From Chara braunii (taxonomy: Eukaryota > Plantae > Charophyceae), in assembly GCA_003427395.1 (NCBI GenBank), contig BFEA01000010.1, positions 7,052,077 through 7,116,076 of the forward strand: a DNA stretch of 64,000 nucleotides, given 5' to 3'. Both the position numbers and the translations under genes were made by a program. Under the pieces are notes generated by a model. The model worked only from the letters and a program-made list of their open reading frames with translations. It ran no database searches and had not been told where the DNA came from. Of the stretch, positions 1 to 64,000 are shown piece by piece. Each line of letters starts with the position of its first letter. Position 1 is the stretch's first letter.

Positions 1-429
1 TGTTGTTGTCCACGTGTCCTTTGATACTAGATCTTCCGCTGCGCTGCTTCCCAGCCTATGATGATGATGATACGAATGTGTTGTTATTGATTTCCCGTTG
101 TTTCACTCTTTGCGTCGCGCACATTGACACCTTGTGAATGTTGCACCTATGCTGCTGGTTGTTGCCACTTTCGTCATTGCTAGATCCTAGGCTTTCAGTG
201 CATTTCACTTTCTGATATGTTACACCAGCAAGCGTGCACACATAGTCTTAGTAGCAGGCGGGAAACTCAGCAAGGCATTCAGTCTATGGGCAAAACTCAG
301 AAATCAGTCGTGTGTTTCAGTCCATGTTTGGACGGGTCATCACGGCTGTGATTATAGTGCTTGTGATTGCACATTTTCCAGAGTTCCGGCCTTCCAATGA
401 CGCAAATGAAATTGTTCTTTTGTTTGCAG

Positions 430-564
430 GCTTTTTCAGACATTGAACCGATCTACAGCTATGAGGGGACATACGACATCAATGCCTTGGTCGTGGGACG
501 AGAGGTGACAGGGGTGGCAAGCATGAAGCCGCGACTTCCTACCTCTTCTCGGGAGCATTTTTAA
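430..564 (+). CDS. ACX4: Terminal exon of acyl-CoA oxidase 4 (acyl-CoA dehydrogenase fold); upstream exons lie outside the window
   Basis: Follows a pyrimidine tract and acceptor ttgcag|gct. Reads [34 protein letters not shown], closely matching the plant ACX4 C-terminus ([34 protein letters not shown]). TAA at 562-564. Confidence 0.88.
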
Positions 565-1415
565 GATGCGATGTGTAACGTTTCGCGTGATTCTGACTCG
601 ACAGTGTACCTTTTCTTGCATACGCGTACACCAAGGAGGAAGACTAACGCCAAGGATCTAGCAGGGTGGGCGGGCAGACGGGCTTAAGCCGCCAGTACAC
701 TGTCCCCAGCCTTGTGGAGAAATCTTTCATCACCTACGAAAATTTTGGAGGCTCAGGCCTACCGAACCACAATGGCTGGCGGCGGCAGCCAAAAAAAAAA
801 AAAAAGGTGCATCACTGGCGGGTCTGTTGGCAGTTGGGCATAGCTTGGTGGGTAGTGGAAGGTCGCCAGGCCCGGGTGTACTTGTGGTTTAAAAAAGAGA
901 ATAATACCCATATTCCGGTGCGTTGGACTGAACGGCCCGTGCATTGGCAACTGTTTATGGTGGTAGAGAGGGGACTCTACAAGATGTAAATCCATTAAGC
1001 AAGCAAAGGGAATCCGAAACAACTTCAATGACGTAAACTGTAGATTAGTTCGGCAATTTGGCAATTGAGTTGAACTGACACAGAAGTGATATAATCTGCC
1101 TAGGCTGCCATCGGTGAAAAGAAAAGAATTGGTGAGAAGCTGTAAATTACTTGAGCAGCTTGGCTAGTGATAAAAGAGGTACAGAATTGCGAATCGATCA
1201 GTGACCAGAAGTGTGACCAGATGGAATGAAGCAGAAGCATCATTCATGGCTCTGTTTATGGTTTCACCAGAAACCGAGAACCGCCTGGTTTCTGCACAAA
1301 CCAACCCATGAAGTTTGTTTTTCCAGATTCCCTTCTTTTTCCTTTTTTTGTTTTAGAAAAATGGGCCCTTACGGCCCCGGCTCCTTTCCACTCTCAGAAG
1401 CGACAGTGCGGTTCC

Positions 1416-1510
1416 GATTTCCCAGAGTCCTGCATATCTCAAGGTTTCCTTTTGGGGAGTCCATCGATTTCCCAGAGTCCTAATATCTCAAGGATTCCGT
1501 TTGGGGAGTT
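1416..1510. repeat. ~48-bp tandem duplication
   Basis: cgatttcccagagtcct..atatctcaagg.ttcc.tttggggagt occurs twice in tandem. Confidence 0.7.
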
Positions 1511-2122
1511 CACCCCAACGACTTTGAAGTTTGAACGCCATAAGGCTCAGTGTAATAGTTCATCCAAACAACTTCGAAGTTTGAGTGCCATAATGCTCAA
1601 CGTAATCGAATGATTAGGCCTCCATTGGTTGGAGTTCTGTGCAATTTCTAGAAGGAAAGTGGCTGCAGCTGTTGCATGGCACGTCAGTTTCCTGGCTTTC
1701 GTTTGCAGCTGCAGACCACCAACGAGTTCCCCCCCCCCCTCCCCTCCCCAAGTTGTGAGACATCCGACTCCTTTTCGTTTTCTTGCAAAGAGAGCTGGCA
1801 TCCTGTAACATTACTTAACCGTCTGGATTTGAACCCTGGACCTGTTGATCAGGAGTTCACACAGGCATTATTCAACCACCTGGAAGCATAGGCGGAGATG
1901 TGACTGCTCTCCCAGGTTTTGGAATCGCACACAGACTGCCATAAGGGCATACTGACACCAGCACTTTACTAAATGTATTTGACTGCAAGTACGGCCAGAC
2001 CTGGATGAACTTGACTGCAATCACTTCCAGGAACGGCCTAAAGCATCACTGAGTTCAATGGGGACTTCAACGTCCATAATCTCTAGATAAATATAGAAAT
2101 CAGCAAATTGCAGTCTAGCCAA

Positions 2123-2703
2123 GTGTGCTGTTCTACAAGGCCCATTACTACATGCTAACCTACCTGATACAATCCCACCTGCAGCTAAGATGTTATCGGG
2201 CACATGTCTGTGTGTGTGCATGGGAGGGAGAGACAACGTGGGAGGACATATGTTATGATAGGTGTGTGTGTGTGACAAGCGAGAGAGAGACACAGACCAG
2301 ACAGATGGAGAGACAGACAGGCAGGCAGGCAGACAGACACAGATGAACCGAGCTCAATAGAAAGAGAGGGACCCCCTCTCTTTGTCTGCTTCATCCTCTC
2401 GTTGTTCAATGTTCTGCATTGTGAGAACAAGTGATGGGCCAGAATGATCATGCTGTGGCGATTGTTCGCTCCTGAGAACACTCTCTTGCATTCTGTGAGA
2501 AGTAATGTCTAGCACAGTGTGTCCAAAACGTTGCTGTGCTATAAGGCCCATCACGACATGCTGGCCTGCCTGGTGCAGATTCACCTGAGCAGGGATCTGA
2601 TGAAGCACATGTGTGTGTGTACAAGAGGGAGAGATGGAAGGCAAGAGACAGACATGTTGATAATCTGTGTGAAAGAGAAACACAGAGAGAGAGAGAGAGC
2701 GAG

Positions 2704-2779
<76 letters not shown>

Positions 2780-2825
2780 AGATGGTGGCAGGCGGACAGA
2801 GCTCAATTGAAAGAGGAGAGAAAAA
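2123..2825. repeat. Degenerate ~410-450-bp tandem duplication containing (TG)n and (AG)n microsatellites
   Basis: The blocks tgctgt.cta.aaggcccat.ac.acatgct.., cacatgt.tgtgtgt..gggagaga and gagctcaat.gaaagag recur in the same order at ~2123-2370 and ~2531-2825. Confidence 0.6.
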
Positions 2826-2907
2826 ACCTGACCACCTTGTTCCCTGCTCTGATTATGGAGTCTGCTGGTCATCAGTGTTGCCACATGGCAATTTTCTTTG
2901 CCATGTG

Positions 2908-2963
<56 letters not shown>

Positions 2964-3091
2964 NNNNNNNNNNNNNNNNNNNNNNNNNNNNNNNNNNNNN
3001 NNNNNNNNNNNNNNNNNNNNNNNNNNNNNNNNNNNNNNNNNNNNNNNNNNNNNNNNNNNNNNNNNNNNNNNNNCACACACACACACACACA
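2684..3091. repeat. (AG)n, (CT)n and (CA)n microsatellites around an assembly gap
   Basis: Dinucleotide runs are directly visible. Confidence 0.95.
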
Positions 3092-3364
3092 TGTTTCCAC
3101 GAAGATGTCGTAGACAGCATGTGTCTCTACCCTGATGCCATCATCCGCCACATCCTCTCCTAGTATGTCCCACATGCAGTGTTGGGCATACACCTCTGCT
3201 GCAACAGCAGACGGATTTCCCTCTTCCTTGCCAGACAAACGACAGACGCAGCAGCCTGAGGGGGAAAATAGACTACCATATGAACCACCCACAGAGCACT
3301 GTACTGAAAGGTTATCACCACCAGGGCGAGCTGTTGCAGGCCAAATCCTGCAGCAGCTAAACAC

Positions 3365-4325
3365 TATGGTTGCCCCGGACACGACATCCAGACAACCAGA
3401 CACAGTCACCGGACCCTTGTCTGGATTAAACCAGATGTCCGGTTAACCGTACATCTAACCGGACATCCAAACAACCGGACCCGGACAGTCCGGTTGGGTG
3501 TATCAGTGTCCGGTTGTCCGGTGACAAAAAAAAAAAAAAGGAACGGTGCACGTGACACGAACACAGACACAAACAGGTTTGTGGGACAGGTCAACATGCT
3601 AATAAATTTGGAAATTAACATACGAACTTCAAAGTTCGGAACTTCGAATCTTGAACCGGCACACATGACACGAAAACACACACACACAGCAAAGTTCCAC
3701 ACCGCTCCAGCCCCCAAGAACTTCGATGTTCCGAACTTCATCAAAGTTCGGAACTTCGAATCTTGAACCGGCACACATGACACGAAAACACACACACACA
3801 GCAAAGTTCCACACCGCTCCAGCCCCCAAGAACTTCGATGTTCCGAACTTCATCAAAGTTCGGAACTTCGAATCTTGAACCGGCAAGACAGCAACCTCCT
3901 CGTCGGCGGCAATCTCCCGGACTCCTGGGCGATGGAGAAGCTCGAGCTGGTGATGGTGTGGCTGCAGCGGGCGGGAAGTTCGAGGAGAGCACTGCTACAC
4001 CAGAGGGAGCGCTGCTGCACGAGGCGGTTCATTCGAAAATAGGGTCCTCCCGACGGCGGGAAACCAACGCCAGGATACTGCGGCTGCCACTGCCCTCCGA
4101 AGTTCTCCAACAGCGGGCCCTTCAGGGCCGGTCCGGTTGGGGCGACGGTCGACAAAAAACTACAGCAACAATTGTCTGGGGCACCTCAGGCGCAGGAAAA
4201 TGGCCTGGGGACCCCAAATTTTCTTTTCGGATTTCTTGAAATGAGGGTCCAACCAGACCCTCCAAACCGGACACCGAACACCTGACTGTCTGGATCGGGA
4301 TACGGACGTCCGGTTAGCAACCATG
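3365..4325. mobile_element. Non-autonomous hAT-like DNA transposon (MITE)
   Basis: Termini tatggttgc..ccggac / gtccgg..gcaaccatg. Many subterminal ccgga/tccgg motifs at both ends. The 8-bp flanks ctaaacac and ctaacacc differ by one indel, consistent with a decayed 8-bp TSD. Confidence 0.6.
3631..3883. repeat. Perfect 112-bp tandem repeat (~2.3 copies) inside the MITE
   Basis: aaagttcggaacttcgaatcttgaaccggc starts at 3631, 3743 and 3855. Confidence 0.9.
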
Positions 4326-5614
4326 CTAACACCCTTGCTTTGGATCAATCTCCCCCATTGTCGTCTACCCGTAGAGAGGGAATAAGTACTGGGGAAACCC
4401 AAAAACCTGCCCAATGGTGCTCTGCGATGACCTGTCTGAGATTCGGCTAGCATATGGTTTGGCTGCCTTGCGCCGTGAGGATTGTGAAGGGATAGCCCAT
4501 ACGAGTTTTTGTCTTCATACGTATGGAGTCAATACTGTCCTCATGTATGGCACCCTGACATGTCATGCCCAGTTTGTAGACAGGGGATGGTATGTCAATG
4601 CCTCTACAATTGCTGTCGGCATGCCTCTATGTTCCTAGCTTGTAGGAAACACATAGCCTGTGACATCTGTCTACGCCGCGCCATTCGATGCAGCAACCGC
4701 GAATGCGAGAATTGGATGTGGTGCTTCGACAGTCCACACCCAAATCGGTCCTGTCCGGTTTGTAGGGGTGGCAACTTACCATAGGCAACAACTGCTCCTC
4801 GACTCCAAATCTTCTGCAACCCAAACACGGGATGACGGGGGTGTGGGCAGCCGGCGCTCAACCACAATCAACGTTGCCAGCCTTGTACGTAAGAGGTGTG
4901 GTAAAAGGGGAGCTGCAAGAAAAATGAAAGGGGTACCCCAAAGAAAGCCAAAGTAAACATAGTTGACGAAGGGATTTCGACGGATTTGTTGTGCTCCATG
5001 TTGCTTGCTATAGAGTTAAAACTGTTTCATTGTTGGAATGTCTCAACTCAAATGTGCTTCACTGTCTGCAATAGAACGGAAGTTGCTTCAATTTTGGTTA
5101 TAGTCATCTGGTTGGAATAGGGGCTGTTGTGGTGAAAATCTAAAACACACGCACATGCACTGTCATGCAGCGTGCACGGAATAATTTAAGCTGCAATTAT
5201 GGGGTATTTATCAGAGCCCCATTCACCTAGGAATGGATGCTCTTTTGGATCCTGGGGTTATCTATGCTATGCTTCACACACCTTATGGTTGCACATATGT
5301 TGGGCAAACTACATAAACTGCGATGGCTGCAGACACAGTTTCAATGTTGAGCCCACAGCAAACGTTTGTCCACTGGAGTGCATGATTCATGGCTTACAAA
5401 TATTAACGTTGATCGTATTTCAGTCTTGCACATGATCCAGTTCCATTGCTATATTTTCTTAAGGGTGGGCATGTGCATCATAATGTTGCTCGCACCATAT
5501 GATTTCATAGCATCCTTCGACTACCAGAGGCCGTTGAATGACACTCATGGCCTCCTCTTGCTAAGGAAATACGCATTTGCGATAAGATGGTGCCACCTTG
5601 CATCCAGCATAAAT

Positions 5615-6027
5615 GGTTAACGGGGACCCCCATTTTCAGGCCCTGGGTAACGAGTCCAAAACTGAAATTAGGGTTTCAGACTCAAATTTTATGGGTTTTT
5701 TTTTTTGTTTTTTTTTTTGCCTGTTCTTGTTTTGGTTCAAGGTTGGTGTGTGCCAAATTTTGTCATTTGGAGAATTGGAATTTCCTCTGTTAAGATTTCT
5801 GAAATTTCTCAAGATTTCTGAAATTGAGATGTTGGCGAAATTTCATGAAAATGCACTTTTGCCTTGCTGTTTTATATGTTTTTTTATTTTTTTTGTTGGA
5901 TTTTTTTTTGCAGTTAGTTAGTATGGTCTCCACTCTACGAATTGGTGGCAAGTTTGATTAAAATGACCCTTTGGTTTTCATATAAATGGCATGGCAAGTG
6001 GTCTGAAAATTAGGGTCTCCGTTAACC
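5615..6027. mobile_element. MITE-like element with ~29-bp terminal inverted repeats
   Basis: Left end ggttaacggggacccccattttcagg matches the reverse complement of the right end, ggttaacggagaccctaattttcaga. T-rich non-coding interior. No clear TSD. Confidence 0.6.
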
Positions 6028-9000
6028 TTCTCTCGTCCATGGTAGACTATGCTATTATACATGACACATTTACGGTGTCGGGGCGAACACCCTTATAAGG
6101 GTATCCGCCCTGGTTTTTGCAAGCAACAGAAATTCAGTTTGATTTAAAGTTCAAGTATACCGCGCGAGGCGCGGCGGAATCTGTGGCTTACATTAATAGG
6201 ATGGTTGACTAGAGTAGAGAGTGAGTGGGTGCGCAGACTGAAGGCGCGCGTGATCCCTTTTTTTTTTCTTTTGATGATTGAAGGACCGGAGTGGTCGCCG
6301 ACCAAATTTTCTTTTTTATTAAGCAAGGAATAAACAATTTTTTGCTGTTTGGTCGATGCACTTACCGGTGACCCGTGCGTACGTGTGGAGGACGGCATCG
6401 ACAACAACGTGAAATTTTAGAACGTTTCGGTAGGTCTGCGCGTCGCGTAGAATCGATTTATTTAAGTATCCGTCAAAGCTAGACCCAGACGGGGACCTGG
6501 CATTATTGGCTATAGCATCGGACTTTCATCAAGGAGATTCAGGGATCGAGATCGAGCGGCGACAATGGAGGAATATCAAAGTAGTGCGAAGCGACCGAGG
6601 GATCGGAAGGCCAACATGGCTATCCCCCTTGGTTTGGCCGTTGGCGGCGTCCGATCGACGGTGACATTTTCTAAATAATTCAATTTAGCGCCATATGTCT
6701 AGTACTTTTTATGCTCCAGCGTCCTCTTGACTTGGATGCAACGTCGAAATTAATGGTCGTTACGACAATCAAGGACCTTGAGCAGGTGCATCCATTAGTT
6801 AGGCTACAGGTTTTTTGCGGATTCGGGGTGTTGGGGGAAACTTCTCTATCCCAGGGACGCGGGCCGAGGAAGTCAACGTGCATACGAGCGGGTAGGCGTC
6901 GCAGCCAGTTGCGGAACCTTCTCCACTTTGGTATTTAAAGTTCTCAAGTAAATGTTAGTTACTATATCGGACTTAAACCCGGCCCATTCCGACCCACACC
7001 TAGGCCTGCAGCTGAACCATGCGCTCGATTTTGGGGCCGCTACCTGCGGAAGGAGTGCAGCTTGGGGCCCATAAAATAGTGAATCAGGCCAGAGAAAAAG
7101 GGTGTCAGTGGGAGGCTGCCGCAGTGCTGGTTGTGCGGCAGGCCGTCCCAAACTGCGGCGCGCAGGGGACCCCTTCCTGACTACGACCTCCGGAGGTCTC
7201 ACCCAAGACTCGGTAACTACTGCCAAGATCTGCCCTGGGCCCGCACCACTCAGCCCGTATTGCCAGCAACACAACAGATCGATCATCGAGCTGGGTATAG
7301 GAGTGAAGAAATTAGTCGGGTTGCCCAATGGCAGTCTTTCTTTACAGTTTTTTCTGTAGGGTAGACGTTGCAGAAGAGTAGTTCCGCACTCATATGTGTG
7401 ACCGAGCGCTACTGCAAAGATGACGGGCATGAACGAAACGGATAAGGCAGGGCGGGGAGTACTAAGCCTGGGTGGCGGGTTCGGCCGGGTTGCGGGAGGC
7501 AGCAGCGAGCGGAGTAGGTGGAGTGCGAACGCAGTACAATGCGGATGAACCTGACCGACAAGTCATGCGAGGTGCATGCACGCTGGAGGACAGGAATGGC
7601 GGAGTAGTGGGCCAAGGCGCAGGGCAGGCAGCGAGGAGACAGACCAGAACGGAGTCATCAGAGGAAAGGCGGAGGTTACGAGGGAAGGTAAGCAAAGTAG
7701 AGGGTGAATTTGGACGGAGAGCCGCGCCGGATGCATGTAAGGTAGGGGCGCGGGAACCAAGCATGGCGAAGCTACGGGGGAAGCAGAGATAGCTCACTCG
7801 ACTCTTTATGAAATTGAGTGAGTAGAGATGCTACGATAAAGTTTTAGAGTATTGCGAGTTAGCTGATGGCGTTAGATTTAGGAAAGGAACACTAGTTTCC
7901 GTGCTGCAGGAAAAGGAAGCTGCGCGAGTGATGGCGGAGGTAGAGGATGGAGAAAGGGGGAGAGCGAAGTAGCACATTCGAGTCATTACAGAATCGAGCG
8001 AGGGAGAGGACGTTTGGGGGTTCTGACCCCGGGCGAGTCTAATGGTAATGTTAGTTTTAGCAAGAAATTAGCAGGGATGGAGATAGAAGGAGAAGGTTGT
8101 GCACTAAGCTGAGGGGAAAGGGAGTGGTGGTGAGATTCGAGACTCAAAAATCTCACAAGTTAGGTAGGGAGAGTGAGCAATAGAGGTTTAGAGTATCGAT
8201 GAATCCGGTGGTGAAGTGTGATCGAGGAATTGGTGGATGTTTTTGATGGAATGAGAGATATAGGCCGACTTTGCAGTAGGAATGTATCTGCCTACGTTCT
8301 GGCGGAAGATTCATTTGAATCTTATTATCGATATTTGAGGTAATAGCGTGAGGCCACTCATGGGGTTGATTCCATCCCAAGCCTCATTGTCACATAGCGG
8401 CCGTGTGGGCGAGTCCGGCCGCAAGTTCTGAAAACTTACTTGTTGAACCGTGTGTTGCTCACCTTGAGGGATGCGTCCGACTGTATGCCAGCGCGAGATT
8501 CAGTCGGTGATTGCAGTCATAGCCATTGCTTCTGCTGGCTCGTTCTCGTCATCAGCATCTTGATGAGAAGCATCTACCACGGTTCGTCGGGGCTCCTACA
8601 GCATTGTGATTATACTACTCATACCGGACCAAGAAGCACGAACCTACCAGCTGATCGTGGCACAGCCTGGAGGTCGATAAAAGTAGCAACAGGCGGGCTA
8701 CGACAGATACAGGCTTACCAGTCGGGCTAGTGCGTGGCCTATCGCATCAGCAGGAGAAGCCAGGGGCAGATAGCGGATTGGAACCTGCTAGCCGAGACAT
8801 TGATCGGTCGTTGCTCGGAATAGCGAGGGGGCGCATCAGAGTGGAAGGGATGACACGGAGACAGCAAAAGGGGAAGAAACATACCTGGAGTATGTAGGTC
8901 GTCGGTGTACTGGCAACTCGGGTGAAGAGGATAGCAAGGGAGCGACCCCCGGAGGCCGGGAGATTCATTGTTGACTGCTGCTGGCTTCTGCTAATTGCCG

Positions 9001-9379
9001 TTGGTTGCGGCTGGTTGCGGCTGGTTGCTGCGAATTGCTGCTTCGTATGTTGACTATGTACGAACTGCTACTGCTGCTGCCTACTGTTAGTTGCTGCGTA
9101 GTACTGCATACTACCGCCGGGCTGTAGCTGACTGTTACAGCCTGTTGTGCAGCGACGATTGGGTTAAGGGGAGGTGCTGGGATTCAGAGGAGTGGTTGCG
9201 AAGGGGGTTACTGCTGCGATTCAGAGGGTCGTCAGAGGGCCAATAGCCGGCGGGTTGACTACAGTTTTGACCAAACTGTTTCAGAGCCCACCGATTGTGG
9301 AAGCTCTGTCGAAACTCATGATGAGTTCTGGAGGCAGGGAACTGAAAGGTAATCATTGTTCTCCCGCTATAAACACTGT

Positions 9380-11871
9380 TGTAACCCCTACCTGTATCCC
9401 TTTGCTACTATCTGACTGAGTATACTACATGCCCCTCTGCTTTGACTTTCAATTTGACTTTCATGACATAACCAGACTAATTAAAGAAATGTATGTGCAA
9501 TGGCAGTTTCAGTTTATTTGTTTGACTGAAAGCAGATTGTGGGGTTCCATCTGGGGGAGGGATGAGAGGAAGGCAGTATTGCATGAAGTGTGATTGGGTT
9601 AATCAAGGGTTGGGCCAGTTCCATAAGTTTGGGAAGGCTCAGTGCTATGTTTATTTTGAAATTGCCTGGAGAGCCAGACATGTTCCATAAGTTTGGGTGT
9701 GTGGGCTGACTGTGGATGACTTTAAGGGACCAAGCATGTTCCATAAGTTTTCGTGGCTTGGCCGCCTTGTTTACTTTGGGTTTTTGTCAGATTTTTTAGT
9801 TCCTGAACGAGGAGGTCTGAGCATGTTCCATAAGTTTTTGTGGCTCAACCTCTAGACATATTCCATAAGTTTGGGTGATCTTGGTCCAACGCCTCGCACA
9901 TGCTGGAACCAGAAGGATATAAGTTGGTTATACTTTATTATTATATTATTTATGAACAGGTTAGTCAGACAGGGTTCCATAAGTTTGGGTGGTCTGACTA
10001 TAGCTTATCACCGACTGAAGAAAGTATGAAGTAAGAATAAAATTGGGACACGAAGGGGCAAACTGAGTCTTGAGCTGAAGATGATCGGCTCAGTTATATG
10101 CTACCTCAAAAGACTAAGGGCAGACAATTATATAAAAATGGGATATTAAGTTGTTCAGGGCGGCTAGGGTGACCTAGTCACGTGCCCAAAGAAGAGAAAA
10201 ATTGTTGTGCCCTGTGTTTGTGTATACTCTATGGCTCAACTAGACATGTTTCATAAGTTTTGGTGGTCTAGCTTTATGTCTTATGTAAGCTGGGAATAAA
10301 GGAAATAAATCATTAAAAGACTATGAACTATTGTTTGTTAAAGTTGACTTTGGGATGGTGAGAGTACTTACTCTTGTGGTTTGGCCTGCATGTGACTGAG
10401 TGAAGTTACTACTTAGTCTGAGTTTCAGTTTGATAGGTAGTTGCTTTAGTTGTTCGCCACGTGCTAGAGTCATTGGAGCTAGTTTCAATTCCTGCATTTT
10501 CTTAGCTAAGTTTTTTTTTTACTTAGATCAAATTCTGCATTTTCTGGGATCGTTTATTATACTTGGTCTTGTATAAATCTTGGTAAGCCATTTTCTCAAT
10601 GGTAAGTGCTGCAGAAATTTGTACTAAACCCAGGAGTTAGCCAGATTTTATCTTCTCAAAATTCAGTCTGTCTGTCTTTTTGACTTAGTAAAAATTTGGA
10701 GAGTCTCATTTTCTAAAAGGAATGCTGCCCAATTTTTTGCTAATTCAGGGGGTTAGATCAAATTGGACTTTGAGAAGTCAAAGTCATTTTAGATTATGAA
10801 CTTGGCTTTATATAAATTTTGGTAAGCTACTTTCTCTATGGGAAGCGCTGCCGAAATTTTTGCAAATCCAAGGAGTTAGTCAAATTTGACTTGTCAAAAG
10901 TTTAACTTGTCTGATTTTTGTATATGACTTAGTAAAAATTTGGGAAATCTCATTTTCTAAAGGGAGTGTTGTCTAAATTTTTGCTAATTCAGGGAGTTAG
11001 ACAAAATTTGACCTCGAAAGGTTGAAGATTATTTATGTTTTCATATTTAGGCTGATACAAATTATGAGAAGACACTTTTCCTACGGGAAGCGCGACCGAA
11101 ATTTTCCTAATTTAAAAGAGTTAGATTATATTTTGATAGGTGGCGATTCGTGCAATCCATTCTATATAGAGGAGACTCTGTCAGGGTCAACCTTTCTTTG
11201 GGCGCTTGCTTAAAGGCAGACCTAGGCTTAGTTTGTAGAAAGATCTTGGGTGAGAACGTGTTATGGAGTGTTGTTCTCGATAAACTTATAAATTTAGCCT
11301 GGGGATTGGTCTGTCATGTTTTACAGGTCCTCTTGATCGATTGATTCAAGGTCTGGACTAGATTCAGCATAATCCTATAAGGGTCACCTTCTGTTATCAC
11401 TGATAACGGGTCGGTTGTCGATTCGTCAGTTTACGACTCAATTCCAACCCACCCTCAATACTCAACCTAAAAAACTTTAGCCCTGGTGATTTTATTGTTT
11501 TGTTAAGGTTTCACCCGAACTTTTATTGAATGGTCATTTAACAAAGGTACTGAGTATTTAATTATGGTTGGTTGGACAGGAGGCTGGGGCTTGCATGGTT
11601 AAGGCAAGGGGCATGAGTATAGAGAGTGGTTGGGGTTGACTCTGTGTAGTGTGTGGACCTTTGTTTGACTCTTTGATGTGTTTGCAGGTATGTATGGTGA
11701 TTCGGGCTTTGGATTTGACTACCTGCGCTCACATACATATGTATATGTGACTGAGAGGAGGCCCACTGTGAGAAGTGATCGTCCTATATTAATAACCCTT
11801 TATATATATGTAAATACATATGTTTTGAGTGTTTCGTGTGGCCTACTGTGACCGCGCGTAAGGGTTATACA
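9380..11871 (+). mobile_element. LTR-like block (possible solo or truncated LTR) with internal tandem repeats
   Basis: Begins TGTAACCCC and ends GGGTTATACA (imperfect terminal IR). No long ORFs. No matching TSD or convincing PBS. Confidence 0.35.
10540..11130. repeat. Degenerate ~120-bp tandem array (about 5 monomers) with alternating A/B types
   Basis: acttgg..tataaat.ttggtaagc at ~10561 and ~10800; tgacttagtaaaaatttgg at ~10681 and ~10925; a fifth monomer at ~11046. Confidence 0.7.
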
Positions 11872-13052
11872 AATTATGCATTCGAGAGAGAAGGGATTTC
11901 CCCTTTTAGCCGTTGCTTTTTAGAGTTCTATAGTTGGACGTTGTAGTCCGTGGTAGTTATCAAAGTCAAACCCCTTGACTTCTTTCCAGGCCCTAGATAG
12001 TGAAGCTGGTCTCCAGGGCCATAAGAGACGATTGTCACCACCGGTATGAACCTGTGTACCACCCACTCTCTGCAGGGTGCAGAAGAGGGTGTGGTTCTCA
12101 ACCGCCTTTGGTGATTGTCCACCGTCGAGAGGTTAACCGTCAAGGCGCGTGTCAGCCGACACTTGAGTGTCAAATGCAACCTCGAGGTTAACGAGGACCG
12201 CATGAGTATGGGTACTGCATAGTACGCCATGATTGCGATCGCTTGCGTACTTATGCATTGTGAGTCGATATGAGTTAGCCCTGTGTTCGGGCGATTTTAT
12301 ACTAAGTCTCGCGCGCTACGCCTATCCGATTTCCGCATCGGAAAGTTATGGGATGGCTACTAAGGGGCTAGGAGTGTTGTCGTGTTGTTTGTTCAGTGTC
12401 GTTCTGTATATGTATATGTTCGTGTGTGTGTGTGTGTGTTTTATTTTTTTTATAGTAGTGTGCGCGTGGCGTGTGGGATGCGTCTTAGTCGACCGGCGAC
12501 GAATCGCGTTTGAGACCTCGTGCGGGTCCGATAGAGGCGTATTACCGCGCGTGCCACCTATAATACAGCGAACGAGAAACGCCCTCGGCTGGTCCACCTC
12601 AGCGACTGCAACTGATCAACTTTCGTATTGTGGACTGGTAGCTCGGCGGGGATACGCCCACCGAAGGGAGGTGACAGCTCCTATAAGGTGGAGGTAAGTT
12701 GTGCCTCGCGTAGGCCCTATCCTGTCATAGGGGCTCGCGGGAGGTATGGCTGGCGCACTCGGCCGGAGCGGCTTGCGGAAGCTCCATGTATATTCGCGAC
12801 GAGGATTCAGACCAAGTCCAGCGTTATGCGGCCGGGAGGGTCCCGCGCTGCTTTGTGTGGTCCCAGACCGATGCGCTCGACAAGTGGCGCCGTTGCCGGG
12901 GATAACGGTTGCCCGCCGTTGTACCTGGTGGAACGACATCCGGGTATAAGATTGAGAAAAAGTAGGCATATGAGGCAAGACTAAGTATATAATGTCTTGC
13001 CAGATTATCTATGATAAAGTAACTGTTATGTTATTGTCGTTATTATTGTTAT

Positions 13053-13054
13053 AG

Positions 13055-13097
<43 letters not shown>

Positions 13098-13221
13098 GAG
13101 CCGCCGCCAATACTGCAGGCGCCGCGATCGATGATGTCGTTGATGATCGGTATTGGCGTTGTGACCCACGTTATCTTCGCGGCCTCCGATATCACCGGTG
13201 TCGATGTTGTTGTCGTTGTCG

Positions 13222-13256
<35 letters not shown>

Positions 13257-13268
13257 GATGATGATGTT
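13053..13268. repeat. (GTT)n microsatellite tracts
   Basis: Runs at 13053-13096 and ~13205-13257 give the poly-Q/T/V in the overlapping ORFs. Confidence 0.9.
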
Positions 13269-15269
13269 AACGATGTTACCTCTGTTGCCACGTGCGCCTT
13301 CTCACCATCAATATCGCCCTCCAACCGGTCTTCCATAAGAGCACACAGATCGCGAACCTCATTGAAGAGGGTTTTGAAGACAGACATGATGCCATCTGCC
13401 CTCCTCCAATCCATGCAGACGTCAAGCCGAGGATCCGGCCCCTCCTCCAGCTCCCAGATGATCTCCAGCATGTCCTCACTTTTATCCTTCAGCCAACCAG
13501 CCAGAGAAATCACTCCCCCATCGACCTCTGGCTACACTTGCAGCCACAAAGACATGTCCCTCACAATCTCCTGTAGCCATCTGCATCCTTTCTCCAAGGT
13601 AATCAGCCATCGTTCGCTCCAAGGTGTAGCTCCCTCTCCAAAATCTCCTCCATGGTAGCCATGGCTCGCTCAAAGAACCGCGTTGCTGTTGTGCAGTAAC
13701 CTACAATCAATCACGGCTGGCGCTTCCCCTGTTCACGAGTCGAGGGGCGTCCACACCACCAAACGACAGGTGGCACGTGGCAAGGTGAAAGCCATGGACA
13801 CGTGTCAGGCGTGTGCACAAGCCCAGCGGCCTAGAGGGGACTCACCTCTCCAGCACGCTGGTCAAGCCGGGTGCGGCCAGGCCTCGCCTGTGGGCCGGCG
13901 TTAGGGCGCTAGCACTAGCGCAAGTTCCAGCCTCTGCCCTTCGATTCTCACTCTTTTTTTTCTTCAATAATAGTATCTAAAGGAGATCTCCCTGCTGATC
14001 ACATTTCCAGGTTGTAAGAGAGAAAAAATAAAATAAAAAAATGGAGGTGTAGCTTTCCATGTTCTACAAGAGGATTCGTTCTTCCGCCTCCCCCTCCCCC
14101 CCCAAAAAAAAGAAAAAAGAGGATTGGTTATCGCGTGGACATTTGGCCAGTAGGGGGGCCTGGGCCTTCGCTCCACGACCCTCCACATACACAAAAGACA
14201 AAAAAAAGTTGGGAAAAAAGTTGTGGGGAAAAAGGTGGCGCAGGCCCCAAAATCACTTTCGGCGTCATTTTTGCACCCGCAAAACACTTTCCCGCCATTT
14301 TGACACAGCGGTTGTTACCGGCCCAGCCAGGGTGCAAAAATGTCAGCAAAAGTGATTTTGGGACCTGCGACACCCTGATGCTACCGGCTGTCCCCTAGCC
14401 GGTATCGCCCACCTGCAGGTTGGGAGCAGCCCTTTCATGTTCTCTCGTGAACACGGTTCTGGCTGCTACGGGGTTGGCGGTATGCCTTAAATTAGGAGTA
14501 GTAGTGGTAGGTAGGTAGTGTGAAGTGAAATTCAGAGAAGAACATAGCTTTTATATATTAAAAAAAAAAGAAACCACATGAAACGGCGTTGTATCTTTCC
14601 ATGTTCCAGCGCAAGATTCAGTCTCATTTTGCAGAGTAGTGGAGGAGGGCCCTAAGGCGCCAAAAAAAAAAGAAACCAAGTAAACACCCCTGCCAACTGT
14701 GGAGCTGAAAACCGAGTCACAGTACTATTGAAACTGAAAATCGAATCAGGGGACTACTTAAAACTACATGACCCTACGAAAGGCTCTGTGCTACACCGTG
14801 CCAAACTCACATGCAGTTTCCCTTGGACCCAGCCCCCCTGTCCCCAGCATTTTCCCAAGACTGGTAGTCGGGTCTCCTGTCCCCAACATTTTCTCAAGAC
14901 TGGCACCGGGGTCTCGCAGGGTCGTCACGCGAGACCCGGCTTTTCCTTTAGTAGTATGTAGAAGTAGATTATCCCCAGGGGAAGGACAAGGGAGGAGGGC
15001 TCTGGTAAGAGACTACCGGCACCTTTTTCATGAGTGGACTTAGATGGATACAGCAATCCCCATGAGACCCAGTGAAGATTTCCCCGATCCCTTCCCCCCC
15101 CTTTCAAACTGCTTGGTAGGTTTGGACTGGTATGGGAGAGATTGAGGACGAATGGAAAGATGGGGCCAGGGTATCAGGGTGCAGGGTTTTATGGATCAAG
15201 GGCCTTGAGGTTTATGGAACTTCCCCAATCCAGGAGTGTAAGTCTCCAAGGAGGGTGAGGTGGAGTCTG

Positions 15270-15550
15270 GCATCTGTCTTTGAGGAGGGAGGAATTAGCG
15301 TAAAACAGCAGGAATCTGGCGCCATCTGTAGGGTGAAGAGATTTTTCCCCCCTCTTTTTTCAAGAGCCTTCTCAGTCAATCCCCTGAACCCAGGGTAATC
15401 AATGATGACAGGCATCCCCAAAATCGTTTCAGATACGCCTCATACTCAGACTGTATAAGGGACGCTGGACCCGTTTTCCAGCAGGTGAAGCTCCCCACCA
15501 ATAGATGGAGGCGCCCTCCAGGTGAAAAAAAAAAAAAAAAAAAAAAAAAA
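15270..15550 (+). mobile_element. 3' tail of an L1/Tx1-type LINE with poly(A); 5' limit uncertain (may extend to ~14600)
   Basis: Similar to the 3' UTR of the LINE at 24162-28590. Conserved terminal motif 15452-15510, poly(A) 15525-15550. Confidence 0.7.
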
Positions 15551-15735
15551 GTAGATTATCCCTTTCATCATTCCCGTCCTCATTTCCCCGCATGTTAGGA
15601 CATTATTGTAGATGTTGAGAAAATAGGGGCTAATAGCCTCCCATGCTGAAAAAGTTCGATAGGAAGACCATCGTCCTCTGGACACTTCCCTGTTGCCATT
15701 TGTTTGGCCGCCCAGTGAAGTTTTTCCTGTGTGAT
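15551..15735 (-). pseudogene. LINE-A RT N-terminal fragment (part left of the Penelope insertion)
   Basis: Minus strand reads ITQEKLHWAAKQMATGKCPEDDGLPIELF, then (frameshift) WEAISPYFLNIYNNVL..GMMKGII. This is the L1-type K.PG.DG motif. Confidence 0.75.
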
Positions 15736-16037
15736 GTGCATGATGGTTGAAAATCAGTTTATCGAGTTCTTGGGGGCGAACAAGCGACTGATTATGGGTA
15801 AGCGATATATTGACGACTTGTTGATTATTTCTTTGTTTCGAACCTCGGATGAGCAAGGGGCATCCAAAGCCGAACGGTATCTTAATAGCGTGACGAAGTG
15901 TTATCCGGACGGCCTAGTGCTTGAACGAACAGACCCGGGTATCGGCCTATTGGATTTTCTAGAAACCAGGATGATGGTATGCGGGGCCAAGGTACTGCTG
16001 ATGTCCCACAAGTTCAAAAATGCAGGAACAATTTGGG
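15731..16037 (+). pseudogene. RT C-terminal fragment in the upstream pLTR copy
   Basis: MGKRYIDDLL...LDFLETRM, near-identical to 21681-21931; runs into a gap. Confidence 0.85.
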
Positions 16038-17916
16038 NNNNNNNNNNNNNNNNNNNNNNNNNNNNNNNNNNNNNNNNNNNNNNNNNNNNNNNNNNNNNNN
16101 NNNNNNNNNNNNNNNNNNNNNNNNNNNNNNNNNNNNNNNNNNNNNNNNNNNNNNNNNNNNNNNNNNNNNNNNNNNNNNNNNNNNNNNNNNNNNNNNNNNN
16201 NNNNNNNNNNNNNNNNNNNNNNNNNNNNNNNNNNNNNNNNNNNNNNNNNNNNNNNNNNNNNNNNNNNNNNNNNNNNNNNNNNNNNNNNNNNNNNNNNNNN
16301 NNNNNNNNNNNNNNNNNNNNNNNNNNNNNNNNNNNNNNNNNNNNNNNNNNNNNNNNNNNNNNNNNNNNNNNNNNNNNNNNNNNNNNNNNNNNNNNNNNNN
16401 NNNNNNNNNNNNNNNNNNNNNNNNNNNNNNNNNNNNNNNNNNNNNNNNNNNNNNNNNNNNNNNNNNNNNNNNNNNNNNNNNNNNNNNNNNNNNNNNNNNN
16501 NNNNNNNNNNNNNNNNNNNNNNNNNNNNNNNNNNNNNNNNNNNNNNNNNNNNNNNNNNNNNNNNNNNNNNNNNNNNNNNNNNNNNNNNNNNNNNNNNNNN
16601 NNNNNNNNNNNNNNNNNNNNNNNNNNNNNNNNNNNNNNNNNNNNNNNNNNNNNNNNNNNNNNNNNNNNNNNNNNNNNNNNNNNNNNNNNNNNNNNNNNNN
16701 NNNNNNNNNNNNNNNNNNNNNNNNNNNNNNNNNNNNNNNNNNNNNNNNNNNNNNNNNNNNNNNNNNNNNNNNNNNNNNNNNNNNNNNNNNNNNNNNNNNN
16801 NNNNNNNNNNNNNNNNNNNNNNNNNNNNNNNNNNNNNNNNNNNNNNNNNNNNNNNNNNNNNNNNNNNNNNNNNNNNNNNNNNNNNNNNNNNNNNNNNNNN
16901 NNNNNNNNNNNNNNNNNNNNNNNNNNNNNNNNNNNNNNNNNNNNNNNNNNNNNNNNNNNNNNNNNNNNNNNNTGAAGGTCAAGGTGATGCTGGGGAGAAG
17001 GTGATTTCGCCATGATAATAAAACTCATGTCATCTTCTTCTTTTTGGAGTTCCATTGTCTTTGTGATGAATTAGAACCCTAGACTTGACTTTGCCGTGGC
17101 TTGGGAACGAGCCTAGGGTGCCGATCTACACACTGTTGAGAATCTCACAGTGGGAAAATCGTGCTTGTTTCGTGATATTATCATTACCACTACTATTGTT
17201 GTGGTGTTATATTTTTTCTCTGTAATGGTTGCCGTCCTTTTTTTACATGCTTTTGATTCATGTACATCGTGTTGTTATGATCATTAGAATCTTCGTATGA
17301 TTCCTTCTGGGGCGTGTGGGGGGCATTCGTCCGTGGGAGTATCTGTCTCCCTCTTTCTCAGAGCAACGTCTCAGGAACGGAAGGTAGTAAACGGGTGGAA
17401 CGGCCCGATCACGAAGTAGAGAGAAGTGCGGGCTTGAGTTTCAGACGGGCAGGTGGCGACTTCAAGGGCACGACACTGGTACTGGCGATTGATCAAACGT
17501 CCAAAACTCCCTTCCGAAGCTGCTGCCGACTGGCGCGCGGTATAGTGGCGCGCATGATGTGGTGGCGGAGGGCGTGATCCGGGAAGCTACGGTGCTTTGC
17601 TTACAGTGGCGTGAGCACCGTCTAGTAAAGTTGTAGCGTGACGAACAGGGCAATTGTTGTCAGTAGGGGTGTACATTGCGACACATCGTTCTGTCTCTGA
17701 CGATCGATCGGACTTCCAGGCCTACTTCTTGGATTTGCTACCGATAGAAGCGTGGGACGACGACGCGCGTAAGACGGTGGCAAGAAGCGTGATCCGTAGG
17801 GCATGGTGTTTTGCGTATGGTGGCGAGAGTGTCGACTAGTAAGCAGCTTTGAGACGAATTGTGCTATCGGTGTCAGTATTGGGTGTGGCGTTGCCATTGG
17901 CATTATACTAAGTCGT

Positions 17917-19409
17917 ATGTCAGGTCGTGGGAGGGGTAAAGCTGGTGGAAGGCGTGGCCGTTGGTCTAACTGCGGACGCTACTGGATGGCAGGCAGTGGC
18001 CCGAGCAGTAGCAGTGGGCAACCAGCAGCAAATCCAGCGCAGTACAATGGCGCGGTCCCAGTGGTGAATCCATATCCTCCGGGAGTAAACCCGGTGCAGT
18101 ATGCTGCACCATTCCAATGCGGTGATGCCAATTATGCTGCCACCCGCGGCCTCAGCCTCGACACCTCCAGCACCAATGCAGTATCAAGCAGTTGCACCTC
18201 AAGAGTCCCCCTGGGGAATGCAACCGTGGCAATGGCCAGCGCATGGGCAACAGGCAGGGCAGCCTCCTAGCACGCAGGCGGTGACCAGTCATCAACAAAG
18301 TATTCAGTCGCATCAGCAACCTTTGAACCGGCAGGCTTCCACCTCGCACAACACCAGAGTTGGGAACAATCCTAGGAAGGGCCCGGCGGCGAATTCCTTT
18401 CCTGGCCCGGGAAACCGGGCGTACTTTACGAAAGAGTACATGGACATTTTGGAGGATATCAAGATTAGCAAGGCGATTGAGGAAGCACGGAAGAAGATTG
18501 CAAGTGGTAGACGCGGTGGCGTTCGGATTGTGGAACTGCCTGACGAAGGTAGCAGATCGGAAGGTCGGTCTGCAGATAAGGCGCGATCCACCGACAAGAA
18601 TGATGAGATGAAAGCATGGGTGACATCAACTCTCGGTGACTCTCTCAAGCTCATTACGGAAAAGCTACAGGAGGTCGACCAAAAGGTCAAGCTTGCTGCC
18701 GCTGACAAGTCAGAGCTCGATAGGCTGCGGGAAGAGAAGGCCTTGAAGGAGAAGGGTAGCATGGACCCGGCGAGTAATGAAAAAAGGAAGAGAGGGGGGA
18801 ATGTACCCCAGCGGCAAATTCCCCTCGTATCAATCGGGTGAAGTCACTCACGCGTGGAAGTCGCAAGGCAAAGTTTTGCTCGAAGAGGATCGAGGTATCT
18901 TCCGATGAAGAAGAAACTGGCACGGTGAAGCAGAACCTTCAACCGAAGATGGACACAAGCAGTGAGTTAGCGGACATCAAGACAATGCTTGTTGCGCTCA
19001 TGCAGGGCATAGGGGACACTAAGGGAAAAGCACCTGTAGATGCACCTATGCCTGTGAAGACAGAAGCCAGTGAGGGATCGGAGGGTATGGAAGATGTGGA
19101 CGTGGTACAGAATGAGCAGAACGGAGAGGACGAGGAAAAAAGTGACGAAGGAGGGTTGGCAACATATATGAAGATGAGGCAAGAATCTATTGTTCCTTAC
19201 ATTACACTCGGGTGCAGGAACTTTGCAAGCAGAAGAACATCCAGTACTTCCGGAAGGATGCTGGGGCATGGGAACTTGCAAGACTTGACCTACAGGAATA
19301 TGCAGACACATTGAAGGAAGAGAAACCAGCACGTGCCGCTGAGTCTTCCAAGCTGACACGGTCCACTGGGACTGGTGCAGTACCCGACGACCCGGTCAAG
19401 GGAAACTGA
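17917..19409 (+). pseudogene. Penelope-element ORF1 (about 500 codons, 3 frameshifts): RG-rich N-terminus, P/Q-rich low-complexity region, coiled-coil, basic motif, small C-terminal helical domain
   Basis: Consecutive ORFs 17803-18270, 18101-18841, 18838-19314 and 19212-19409: MSGRGRGKAGGRRGRW; PMQYQ..QQ; LKLITEKLQEVDQKVKLAAADKSELDRLREEK; KRKRG; YTRVQELCKQKNIQYFRKDAGAWELARLD; ends VKGN*. Confidence 0.7.
19400..19409 (+). other. Candidate -1 ribosomal frameshift site G GGA AAC followed by the ORF1 stop
   Basis: ORF1 frame: AAG GGA AAC TGA. The -1 frame GGG AAA CTG AGT... is the GIY-YIG/RT frame. Confidence 0.6.
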
Positions 19410-21931
19410 GTTGGGGCTCCCTTCGTGCATTACGTCGCGCAGCGAATCGAATCAGGAAACTGAAGGGCGTTGCAGATATTGCTACGCGCGGGCTCCTCGA
19501 TCGAATCCACGTCCTTGTCATCCTGCTTGCTTGCCTTAGAAACGAGATAGCATGGGGGCGGGTGTACTTACGATTCTGGCTCAGAATGCCTAGTAGTGCA
19601 TGGAATAGTCTGTTAGAAGGGCGTGAGTGTGTGTATGTNCTCATGTCACTATGTCATAAGGCTGTGTATGTGGGGAAGACCACCGACACACTGTGAGAGC
19701 GATGGTCTGAGCACTGCAGAGTTGTCAAGGGCATCAGGAAGCAAAAAGTCCATGTGTGGTTACGGAAAGTTGGTGGTGAGCATTACGTCCCGATAACGAT
19801 TTGGTTCGGGGATGGATTGATGATAGATACAATGGAACAGACAGTCATTAGCGACTGTAACCCCGGATTGAACGCTCGTGGCACAAAGTGTGGGAAGAAA
19901 GCACGAAGAATGCGTGGGAAGAAGAAGTCACAACTATGTAGGCAGTTGCCTGCCACAGATATTGTCGAGCCATCGTTTTTTGATTGCCCAGCTGTTGAAA
20001 TAAGACATGAACCAGATCTGCTCAAAATCTTTAAACTTATTAGTAAAGGCAAAGTGAAGAAAGGGATTATAATCTCAGACGGAAGTGGTGGGAGATGGTT
20101 AAAGGCGTGGCGTTTGGTTGTGTTGCTGTTTGGGTTTTCTGAAGTGGAGATCCGTGGAGAGGTGCTCCTGTTAAAAGATGCAAAGACGACTATTGAGCAT
20201 GGTGGAGATATGCAGATTGTCGAAATAATCCGCACTAAAACCAAAACCGATTTGTTGAAACACGAGCTTGTGGCACTTCTCAGAGCACCGTGGAAACGTC
20301 GTGACTTGTATAAACTAGATCTATCGCGACTCATTGAGCTGAACAACGCGGTTAAAACAGTGAACCAGCATCGGGGCAGGCAGATCATCCGCGGGGTCCT
20401 CACAAATGTCTTCAAGATGAAATTTGGTATTAACCCTCGTGTAAATGTGGTTGTTAAGTTACCATTTTTTACAATAATTGATAAAAGGAAGGTTGAACTG
20501 GAAATAAAGTCTTGGATTTCGGATACCATTCGACCACAATCACTGGGTAACCTGTATGCAAGGAGAACAAAGGCAGTTTGGCTTAAAGCCAAATCTGTCG
20601 GGGATCTACTGCATAATCATAAGTCATACGTACGATAGTCTTGTTTTAACTGTGTTTGCGTAGACTTTGACTTGCCTAAAGTCAATGGGCATGTTGCGGT
20701 GAAACTCAATGAGGTGGAGGGGATGCATCCGTTTTTGTTTAACGCCAAAAATGTTTCGTTCCCTGGTTCTCTGGCATCCAGGGAAGCGCTTAACCTCGCA
20801 TGTAATAATGTCATTGAGTGTTTGCAGACAAAGGGCATGGCATATCCCCAGATACATATTGATTATCGTCTGGTATCACGTCCAAAAGAAAAAATGCCAG
20901 AAGGGAGTGTGTTGTGTGAGTATGTGAAAGGGATACGGCAAGTGCTGGAAGGCCTTGTTAGATCCCCTTTAGACCGAAATACAAGTGAGACATGGCTTGA
21001 ATGCCCCCTGTCTTATGAAGCCGGTCTAAGGAAGATGTTTCTTGAGAATGAGAATTACGAGTCTATACCTGTGCCTAAACAAGATGTTTTGACCAAAATG
21101 AAGGAGGAATATAAAAAGGCGGGTTTTCTTGAGCTCGGAAGATGGGACGACAAAGGGGACTTGCAGCATGCATATATCATCTCAAAAGAGAAAGACAAAT
21201 GCAAAAAGCGGCCTATTGTACCGTCCTATATGAGTCCGTTCAAGATGGCCTCTGGCATTTTGTCGACTGCCTTGAATGAACTCATCCGTAGAGTTAAAGA
21301 ACCACACTTTAACTTGAGAGTCATTGACAAGTTAAAAGAGGAAATTACAAAGATCAACGAGTTGCCGGAAGTGAAGAAAGGAAACCTTGGTATCATAGCT
21401 CGCACCTATGACATCAAAGAAATGTTCACCCAACTTCCTCACACTGCAATTTAGAAGGCGGTTGCTTGGATTGTGGATTGCTTTCATTCCAAATCAATCA
21501 AATGGATCAGAGTTACTCAAAGAAAAAAGGAAGCACGCTTTGGGAAATCGCACGGGGAAACTGGTTGGAAGTCTGTTCGATTAAAAACGATGATCGGGTT
21601 AGCAGAATTTCAATTAGACAGTGCTTCGACAAAAGAAGGGAATACCCATGGGAGGCAGGGCGAGCCTGCCTCTCGCCTGTGTGATGTGCATGATGGCTGA
21701 GAATCAGTTTATCGAGTCCTTGGGGGCGGACACGCGACTGGTTATGGGTAAGCGATATATTGACGACTTGTTGATTATTGCTTTGTTTCGAACCTCGGAT
21801 GAACAAGGGGCATCCGAAGTCGAACGGTATCTTGATAGCGTGACGAAGTGTTATCCGGACGGCCTAGTGCTTGAACGAACAGACCCGGGTAACGGCCTAT
21901 TGGATTTTCTAGAAACCAGGATGATGGTATG
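19400..21931 (+). pseudogene. Penelope-element ORF2: GIY-YIG endonuclease + reverse transcriptase (in-frame stops at 19694, 20636, 21452; frameshift ~21620; C-terminus in gap)
   Basis: CVYxL..AVYVGKT....R..EH (19628-19711) and E....PGLN; CxC..NGH; PLDRN; RT motifs K.KD..KRPIV, YDIKEMFTQLPH, QKKGIPMG, RYIDD, LDFLE. Confidence 0.88.
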
Positions 21932-22900
21932 NNNNNNNNNNNNNNNNNNNNNNNNNNNNNNNNNNNNNNNNNNNNNNNNNNNNNNNNNNNNNNNNNNNNN
22001 NNNNNNNNNNNNNNNNNNNNNNNNNNNNNNNNNNNNNNNNNNNNNNNNNNNNNNNNNNNNNNNNNNNNNNNNNNNNNNNNNNNNNNNNNNNNNNNNNNNN
22101 NNNNNNNNNNNNNNNNNNNNNNNNNNNNNNNNNNNNNNNNNNNNNNNNNNNNNNNNNNNNNNNNNNNNNNNNNNNNNNNNNNNNNNNNNNNNNNNNNNNN
22201 NNNNNNNNNNNNNNNNNNNNNNNNNNNNNNNNNNNNNNNNNNNNNNNNNNNNNNNNNNNNNNNNNNNNNNNNNNNNNNNNNNNNNNNNNNNNNNNNNNNN
22301 NNNNNNNNNNNNNNNNNNNNNNNNNNNNNNNNNNNNNNNNNNNNNNNNNNNNNNNNNNNNNNNNNNNNNNNNNNNNNNNNNNNNNNNNNNNNNNNNNNNN
22401 NNNNNNNNNNNNNNNNNNNNNNNNNNNNNNNNNNNNNNNNNNNNNNNNNNNNNNNNNNNNNNNNNNNNNNNNNNNNNNNNNNNNNNNNNNNNNNNNNNNN
22501 NNNNNNNNNNNNNNNNNNNNNNNNNNNNNNNNNNNNNNNNNNNNNNNNNNNNNNNNNNNNNNNNNNNNNNNNNNNNNNNNNNNNNNNNNNNNNNNNNNNN
22601 NNNNNNNNNNNNNNNNNNNNNNNNNNNNNNNNNNNNNNNNNNNNNNNNNNNNNNNNNNNNNNNNNNNNNNNNNNNNNNNNNNNNNNNNNNNNNNNNNNNN
22701 NNNNNNNNNNNNNNNNNNNNNNNNNNNNNNNNNNNNNNNNNNNNNNNNNNNNNNNNNNNNNNNNNNNNNNNNNNNNNNNNNNNNNNNNNNNNNNNNNNNN
22801 NNNNNNNNNNNTGAAGGTCAAGGTGATGCTGGGGAGAAGGTGATTTCGCCATGATAATAAAACTCATGTCATCTTCTTCTTTTTGGAGTTCCATTGTCTT

Positions 22901-24158
22901 TGTGATTAATGACCTGTCCAAATCTATTCTTCATGTTGTTGATAATAAGTGACCATTGGAAAATTTTCAAAAATCAGAGAACTCTCGTTGGTCTGTAGAA
23001 AAGCCTTCGAAAGGCCTGCGCATGGATAAAATATCCTGGAAATATAGCCAGGCATACTCGCACATTTCTTCTAATTTGTTGGAAACCTGACGAGCTACAG
23101 TGAAAGGGTGTGCAAGTTGTCGCATGGGGTCTTTTGTGGACTGCAAAAGGAGGCGCCTAAAAGTCTCCTTAGTCATGCGGTTGCCCGCTATAATGTTATA
23201 GTGGGACAACCAGTTCTTCCACTGTTCCTGTTGTCTGATCTCCAAGGCCTCCAACTGTTGGATCGATCTCTTTCGGATTTTCGTCCAATAAGCATCCGAA
23301 ACGGGATGTTTGCCAAACTCATCCTATGCTCTTTTGATTTTTTTTAGGAGTGTTTGTTCTTCTTTCTTTTTATTAATTGATTTATTTGTGAAAGGTTATT
23401 CAGAGAGCTCTGAAGAATTCGTAATTCCACTTCTGTTCATTCCTCATCTGAGGAGAAGAGGTATCTGGTTCCGTTAGGTAGTGCTTAATTCGTACTACCA
23501 TGTCCGGATCCTTCAAATGGTTAGTATTAAGCTTAAAATAGGAAGGGTCGAAGCTCTTCTGTCGGGAAATTCTAAATCTGCAATCAAAGGGGAATGATCA
23601 GAAACATACGAAAAATTTTGTTCCACCTTTGTGCAGAGATCCCATGGTTTACCTTTCATCGGGATGAAGTCCAGGCATTTCCTCACCGGAGGAGATTGAG
23701 ACCCGAACCAAAGTATACCCTGGATCCTCTGGGTTCAACACCCGAAAAGCATCCGTTAGACCTTGGTTTATGCTAAATGCCTTCAGTAACCTTGTGTCTG
23801 TTCTGATACGTTCTGGTTTTGGGCTGTCCATACCTGGATTCAGGACCGTGTTCCAGTCTGCTGCGATTATCAAGTTTGGAGAGTTAGGGATACAATTTGT
23901 GAGCTCCGAGATAAAGGTAATTCTTTCCTGATAATTCACTGGTCAGTAGGCAGACATAACGGACCAATCCTCAGTTCCAAATAAGAATTTGACCCAAACC
24001 CAACTCCCCCAAATGTCAATCATATAATCAATGATCTTTGCGTCCAACTTCTGGTGGAAAAGGATTCCCACTCCTCCTCTAGTTCCCTGCTCTCCCTCAC
24101 CACCTTTAGCAGGCCTCCAGAATTGGGGACCTGTCCACCACGATTTTGCCTCGTTGAT

Positions 24159-24160
<2 letters not shown>
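22901..24160 (-). pseudogene. LINE-A APE endonuclease and linker fragment (L1/Tx1-like)
   Basis: LIIAADWNTVLNP, LTDAFRVLNPEDPGYT, PSYFKLN, EMCEYAWLYFQDIL, DLDRSLIT. Cut at 24160 by the poly(A) of LINE-B. Confidence 0.8.
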
Positions 24161-24193
<33 letters not shown>

Positions 24194-24351
24194 GCTCCGT
24201 CTATTGGTGGGGAGCTTCACCTGCTGGAAACCGGGTCCTGCGTCCTTGTACATCAAGATTAGTCACAAAAATCACACGAGAGCATTCCGCCAGCATTGAT
24301 TGCCCCAAGTTACCCTGGGGATTAACTGAGAGGTTAGGAAAACTTGGAGAC

Positions 24352-25821
24352 GTTCAGTTCATGTAGCTCAGTGGTTAGAGCACCGGTTGGAAATGCGCAT
24401 TGTGGTATGAGGTTTCTGGTTCAAAACTCCACAGCCTCGTGCATGGACACCGGCAGGGCGTTAGAATGATGCACGGCTGGACACACATTCCCCTGGGCTG
24501 ACGCCTGGTACTATTACAGACACTGCCTGCACACCACCTAGGGGGCCAGTCCATGGGTGTTGTATGCTGGTCTAGAGTTCACGTTGGTTGCTTGTTGTTG
24601 TTGGCTTTGGTCGCTCTGATAATCTCCCCCAGCCTACATATTTCACACATTCTATTCACTTCCTAAGGTAGTGCATGTGGTAGAACCCTCCAGTCTCATA
24701 CTATAGGTTACAGGTTCGAGTCCGGTCTTGGACTTTGGGATGGGTCCTGTCCAGATAGGCGTGTCTCTACCGCATGTTACATCACACACATGATAGACAC
24801 CACCCACATACGAGACACTACCCCAACTTCACACACACACACACATGATAGACACTACCGAAGATACTGACTACAGGTATAACCACGATAAGCTGATCGG
24901 AGGGATGAGGTTGGGGGCTAGTGGAAGGACGGATAATGGCCCACCACTTACTGAGTCTGTAGTCTGTCCCTTCCTGATCCTTATAAGAAGTACCTGGCCG
25001 ATGACCGGATTCTGCTTATAGGTGGGAGACAGTCTCTACTGAGGATAGAGCAAGTAGGCATGGGGTCCTTTAGGGGGGGAGGAGCCTCAGCCGATGATCG
25101 GATCTGGAGGAGGGTTGTCTATTCGTTGGCAACAGATTAAGGGCGCATAGGGTCGCCCCTCCGCTGCGTCGAGGCAAGGTGTTTCTAGGGCGCCTATACA
25201 TACTACCTACACATGGCTCACACATGCACTGGTAGAGGTGATACGAGCACCTCTCACTAGTATTCTCTTCGCAGATGCTCCGCGGTGGGGAGCAGCGTCA
25301 GCCACGGGTCCATGCACATTACAAACATACACATAGCCTATAGGCACACACCTATAATACCGAACACACACACATGCTTAACCATAGGGGCTGGGAGGAG
25401 GTCACGACCAACTAATAATAAGCGTCTCGATGATAAGAGAGGGCGTGAGTTACTAGTTGGTCTACTTAGGGGCTAATAGGTGATTGCTTGAGCCTGGCGT
25501 CCGAAGTTCCCGTACGACGAGGCTCGTTCGACTGCGCTTCCACCAGGGCTGGGTTACTAGCCCTGGTGCCTGTCACTACTATTCGGTCCAAGTTCCCCTC
25601 GATGGTAGGGTAATGGTCCTGAGTGCTGGTCACACTGAGGTAGGACAGTAGGAATAGGGGGTGCGCTAGGAGTATCGACGTGGGGATGGGATGGGAGGTA
25701 GCCCCGTCTCTTCAGGGCAATCATGGCTGACAACTTCCGGCGATCAATATGAGCCTAGTAACTGGCCTCTACAACACCCTGGACTTTTAGGGAACAAAAA
25801 AAAAAAAAAAAAAAAAAAAAA
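24352..25821 (+). mobile_element. Long (1.47 kb) tRNA-derived SINE-like retroposon
   Basis: A box TAGCTCAGTGG (24364-24374), B-box-like GGTTCAAAACTCC (24418-24430), poly(A) ending 25821. 16-bp TSD aggaaaacttggagac (24336-24351) / aggaaagcttggagac (25822-25837). No long ORF. Confidence 0.88.
24661..24733 (+). other. Second, internal tRNA-like module of the SINE (CAT anticodon-like loop); probably not a functional tRNA
   Basis: TAGTGCATGTGGTAGA A-box-like, CTCATAC loop, GGTTCGAGTCC B box (24713-24723), partial acceptor pairing tcctaag/cttgga. Confidence 0.6.
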
Positions 25822-28589
25822 AGGAAAGCTTGGAGACAGAATGGCATCTTCACCCCTTTAAACAGGGCGCCTCTTCTAGCTTGGTATGTCTAGCACTTTC
25901 CATCTCCATGAGCGTGAGAATAATGTAATTTTGTAAAGAAGATGAGTAATGTATAAGGTCTTTTGCTGGTAGATGCTGTCTGTTCCTTCCATCTCGTCCT
26001 AGCCAAACTCCCGAACTTCATGTGCTCCCATAAACGCCATTGAAGTTGTTCCCCCCCGGGAGGCACCGGGGGTGATGGATGGTGGGTCTTGTCTCGCGGC
26101 AGCAGCTGTGATCACATCTGAACTTCTGCCAGGGAAAGGGGGTGGGGTGGGAAAGGGTCAGGGAAATCTGATGGTGGTCTCATTGGGAAGGAGGGTTCAA
26201 TAGTGGTCCAGTCATTGAATATTAAACGGTAGTCCCTGGGTGGGCCCTGTCTCGCTGAGTCACCCTGGTCACCCCCCCATTCAACCCGAGCTATCCACCC
26301 CTCCCGTTGGCCCCCTAGCCAGTCCATGCAGAATGTTGTAATTGCCTGCTTAATGTCATGTTCGGTCTGAAAGATGTCAAGTCGTAATTTGAGGGTTTGC
26401 CATCTGCGTATTAATTCCAGTTGGACTTGCTCTTTGATTTGCTCTATTAGCTCAGACCCCTCTATTTTCACTCCTTCCAGCGCCAGGAGGCAGCGTTGCC
26501 ACCAAAGGGCCCAGAGAATTGATCGCCTTCCTAGACTGTACAGGTTGTTTATGAAGTTAGGGGAGACCGCCATTGCTGGACAATGTCCTGTTAGTATGGA
26601 CTGCCAGGACCATGGCCAGTGGGTGTTTGACACTATTTTTGCGCCATATGCGGTCCCACCATCGCCACGTAAATAATGCCACCGGGCATTGCATAAAAAT
26701 ATGTTCTATAGTCTCCTCCCGCTTGCGTGATGAAAAGGCGCTTATGCACCTTTGGCACCACGGGAGTGCCTTCCCTTTTTGTTCAGGCAGGTGTGGTCGA
26801 TCAACCAAGCATTTGTCGGAAGGCAGCGATGCACGATCTGCCATTGTAAGGACGTGACCTTCGCCAGTCTAACTTTACCCTCTTGGAACCATCGGATGGG
26901 TGTAAGGAGAGCCCAATCAACATTAAGGTGTCTGGCCCACCTGTCAATGATCCGGTCACGTTGGGGTCTTTTGGGTCGGAGCATCCTATACATGGATTTG
27001 ACCGATAGATTATGAAGCTGGACTGCTTTTCGAGGTACGGCGGTTGGGCCTCTGGCTGTCTACCATTGCCATTCATGGGGCTCAATGGGCAGATCCTGGA
27101 TGGGCGTCCGGGGCTGGAAGGGGATGGCCTCGTCCCCTTCTCCTATCACCCTTATTCAGAACAACCCAGTTTTTATCCCACCATTGAAAAGGGTCGCAGG
27201 ATTCTTGGAGTGTGCCCCTTGGGCCTATCTTAAAGTGTTATACCAGTACATCCGAGGGACGTGTCATGTGGACTCTGCCAATCTGATTTAGGTCCCCTGG
27301 CAGGGTGACCCAGTCTCCTTCCTGTAGTGTGGGCCCTCTCTTCAGCAGTCTGTACCGTGCTAGCGGGACCGCCTCAATGATCATTTTCAGGTGACTGTCT
27401 GTGTGGTGGCAGTACCGGAGGGTATCATGAAGTTGGGTTGCTGTCTTCCAGTCGTTCCTTTCGTTGTCCCATAGGTGGCCGACTCGAAGTACCCCATGTT
27501 TGACCCATCCTTTCCATGGGGCCACAGAGCTACAGAGAACTCGACCATGGCGGGGTGCAATCCTCCGATTTTCGAAGAGGGGCTGACGGTAAACCTCTTC
27601 CCACCGCTCCAGGTTTTGTGCATCAAGGAGGGGGTGATGACTCCAACTCTTCAAGAGTGTGGGCCAAAGTTTTTCCACCGGACTGCCTTGGATTTTGCGG
27701 GGGATCGACCAGTAGCGATCCTCCAGCCATGTTAAGGGGTGCATCGCTGCAGGGGTCGATGGGGCCAAGCGGGCGATGTGCTCAAGAGCCAAGGTCTGCC
27801 AAGGGCAATCTGCAGCGAATATAAGTTTTTCCAACCACTTTAGGCGGAGAGCTTGGGTCTGTGTTGGCGGGTCTATAATTCCTAGGCCTCCCCCCGTTTT
27901 TGGTTGTACGATTGTTTCCCACGCCACCCGACTAATTACATTGGCTCGTTCGTCATCCCCCCGCCATAAGAAGGCTACAACCTTGGCTTTGAGGGTCTGG
28001 TAAGCAGCTTTGCTTAATTGCCATAGAACCGACTTATACCACAATGTGGCAAACATAACATTGTTAATCGCCAGTGTGCGGCCGAAGATGGAAGTATGTT
28101 TGTTCCGCCACTTGGCCAATTTGGCGAGTGTTGGTGCACAGATCCAGTCGTCGTTGGTCTAGGGAAGCCCTAGGGCCGTCATGGTGACCCCTAGGACACA
28201 GATTGGTGCTTCCAGAGGAAGCCATGATATCCTGGGAGAGTCCGACGGGCGTCCCCCTTGGTGGTGGATCCACCATCCTTGGGTTTTACTCCCCCAGTTC
28301 ACCACCATGTCAAAGACCTGAGTGAACATGTCCATTAGTCTTTCGATTTCCTCCACATTTTTTTGTGTGGCATCGACCATAATCGTGACGTCATCCACAA
28401 ACAGGGAACACACCGAAATGGCCTCATCGGGAATCCTAGCAATCCTGACTCTAGCAATGTCTCTGTTGGTTCGGAGGTTCGCCGACAGGGATTCCGTGAT
28501 GACAAGGAAGAGGAAGGGCACAATTGGATCACCTTGCCGGACCGATTTCTCAAGTCGGATTGGGGGTGTCAGGAAGGGGAAGGTGGTGG

Positions 28590-28590
<1 letters not shown>

Positions 28591-28663
<73 letters not shown>
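28591..28663. repeat. (TG)n microsatellite bordering a gap
   Basis: Directly visible. Confidence 0.95.
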
Positions 28664-29373
28664 NNNNNNNNNNNNNNNNNNNNNNNNNNNNNNNNNNNNN
28701 NNNNNNNNNNNNNNNNNNNNNNNNNNNNNNNNNNNNNNNNNNNNNNNNNNNNNNNNNNNNNNNNNNNNNNNNNNNNNNNNNNNNNNNNNNNNNNNNNNNN
28801 NNNNNNNNNNNNNNNNNNNNNNNNNNNNNNNNNNNNNNNNNNNNNNNNNNNNNNNNNNNNNNNNNNNNNNNNNNNNNNNNNNNNNNNNNNNNNNNNNNNN
28901 NNNNNNNNNNNNNNNNNNNNNNNNNNNNNNNNNNNNNNNNNNNNNNNNNNNNNNNNNNNNNNNNNNNNNNNNNNNNNNNNNNNNNNNNNNNNNNNNNNNN
29001 NNNNNNNNNNNNNNNNNNNNNNNNNNNNNNNNNNNNNNNNNNNNNNNNNNNNNNNNNNNNNNNNNNNNNNNNNNNNNNNNNNNNNNNNNNNNNNNNNNNN
29101 NNNNNNNNNNNNNNNNNNNNNNNNNNNNNNNNNNNNNNNNNNNNNNNNNNNNNNNNNNNNNNNNNNNNNNNNNNNNNNNNNNNNNNNNNNNNNNNNNNNN
29201 NNNNNNNNNNNNNNNNNNNNNNNNNNNNNNNNNNNNNNNNNNNNNNNNNNNNNNNNNNNNNNNNNNNNNNNNNNNNNNNNNNNNNNNNNNNNNNNNNNNN
29301 NNNNNNNNNNNNNNNNNNNNNNNNNNNNNNNNNNNNNNNNNNNNNNNNNNNNNNNNNNNNNNNNNNNNNNNNN

Positions 29374-32300
29374 AGAATCATTAAAGAATGCAATCATCAA
29401 ACATGGCAATGCAAGGAAGCAACTGACTGACTCAAGCAAAGACAAAGTCAGATGAGGGAAGAATGAGAACTCATAATAGTCTCAAAGAGTACATATGGAA
29501 GAGAGCATGGCCGGCACCAGTCCGGAGTCCTCACTCATCCCTCTGAATCTCTCACTCGCTTTCTCACTTTGTTGTACGTTTCTTGTGCCTCGAGCCATGT
29601 CCCCGTACTTTCTGAGTCTGTGACCTCTGAATGTAGACACCTGAAGCCTGCTAGTTCCGAGCACTTCCATCCAAGTCCCATGATACGGAAGTCAACCGTG
29701 GCATAAAACTCCTCTAATAGTGTAGGAAGGTATGGCTGGGAGAAGATACCCCGTCTGAGATGTGGGAACTCGGAAGGTTCGGTCACTGCCTCGTAATCGA
29801 TCTTTGCAGGAGAGATGTACCTCTTGGCCAAATTAATCAGGTCACNCCAGTGAGAGTCGTCTGTCAGAGTAAAAGGTACTGGAGGTCTGGGATAGTCGGA
29901 GTAGAGCTTTGGTCTGAAGCTGCGGATCAGCTTAGCACCGCTCTCATCGAGCTCCTTCTCTCTCTCCTCAAGGTACCCTGCGGCCACGGTCCAGACTGAG
30001 TCAAAATGCTCATGAGTCTCCTTGCCTTTCCTCAAGTAAGGTCTCAGGTCATGAACAGTTCCTTCTGCAAAGACAGTGAGGACAACGAAGATTGACAGAT
30101 CCTCCCATTTGAAACCCACGACACTAACATACTGGTAATGAAAGGCCTCCTTGAGCGCAATCTGATTAAGGGTTGTCAGAACCGACTTGCTGACGGAGTG
30201 AGACTGAATTGTACTCATGTGGTGAGTTGGATGCTAGAATCGACCTCTATGTCCTTTTGTAATGTCTGATTCTCAGATTAATACTGATCTCTGATGCAAT
30301 TAAGAAAGAATGAATATTGACTGAGTGTTGATTTTATGTTAGTTGGACACTTACGGGATAGTGAATCACTAGTCTCTTAGCACTCAGACGGTCGGAAAAG
30401 ATTGCAGACCTCGAGGTGGCACTAGAGAACTTGAGTTGCCAGTTGATTTCTGACTGAAGGTTTCAAGTAATTCGAACGATTAAATGTAGATTGAATGTTG
30501 GCTGAGTGACGATCAGTCTTTGCAGAAATTCCTGGGTAGTTCGAACAACCAGACTGCACTCGTGCACAGGCGTGAGTATGGGGGGCATGTCTCTGTGTCC
30601 ATCGTTGGGCAACATGGTCTGAATTGATACTTTTCTCCAGCACGAGTGGTAGATGGATACAAAAATGAATAAATAACATCTGACCCTGAATTGAGAATTT
30701 TTTGATCGCCCCTTTCCTGTGACTCCGTGTTATTGAGTAGATAGGTCACTAAGTGTCACTCATCTTGCGTGCCACTGAATGCAGTTTATCCATTCAAGGG
30801 GGCGGGGATTGTTGAACGTTGCTCACCTGATGGCACAACATAGTACCGTTCACTTAGTAGCGTGACACTGAGTGAGGGAACACAAGCAACTGAGCGTTAC
30901 TTCAAGTTTTTAACCAGTTATGGTTGCCGAGAGAGAGGGTCGAGCACTCCTAAGCCCTCTAGGGACCCCCTCCTGGCCTGTTCAATCACCTCTAGATATG
31001 AGTAGGTTCCGAGCAGTTTTCCATCAGGTCCATAGGATCGTATAGTATATTTAATGCTTCTCTGGGTTTTTACCAATTTTAATGCAAGTCTCTCATTAAC
31101 CTTATGTGACACTCGAGATCTTTGGGTGTTTCTTCCTTCCAAGCCCCTCGATTTATATTGATAGAGTGCAAGGGATATCAAAAAACCTTTTTCGCCACCC
31201 ATGCTTATTCCATGCTATTTTCCCGAGCAGCCTGTCGGGTATAAAAAAAAAAAGGTTTTGATTGCTTTCCGCACCGAGCTTAGTCATCAACGACTTGCTC
31301 CTCCACGGTACATCTGCCAGGACCGTTCCTTAGTCCAATTGGAGATTGCAGAAGCTCCCCTAGTCACCAGTACCTTCAACGGTGTATAACATTACCAAGT
31401 ATAACCCTTTTCATATTGTTATTCGAAGTTCAATCCTAAGGTGTGACACTACAGGCGGTGGTATCTGTTGAGTGATGAAGCTCTGTTGGGAAGATCAGAC
31501 GATGACTGAGTAAAGGGAGCTGAAGCAGGGTGGCCCCGACTCTACAACGGCTCATAGGGTCAGGGCTAGTCCCCTCAAAGTAGATCACTCCCCACAAATT
31601 ATGAGTAGTGATCCCTCGGTGTCTGCATGCGTTAGGTGCAGCATACGGCGTCGACAGGGTTGCAAGCAAAACACATCAGACAACAAACTCAACTTAAATG
31701 ACTCATGAAGAGCTGGCTAGCACGACCCATAACCAAAATTGGTACAGTACCTCTTTTGGTTGGCATCCTCGCCAATACACGGGGAAATGATGTCAAACCA
31801 AACGTGACTAGATGATTATATGAGGCCGTTGGAATAATGCATAAGACTCCGTTTCCGAGTATTAGATCATTTGATGTCCACTCTCGCGAGTTCGCTTTCA
31901 ACTCGTTCTCACTTCCCCGATAAAAGTCAATTGTCATAAAATAAAACAGAATGAAACAAAATAAAACAAAATTAAACACAATCAAGGGCTGCAATCATCA
32001 GCAGCGTATGACCATCACCTCTCAGAGCACTGATCCACACTTAGTATTCCTAGGCACTTTTACTAAGTTCACTCCCTTCCCAACCTGAGACGCGTGGGAA
32101 CTTTCGGTCACCAAGCTAAACTCAGTTTTTTGTGCTCATCTGACTTCAAGGAACTGTCAGCAGTCAAAATCGGTGCCAATCACTTATGACTGCGACTGTC
32201 TCGAGCAACTACAGCCAAAGATCATATTACTTTTAGTCACCATCCAACAGATACTTTGCCAGTAGGTAGGCGATCCTACGAGATGATGATGATCTACTAC

Positions 32301-35300
32301 CCATCAGGGGTAACGACAAAAAAAAAGGACAACGAAAACCGAAGGAAACACGCTCAAATAGGGCCCTTTTCAGGATCAACTCATACAGTTTTCATTGGAC
32401 TTTGTCACATTTTACTTCTCACCATGAACGTGTTGTATAAATCTGAGACTTGTGACACTATCTGCCCGTTTTAACAGGCACCACTTCGACGGCAAGTCCA
32501 CCGAAAACACCAAAAGAAAACATGGGATGAACTCAACTTTGCATTTCGAGTGACGTACAAACTGACAGGGGAAATACTAATTACTGTAATTAAAATTGAC
32601 TTATGTATTACAAAATTATGTGTCAGCTCAAGTTGGTCGTACCCTCTTCACCGAAACTAGAGCACGCATAACACATGGATGACCAGAGTCGTTAATGACT
32701 CATCCGCTTGACAACCATGTTTACTTGGTTTCGTGGTTTTACCTTACAGTCAGTGTTCAAGTCCCTTATCCAGAAGAATACACCAGAACTATAGGGAGCT
32801 TCATAATAAAGGACCCTGTACAACGTTCTTCGTTGTCCATTATCACTGTTAACTGTGATAGAGGGAGAGATGGGAAAGACACGCAGAACGAGCCAAGTGC
32901 AGGTCCGAGTAACCTCAAACACAACTATTCCATATTACTAACCGTTAAACCTTATTCGTTCCTGGCAGCATCAAACCTTCTCAGATCACTAACTTGCGTT
33001 CGGGTTGTCTTGACGAGGCGGAGCCATGGACAATGAGTTCGACTAGTTTGTGTCGGGATTTTTAGTGATGTCAATAAGATTGCTTCCCTCCCTCCTTTAC
33101 ATGAGTGCGCGTCGACACGGTGCACAAAGATCCTCTCGCAAAACAAACCTCACACAAGTACCTATCCTCCTCCGCACGTACATTGTCATGGCCTCAATCG
33201 CTCAGTCGTTTCAAGGAATCGTACCGCCTCATGGCACAACCGGAAAAGATGAGTAACAACTCTTGTACTAAGGGACAACTTCTTGGAAAGTTTCTCGTTT
33301 CCTCCCGTAGATTGCTCGCACAAGCTAGTCCCTTCTCTTACCAGCACTCGACTAGGCAAGGCATAGTTTCCCTTATATCAAACAACGAAGTCATTCGCAC
33401 CGAGTTGGCGGTGTCAACAAAGAAACACAGAAGCCCCCCCCTCTCTTCCTCTTCAGACAACAGTAAGGTATGACCCTGATTACTCTCGCGGAGTGGGAGA
33501 TGAGCAGCAAGCCCCTCCTCCGTTCAAAGGTCAGAGTGGGAATTTGTGAGACTGTTAGCAAGGATCGAGGTCTGACGAGACAGAAGGCACCAGGGAAAAG
33601 AAGGTAGCTAGCGTCAACCGAGGCACCCAGTCTTCAAAGCGTGCAAGGTTCTCGCTACCCTTACTTCCACTCCATGCCCACACGCGCTCAAACCCTCGTC
33701 ATAACTACTAGGACGGAAGCCATCCCCCTTTTCTTTGACGTCTGAGGAACAAGCTCTCCTTCACCAGGTATGCAACAGGCATCCCGGTTAGCAGACAACA
33801 TCAATAATAACATCATAGCTCAGGGGCAACCCCGTTCTCTCTCTCTGTATCTGACCCCACTCGCACTCCCTCTCATCTTCTCTCTTCTCCTAATCGTGAC
33901 TACATGTCTCTTCGTCAGTGATGATGTCAACGGCGAAGCTGTACATGTGTCTCTCTCTCTCTCGTCTAATTCACCTCTTCCGTTCTTGAGCGTGCCCTTC
34001 GCACGAGCAGCCGTCCCGTAACTGCCTCACGACCTACTGCCCATCTCGACTCTGGGCCGAGCTGACTTCTTGGCCGTATTCCCCTGTCCCCGCCAATGGG
34101 TGGTTCTTCTGGATCTGATCCAGCCCATGCCAGGACTGGGTCTGATCCTCCCGGTCGCTAGCCTCGCTTTCTGCCTCGGAGTCACGGTCCAGGTGTTGCT
34201 GCTCCCGTTCCGCTGTATCAGGCGAAGTCCCCGCCTCTAGGTACGATACGGTCACTTTTTATTCGTCCGTGACTCCATCCCTTCTACACCTTCTTTTACA
34301 CGCGGTCCCTGGCCTCTGTAATTGCCATCTGCAGGCCTGGGTCCGCCCTCATCTCTTCCTCTTTTCCCCCTTCTACATTTATCTTTAGTTTCGCCTCTTG
34401 CCTGCCGTAGCTGTAGTCCAGCACGACCGTCACAGTAGGCCCTTCGCCGGACATCCACTCCTATTTCCACAGAAACTGAAGGCACCTTGGCCTATACCCA
34501 TACAGCCCACTGTTGTGTACCATAGTTGCACCCCCCCCTTTTTGATAGGTAATATATGGAACTTGGACACCGACCCTAGAAACACTCTGGGCTTAACACT
34601 CCCCGCACGCGCCTTCGGCATAGTGCGTCACTTCCGCCCAGTCGCTCAGCCCTCTCTTCAATTCACCAACGAGTAGCGAGGAGAGGCTACCAATGGCCGG
34701 GTAACCAGAAGCTCATCTCCTTCTCCTTTATACGATCGCCATTTGCCGCGACCCCGACGTTCTGAACGAGGGATCCAAACAAACTTCTCAGGATTACACC
34801 CCCTTTTGATTTTGTAATTGCACAAAAAAAATATTAAGGCAGTACGCCTACGGTTATAGGGCCTGCTATTGAGTGAAAAGACCGCAAGACTTAGCGCGGT
34901 GGTCCCATAACGGGATACTGACTGACGCTCTTGTCCCTTTAAAATGAGTCGTCGGCCTAACTCTATCGGGTACCCGTGCCCGATGGCAAGGAGGGGGCTT
35001 ATGACCCTCCATGGGGGGTAATAGGCTCCCTACCGATGCGGTTGTGGGTCGCCCCTCTTTTGGGGTTCCGCTGAGCGATGCTCAGCCGGACAGATCGACT
35101 ACCGGGCGATACGTGAAAAGTCGGCCATTCCAGGCCACCAAGCGCCAATCGGGGTTCAAAAATGGACCGCTCGCGCTCCTTCCCGCGAAGTGACGGAAGG
35201 TCAAGAGAAAAAACAAACTCCAAAAACAACTAATAAATTTAACTAGGATAATAATAACAATAATAATATTAATAAAAGTAAAAATAATAATAGAAAGAAA

Positions 35301-35815
35301 TCATAACACTGTGGCCAGAGGTCACTAGATCGTCTCAAACAGAAGTGGGGGCCCAAATCCGTGCGTAGGTCCGACACTTAACTTCCCTTTTCTCTTCTTA
35401 CCCCCTTTCGCCTTTTTCTTTCTTTTCCTTTTACCTCCTTTCTGTTTCACTGTAACAGTTGGTCTTCATATCTAACCCATAACCTGGCAGAGGGCACTCA
35501 GTGCGCACTAGAAAAGACCGCGGCTGTCCCTCTACCTTCGCGTCCCTCGGCGAACCCAGCGGCTACCACGGCCACAGGCCGGTAGTGCCCTGCTGTACAG
35601 CAGGGTGCCGAGCCTGCGTGGACCAATGGAAAGCCCAGTGGCGCACTCTTTTTGCTGAGGGAAGGCACCAACTGGGCTAATCCATTGCTAGGTACGACTC
35701 AAGCATTCTAAGAGCATTGAAGAGGTTCGAGAATACGCAGACAAGAGTGACATCTATGTAAGGGCTGGTACTAAACAGGAACTTGGTAAACAGAGGAGGG
35801 TCGGGACATCGCGCC
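29374..35815 (-). repeat. 3' LTR copy (outer end lost in the gap; inner end uncertain)
   Basis: Matches 47043-53343 (offset 17669 at the start). Homology stops after gacatcgcgcc. Confidence 0.85.
29535..30218 (-). CDS. 227-aa hypothetical ORF embedded in the 3' LTR
   Basis: Open ATG-to-stop ORF (one ambiguous base) with globular-protein composition; shares motifs with the pre-gag repeats. Confidence 0.6.
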   Translation of the reverse strand: MSTIQSHSVSKSVLTTLNQIALKEAFHYQYVSVVGFKWEDLSIFVVLTVFAEGTVHDLRPYLRKGKETHEHFDSVWTVAAGYLEEREKELDESGAKLIRSFRPKLYSDYPRPPVPFTLTDDSHWXDLINLAKRYISPAKIDYEAVTEPSEFPHLRRGIFSQPYLPTLLEEFYATVDFRIMGLGWKCSELAGFRCLHSEVTDSESTGTWLEAQETYNKVRKRVRDSEG

Positions 35816-36122
35816 AGCGTCCCCGCTAGGTCTACGCACTTGCGCAGCAGGTATAAAATGACCTGCTCCGGTAGAGCACTCCACCTTTTCCGTCGAAACT
35901 CGTGGTGTAGTTCGTATTACAGCTTCCGTGCTAGCTGGTTTCTCGCACTCTCACGGCGTTCGCGTTCTTCTCTCTTACGACTCGCGGGAACTAGTGCGAT
36001 CTGTACAATCAATTTTCTTCTTTCTTTTTCTGCAGTCCGCAATTCCTTCACCACATTTCTCCTTAGTACGACGTTCTCTTGTCTCTCTCATTTTTCTCTT
36101 TGGTTACCTTCTCGTTTTCACC

Positions 36123-36587
36123 ATGCCTGAAGCACGTAAGGGACAGGGAAGAGGAAGGGGTGGTAGAGGTGGGAAGGCGCGTGAAGAACCGCTGGCTCGC
36201 ACGCGGCGTGAATATAGTTCGGAGAAGGAGGAAGATGAGCCGCGAGGTTATGGTGCTCATTCGAGACCTTACCCTCGCCACTTAATGCCAACGTGGTACG
36301 GAAGAACTCCATCCCCGGATAGGATGGAGTACTTCCAGAAGAAGTTCGAGGAGTGCTACGGCGCGCCCAGCACCTCTTCCCCTCCTTACACTCCCAGAGT
36401 CCCCATCACTCCCACGGCGAGCAGAGCCCTAGTGACCGTCCCTTTCGTTCCTTGCACTGCTTCCTGTACCCCTCATTCCAATGGTTGTACCCTCCTCTAC
36501 ATCTTCTTCCTTCTTTCTTTACTTCAAATTGAATTCATGGTCATCTTCTATATCATGTACAAACACGACTTTCTTTCAAATTTCTGA
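36123..36587 (+). CDS. Antisense ORF in the 3' internal region of the Gypsy element (RG-rich/acidic, Pro-rich)
   Basis: MPEARKGQGRGRGGRGGKAREE...; TATAAAA at 35852 upstream. Confidence 0.35.
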   Translation: MPEARKGQGRGRGGRGGKAREEPLARTRREYSSEKEEDEPRGYGAHSRPYPRHLMPTWYGRTPSPDRMEYFQKKFEECYGAPSTSSPPYTPRVPITPTASRALVTVPFVPCTASCTPHSNGCTLLYIFFLLSLLQIEFMVIFYIMYKHDFLSNF

Positions 36588-38769
36588 ATTCTCTTTTCAC
36601 TAGTTTCACGTTACTTTTCATAACATCCTTGGCTTGAGAGTTTAAATACTTTAAGGATGGGGATGTAGGTTCCTCGTAAACCAGGCCGCTTGTCGGCCAC
36701 CAAATAAGTTTAAGAAGGATTTATTGCCTGTTGTTGACTCTGATCTCTTACTGTTCTGAAACCTGTCCTCAATCTGAATTTTTTCGACAAAGAAAGGTTA
36801 CCTTAACCTTTACCTTGACTGCAAAATAGGAAGCACTATCAATCTGATACCAATGCCTCTGGTACTCATCCAGTCGCCAAGCTGGAAGTAGGGCATACCA
36901 AACCCTTTTCTGTTTTCTGGCTTGAATGAGATATCTTCTCAGCTTCTCAAGTAACTCAGGGGATACCAAACCCTGTTTTCTTTCTCTCATCTAAGTGAGG
37001 CGTTTCCTCAACTTCTCAGATAAAGGGAGGGGATACCAAACCCTTTTTCTTTTCTCTGGCCTGGGGAACTTCAAATAAGTCTTTATATACCTGCAAAACA
37101 ACGAGTTTCACAGACAACAAACTGTGCCCCATTAAGCAGGCTCCCTGATAATTCACAGTCAAGCAACAAGTAGACAAAATAAACCCAGAATAAAATAAAA
37201 TAATAGAAATAATGAAATAATAAGATAATAGACTCAACAAGACATTTATTCACACCCAAGAGTTATTGATTGCCTTGGTTTTGGCCCACCACTGGTCGGG
37301 AATGTCAGACCTCCTGTAAGTCTGGCATACCCTATTCGGCCCGCCTCAGGCCAGGACTAGTCAGACCATCTGTCTTAACAGCCCCTTTGACCTGTCTCCA
37401 TGTCAGGACGAGCATACCCACTACTCGAGTATGGTAGTCCTTTGACACTCTCGACAGGATACCCAGACTATAGCGGGTCAGGTCACCCTATGACAGTAGA
37501 CCTCCCGTCAGTCAAACTGTCCTGAACCCGGATTTGACCACTGAGGTCGGGGACCGGCTCACCCACCAGTTTTTGGCCTAGGGCGCTGGCTGCCCCGCCC
37601 AGATTTTTGAACGTGAGACCCAATCTAACCACAGTTTTAGGCTCTGGCGAACCTCACTGGATTGCATCCTCTGACTGCGGCAGGGTTACAGCTGACTCCT
37701 TTCGACCTCATAGGCCAGACCCCCGGAGTCTTAGCCTCAGTCGACTACGGAATTCGACACTCGCGTCGGGGACCTGCTGACCCCACCAGATTGCAACCTA
37801 TTGCGGTAAGGCTCTGGCCGGCCCCGATAATCAATGTGTCTTTAGGTTAGAGAAGAAGATCCCAGGCACAGATAATCAGGCAAGCATATCGTAACCCACA
37901 AGCAGACTGCCCATGCCCCAAGTAACAGGACAAACATTTCTCAAGAGACGTCACTTCAGTCTCCAGAGGCACTGAACAACAACATGATAACCAGCACCAA
38001 GCCCTTGCAGGAAACCTCCCTTCAGCCTCAAGAAGGATGCTTAGTGCTGGCCCAGAGAGGTCTCTTCCCTCAGCTGGGAATTTCTTTTCCAATAGACGTC
38101 CCGTCAATCTCAACGAAATACTGAAATGCTGGTCTCAGAGAGTTCCCTTCTCTCATCTGAGTGAAGACAAGAAACTTAGTTAAAAAACACGAAGTCCCTC
38201 TACTGACAACTCTCAGTCAAGTAAAGTTGGGTTTCTTTATGCCAGTCCTCATCTGAATTTATTGGATGGACAACTTAGTTAGAGACACGAAGTTCTTCTG
38301 CTAACAACTCTCGATCATACAGAACTGAACTTCTTTATGTCCATCATGCTTTTCTCTTTATCATAAGAATAATACTGATTACATCTTCTGACGTGCCACA
38401 GCCATAAGTTCCTTAGATCCTTGACACTACGTCAATGCTCACGAAAACTGTATCTCACAGTTATTTCCCCACTCTCAGAGGCTTTGACACTCATGGTTCG
38501 ATTGTAGCACTGCATCAAATATATAATCTCATAAACTCTGCTGCTTGCTGAAACAGAAAATGTACCGACATGCTGGAGAATTGAAATGTTAAATTGACCA
38601 TGCAAGAACGATTATTGTCTGCTGAATTTTCAGTCTTGTTGTCTCATTGTCTTACTGTACTTTTATCTCAGTTCTCATGAACTGTCCTCGCACTTGGATG
38701 GTTGACTTTTCCTTCCTCTCTTTGTGGTCATTGTGGGGATCAGATCAGGGTTTCTGATTCTGTAAGGAC

Positions 38770-39880
38770 CCTGATACCATGTCATGAACCCTGGACCCAT
38801 CCATCTCTAAAATCTCATAAACTTTCCCTTCTGGTTCTCCTGTGATTCTGTAAGGACCGAGTCATCTGGGCTCCAGTCGTTTAGTCCACTGAGTCTTAAG
38901 AGAACTGTCGAATAGAAGAACAATGTCACCAACTTTCAATTTCTCCTTTCGTATATATTTTTTTTGTTCCATCTTTTTTTATCTGATAATCTGTTGGATG
39001 ACATTCTCTCTGCAGCATCCATCACTGCTTGATCAACTTCTGATATTTGTCTCATTCTGATCTGGAGGAGCTCTGAAATAGAATAATCTTTGTCACTCTC
39101 TTGACTCGTTCATGTCTTGACTATGTTCTCAATAGGCAATGTAGCATATCGACCATACCATAGAGTGAATGGTGCATAGCATGTAGTCCTCTTGACTGTT
39201 ATATTGTCAGCATAAACAGCAACTCTTAATACTTTTGACCAGTTACCGAGATTTTCTTCACACCACTTAGCCAATGAGTCTTTCAAAGTTTTATGACCTC
39301 TTTCAACAGGTGCATTCGCTTGTGGATGATAGGTAGTCACATATTGAATTCTGACACTTAATCTGAGAGTGGTCCTTCTTACAATCTCATTTCTTAACTC
39401 GGATCCTCGGTCTGAGACAAACTCTCTGATGAAAGGATACCTGAGATAGACTTCTTCTATCCATTCAACCATCTGCTCGGTTGTCTTCCCCCTCAGAGCT
39501 TTTGCCTCAACATAGGCAGAAAAATTATCTCTCATGTTCAATATGTACCTCATCCCTCCCTTGCCTAGTGGCATGGTGATGAGGTCCAAATGAACTTTGC
39601 TGCCTGGTTCTTCAGAATAGTGGGACATAAAGGCTCAATCATTCTTGTACTACACCTCTTCTGACATAATATACATGACTTACAGAATCTGTAAATCATG
39701 TCTCTCATGCCAGACCAGAAATAGAGTTTAACTGTCTTAGAATAGGTTGCTTCAGCGGCCCTGTGACCACCAGCAACCCCCTCGTGTAAACCAGCAATTA
39801 TTTCCAATTGTCTTTCTTTGCCACAAATTACTCTTAATGGAGGCAGTCCTCCTTTGCCATCCACAAAGAGGTGACCTCAT
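38770..39880 (-). pseudogene. Gypsy integrase (frameshifted)
   Basis: HEGVAGGH...CILCQ zinc motif; HLDL, VSDRGSEL, PVERGHK (D,D35E); C-terminal LGPYRI (GPY/F). Confidence 0.92.
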
Positions 39881-40299
39881 TTTAGCCTGAATTTTTTTCT
39901 AATATTCTTACAATAGTATTCCTTCAACTATTCTTTCTCCATTTTCTTCCCAATTTCTTGATAGATTTCATCGTACTCCTCAAAGATAAATGATATTTTT
40001 TCCTCTTTCTTCTTACCTTCTTCTTCTTTCTTTGAGTCTGAACTTTCTCCTGTTTCATAGGCTGCTACTGCTGCAGCATTAATCTTTGCATACCAGTCAT
40101 TATGTTCTTCCTCTTCTTCTTTTTTTAGGATTGATTCGTAAACATAGACACTAGGGATTTCTCCCCAGTTGTCTCTTTCTTCTGGCCATAGGCTCCACTT
40201 GTATGAGCTTGGTACTTCATAATCCTCATCATCTTTCTCATTTAGAAAATTATCAACATAAGAAGATTCTTCAACAATCCCTTCAATATCTTCTTCTTC

Positions 40300-41720
40300 T
40301 TCACATTTCCTCCATTCAATTCGACTTAGATCATTTGCTCTATTCTTCTCAGTTGAAATCTTTTCCAAAACAAAATCAAAAGTTCAAATGAAGGTTATCC
40401 ATCTGCTTACTGTTAGATCTACTTGTTGGCGCTTCTTAATTGCACCAATCACAGCAGATGCATCAGTTCTCAGAGTGAATCTCCTTCCAAGGACGTTGTG
40501 TCTGAAGCACCTGAGATAATGGATGATGGTCAGTAGCTCTTCCCTGAACTGGGTGTAGCCTCTTTCTGTGGAATTGAAAGTCTTGCTCTCAAACCTTAGA
40601 GGTCTTTCTCTACCGTTATCATCCTTCTGTATGAGTACACCACCAAGAGTTACTGGTCCTCCATTTGCCTCGATGATGAAAGGTCTTTCTTCGTCATCAT
40701 CGTAGAAAGGTACTCCCAACACAATACCACAATCTTTTAATTTTTCTTATAAGGTTTCTGCAACAGTTTGTCTTTTCTCAGTCCAAGATAAGTCAGCCCC
40801 TTGTCTCACCATTTCCCTCAGTGGTTCTGTAAGAGTAGCAAAATAAGGTATGAAAATCCTCCAGAACCCACAGACACCTAAGAAGCTCCTGACATCTATC
40901 ACCCGTTTAAGGGGCAGAGGCGAGTTTAAAATATTGTCTATTTTCTTGGGGTCAGGGCTCCTACCCTTGGAGAAACATCTGAAGCCCAGAATGGTGACCT
41001 CTGCTTGGAAGAGAAGCGACTTTGGTCTACTGACAGTCATATTATACTTCTGAAGTCTCTCTAGGACCAGCTTCACACCTTGAGCATGCTCCAGACTAAC
41101 TTTCTGACGTCATCCCCAACCAAAGTCTCATCTTTTACCATGGGTCCATTAACAGGATTGTCATCAATATAGGGACTGGTTATCTCGGGTGAGATATCCT
41201 GCATGACTTTGATCATATCTCTTTGAACCACTGCCACACCATTAGTCCAGCCTTGAGGCACCACACACATTTGAATGAGACCCCTTGGCGTATGTATGAC
41301 AGTCATTGGCCGGTTAGTGAGATCAATGAGAAACTGATCATAACCAAAATATAAATCAATTAAAAAATAAATGCAACGACCAGCAAAGGATGCAGAAAGG
41401 AGATCAATATTAGGGATGCTACCTGCATCACGTACCGTTACCGAGTTGAGTTTCTGGAAGTTCTGTATCCATCTCAGTCCACCCCCTAGTTTCCAAAAGC
41501 AAAACCAGTGGTTAGCGGACAATCCATCAGCAGGCTCAGCAACATTAGATGCAATATTTTTGTCAAGATACTTTACCACCTTGGCTTCTTCTTTCAGGGC
41601 ATACTTAGTTGGTCTATCATTCCAAGGGATGTGATCAACTGTCCATATTTTTGACATCTTAATCATGTCCACATCCAACCGCCCTCTTTCTTCATCATTG
41701 AAAGAAAATGCACCAGAGAA
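40300..41720 (-). pseudogene. Gypsy reverse transcriptase and RNase H (frameshifted)
   Basis: NFQKLNSVT, IDLYFGYDQ, PQGWTNG, YIDD, VRSFLGVCGFWR, RPLRFESKTFN.TER.Y, FTLRTD, KNRANDLSR. Confidence 0.93.
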
Positions 41721-42083
41721 TTATTGACACACCTGAAAGATATATTCCTTCTCTTTAGGTAAAATAAATTGATCAGAGTCTATCTTCATCGTGTCAAACC
41801 TTTCCCGTGTGACTCTATTCCCAAATTTTGTTGATTCCCTTGATGCTTTGATAATTCTCCTTTCCTTTTTCAGTGCTTCGTCATAATCCTTTTCTATTAG
41901 GACTGTCACTGGGTTCTTCTTCACCCTTTGGGCTTATATTTTCTCTTTGACCCAGTGACTATTTTCCTAAAAAATGATGAGTTGCTGCAAATTTTAATTT
42001 CATTTTCTCACCTTTGGCAGTCTCAACAGCTTTCTTAAAGACTTCAATCTGTTCATCATCGTCTTTGAAACTGTCAAGGATTT

Positions 42084-42908
42084 TTACCATCTTTGAAATC
42101 TGATTAATATCAACTGAGACATCCTCCTTAAGTTCCTGTTTATCTTTTCCCTTGATCTTTCTTGCTCTCTCAGCGGACTTTTCCCTCCTAATTGAGTTGG
42201 CTGATATCTTGTGTTTGTAATAGTAAGTCGGGCAGACCACGAAAGTCTGCTCTTGTGCATTTTTTGGGTCTTACAGACTGATCTAGGACGACCCTTCATA
42301 ACTGAAGAACTGAACAGTCTCCATCCTATGTAAGAATGGAGTGCCCAGAATATAGTCATGATCCAAATCGGGAGCACGAACCCTAGTAACTCGACTGCCA
42401 TCATCCCGACTTTAATAGGCAGATGGTCAATAAATCCTGCCGCAGAAAGTTCTCCAACAAGATTACTTAGTGTTTGCATTGCAGGTTTATCAATAGCCAG
42501 TCCACAGGCTTTCATTGCCTTCTGGAAAATAAGTATCATCTCTGCCCCAGAATCCACTAAGGCTCGAATTTTTACTTGATTAACATAGATTATTAAATAG
42601 CCACAACCCATGGTGGCGAATCTCATCTTACATCCAGGTAAGGTCCTATTAACCTGGCTAGGAAAGACTGATCTCAAATAATTAACCTTCATTTTTTTCT
42701 TCTCAACTAATTTTTTCAATTCCTCTCTCAGCTTCGGCGCTAAGGTCATTACCTCCTTGAAGGACAATGTCACATCAGTTTCTTCCAACATCTTAGTAAT
42801 TACATCAGTAATTATCGTTCTATCTTCCAACTCACTCTTGAGTAAATACTTTTTTTTTTTTCCCTTGTTCACCTTTCTTGGGCAAAGATTCTGACTCTTG
42901 ATTATCAA
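42084..42908 (-). pseudogene. Gypsy aspartic protease region
   Basis: IRALVDSGAE active-site motif. Confidence 0.85.
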
Positions 42909-44409
42909 GAATTTTAATCAGAGTCTCACCGGCTTTTCTTATTTTATTTTCCTCTATCATTTGAGACGTTAAATGTGCATGAACATTCATTAGTTCTCCA
43001 ATCACTGTATCTGGTTCCATGATGAGTTCTGGAGGTAAATCACCTTCAAATGACATCATGTTAGCTGAACAGGTAGACTTGTTAGAAAAAAACACCACCA
43101 ACTCAGATGAAATCTGAGGAGCAGGACCTTCTCCTAACGAAAGTCCACTTGGAGCGATTTCATCCTCCACGTCCTCAACTAAGGAGAGAGACCGTAGAGG
43201 CAACTCAATCAAGGCAAATGAATCATCAGGTTCTTGTACAAGTCCCTCAGGCAATTCACCCATGAAAGTGTGAACATTCACATTAGCCTTTTTTTTCTTC
43301 TTTGTCTTCATTTTTTCATCATGCTTAAGGGCAAGAAGTCGCATACCTCCAGGATGTCTGGGATCTAGCTTGTTCCATGAACTGTCACAAACATAACCCA
43401 TTGCATCTTTCTTTGTTACCCCACTCTTCACATCCTCTTCCAGTGGCTTACAGTAAGTGGTAGTGTGACCTCCTTCACCACAATAATAGCAGACAAAACT
43501 CTTCCTTGGTCGCTCATCATACTTCCTGCTTTCTCTGTTCTTTTTTCCACCTTTCCCTCCATTCTTTCTGGATCTGGAATAATCTTCTCTTTTACTATAG
43601 TTATCATCATCATCATCATCATCATCACTTTCTACCATCTTCTTCCCTTTCTCATCCACAGCATGATTGGCAGGCATATAGTTAGTTATAACCCTCTGAA
43701 TAATATTTTCTGCATTTAGATTGTTTCCTCTCCATAGACCATTCTCTGTCTCCCAATGTTTGGTCAACGTACTGATCCGATCCAGTGACCACTTCTTGTG
43801 GGAAACTATAGGCAATGTTCTGACAATTGCAACCATTTCATCCCATCTGAGTGGATAATGTTGAGCCTGGTTAAGAACTGTCTGTCTATCAGTGTCAGTA
43901 AAATTAGTCAGAAATATATGACATCTCTGGGCTTCATCCAGATATTGTATTTTTCTTGCTGTTCTGATAAAAGTCTGGAGGAAAACATTGAAAGTGTCAT
44001 ACTTAGCTCTTCTGATGTTGAAGAAATCCTTGGTAGTAGTTGGAACAGAGTCCTTCTCAATTTTTTTTCTCATTTTTTCTTTGACCTCTTCCCATGTAGT
44101 GGCCCCTTCCATCAATTCTTGAACAGCCAACCTCGAGTCAGTGTCGCAATAAGATAGAAGGTGCTTAAGTCGTTGCTTGTCTGTCCAGCCATAACTGAGC
44201 CCGAATAATTCATATTCATCCAAGAAATCATTCACTTGTGACCCTCTAAAACATGAAATTCTCTCATCTGACCTCTTTGCTCTTGCAATATCTGGTCCTC
44301 CTTTGATTGTGTCGACTCTCTCGACTAGTTCCCGTACAACACCTACCAGTGCCTCCTCATTAGTCCCTGCAGAAGAACTTGGTCTCCCTCGCCCTGCCAT
44401 CTTGACCAT
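42832..44409 (-). CDS. Gypsy Gag (525 aa) with CCHC zinc knuckle
   Basis: FRGSQVNDFLDEYE capsid-like start; CYYCGEGGHTTTYC. Confidence 0.88.
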   Translation of the reverse strand: MVKMAGRGRPSSSAGTNEEALVGVVRELVERVDTIKGGPDIARAKRSDERISCFRGSQVNDFLDEYELFGLSYGWTDKQRLKHLLSYCDTDSRLAVQELMEGATTWEEVKEKMRKKIEKDSVPTTTKDFFNIRRAKYDTFNVFLQTFIRTARKIQYLDEAQRCHIFLTNFTDTDRQTVLNQAQHYPLRWDEMVAIVRTLPIVSHKKWSLDRISTLTKHWETENGLWRGNNLNAENIIQRVITNYMPANHAVDEKGKKMVESDDDDDDDDNYSKREDYSRSRKNGGKGGKKNRESRKYDERPRKSFVCYYCGEGGHTTTYCKPLEEDVKSGVTKKDAMGYVCDSSWNKLDPRHPGGMRLLALKHDEKMKTKKKKKANVNVHTFMGELPEGLVQEPDDSFALIELPLRSLSLVEDVEDEIAPSGLSLGEGPAPQISSELVVFFSNKSTCSANMMSFEGDLPPELIMEPDTVIGELMNVHAHLTSQMIEENKIRKAGETLIKILDNQESESLPKKGEQGKKKKVFTQE

Positions 44410-44469
44410 AGACTTTCCCTGATACTTTCTTCTCTCTCTATCACTTATGTCCTCCTTTTTTCTTATTTT

Positions 44470-46413
44470 TCAGTCTCTTACCCTTCTTGTCAGAGATACA
44501 GGTTCGTTTCTCTCTTCCCTTGTTTGCTCTACTCCTTGAGAGTTTTGTACATAGAGGGTGTATGCAATAATAGTCTTAGTAGTAATCAAAGGCAATGCAA
44601 TCCTTCTCAGTCTTCCAATATAATCCTGAATCCATTTTTTTTCATCATCCCCGCTTAGTCTTCTGTTATATCCTTTTACAGTACCCCGGATCTCATAATC
44701 AAATTGCATTGCTTACAACCCGTTGCTGATCTTTCTGGCAAAAGAGACTCGTTCTCTAGAGGAATTGTATGATATTCTCTCAACAGTTCTCACTTTCACT
44801 ACCTTTAATAAATAGCAAATCTCAGTATGGTCAGTGACAGCTCTCAAGGCAGAATTTCTCATCTGATCAAGGAAAGGTTGCAGAAACTCAAGCTCGTCCC
44901 AGGTAGAGAAATTTTTGTCAGAGATCCGAGGAGTCTCTTCCACTTTGACTACCCTTCCTTCCAGTACAACCTCAACCATTAACTGTTCAACCAAACTGAG
45001 CATTATTAACCATCATAGGCAACATCTGAAAGATAAATCTCAGGTTGGACATAATTAGAAATTTCGAACTTATGTTCAAAAGTACTCAAAAGTAGGGATT
45101 TTATCAACACATTAGAATCCCTCTCTATTGCCCTACCAACCTCATCAATAGCCTCTAGCAGAGGCATCCAATCTCTTTTGTCTTCAAATCCATCAGTAAT
45201 TAAAAACTCAGGGAGCCTCTCAAATTCTCTTACTCCCACTCCCCACATAACTTTCCTTCTTAACTTCTCTAACCACTCTTTTGTCCGCTCAAGACTGACA
45301 TACGCTCCTTTTAAATACTCCAAGTAGTCAACTTTCTCCTCTAGACAGGCAGAGGAGTAAACCCTCACATCCAAACTGTTAGAGTTCGGGAATTTAACTA
45401 CAGGAATATGAAATATTATATGTCCTCTTCCACAAGTCTCATGCCTCAGGATTACAAAGGGACTATCATACCCTGTCACGTTATAAAGTTTGTCCCTCAC
45501 AGTAGTTATCCTGACTACCGAGAGTATCCTTTTTGAGCTCTCTTCACTTTCCATACAAAATTTATCATGACAAACCAATTGTCTCTCGATGGATTAATAT
45601 CAGGTAAGGGAGGAGTTGGGAGTCTCTCAAAGACAGTAAATCGAGTAGATCCATTGAAGCATTTGTTTTCCCTCTCAAGTCTCTCTTTATCTTTCAGTAC
45701 AGCTTCTTCAGCAAATCCTCAGTATCTCCCATACACTGCATCAATACTTCTTTCTTCTGGGACATAAACTCTCACATCGTATGTGTCCAAGTCTGTGAAA
45801 TAAAATGTCAGTACATAGAATCGTTCCTGCTTCCATCCACTCTCGACCATCTCATATCTGACAGCCTCGTATGGGAACACCTCTCTCTTACTTAAAGTGT
45901 TTAAAGATCTTAGAAGACACTCAACCTTCTCTTGACTTGACTCTGAACCTCTGCCGAATTTCGACCTTCTTTGCCCGATTTCCTCTGCTGAAGTCTCTTT
46001 AGTCCTCATGACCACCAATTAATTTCTCTCACTTCAGTACCATGCTAATAATTAACAACCAGTTAGTCTCATCATAATAGCTGTCAGGTATAGGAGGGAT
46101 CGGAACAGTCTCATACGTTACAGACATTACACCCCATTTCATTCTCTTATTCTGCTTGCTTAAGGTCTGTTTTCTCATCATAAAGAGATTGAATCGCAAT
46201 TCTCCATAGTCAGTTAAAGGTCTCACCTTCATCCCCGCCTCTCTTCTTGACATAAGGACGAATATCATAAATATTTTCCTCCAAGAAGCGAGTCAGTGCT
46301 ACGTTGATGGCCGAATTACTAGAACAGTAGACCCAACAATGCTCATATTGATAGGGGAATATTCCTTTAGTAGTCACTTTCGAGAGTTCTTTCAATGCAT
46401 CAGTAATTAACAT
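44470..46413 (-). pseudogene. Extra ORF upstream of gag (about 650 codons, broken) made of repeats of an unrecognised domain
   Basis: A chain of adjacent minus-strand ORFs with recurring FPY.., YDIRPY/YDVRVY/LDVRVY and P.PP.P....W motifs. Confidence 0.65.
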
Positions 46414-46734
46414 TCTTGATGAAGCCTCTTAGTTCTTGAACCTTTTCTTCTCTTTCTTAATGTTTCAATGACGTCATCGATACATGAGGCATACCTGAGA
46501 TCAAGTCCGGCTCTCTCCAAAATTAACATCAGTCTCCTTCTCCAGTCCAGTGTGGTACCTCACACAAGGAAAGATAAGCCTCAGTTAACATCAGGCTTTC
46601 CAAAGGAATAATGACTCAGAAAAGATTGCAAGATCAGTCTAGAAAATTTAGGAATTGTCAACAGTTCTCAAGGCCTAATCAAAACTTAAAGCAATTGCTG
46701 ACCTAAACTCGTTCCAGACACGAAAATCTTTCAT

Positions 46735-46753
46735 GTCCCCAACAACGACGCCA
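46735..46753 (-). promoter_or_regulatory. Primer-binding site complementary to tRNA-Asp
   Basis: Minus strand TGGCGTCGTTGTTGGGGAC, 4 nt after the LTR end ...GCGACA. Differs from the Athila-type TGGCGCCGTTGCCGGGGA by three C>T changes. Confidence 0.8.
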
Positions 46754-46757
46754 TTTT

Positions 46758-49700
46758 TGTCGCACTTTTTTTAGTCGAGCCACTTTGGGTGACCGAAAAG
46801 TCAAGAGGTTGTCACGCAGGATTTTGAAGTTGATTGCAAAAAAAATAAAATTAAATTAAATAATGCAAATCCCTTCTTGTTGTGTGCGTCTTGCTTCGAG
46901 CGAGACCCTTCAATTGCGATCTTCGCCGGTCCCCGGTCTTCGAAATCTTTTATTTTGATTCGGAACAGCAAAGAATCATGCACATAATAATAGAGTGTTA
47001 TGCATGCATCAATTGTGTCAATCTGATTTTGAAAACTGTGACAGAATCATTAAAGAATGCAATCATCAAACATGGCAATGCAAGGAAGCAACTGACTGAC
47101 TCAAGCAAAGACAAAGTCAGATGAGGGAAGAATGAGAACTCATAATAGTCTCAAAGAGTACATATGGAAGAGAGCATGGCCGGCACCAGTCCGGAGTCCT
47201 CACTCATCCCTCTGAATCTCTCACTCGCTTTCTCACTTTGTTGTACGTTTCTTGTGCCTCGAGCCATGTCCCCGTACTTTCTGAGTCTGTGACCTCTGAA
47301 TGTAGACACCTGAAGCCTGCTAGTTCCGAGCACTTCCATCCAAGTCCCATGATACGGAAGTCAACCGTGGCATAAAACTCCTCTAATAGTGTAGGAAGGT
47401 ATGGCTGGGAGAAGATACCCCGTCTGAGATGTGGGAACTCGGAAGGTTCGGTCACTGCCTCGTAATCGATCTTTGCAGGAGAGATGTACCTCTTGGCCAA
47501 ATTAATCAGGTCACNCCAGTGAGAGTCGTCTGTCAGAGTAAAAGGTACTGGAGGTCTGGGATAGTCGGAGTAGAGCTTTGGTCTGAAGCTGCGGATCAGC
47601 TTAGCACCGCTCTCATCGAGCTCCTTCTCTCTCTCCTCAAGGTACCCTGCGGCCACGGTCCAGACTGAGTCAAAATGCTCATGAGTCTCCTTGCCTTTCC
47701 TCAAGTAAGGTCTCAGGTCATGAACAGTTCCTTCTGCAAAGACAGTGAGGACAACGAAGATTGACAGATCCTCNCATTTGAAACCCACGACACTAACATA
47801 CTGGTAATGAAAGGCCTCCTTGAGCGCAATCTGATTGAGGGTTGTCAGAACCGACTTGCTGACGGAGTGAGACTGAATTGTACTCATGTGGTGAGTTGAA
47901 TGCTAGAATCGACCTCTATGTCCTTTTGTAATGTCTGATTATCAGATTAATACTGATCTCTGATGCAATCAAGAAAGAATGAATATTGACTGAGTGTTGA
48001 TTTTATGTTAGTTGGACACTTACGGGATAGTGAATCACTAGTCTCTTAGCACTCAGACGATCGGAAAAGATTGCAGACCTCGAGGTGGCACTAGAGAACT
48101 TGAGTTGCCAGTTGATTTCTGACTGAAGGTTTCAAGTAATTCGAACGATTAAATGTNGATTGAATNTTGGCTGAGNGACGATCAGTCTTTGCAGAAATTC
48201 CTGGGTAGTTCGAACAACCAGACTGCACTCGTGCACAGGCGTGAGTATGGGGGGCATGTCTCTGTGTCCATCGTTGGGCAACATGGTCTGAATTGATACT
48301 TTTCTCNNGCACGAGTGGTAGATGGATACAAAAATGAATAAATAACATCTGACCCTGAATTGAGAATTTTTTGATCGCCCCTTTCCTGTGACTCCGTGTT
48401 ATTGAGTAGATAGGTCACTAAGTGTCACTCATCTTGCGTGCCACTGAATGCAGTTTATCCATTCAAGGGGGCGGGGATTGTTGAACGTTGCTCACCTGAT
48501 GGCACAACATAGTACCGTTCACTTAGTAGCGTGACACTGAGTGAGGGAACACAAGCAACTGAGCGTTACTTCAAGTTTTTAACCAGTTATGGTTGCCGAG
48601 AGAGAGGGTCGAGCACTCCTAAGCCCTCTAGGGACCCCCTCCTGGCCTGTTCAATCACCTCTAGATATGAGTAGGTTCCGAGAAGTTTTCCATCAGGTCC
48701 ATAGGATCGTATAGTATATTTAATGCTTCTCTGGGTTTTTACCAATTTTAATGCAAGTCTCTCATTAACCTTATGTGACACTNGAGATCTTTGGGTGTTT
48801 CTTCCTTCCAAGCCCCTCGATTTATATTGATAGAGTGCAAGGGATATCAAAAAACCTTTTTCGCCACCCATGCTTATTCCATGCTATTTTCCCGAGCAGC
48901 CTGTCGGGTATAAAAAAAAAAAGGTTCTGATTGCTTTCCGCACCGAGCTTAGTCATCAACGACTTGCTGCTCCACGGTACATCTGCCGGGACCGTTCCTT
49001 AGTCCAATTGGAGATTGCAGAAGCTCCCCTAGTCACCAGTACCTTCAACGGTGTATAACATTACCAAGTATAACCCTTTTCATATTGTCATTCGAAGTTC
49101 AATCCTAAGGTGTGACACTACAGGCGGTGGTATCTGTTGAGTGATGAAGCTCTGTTGGGAAGATCAGACGATGACTGAGTAAAGGGAGCTGAAGCAGGGT
49201 GGCCCCGACTCTACAACGGCTCATAGGGTCAGGGCTAGTCCCCTCAAAGTAGATCACTCCCCACAAATTATGAGTAGTGATCCCTCGGTGTCTGCATGCG
49301 TTAGGTGCAGCATACGGCGTCGACAGGGTTGCAAGCAAAACACATCAGACAACAAACTCAACTTAAATGACTCATGAAGAGCTGGCTAGCACGACCCATA
49401 ACCAAAATTGGTACAGTACCTCTTTTGGTTGGCATCCTCGCCAATACACGGGGAAATGATGTCAAACCAAACGTGACTAGATGATTATATGAGGCCGTTG
49501 GAATAATGCATAAGACTCCGTTTCCGAGTATTAGATCATTTGATGTCCACTCTCGCGAGTTCGCTTTCAACTCGTTCTCACTTCCCCGATAAAAGTCAAT
49601 TGTCATAAAATAAAACAGAATGAAACAAAATAAAACAAAATTAAACACAATCAAGGGCTGCAATCATCAGCAGCGTATGACCATCACCTCTCAGAGCACT

Positions 49701-52700
49701 GATCCACACTTAGTATTCCTAGGCACTTTTACTAAGTTCACTCCCTTCCCAACCTGAGACGCGTGGGAACTTTCGGTCACCAAGCTAAACTCAGTTTTTT
49801 GTGCTCATCTGACTTCAAGGAACTGTCAGCAGTCAAAATCGGTGCCAATCACTTATGACTGCGACTGTCTCGAGCAACTACAGCCAAAGATCATATTACT
49901 TTTAGTCACCATCCAACAGATACTTTGCCAGTAGGTAGGCGATCCTACGAGATGATGATGATCTACTACCCATCAGGGGTAACGACAAAAAAAAAGGACA
50001 ACGAAAACCGAAGGAAACACGCTCAAATAGGGCCCTTTTCAGGATCAACTCATACAGTTTTCATTGGACTTTGTCACATTTTACTTCTCACCATGAACGT
50101 GTTGTATAAATCTGAGACTTGTGACACTATCTGCCCGTTTTAACAGGCACCACTTCGACGGCAAGTCCACCGAAAACACCAAAAGAAAACATGGGATGAA
50201 CTCAACTTTGCATTTCGAGTGACGTACAAACTGACAGGGGAAATACTAATTACTGTAATTAAAATTGACTTATGTATTACAAAATTATGTGTCAGCTCAA
50301 GTTGGTCGTACCCTCTTCACCGAAACTAGAGCACGCATAACACATGGATGACTAGAGTCGTTAATGACTTATCCGCTTGACAACCATGCTTACTTGGTTT
50401 CGTGGTTTTACCTTACAGCCAGTGTTCAAGTCCCTTATCTAGAAGAATACACCAGACCTGTAGGGAGCTTCATAATAAAGGACCCTGTACAATGTTCTTC
50501 ATTACCCATTCGCACTGTTAACTCTGATAGAGGGAGAGAGGGGAAAGACACACAGAACCAGCCAAGTGCAGGTCCGAGTAGCCTCAAATACAACTATTCC
50601 ATATTACTAACCGTTAAACCTTATTCGTTCCTAGCGGCATCAAACCTTCTCACATCACTGACTAGCGTTCGGGTTGTCTTGACGAGGCGAAGCCATGGAC
50701 AATGAGTTCGACTAGTTTGCGCCGGGATTTTTAGTGATGTCAACAAGATTGCTTCCCTCCCTCCTTTACATGAGTGCGCATCGACACGGTGCACAAAGAT
50801 CCTCTTACAAAACAAACCTCACACAAGTATCTATCCTCCTCTGCACGTACATTGCCATGACCTCAATTGCTCAGTCGTTTCATGGAATCATACCACCCCG
50901 CAGCGCAACTTGGGAAGATGAGTAGCAACCCTTCTACTAAGGGATAACTTCTTGGAAAGTCTCTCGCTTCCTCCCGTAGATTGCTCGCACAAGCTAGTCC
51001 CTTCTCCTACCAGCACCCTTGTCCTTGCTCAACGTAGCTACCAGGCAAGGCATAGTTTCCCTTATATCAAACAACAAAGTCATCCGCACCGAGTTGGTGA
51101 CGTCAGCAAAGAAACACAGAAGCCCCCCCCTCTCTTCCTCTTCAGACAACAGTAAGGTATGACCCTGATTACTCTCGCGGAGTGGGAGATGAGCAGCAAG
51201 CCCCACCTCCGTTCAAAGGTCAGAGGGGGAATCTATGAGACTGTTCGCAAGGATCGAGGTCTGACGAGACAGAAGGCACCAGGGAAAAGAAGGTAGCTAG
51301 CGTCAACCGAGGCACCCAGTCTTCAAAGCGCGCAAGGTTCTCGCTACCCTTACTTCCACTCCATGCCACACGCGCTCAAACCATCGTCATGACTTCTAGG
51401 ACGGAAGCCATCCCCCTTTTCGTTGACGTCTGAGGAACAAGCTCTCCTTCGCCAGGTATGCAACAGGCATCCCAGTTAGAGAACAACATCAACAATAACA
51501 TCATAGCTCAGGGGCAACCCCGTTCTCTCTCTCTGTATCTGACCCCACTCGCACTCCCTCTCGTCTTCTCTCTTCTCCCGATCGTGACTAGATGTCTCTT
51601 CGATAGTGATGACGTCAACGGAGAAGCTGTACATGTGTCTCTCTCTCTCGTCTAATTCACCTCTTCCATTCTTGAGCGTGCCCTTCGCGCGAGCAGCCGT
51701 CCCGTAATTGCCTCACGGCCTACTGCCCATCTCGACGCTGGGCCGAGCTGACTTTTTGGCCGTCTTCCCCTGTCCCCACCAATGGGTGGTTCTTGTGGAT
51801 CTGATCCAGCCCGTGCCAGGACTAGGTCTGATCCTCCCGGTCGCTAGCCTCGCTTTCTGCCTCGGAGTCACGGTCAAGGTGTTGCTGCTCCCGTTCCGCT
51901 GTATCAGTCGAAGTCTTCGCCTCTAGGTACGATACGATCACTTTTTGTTCATCCGTGACTCCATCCCTTCTACACCTCCTTTCCGCGCGGTCCCTGGCCT
52001 CAGTAATTGCCATCTGCAGGCCTGGGTCCGCCCTCATCTCTTCCTCTTTTTCCCCTTCTACATTTATCTTTAGTTTCGCCTCTTGCCTGCCGTAGCTGTA
52101 ATCCAGCACGACGGTCACAGTAGGCCCTTCGCCCGACATCTGCTCCCATTTCCACAGAAACTGAAGGCACCTTGGCCTATACCCGTACAACCCACTGCTG
52201 CGTACCATAGCTGCACCCCCCACTTTTTGATAGGTAATATATGAAACTCGGACACCGACCCCATAAACACTCGGGGCTTAACACTCCCCGCACGCCCCTT
52301 CGGCAGAGTGCATCACTTCCGCCCAGCCGCTCAGCCCTCTCTTCAATTCACCAACAAGTAGCGAGGAGAGGCTACCAATGGCCGGGTAACCAGAAGCTCA
52401 TCTCCTTCTCCTTTATACGATCGCCATTTGTCGCGACCCCGACGTTCAGAACGAGGGATCCAAACAAACTTCTCAGGATTACACCCCTTTTTGATTTTGT
52501 AATTGCAAAAAAAAATATTAAGGCAGTACGCCTACGGTTATAGGGCCTGCTATTGAGTGAAAAGACCGCAAGACTTAGCGCGGTGGTCCCATAATGGTAT
52601 ACTGACCGACGCTCTTGTCCCTTCAAAATGAGCCGTCGGCCTACCTCTATCGGGTACCCGTGTCCAATGGCAAGGAGGGGGCTTATGACCCTCCATGGGG

Positions 52701-53351
52701 GGTGATAGGCTCCCTACCGATGCGGCTGCGGGTCGCCCCTCTTTTGGGGTTCCGCTGCGCGATGCTCAGCCGGACAGATCGACTACCGGGCGATACGTGA
52801 AAAGTCGGCCAATCCAGGCCACCAAACGACAATCGGGGTTCAAAAATGGACCGCGCGAAGTGACGGAAGGTCAAGAGAAAAAACAAACTCCAAAAACAAC
52901 TAATAAATTTAACTAGGATAATAATAACAATAATAATATTAATAATAATAATAATAATAATAGAAAGAAATCATAACACCGCTGTGGCCAGAGGTCACTA
53001 GATCGTCTCAAACAGAAGAGGGCACTCGCCGCGCAGTAGAAAAGACCGCGGCTGTCCCTCTACCTTCACGTCCCTGGGCGAACCCGGCAGCTACCACGGC
53101 TACAGGCCGGTAGTGCCCTGCTATACAGCAGGGCGCCGAGCCTGCGTGGACCAATGGAAAGCCCAGTGGTGCACTCGTTTTGTTGAGGGCAGGCACCAAC
53201 TGGGTTAATCCATTGCTAGGTACGACTCAAGCATTCTAGGAGCATTGAAGAGGTTCGAGAATACGCAGATGAGACTGACATCTGAGTAAGGGTTGATACT
53301 AAACAGGAACTTGGTACACAGAGGAGGGCCGAGACATCGCGCCCTCCGACA
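46758..53351 (-). repeat. 5' LTR (~6.6 kb)
   Basis: Inner end fixed by the PBS (TGTCG on +). Candidate outer end CGACA at 53351 gives a 5-bp IR, but the other copy does not confirm it. Confidence 0.8.
47204..47887 (-). CDS. 227-aa hypothetical ORF embedded in the 5' LTR (copy of 29535-30218)
   Basis: Identical translation apart from ambiguous bases. Confidence 0.6.
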   Translation of the reverse strand: MSTIQSHSVSKSVLTTLNQIALKEAFHYQYVSVVGFKXEDLSIFVVLTVFAEGTVHDLRPYLRKGKETHEHFDSVWTVAAGYLEEREKELDESGAKLIRSFRPKLYSDYPRPPVPFTLTDDSHWXDLINLAKRYISPAKIDYEAVTEPSEFPHLRRGIFSQPYLPTLLEEFYATVDFRIMGLGWKCSELAGFRCLHSEVTDSESTGTWLEAQETYNKVRKRVRDSEG

Positions 53352-53495
53352 GCGTGTCACAGCGTGTGCGTGTGTGTTTGGCGGGGGAATTGGGGGGGGT
53401 CTGTGTTTTTTTTCTCATTTTTATGTTTTTTATTTTTTTAATATATACGAACTTAAAAAAATAAAAATAAAAATATGGGGTCGTATATCTCCTAA

Positions 53496-53699
53496 ATATC
53501 TACAAGACCTAGGTTACCTGATTGGACGATTGGGACCCCCCTGACCGTTTGGGATGTCTGACCGGACGTCTGGTCGGACGTTGGACTGGACAGGGTATGT
53601 CCGACCTACCATATCTACAAGACCTAGGTTACCTGATTGGACGATTGGGACCCCCCTGACCGTTTGGGATGTCTGACCGGACGTCTGGTCGGACGTTGG

Positions 53700-53750
<51 letters not shown>
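53496..53750. repeat. 116-bp-period duplication followed by a ~50-nt poly(A)
   Basis: atatctacaagacctaggttacctgattggacg...ggtcggacgttgga at 53496 and 53612. Confidence 0.85.
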
Positions 53751-53754
<4 letters not shown>

Positions 53755-54399
53755 AAAAAAATCATGTGGCTTTCACCTTGCATAAGGTGTATGCCACCAA
53801 ATTTGGGCAAGTAGAATAAACAATAAAAATCTTCAAATATTCTAATCCCCACCGATACCCCTCCTATCCCCACCAAAACCCCTCGTACCCCAAATACCAC
53901 CCTATCACGAAATGCTCAGAAAAATCTGAAATTTTTTGTGGGGGGTCTCTAGGGCATGCGCAACACTGTCATTTTCTTTTTTCTTTTTAAATATTATTTA
54001 GTGTCAAAAAGCCGTCGTCCGGAAATCCGGACCATTGGTAACGTAGTACAAGGCTATATTTTTTATTATTTATTTTGTTATTTCTTGCCTGCAAAAAAAT
54101 CTCTGTTAAAAAAAAGAAAAACCCACCCATTTTTATTTATTTTTTTGTTATTTTTTTTCTTTTATGTTTTTTATTTTGTTTAAATAAAGAAAAAAATAAA
54201 AAAATAAAATAAAAAACACAAGGTTGTATACCTCAAAAATATCTACAACCCTGTATTTTTTATTTTTGTTTTTATTCCCAAGCCCGCTCAAAACCCGCTC
54301 AAGCGCTTTTGAGCGCGGGACTGAGCGGAGCTCAAAATTTTGAGCTCCGACCCCGTGCTCAATCAGCGCGCGGTAATGCAGAGGTGGAGTAGAGATGTG

Positions 54400-55500
54400 T
54401 TTTTTATAGAAACCAGGCCCTTGGTCCGGCCTTTTCCAGAAGGCTAGTGCTGCCATACACATTTTATGGTCTAAGCCTGGGTGAGGGTTTTAGGGGAGAA
54501 TCACAACTAGTGTCAAACTCCTTGTCAGGGCTTCTGATGCCAAAATTAGGTGGATTATTGATTTGGAAAGTCTAGCCGGGTTGTTGTTTCGAATGCAGGT
54601 AAAGGTCCTTTCTTGGGGAAAGGTGCGGCGATATGTGTCGAAGAGGGAGAGCGAGTTACATAGCCGCAGGAGCATATTTTTGTCCTCCTCGGCATGTCGT
54701 AAGGTGGAGGGGAGGACTTGCCAACGGTCGAGCCATCGATCCGGGGTGGCGTTGAAGTCATCTGCCAAGATGACCGGAATACCTTGTGGGACCTTGGTTT
54801 GAATTTTTGTGAAAAATTCCTCTCGTTCCGGTGCAGTATTTGGGGCATATAAACAGAAAATGCAAACGACTTCCAGTTCCAAGGCCCCTAATATCGAGAC
54901 CCAACAGCCTTCCTTTGCGTCCTTTTCCCAGTCCAACACATCCAGGCGGGAGTATGGGGGAACCCATATTGCAGTTCCAGCCCAGGCCGGTCTGGGTGCG
55001 TGCGCACAAAAGGCTTGAAAGGGTCAGACCATTTTATGGGCCCTGTGGTGGTCCGGGGTGTCCATCAAATGTGTCTCCTGGACGCATATAACGTCTGGCC
55101 AGGTGCACCCCCCTGCTCCCCGGAGCATGTCCCATATCGCATGTTTTTTGTCGGGATTGTGGGAGACCAAACCATTGACATTGATGGATCTGAGATCCAT
55201 ATCCGCGTTTTGCAGAGTGCTTCGCCAGGCAAGTGTATTGGTCCCATGAGACGCGGTCATTGATAATGTTTTTCCTTAATATGGAGCATAGGCTGGTGAG
55301 GAACTCTATGTCAGACCAGATCTGGCTGGCCATGACCCTGGAGAGTTGTAGGTCCAGCAGCATGTTGTGGGATACCCAAGTAAGATCCGCTTCTTTCTTT
55401 TCGTCAAACAGAACATACAGGTCATTGTCTGCTATTCTGCAGGAACCTGACCTGGTTCATAGTGAGAGCTGGCACAGTCACCAAAACAGTTTGTAATTGC
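54400..55500 (-). pseudogene. LINE-C: probable end of ORF1 and the APE endonuclease of ORF2
   Basis: MDLRSINVNGL, DVICVQETHL, CLYAPN, LADDFNAT, LFDTYRRTFPQERTFT, RPDQGPGFYK. Confidence 0.85.
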
Positions 55501-57279
55501 ATTTGAAACTGCGTTTTAGCAGTTTCGTCAGGGCCCGAGTTTCAATTGTAGTTGAGACTCGGCCCGAGTTTCAATTGCAGTTGAAACTCGGCCCTATGCA
55601 GTTCAGTCAGGGCCCTCGTCTATCCACGAACAGCAGATAAACAAACAAACAAAAAAAAACATCCCTTATGCTGTGATTGCGGTCCGATACAGGATGCTAC
55701 AGTACTTGTCTGGAACTCAATGAAGCGTGGAATCCGCCCTGCCTGGCTGGCAGGGCGCTACAGGGACCTCACAACAAGAAACAAAAAAGGAAATCGACTT
55801 GTTTCATGTTCCTCACTTCCTGGCCAGATACATTCCTCAAAGCACCCGTGACCTGAGGGCCTTCCCGACGTAGGTGGATTCCAAGTTCCTCGTTTCTTTA
55901 CTTTTTTTTTTTCTTTTTTTTTTTTTCGGCCTCCATCCCTGCCCCGAGCCCCCCACTTCTTCTGAGTAGGCTACTCTTGAGACTTCGTGTTTGCCTGTGA
56001 AGGGTAGTGCCTGCNNNNNNNNNNNNNNNNNNNNNNNNNNNNNNNNNNNNNNNNNNNNNNNNNNNNNNNNNNNNNNNNNNNNNNNNNNNNNNNNNNNNNN
56101 NNNNNNNNNNNNNNNNNNNNNNNNNNNNNNNNNNNNNNNNNNNNNNNNNNNNNNNNNNNNNNNNNNNNNNNNNNNNNNNNNNNNNNNNNNNNNNNNNNNN
56201 NNNNNNNNNNNNNNNNNNNNNNNNNNNNNNNNNNNNNNNNNNNNNNNNNNNNNNNNNNNNNNNNNNNNNNNNNNNNNNNNNNNNNNNNNNNNNNNNNNNN
56301 NNNNNNNNNNNNNNNNNNNNNNNNNNNNNNNNNNNNNNNNNNNNNNNNNNNNNNNNNNNNNNNNNNNNNNNNNNNNNNNNNNNNNNNNNNNNNNNNNNNN
56401 NNNNNNNNNNNNNNNNNNNNNNNNNNNNNNNNNNNNNNNNNNNNNNNNNNNNNNNNNNNNNNNNNNNNNNNNNNNNNNNNNNNNNNNNNNNNNNNNNNNN
56501 NNNNNNNNNNNNNNNNNNNNNNNNNNNNNNNNNNNNNNNNNNNNNNNNNNNNNNNNNNNNNNNNNNNNNNNNNNNNNNNNNNNNNNNNNNNNNNNNNNNN
56601 NNNNNNNNNNNNNNNNNNNNNNNNNNNNNNNNNNNNNNNNNNNNNNNNNNNNNNNNNNNNNNNNNNNNNNNNNNNNNNNNNNNNNNNNNNNNNNNNNNNN
56701 NNNNNNNNNNNNNNNNNNNNNNNNNNNNNNNNNNNNNNNNNNNNNNNNNNNNNNNNNNNNNNNNNNNNNNNNNNNNNNNNNNNNNNNNNNNNGGGGGAAG
56801 GGATGGGAGAGGGGGAGGGTGTCTGGGTGGGAACAATGTCTGTAGAAGGGGAAAGCTCTGCCTCGGGGAGCGGGCATTGGAATTGCTTGTGGAGTCTGTG
56901 GACGATACCCAAGACCCGGTGCCAAATTTGCTGACTATCCACTGAATGGGGCAGCCCTTGTTCTAAGGCCTGTGTGAGACTTGGACCACTGTCCAGCAGG
57001 TCGACCAGTCCCAAAATTCTGCCCATAGGTATGTGTATCTAGCCCTCAGACAGTCATGAACCCATTCGGCCAGGGCCTTCATCTTCTCCCCTACATCTCC
57101 TTGTGGTTGGGGGGCAGAGTCTGTCATAATTATGTCCCGGGGGGGGCGGAGTCTCAGTTGTCTCTGCTGTGGCTGACTCTGGGTACTCCAGATGCATAGG
57201 CTGCGGACCAAAAGCCTGCTGGAAGGGGTCAGCAGCTGGGGGGAGGCAGAAGGCCTGCTGCCCTTTGTTCCACAATTCC

Positions 57280-60200
57280 TTTTTTTTTTTTTTTTCCAAA
57301 GAAAACATCCACGGAAGCAGCTTGAGGCGCTGGTAGGAGCAGTCACCTCAAGCTGGTCCGGGGGAGGCTCCATCTATTGGTGGGGAGCAGCACCTGCTGG
57401 GAAACGGGCCCAGCGTCCCAATGTACAGAAATCGGGAAATTCATAGGGAATTCAGACATGTANTGTGTGTACTGTGTTTCTGTATATAGTTCAGACGTGT
57501 CACTGTGTATGTGTGCTTGTGTGCTTGTATGAGCAGCCTCAGTGATGTTGTTCTGTGCCCCTGCATCTTGGCAGTATTTGTGAAGTATGTGACCTGTGTT
57601 GTGTGTGCTGTGCATGTTTGTAGGAATGTAATAACGTAGTACCGTGCGTGTTTATAACTATTTACAGTCGCCATTTAGGCAGTAGAACAGTACTGTTGTA
57701 GTGAGTCATAGCGGTTTATCAAGACCAAAATAATTGCAAAAAAATTCACAGTTCACCGGTAATGGTATCCCGATGGCCTGATTGTAGTGCTTTTTGTTAT
57801 GTACAATGTGGTGCAAGACCAATGGCTGCAACAACCACTTCTGAGCAGGATTCTGGCTGCCTCCGTACAGAGGGTAGAGAGGAAGACTGTCCCAGGCCGG
57901 CTTAGTGACTGAGGGGAGGGCGAAGGCGTTTTGTTGGTACGGGTGTGTGTGGAATTGGGGGGAGGCCTGGGTAGCTGGGTAGTGGGTAACAGGACTGAGG
58001 AGGGAACGGAGAGGGAAAACGGGGGGGGAGGGGGGGGGGGCGGNGGGATGGCGGGGAGGGCGAGTAGAAGTTGGGATGGCAGTGGACCCTCAGTCACAGA
58101 TGAGGATAAAGTCTGTCGGTTGGTGTACTATTTGAAAGTGCTGCGTTGGCAGGCGTTCCCACGCCGCTTCAGCCTGAAGCCAGGGGTGCCATGTAAGTGT
58201 GTTATCGTTATTGAGACTGCATGGTCTGTGGTTTGAGTCGGTTCATGTCTCTACGAAGGTGGTCCGGAGTCTCTGTCTTTTGTCAGTGTCTGGTTCGTCA
58301 GCCATTCTGTTCCGCAGTTCTTTGTGGGCCGTCTGAGTATTGGCAGCTATTGTGTCAATTATTGTTGATCGAGCTTGCATGTAGCCGAAATTGTGTTGTT
58401 TCCTCTCGTAAGAGCAGCGCATCCTCCAGGCTGCCATGAGCACGGCAAGTCTGGAGTATGCAAATAAATTGGACGTGAACGGGGTCCAGTCCCCAACCCC
58501 TGCTGGGGCGGCCTTTAGCAGGAGAGTGGCCACTTCCCATGGGAGGTGGCAGTCTGTGAGATAATGTCACGCTGCATCCCACCACCTCCACATTTGGAGC
58601 ACCATAGGGCAGTCCAGCGGGCAGTGTTCTAAAGTGGCTCTTCTGTTGGGCAGCGTGTGGGAACAGTACGAGCACAGTGGGGACAGCTGTCCTTTCTCCT
58701 CCAGGTCCGTTTGTGATGTAATCCAATCCGGGGAAGATAGGCACCTGTGTATAATTTGCCACTGCAGGGCCCTATGGCTAGTCGGACGGATGTGGGAGAA
58801 TGAGGACCATCGGAAGAGGTCAAAGTCCTGGGCTTCAAGGGGGTAATCTCGCACCCAACGTTTGGTGATTTGGTCAAGAATTCTGATTGGTTTACGCGTT
58901 GCTCTATAGCCCTTTTTCACTGTGTATTGGTACAGAGTCATCTTTTGGGATCCCTCCCATTTCCATTCCCATTCCGATGGGTCGAATGAGAGGCACTGTA
59001 GCGGGGTGGAGGGTTCATACTGGAAGAAACCATCCTTTTGGTTCCCCACCACCCTGATTGCAGTGAGACAGAATGCAGGAAGCTGTGTATCCAGTTCCTC
59101 TTGGCGCTGCAGTGTCGACCATCTGGCCCCTGGCATGGCCGGGCAGTAAGCTTGGAGTGAGACCAGTTGTTCCCCGACATTTTGCACATTATACAGAACC
59201 ATGGGAAGGGTCAGGGAATCTGTCGTCACCACCCAGTCATCCNGGANGAGTCTGGGACCCANTTTAAGGATTCGGATCCATGCCAACGGGATCGCTTCTT
59301 GGATTTCTTGTAAGTCGTTGGCCATGTTTGCGATCTGGCCCGTCTCAGTCTTGAGTTGGTCCACCGACGCCCATGACCCCGAGGGGATGTCCCATATGTC
59401 CCCTACCTTGTAGATTCCTTTCTCCACCCATCGTTTCCAGCCGGATTTTCCCTTGAGGGAGAGCGGTAGGCCATTGCGGTCCACAATTTGTGGATGTCCG
59501 AATAAAGGCTGGCGCCATATTTCCTCCCATTTGAGTGGCACCGGGGTTTGGGCCGGACCCCTTTCCCTCCGAAGGGTGAGCATGGTTGTCCACAACGGAT
59601 CCACTCGCAGATCTTGCCTAGCACGACCTGCGGGAGTGTCATCAGTGTCTGATCGGGGGCCACGAGGGATGGACCACCATTTGTTTGTTAGCCATTAGAA
59701 GGGATGGACCGGGCGGAGGGGGTGGGATGGGGGGGCTAAGCAAGCCAGTTGGATTTGTGCGTATGCGGCCCAGGGGATGTCGTTTCCAAGTAGGAGGCGC
59801 ACGAGGAATTTGAAGATAAGGGCTTTGATCTCCTCCTCTGGATCGATAACCCCAAGGCTGCCTTGAGATCCGGGCTGTACTATAGTCTCCCATGCCACNN
59901 TTTTTATTGCATGCGTGTCATTGTGGTCATTTTTCCACAGGTAGGCTGATGCCGCCTGTTTAAGTTTGGAAATGTGTTTATGGTCAAGTTGCCAAAAGGC
60001 AACTTTATACCATGTGGAGGCAAAGATGGCGTTATTGATGGCCGATGTGCGTCCCACCAGAGATGTGGGTTTGGCATCCCATCACGCGAGTTTCTTGACG
60101 GCGATCTCAACGAGGGAGTCTCCGTGGTCAGGGGGAGGACCCATAGCAGTTAGGTTCACCCCCAAGATCCTGATTGCAGTCTCCCTGTGTCTCTATGCAA

Positions 60201-62348
60201 CCTGCGGGGCCAGGGGGGCTGTCCACCCATAGGGTCGAGGAATCTCAAATAAGTGAATAGTGTGGGCCAATGCCTGAAAGCTCTCGCAGTTGGCCTTAAA
60301 GAGCACTGTAAGGTCATCTGCAAAGAGGGACGTGATCGGGATGAGATGGTCAGGAATTTCTGGAACCTGAATTTTTTGAATCAATGGGTTTGTCCTGATC
60401 ATGGATGCCAATGCCTCCATGACAAGGACAAATAACATGGGGGCAATAGGGTCCCCTTGCCTGACTGATCGTTGAAGTTCGAATGGCGGGGCTAGCTGGC
60501 CATTGAGCGTAATATTGGTGGTTGCTGTACGATGGAAGATGTCGATCCAGGTACAAAATTTGGGGCCAAAGTTCATTTTGTTAAGGCACATGTCCAAGAA
60601 GTCCCAGTCATCGTGGTCATAAGCCTTTTCGAAGTCAATGAACAGTATAGCCGCCTCGGCCTTCCTTTGTCTTGCATACCGAATTGTTTCATTCACCAAC
60701 AGGATGTTGTCTTGTATGTTCTGGTAGGGCATGAAGCCGGATTGGTCCGGATGGATGAGATGAGGGAGAAGGGGCAACAATCTGTTCGCCCATGCTTTAG
60801 CTATTATTTTGTATGGCACGGGCAAGAGGGTAATCGGTCTGTAATTTCTAACTTCCGATTTATCCCCTTTTTTGTATAGCAATGTTGTAACCCCTTGTTC
60901 AATCATGCCCCCGAATGTACCTTCGTGCTACACCGCATCAGCATACAGAACGAAGTCGTCTTCCAGGATTGGCCAGAATTGAATCCAGAACTCTTTTGGA
61001 AAAGAGTCCAGTCCTGGTGTCTTCTCGTCATCCATGTCCTGTAGAGCCTGAAAAATCTCTGCTTGTGAGACTGGGGTATCGAGGTTATTCCTCTGGGGAG
61101 TGGAGAGAAGAGAGGAGAGGGAGGCGAGCAGAGTCTCCCTTGCATGCTCCAGTGCATGTGGCTCTGTGTGAACTGTCTGTGAGGTGAAGAGATGTTTGTA
61201 GTATTGGGAAGCATACTCCACAATTTTATATGTATTAGTGGCCTGAGGTTGGGATCTATCAAAAGGGTGATTGAGGGAAGGCACTATGTTCTGCCTACTC
61301 CTGGCTTTTGCTTTTTTAAAAAATGATTTTGTCATCATGCCCTCTGTTGAGTCCCTTCTCACTCGAGCCTGAAGCCGCCATTTTTGAGTCCAATCGTCCA
61401 TGAATTCTTGGAGTTGGGCTCTAGCTCGTTGCAGCATGTCGTAGGTGTCAGGGTCCATTGGGTCATCGTTCAATTTTGAGTCCCAGTCTTCCAGCTGCTG
61501 CAGTAGTCTATCGAGGATTGCTTTTCGTTCGCGGGCATGTTGAATTGAGAATTTTTTCACTCTTTCTCGTAAGTCAGCAATCCCCTCGTTGAACAATTGG
61601 ACTATCGAGCCATCTTGGGGCTTGGTTGTTGTCCTGTAGGCCCAAAAGTCACAGACCAGTTGTTGGAAAGACCGGAGTTTTAAGAGGGATGTGTTAAATT
61701 TGAAGTACCCCGGTCCTCTTTCAATGTGCGTGTGAAAGGAGATGGCAATTGCTACCATCCGGTGGTCAAAGGATTTGCAAGGTGAGAAGGGAAGGATCTC
61801 AGTTGCGGTCAGCAGGCCTTGGAGGCTTTCCGAAAGAAGAATAAGATCTATTCTGGAGTTAGAGATCCCAGCTGCTCCCCTCGACCGGACGCATGTGTAG
61901 GCTCGGCTGGTCGGGTGCAACAGTCTGAATGTATCAGTGAGGTTCATGTCTGTCATCACACGGGCCAGCATGATAGCGTCCGGTCCTTTATCAATTTGAG
62001 AGCCCGTACCCTGCAGTGGTTGGGAGGGAGACCTCCTGTCCATCACCGGGTCAGGGGCACAGTTGAAGTCCCCACACTATATCAGTGGCGCATCAGTAGG
62101 AAGGGACTGCTGGAGGGAGAGAAAAAAAAGGGTTCTTAGAGACGGGTCACTTGGAGCATACACACATACTATGTAGACTGTTTCACTCCCGATTGTGGCT
62201 TTGAGCCATACCCATCTTCCGTCGACTTTGTCCCATTCAGCCTGGATTGGGGTCAGTCTAGAGGATGGAGGGAGCCATCCCTTGGATTCTGGGCTCCTGT
62301 TCTGTCCTGATGCCCTGTTCCTCCTGTTGCTATGGTTGAGCTCTATTC
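57280..62348 (-). mobile_element. LINE-D (L1/Tx1-like): most of ORF2 (APE, RT, Cys-rich end), long 3' UTR and poly(A); 5' end cut by the adapter junction
   Basis: GDFNC, SRIDLIL, FDH, GPGYFKFN, KTPGLD, NYRPITLL, IDFEKAYD, VRQGDP, FADD, C..C.....ATLEH...C. Terminal motif 57368-57427, poly(T) 57280-57295. Confidence 0.92.
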
Positions 62349-62386
62349 CTGTCTCTTATACACATCTAGATGTGTATAAGAGACAG
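62349..62386. other. Nextera mate-pair junction adapter (two inverted Tn5 mosaic ends): assembly artefact
   Basis: Exact CTGTCTCTTATACACATCT + AGATGTGTATAAGAGACAG. Confidence 0.98.
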
Positions 62387-62394
62387 CTCCGCGG

Positions 62395-63200
62395 AGGCGA
62401 GGCCCCCACCCATCCCATCCTCGCGTCAAAACTCCTAGCGCATCCCCTATCCCTACTATCCTACCTCAGTGTGACCAGCACTCAGGACCATCACCCTACG
62501 CATCGAGGGGAACTTGGACCGAACAGTAGTGACAGGCACCAGGGCTAGCTACCCAGCCCTGGTTGAAGCATAGTCAAACGAGCCTCGTCGTACGGGTACT
62601 TCGGACGCCAGGCTCAAGCCATCACCTATTGGCCCCTAATTTGACCAACTAGTAACTCACGCCCTCTACTCTCCCACCACAGACCTAGCTGTATATTTAA
62701 TGCGGGGTACTTATCATTGAGACGCCTATCATCATCACCAGTTGGAGCCGACCAAGCCAACCACTGACTCATGCCCTCTACTCTCCCACCACAGACCCTA
62801 GCTGTATATTTAAGGCGGGGAAATTATCATCAAGACGCCTATCTTCATTATCAGTTGATCATGACCTCCACCCAGCCCTTGGGTATGTGTGTGTGTGTGT
62901 GCGTGTGTGTGTGTGAGCCCCCTAAGTTGACCAACTAGTAACTCACGCCCTCTACTCTCCCACCACAGACCTAGACGTATACTTAATGCGAGGTACTTAT
63001 CATCGAGACGCCTATCATCATCACCAGTCAGAACCCAGCAGACCAACCAGTGACTCACACCCTCTACTCTCCCACCACAGACCCTAGCTGTATTTTTAAG
63101 GCGGGGTACTTGTCATCATTATCAGTTGATCGTGACCTCCTCTCAACCCTATGGTTGTGTATGTGTGTATGTACTCTGTAACGTAGACGTGTGCCTGTGG
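62395..63200 (-). mobile_element. Relative of the 24352-25821 SINE, with internal tandem expansions
   Basis: 62400-62730 is the reverse complement of ~25420-25700. The unit actcacgccctctactctcccaccacagacc recurs at ~62655, 62767, 62941 and 63053. Confidence 0.8.
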
Positions 63201-63565
63201 GCTATATGTAATCCTGTCCCCCTCTCTTCCCTGTCCCACTGACTGTATTGTAGCCCCGTCCAAGTCCCCCTCTCTTCCCTGTCCCACTGACTATTGTAGC
63301 CCCGTCCATCGACATCCGGCCCCCCTCTCTTCCCTGGCCCACTTTTGATCCCGATTGGGCTTCCGGTGCCTGCTCTTCTGTCTGTAATGCCCAGAAGCTA
63401 TTCACGTTGTGCCCTCAAGCCCCATTTTTCTTGCTGAAGGCTTCTTTTTGGTGGGTTTTATATTTGTGAGGGGTCCCCCCCTTGTGAGTGGTGTTGACTT
63501 TTATTTTAGCAGGCTGCTTATTTCGGGAGACTGTCTGCCACAGCTCTGTGGCTTCCGTGCCTTTT

Positions 63566-63567
<2 letters not shown>

Positions 63568-63606
<39 letters not shown>

Positions 63607-64000
63607 CCTTAACAGTCCATGGTGTTGTAGAGGCCAGTCACTGAGTGCACGGTGATCACCTGGAGCAGTAGGCCGTGGGTGCCCTGGATATGAGACAACC
63701 TCCTATCCCATCCTCACGTCAATACTCCTAGCGCACCCCCTATCCCACTATCCTACCTCAGTGTGACCAGCACTCAGGACCATTACCCTACCAATGGGCA
63801 GGTAACTTGGACCGAACAGCAGTGATAGGCACCAGGGCTGATAGGTTGCCCAGCCCTGGTAGAAGCGGAATCGGACGAGCCTTGTCGAACAGGAACTTCG
63901 GACGCCAGGCACAGACAATCTACTACAGGCCCCAAGAGACTTCGGGCCCGAGGTTCAGACAGGGTAGCACCCATTGAAGCAGTCTTACCGTCCTTCCCCT
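63568..64000 (-). mobile_element. Third element sharing the SINE 3' tail, with poly(A); continues beyond the window
   Basis: Poly(T) 63568-63606, then similarity to ~25490-25795 up to ~63910. Confidence 0.82.

Follow-up and report, generated by a model that had tools for sequence, protein, structure and literature searches.

Results

The window, a 64,000-nucleotide stretch of Chara braunii contig BFEA01000010.1 in which all features described here lie on the plus strand, contains a decayed two-ORF Penelope-like element (PLE) of the Chlamys group, placed by its domain order, CxC motif, and partial tandem. The tandem, or pseudo-LTR, is formed with a 5′-truncated upstream copy (15726–17066) that retains the 3′ part of the reverse transcriptase (RT), a gap, and the 3′ end: 15726–15981 is 95% identical to 21676–21931, and 16973–17071 is 99% identical to 22812–22910. 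The two 3′ ends part ways after about 17066 and 22905, and the 3′ end of the element was placed at 22812–22905 by its identity to 16973–17066. An assembly gap (16038–16972) lies inside the upstream copy. Neither Rfam nor a core pattern search revealed a hammerhead ribozyme, both 3′ regions lying partly in assembly gaps, and the Rfam scan returned no match. Among the matches listed, the homologs were named as Chara braunii in 20 out of 20 cases.

ORF1 (17917–19409) was delineated by tblastn of P0001, P0003, and P0005, which align in frames 1, 2, 1, and 3. In this copy it is broken by three frame changes, near 18100, 18800, and 19185; at 19185 other copies have one base more. The protein has an Arg/Gly start, a Pro/Gln-rich region, a charged region predicted to be coiled-coil-like, a conserved C-terminal block, and an acidic tail. 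Residues 1 to 63 of P0003 align to 17803–17988 with 54% identity, which together with an upstream in-frame ATG suggests a possible hydrophobic N-terminal extension (17803–17916). The conserved block (19188–19320), defined by invariant columns, weakly resembles the helix-extension-helix of SAP/Rho_N domains (SAP on P0060, E 0.08; the structural look-alikes in the Atlas were SAP/Rho_N, all below the bar for naming). No CCHC zinc knuckle was found in the ORF1 translation or in Pfam scans of ORF1 pieces and of P0003, P0047, and P0060. The first-pass annotation had reconstructed the final ORF1 frame, and P0001 (75%) and P0003 (68%) align over 19185–19406 in that frame; its proposal of a separate ORF1 upstream of an N-terminal GIY-YIG PLE enzyme was also supported.

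The enzyme lies in the −1 frame relative to ORF1. As previously noted, this frame is open from 19343 and has no ATG before 19586. It stays open to 19693 and encodes both the GIY-YIG endonuclease (EN; PF01541 at E 2.2e-5, a score that passes the curated cut-off) and a Penelope-type RT. The first 60 codons of ORF2 (19406–19585) contain no ATG; this open segment includes a Trp and, about 46 residues on, a Trp-x3-Tyr-Leu motif, and by eye it resembles the same segment of the published Chlamys-2 and -5 consensuses. Six variants in the segment were synonymous in three cases in the ORF2 frame and in four cases in the ORF1 frame, and do not separate the frames. AlphaFold, run on the single sequence, gave an uninformative model for the start of ORF2 (pLDDT 39). 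With the ORF2 N-terminus or the EN-linker as query, no match was obtained among 377 and 6813 candidate proteins, a weak negative, since P0044, a 59% match, fell outside the length window of one search. The GIY-YIG core (19628–19768) was recognized with a stop read through as X; the stop at 19694 is specific to this copy, another base being present there in most of the contig depth. Chlamys endonucleases are described as retaining R, H, E, and N without zinc-finger motifs of the Naiad type (Craig et al. 2021); by eye, the core of this copy shows ERWSEH, MEQ, and GLN, with scattered Cys residues nearby. The translation continues through a linker motif of the Naiad/Chlamys type (CVC, 20651–20659), the CxC motif defined in section 9 of PMC8557442, into the RT (21149–21931), which runs from the DKG motif to motif E. 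Pfam and translation thus place GIY-YIG N-terminal to the RT motifs in one frame. The RT carries DKG, KRPIV, YDIKEMF, GIPMGG, RYIDDL, and DFLET (RVT_1 weak, E 0.1); it is interrupted by stops and one frameshift and continues into an assembly gap (21932–22811).

The two ORFs meet at AAG GGA AAC TGA (19398–19409), where the first-pass annotation correctly placed the heptamer GGGAAAC directly before the ORF1 stop. Read in the ORF1 register, which fits the Gly-Asn end of the homologs, the predicted slippery heptamer G GGA AAC occupies 19400–19406, and the TGA (19407–19409) overlaps a CTG (19406–19408) of the ORF2 frame. The last −1-frame codon before the heptamer (19397–19399) is CAA here and likely TAA in sister copies: C>T at 19397 was found in one contig of X1, two contigs of X4, and 2/2 RNA reads, the TAA reading assuming that 19398–19399 are unchanged there. 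Such a stop would leave the heptamer alone as the overlap between the frames. Within the window, a heptamer directly precedes 34 of 5221 stop triplets (0.65%). A single copy is therefore only mildly unusual, and it is conservation across the family that lifts the heptamer above chance.

Alternatively, the element would have a single ORF, its change of frame having arisen by decay in this copy, which besides the junction carries at least four frameshifts and several stops. Between 19355 and 19477, the sister contigs, all from DNA runs of one sample, have no listed indel that would shift the frame, while genuine lesions, at 19185 and 19694, are recorded there as differences. A contig of depth 21.5 over 19400–19465 has two changes, both synonymous in ORF2. 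A diverged contig matches 19385–19452 at 62 of 68 positions without gaps, neither flank aligning, and by eye has ORF1 open before and ORF2 open after the junction. The heptamer was checked only indirectly in these sisters, since the change tables omit changes less than about 30 bases from either end of a record. Nor was one continuous ORF seen in the family, where the same Gly-Asn precedes the stop even in homologs of only about 24% identity. The single-ORF reading is thus effectively refuted.

We next consider the ORF1 ends of the 48 homologs with a complete tail, a set reaching down to about 24% identity. Gly-Asn-stop (GN) was found in 32, Asn in 38, and Asn or Lys in 41, where tail composition predicts GN in 0.5%; the search profile took in the GN columns, a slight bias. 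The acidic tail itself is unconserved, the top residue reaching only 19 to 35% at positions −15 to −5, and the deepest split of the tree, which has full support, separates two groups that both include GN ends. Of the 32 GN-enders, 31 carry before Gly a residue for which a G-ending codon exists, although incompatible residues make up 29% of the tails (naive p 2e-4); with kin discounted, one of nine distinct residues is incompatible (p 0.21). Decoded by hand, P0054 and P0073, whose gene models continue to their ends in the +1 frame, give GGA AAC plus a stop, as A GGA AAC in P0054 and with TAG as the stop in P0073. P0007 fits a one-base loss from GGA AAC plus a stop. Departures from GN comprise GK in three members and KN in two members of one clade, and P0040, which ends in TDN, two changes from GGA. 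To judge by the encoded residues, the departing ends favor ones able to stay slippery, and KN could be A AAA AAC. Conservation of the heptamer across the family thus holds at the protein level (32/48), the DNA level covering close copies and the hand-decoded models.

Val, Ile, or Leu stands at −4 in 42 of the 48 homologs, and −5 and −6 are Asp-rich. The heptamer does not explain the residue at −4, which points to a protein-level motif. [VI]-x-G-N may accordingly be a functional C-terminal motif of ORF1, with ORF2 expressed by splicing or from a separate transcript starting at ATG 19586, a combination we consider unlikely. PLEs retain introns, pyrimidine-rich AG sites are present at 19539 (12/15) and 19584 (10/15), and three Chara gene models (P0023, P0035, and P0044) link ORF1 to ORF2 via introns; these introns, however, are predictions that join at three different places. 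The segment that splicing would skip looks coding, being similar by eye to that of Chlamys-2 and -5, and all 3 RNA reads that cross the junction in X6 do so without a break, at a depth too low for listing joints; X5 and X7 yielded no reads. A 2A-like peptide, suggested by the D-[VI]-x-x-N spacing characteristic of such motifs, was ruled out, as no Pro-Gly-Pro follows.

The first-pass annotation had also proposed a downstream stem (19419–19467). The complementarity of CCCTTCG and TGAAGGG is present, but the structure folds no better than shuffles (z 0.32), its pair probabilities are 0.02 to 0.08, and the 3′ arm is altered in one diverged contig with no compensating change listed; folds, shuffles, and variants together do not support it. 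Eight folds of the single copy gave no stimulatory structure (z-scores −0.23 to +1.71), and a scan of the same copy gave no H-type pseudoknot candidate. A stem pairing GGGGCUC (19413–19419) with 19490–19496 has variants at 19416 and 19418 and no gain over shuffles, and a hairpin covering the heptamer itself likewise showed no gain.

This lack of a stimulatory structure in the folds and scan of the single copy would suit termination-reinitiation, in which ribosomes would end ORF1 at its TGA and begin again at the CUG that overlaps it (19406–19408) or at another near-cognate codon, yielding a separate EN-RT, with GGAAAC as start context. The CTG overlapping the stop has an A at −3, AUG-independent reinitiation is known for LINE-1 ORF2, and a register-tolerant mechanism would account for the different registers of related families. 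Yet any C-ending codon gives CUG, so that reinitiation does not require Gly-Asn, and the hand-decoded TAG stop of P0073 gives CUA. We hold reinitiation to be improbable.

An imperfect second site, A GGA AAC TGA (19454–19463), lies 54 nt downstream in the ORF1 register. Readthrough of the first TGA followed by a shift at this second site, or some other recoding route, is very improbable in our estimate. The register is that of the first site, and by eye the Chlamys-5 junction is an in-frame TGA; against this, the second site is not kept in the diverged contig, which has a loose end at 19452, it may merely reflect Arg-Lys-Leu coding, and its use would need two rare events.

Discussion

We consider it probable (roughly 0.65) that active relatives of this element make mostly ORF1 protein together with a rarer ORF1-endonuclease-RT fusion, produced by −1 frameshifting on G GGA AAC. 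The observations behind this reading are the domain order, the −1 register, the heptamer here and in close sister contigs, the family-wide Gly-Asn-stop, and the ATG-less ORF2 start. Gly and Asn would be encoded as GGA AAC throughout the family, as they are in the two to three other copies decoded. Ribosomes would slip back one base at G GGA AAC, a pause coming from the slow stop codon adjoining the site or from an RNA element, and ORF1 may be an RNA-binding particle protein. According to PMC5009743, the heptamers on which mammalian ribosomes shift most readily include G_GGA_AAC and A_AAA_AAC.

The arrangement is reminiscent of retroviral and LTR gag-pol −1 frameshifting, such as that of SRV-1 (PMC2995055), where X XXY YYZ likewise stands at the end of the structural ORF and sets the enzyme ratio. 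The element described here, in contrast, is a non-LTR-type PLE without protease or integrase, and its ORF1 has no gag homology.

Animal frameshift PLEs belong to the Athena/Terminon clade, whose members lack an endonuclease and are sited at telomeres. They too fuse ORF1 to a PLE RT by a frameshift, one accompanied by a pseudoknot, whereas in the present element an endonuclease separates ORF1 from RT and a pseudoknot was not found. The first-pass annotation knew of no such arrangement in GIY-YIG PLEs, which overstated the novelty: Craig et al. 2021 (PMC8557442) described a gag-like ORF1 upstream in Chlamys-2 and -5 of Chara braunii, and the legend to their Figure 1 states that in animal PLEs a frameshift with a pseudoknot can set ORF1 apart. 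We found no published report of a −1 frameshift mechanism for this PLE group.

Chlamys-2 and -5 share with the present element the upstream ORF1, N-terminal GIY-YIG, CxC motif, RT, a similar ATG-less ORF2 start, and a length of about 5.3 to 5.8 kb, but differ in the CCHC zinc knuckle of their ORF1. They also carry a hammerhead ribozyme, for which no match was obtained here in 3′ regions lying partly in gaps. Read by eye, the junctions of both lack this heptamer (Chlamys-2, +1; Chlamys-5, in-frame TGA), and the mechanism is therefore not common to all two-ORF Chara Chlamys. Chlamys-3_cBra, in the supplement of PMC8557442, resembles the present element by eye: it has a knuckle-less ORF1 with PGNRAxFT-like and helix-extension-helix blocks, an acidic tail leading to Gly-x-stop, an open −1 frame beyond, and a similar EN and linker. 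Also by eye, ORF1 of its consensus closes with Ser-Gly-Arg-stop at a GGGAAGG, and the −1 frame remains open over 40 codons; it differs in this non-canonical heptamer and in having a shorter beginning of ORF2. Craig et al. excluded it with the remark 'contains frameshift, no protein included' and did not suggest recoding (PMC8557442). A search for DNA of divergent relatives confirmed 0 viral contigs and 0/76 genome contig stretches, and the sole metagenome locus (1/83) proved unrelated, a bacterial gene resembling a membrane enzyme and located next to iron-sulfur cluster genes.

More speculatively, the two-ORF Chlamys elements of this one algal genome might have independently evolved the full range of gag-pol-type recoding seen in LTR elements and retroviruses, comprising −1 frameshifting, stop readthrough (Chlamys-5), and +1 frameshifting (Chlamys-2), a view we regard as doubtful. 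It would include a change from G GGA AAC to A AAA AAC in one subclade of the large knuckle-less clade, and a −1 shift that needs no classical pseudoknot and that the neighboring stop might drive together with a nascent-peptide motif.

If −1 frameshifting on G GGA AAC is true, it would show for the first time how two-ORF Chlamys elements express their ATG-less EN-RT, would extend gag-pol-like control of stoichiometry to a PLE of the plant lineage that bears an endonuclease, and would imply PLE particles built from excess ORF1. In this family, frameshifting without an obvious pseudoknot could be studied on numerous naturally occurring versions of a single shift site. The mechanism would also explain the Gly-Asn ends of dozens of Chara 'hypothetical proteins', which would be due for re-annotation as transposon ORF1.

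The ORF1-ORF2 junction

In the decayed two-ORF Chlamys-type Penelope-like element (PLE; ORF1 17917..19409), ORF1 ends in AAG GGA AAC TGA (19398-19409), where G GGA AAC forms an X XXY YYZ heptamer in the ORF1 register directly 5′ of the stop. In the -1 frame, an open stretch begins at 19343 and runs into a stop at 19694, its first ATG lying at 19586. This frame specifies a GIY-YIG core (PF01541, E 2.2e-5), with a CxC motif, DKG and reverse transcriptase (RT) motifs 3′ of it in translation; the Pfam match of the RT region to RVT_1 is weak (E 0.1). The heptamer, the open interval and the assignment of this frame to GIY-YIG/RT were all as described in the first-pass annotation, as was the decay: with three frame changes in ORF1, and stops and one frameshift in ORF2, the window copy is dead. 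A 5′-truncated copy lies upstream at 15726-17066, giving a partial tandem typical of PLEs. Because 34 of the 5221 stop triplets in the window follow an X XXY YYZ-type heptamer, a single copy is little proof.

An in-frame ATG upstream of ORF1 would extend it by a hydrophobic N-terminal stretch (17803-17916), and the ORF1 homolog P0003 carries a similar stretch (54% identical), so in some subfamilies an ORF1 isoform may be membrane-anchored or signal-like. Elsewhere in the window, two 6-kb direct copies with 96% identity (29374-35349 and 47043-53022) are probably another young transposon family. A short repeat with an A-rich tail (15452-15550, 24163-24252 and 57362-57419) flanks the PLE in inverted orientation, 22911-24160 on the minus strand resembles a fragment of another non-LTR element, and a 250-360 bp repeat is present in inverted and tandem arrangement at 25328-25822 and 62394-63933.

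Conservation of the ORF1 C-terminus

ORF1 searches found 85 proteins; the 20 whose names were seen are all annotated as hypothetical proteins of Chara braunii. Among P0011-P0085 are dozens of Chara gene models that represent ORF1 of the Chlamys-type transposon, and in some of them (P0023, P0032, P0044 and P0073) gene prediction has merged it with pieces of LTR pol or EN-RT. The conserved C-terminal block (19188..19320) is weakly SAP/Rho_N-like, every match being below naming thresholds, a likeness compatible with nucleic-acid binding; no gag homology was seen in domain and structure look-alike comparisons. This block was matched by 65 of the 85 proteins, 48 of which reach its end with a tail of 20-55 residues; the other 17 were left out, as 13 stop in or just past the block and four continue into other predicted exons.

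Gly-Asn ends 32 of these 48 homologs, against 0.5% expected from tail composition, the Gly-Asn columns having been part of the search profile, a small bias in these counts. The last residue is Asn in 38 and Asn or Lys in 41. The rest of the tail lacks conservation (at -15 to -5 the most frequent residue accounts for 19-35%), and identity to P0001 goes down to about 24%. Gly-Asn ends occur on both sides of the deepest split in the tree (support 100/100; alignment of 77 columns). Other ends include GK (three), in one clade KN (two) and EN (one), and further GS, GI, AN, RN and DN, the Asp codon of the last being two changes from GGA. Two gene models ending in the +1 frame were hand-decoded as GCA GGA AAC TGA (P0054) and GCG GGA AAC TAG (P0073), and P0007 fits the GGA AAC-stop motif minus one base.

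The residue before Gly is compatible with a G-ending codon in 31 of the 32 Gly-Asn enders (naive p 2e-4); counted as distinct residue states, 8 of 9 are compatible (p 0.21). Val, Ile or Leu occupies -4 in 42 of the 48, which the heptamer leaves unexplained. A conserved protein motif, with ORF2 reached by splicing or an internal start, is an unlikely alternative, toward which the -4 residues point. In RNA run X6, of which 12% was read, three reads cross the region contiguously at 90-95% likeness or less, on the strand expected to be sense in a usual stranded library; these are too few to exclude splicing. RNA runs X5 and X7 gave no reads over the region.

Copies spanning the junction

The element is present in four DNA runs, all from one sample that is possibly the source of the window. 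Contigs aligned to 18900-20100 expose lesions of the window copy, other copies having an extra base at 19185 and a different base at 19694. No frame-changing indel is listed in 19355-19477 among the aligned contigs of these runs, and no indel or joint was seen across 19378-19500 in 8 and 11 aligned contigs; nearby, there is an in-frame 6-base insertion at 19354, and a 4-base deletion at 19478 is present in one contig of each run. That the frame change merely reflects decay, as the state of the window copy might suggest, is thus extremely improbable.

Among 40 of the 279 substitutions, 13 changes fall in 19188-19409, 10 of them synonymous in the ORF1 frame and one in the -1 frame. Listed changes cover bases more than 30 from a record end, so the state of the heptamer was read indirectly: a contig spanning 19400-19465 at depth 21.5 differs at two positions, placed by depth sums at 19430 and 19435 and both silent in ORF2, and its heptamer is therefore intact. 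Three contigs and two of two RNA reads carry a change at 19397 that is synonymous in ORF1. If the two bases after it are as in the window copy, it creates a -1-frame stop immediately 5′ of the heptamer, and entry into ORF2 would then be restricted to the heptamer or later positions. A diverged 1-kb contig matches the window solely at 19385-19452 (62/68, no gaps), its loose ends showing by eye an open ORF1 upstream and a similar ORF2 peptide downstream, which suggests that the junction is a nucleotide-level island.

A second A GGA AAC TGA lies at 19454-19463, 18 codons past the first in the same register, and is missing from one diverged contig. Readthrough of the first stop to this site is very unlikely.

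Search for a stimulatory structure

The annotated stem of CCCTTCG (19419-19425) with TGAAGGG (19461-19467) did not stand up: the minimum-energy fold of 19407-19480 contains it, yet z is 0.32, the pair probabilities of the stem are 0.02-0.08, and its 3′ arm is altered in the diverged contig with no compensating change listed. Eight folds near the heptamer gave no structural stimulator (z -0.23 to +1.71), and a simple scan returned 0 H-type pseudoknot candidates. The stop directly after the heptamer could possibly supply the pause. The heptamer can also pair with UCCCUU just 3′, in a hairpin that would cover both slip site and stop (19398-19423; z 0.55).

Comparison with published Chlamys elements

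In the accessible portion of Craig et al. 2021 (PMC8557442), Chlamys PLEs have an N-terminal GIY-YIG, C. braunii Chlamys-2 and -5 form a type with a hammerhead and, upstream, an ORF1 bearing a zinc knuckle, and Chlamys-3 was set aside because it "contains frameshift". The two-ORF layout is thus already known in C. braunii, and the annotated novelty narrows to the frameshift, of which we found no report for Chlamys elements in the literature searched, mostly without subscription papers. In that portion "slippery" occurs 0 times and no mechanism is proposed for the C. braunii families. For animal PLEs, the Fig. 1 legend gives a frameshift with a pseudoknot as something that can set ORF1 apart.

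By eye, Chlamys-3 is nearest to the window ORF1 and linker, both being without a zinc knuckle; its consensus ORF1 ends Asp-Leu-Ser-Gly-Arg-stop on GGGAAGG, and its -1 frame is open 40 codons past the junction with a Trp-led helix-like stretch (PMC8557442). In contrast, ORF2 follows in the same frame past a single TGA in Chlamys-5 and is entered in the +1 frame in Chlamys-2. The Gly-Asn-stop end recurs among divergent ORF1 homologs, and the junction registers of Chlamys-2 and -5 are +1 and 0. These differing registers keep register-tolerant rivals alive. Reinitiation at a CUG overlapping the ORF1 stop is another unlikely route; in Chlamys-2 and -5 the ORF1 stops sit, by eye, in TGATG, whose ATG is out of the ORF2 frame.

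We favor, at roughly two chances in three, a reading from sequence in which ribosomes would translate ORF1, mostly terminate at TGA and occasionally slip into the -1 frame at G GGA AAC, yielding an ORF1-EN-RT fusion; PMC5009743 places G_GGA_AAC and A_AAA_AAC among the most shifty heptamers for mammalian ribosomes. An ATG-less stretch of ~46 residues, flanked by two Trp and followed by the GIY-YIG core, is common to Chlamys-2, Chlamys-5 and the window element; the start of ORF2 therefore looks coding and needs non-standard entry in each family, by a route that differs among the three. These comparisons favor recoding in general and speak against a single ancestral -1 signal. The junction is real and conserved within a known element type, and the putative -1 frameshift at the end of ORF1 is well motivated.
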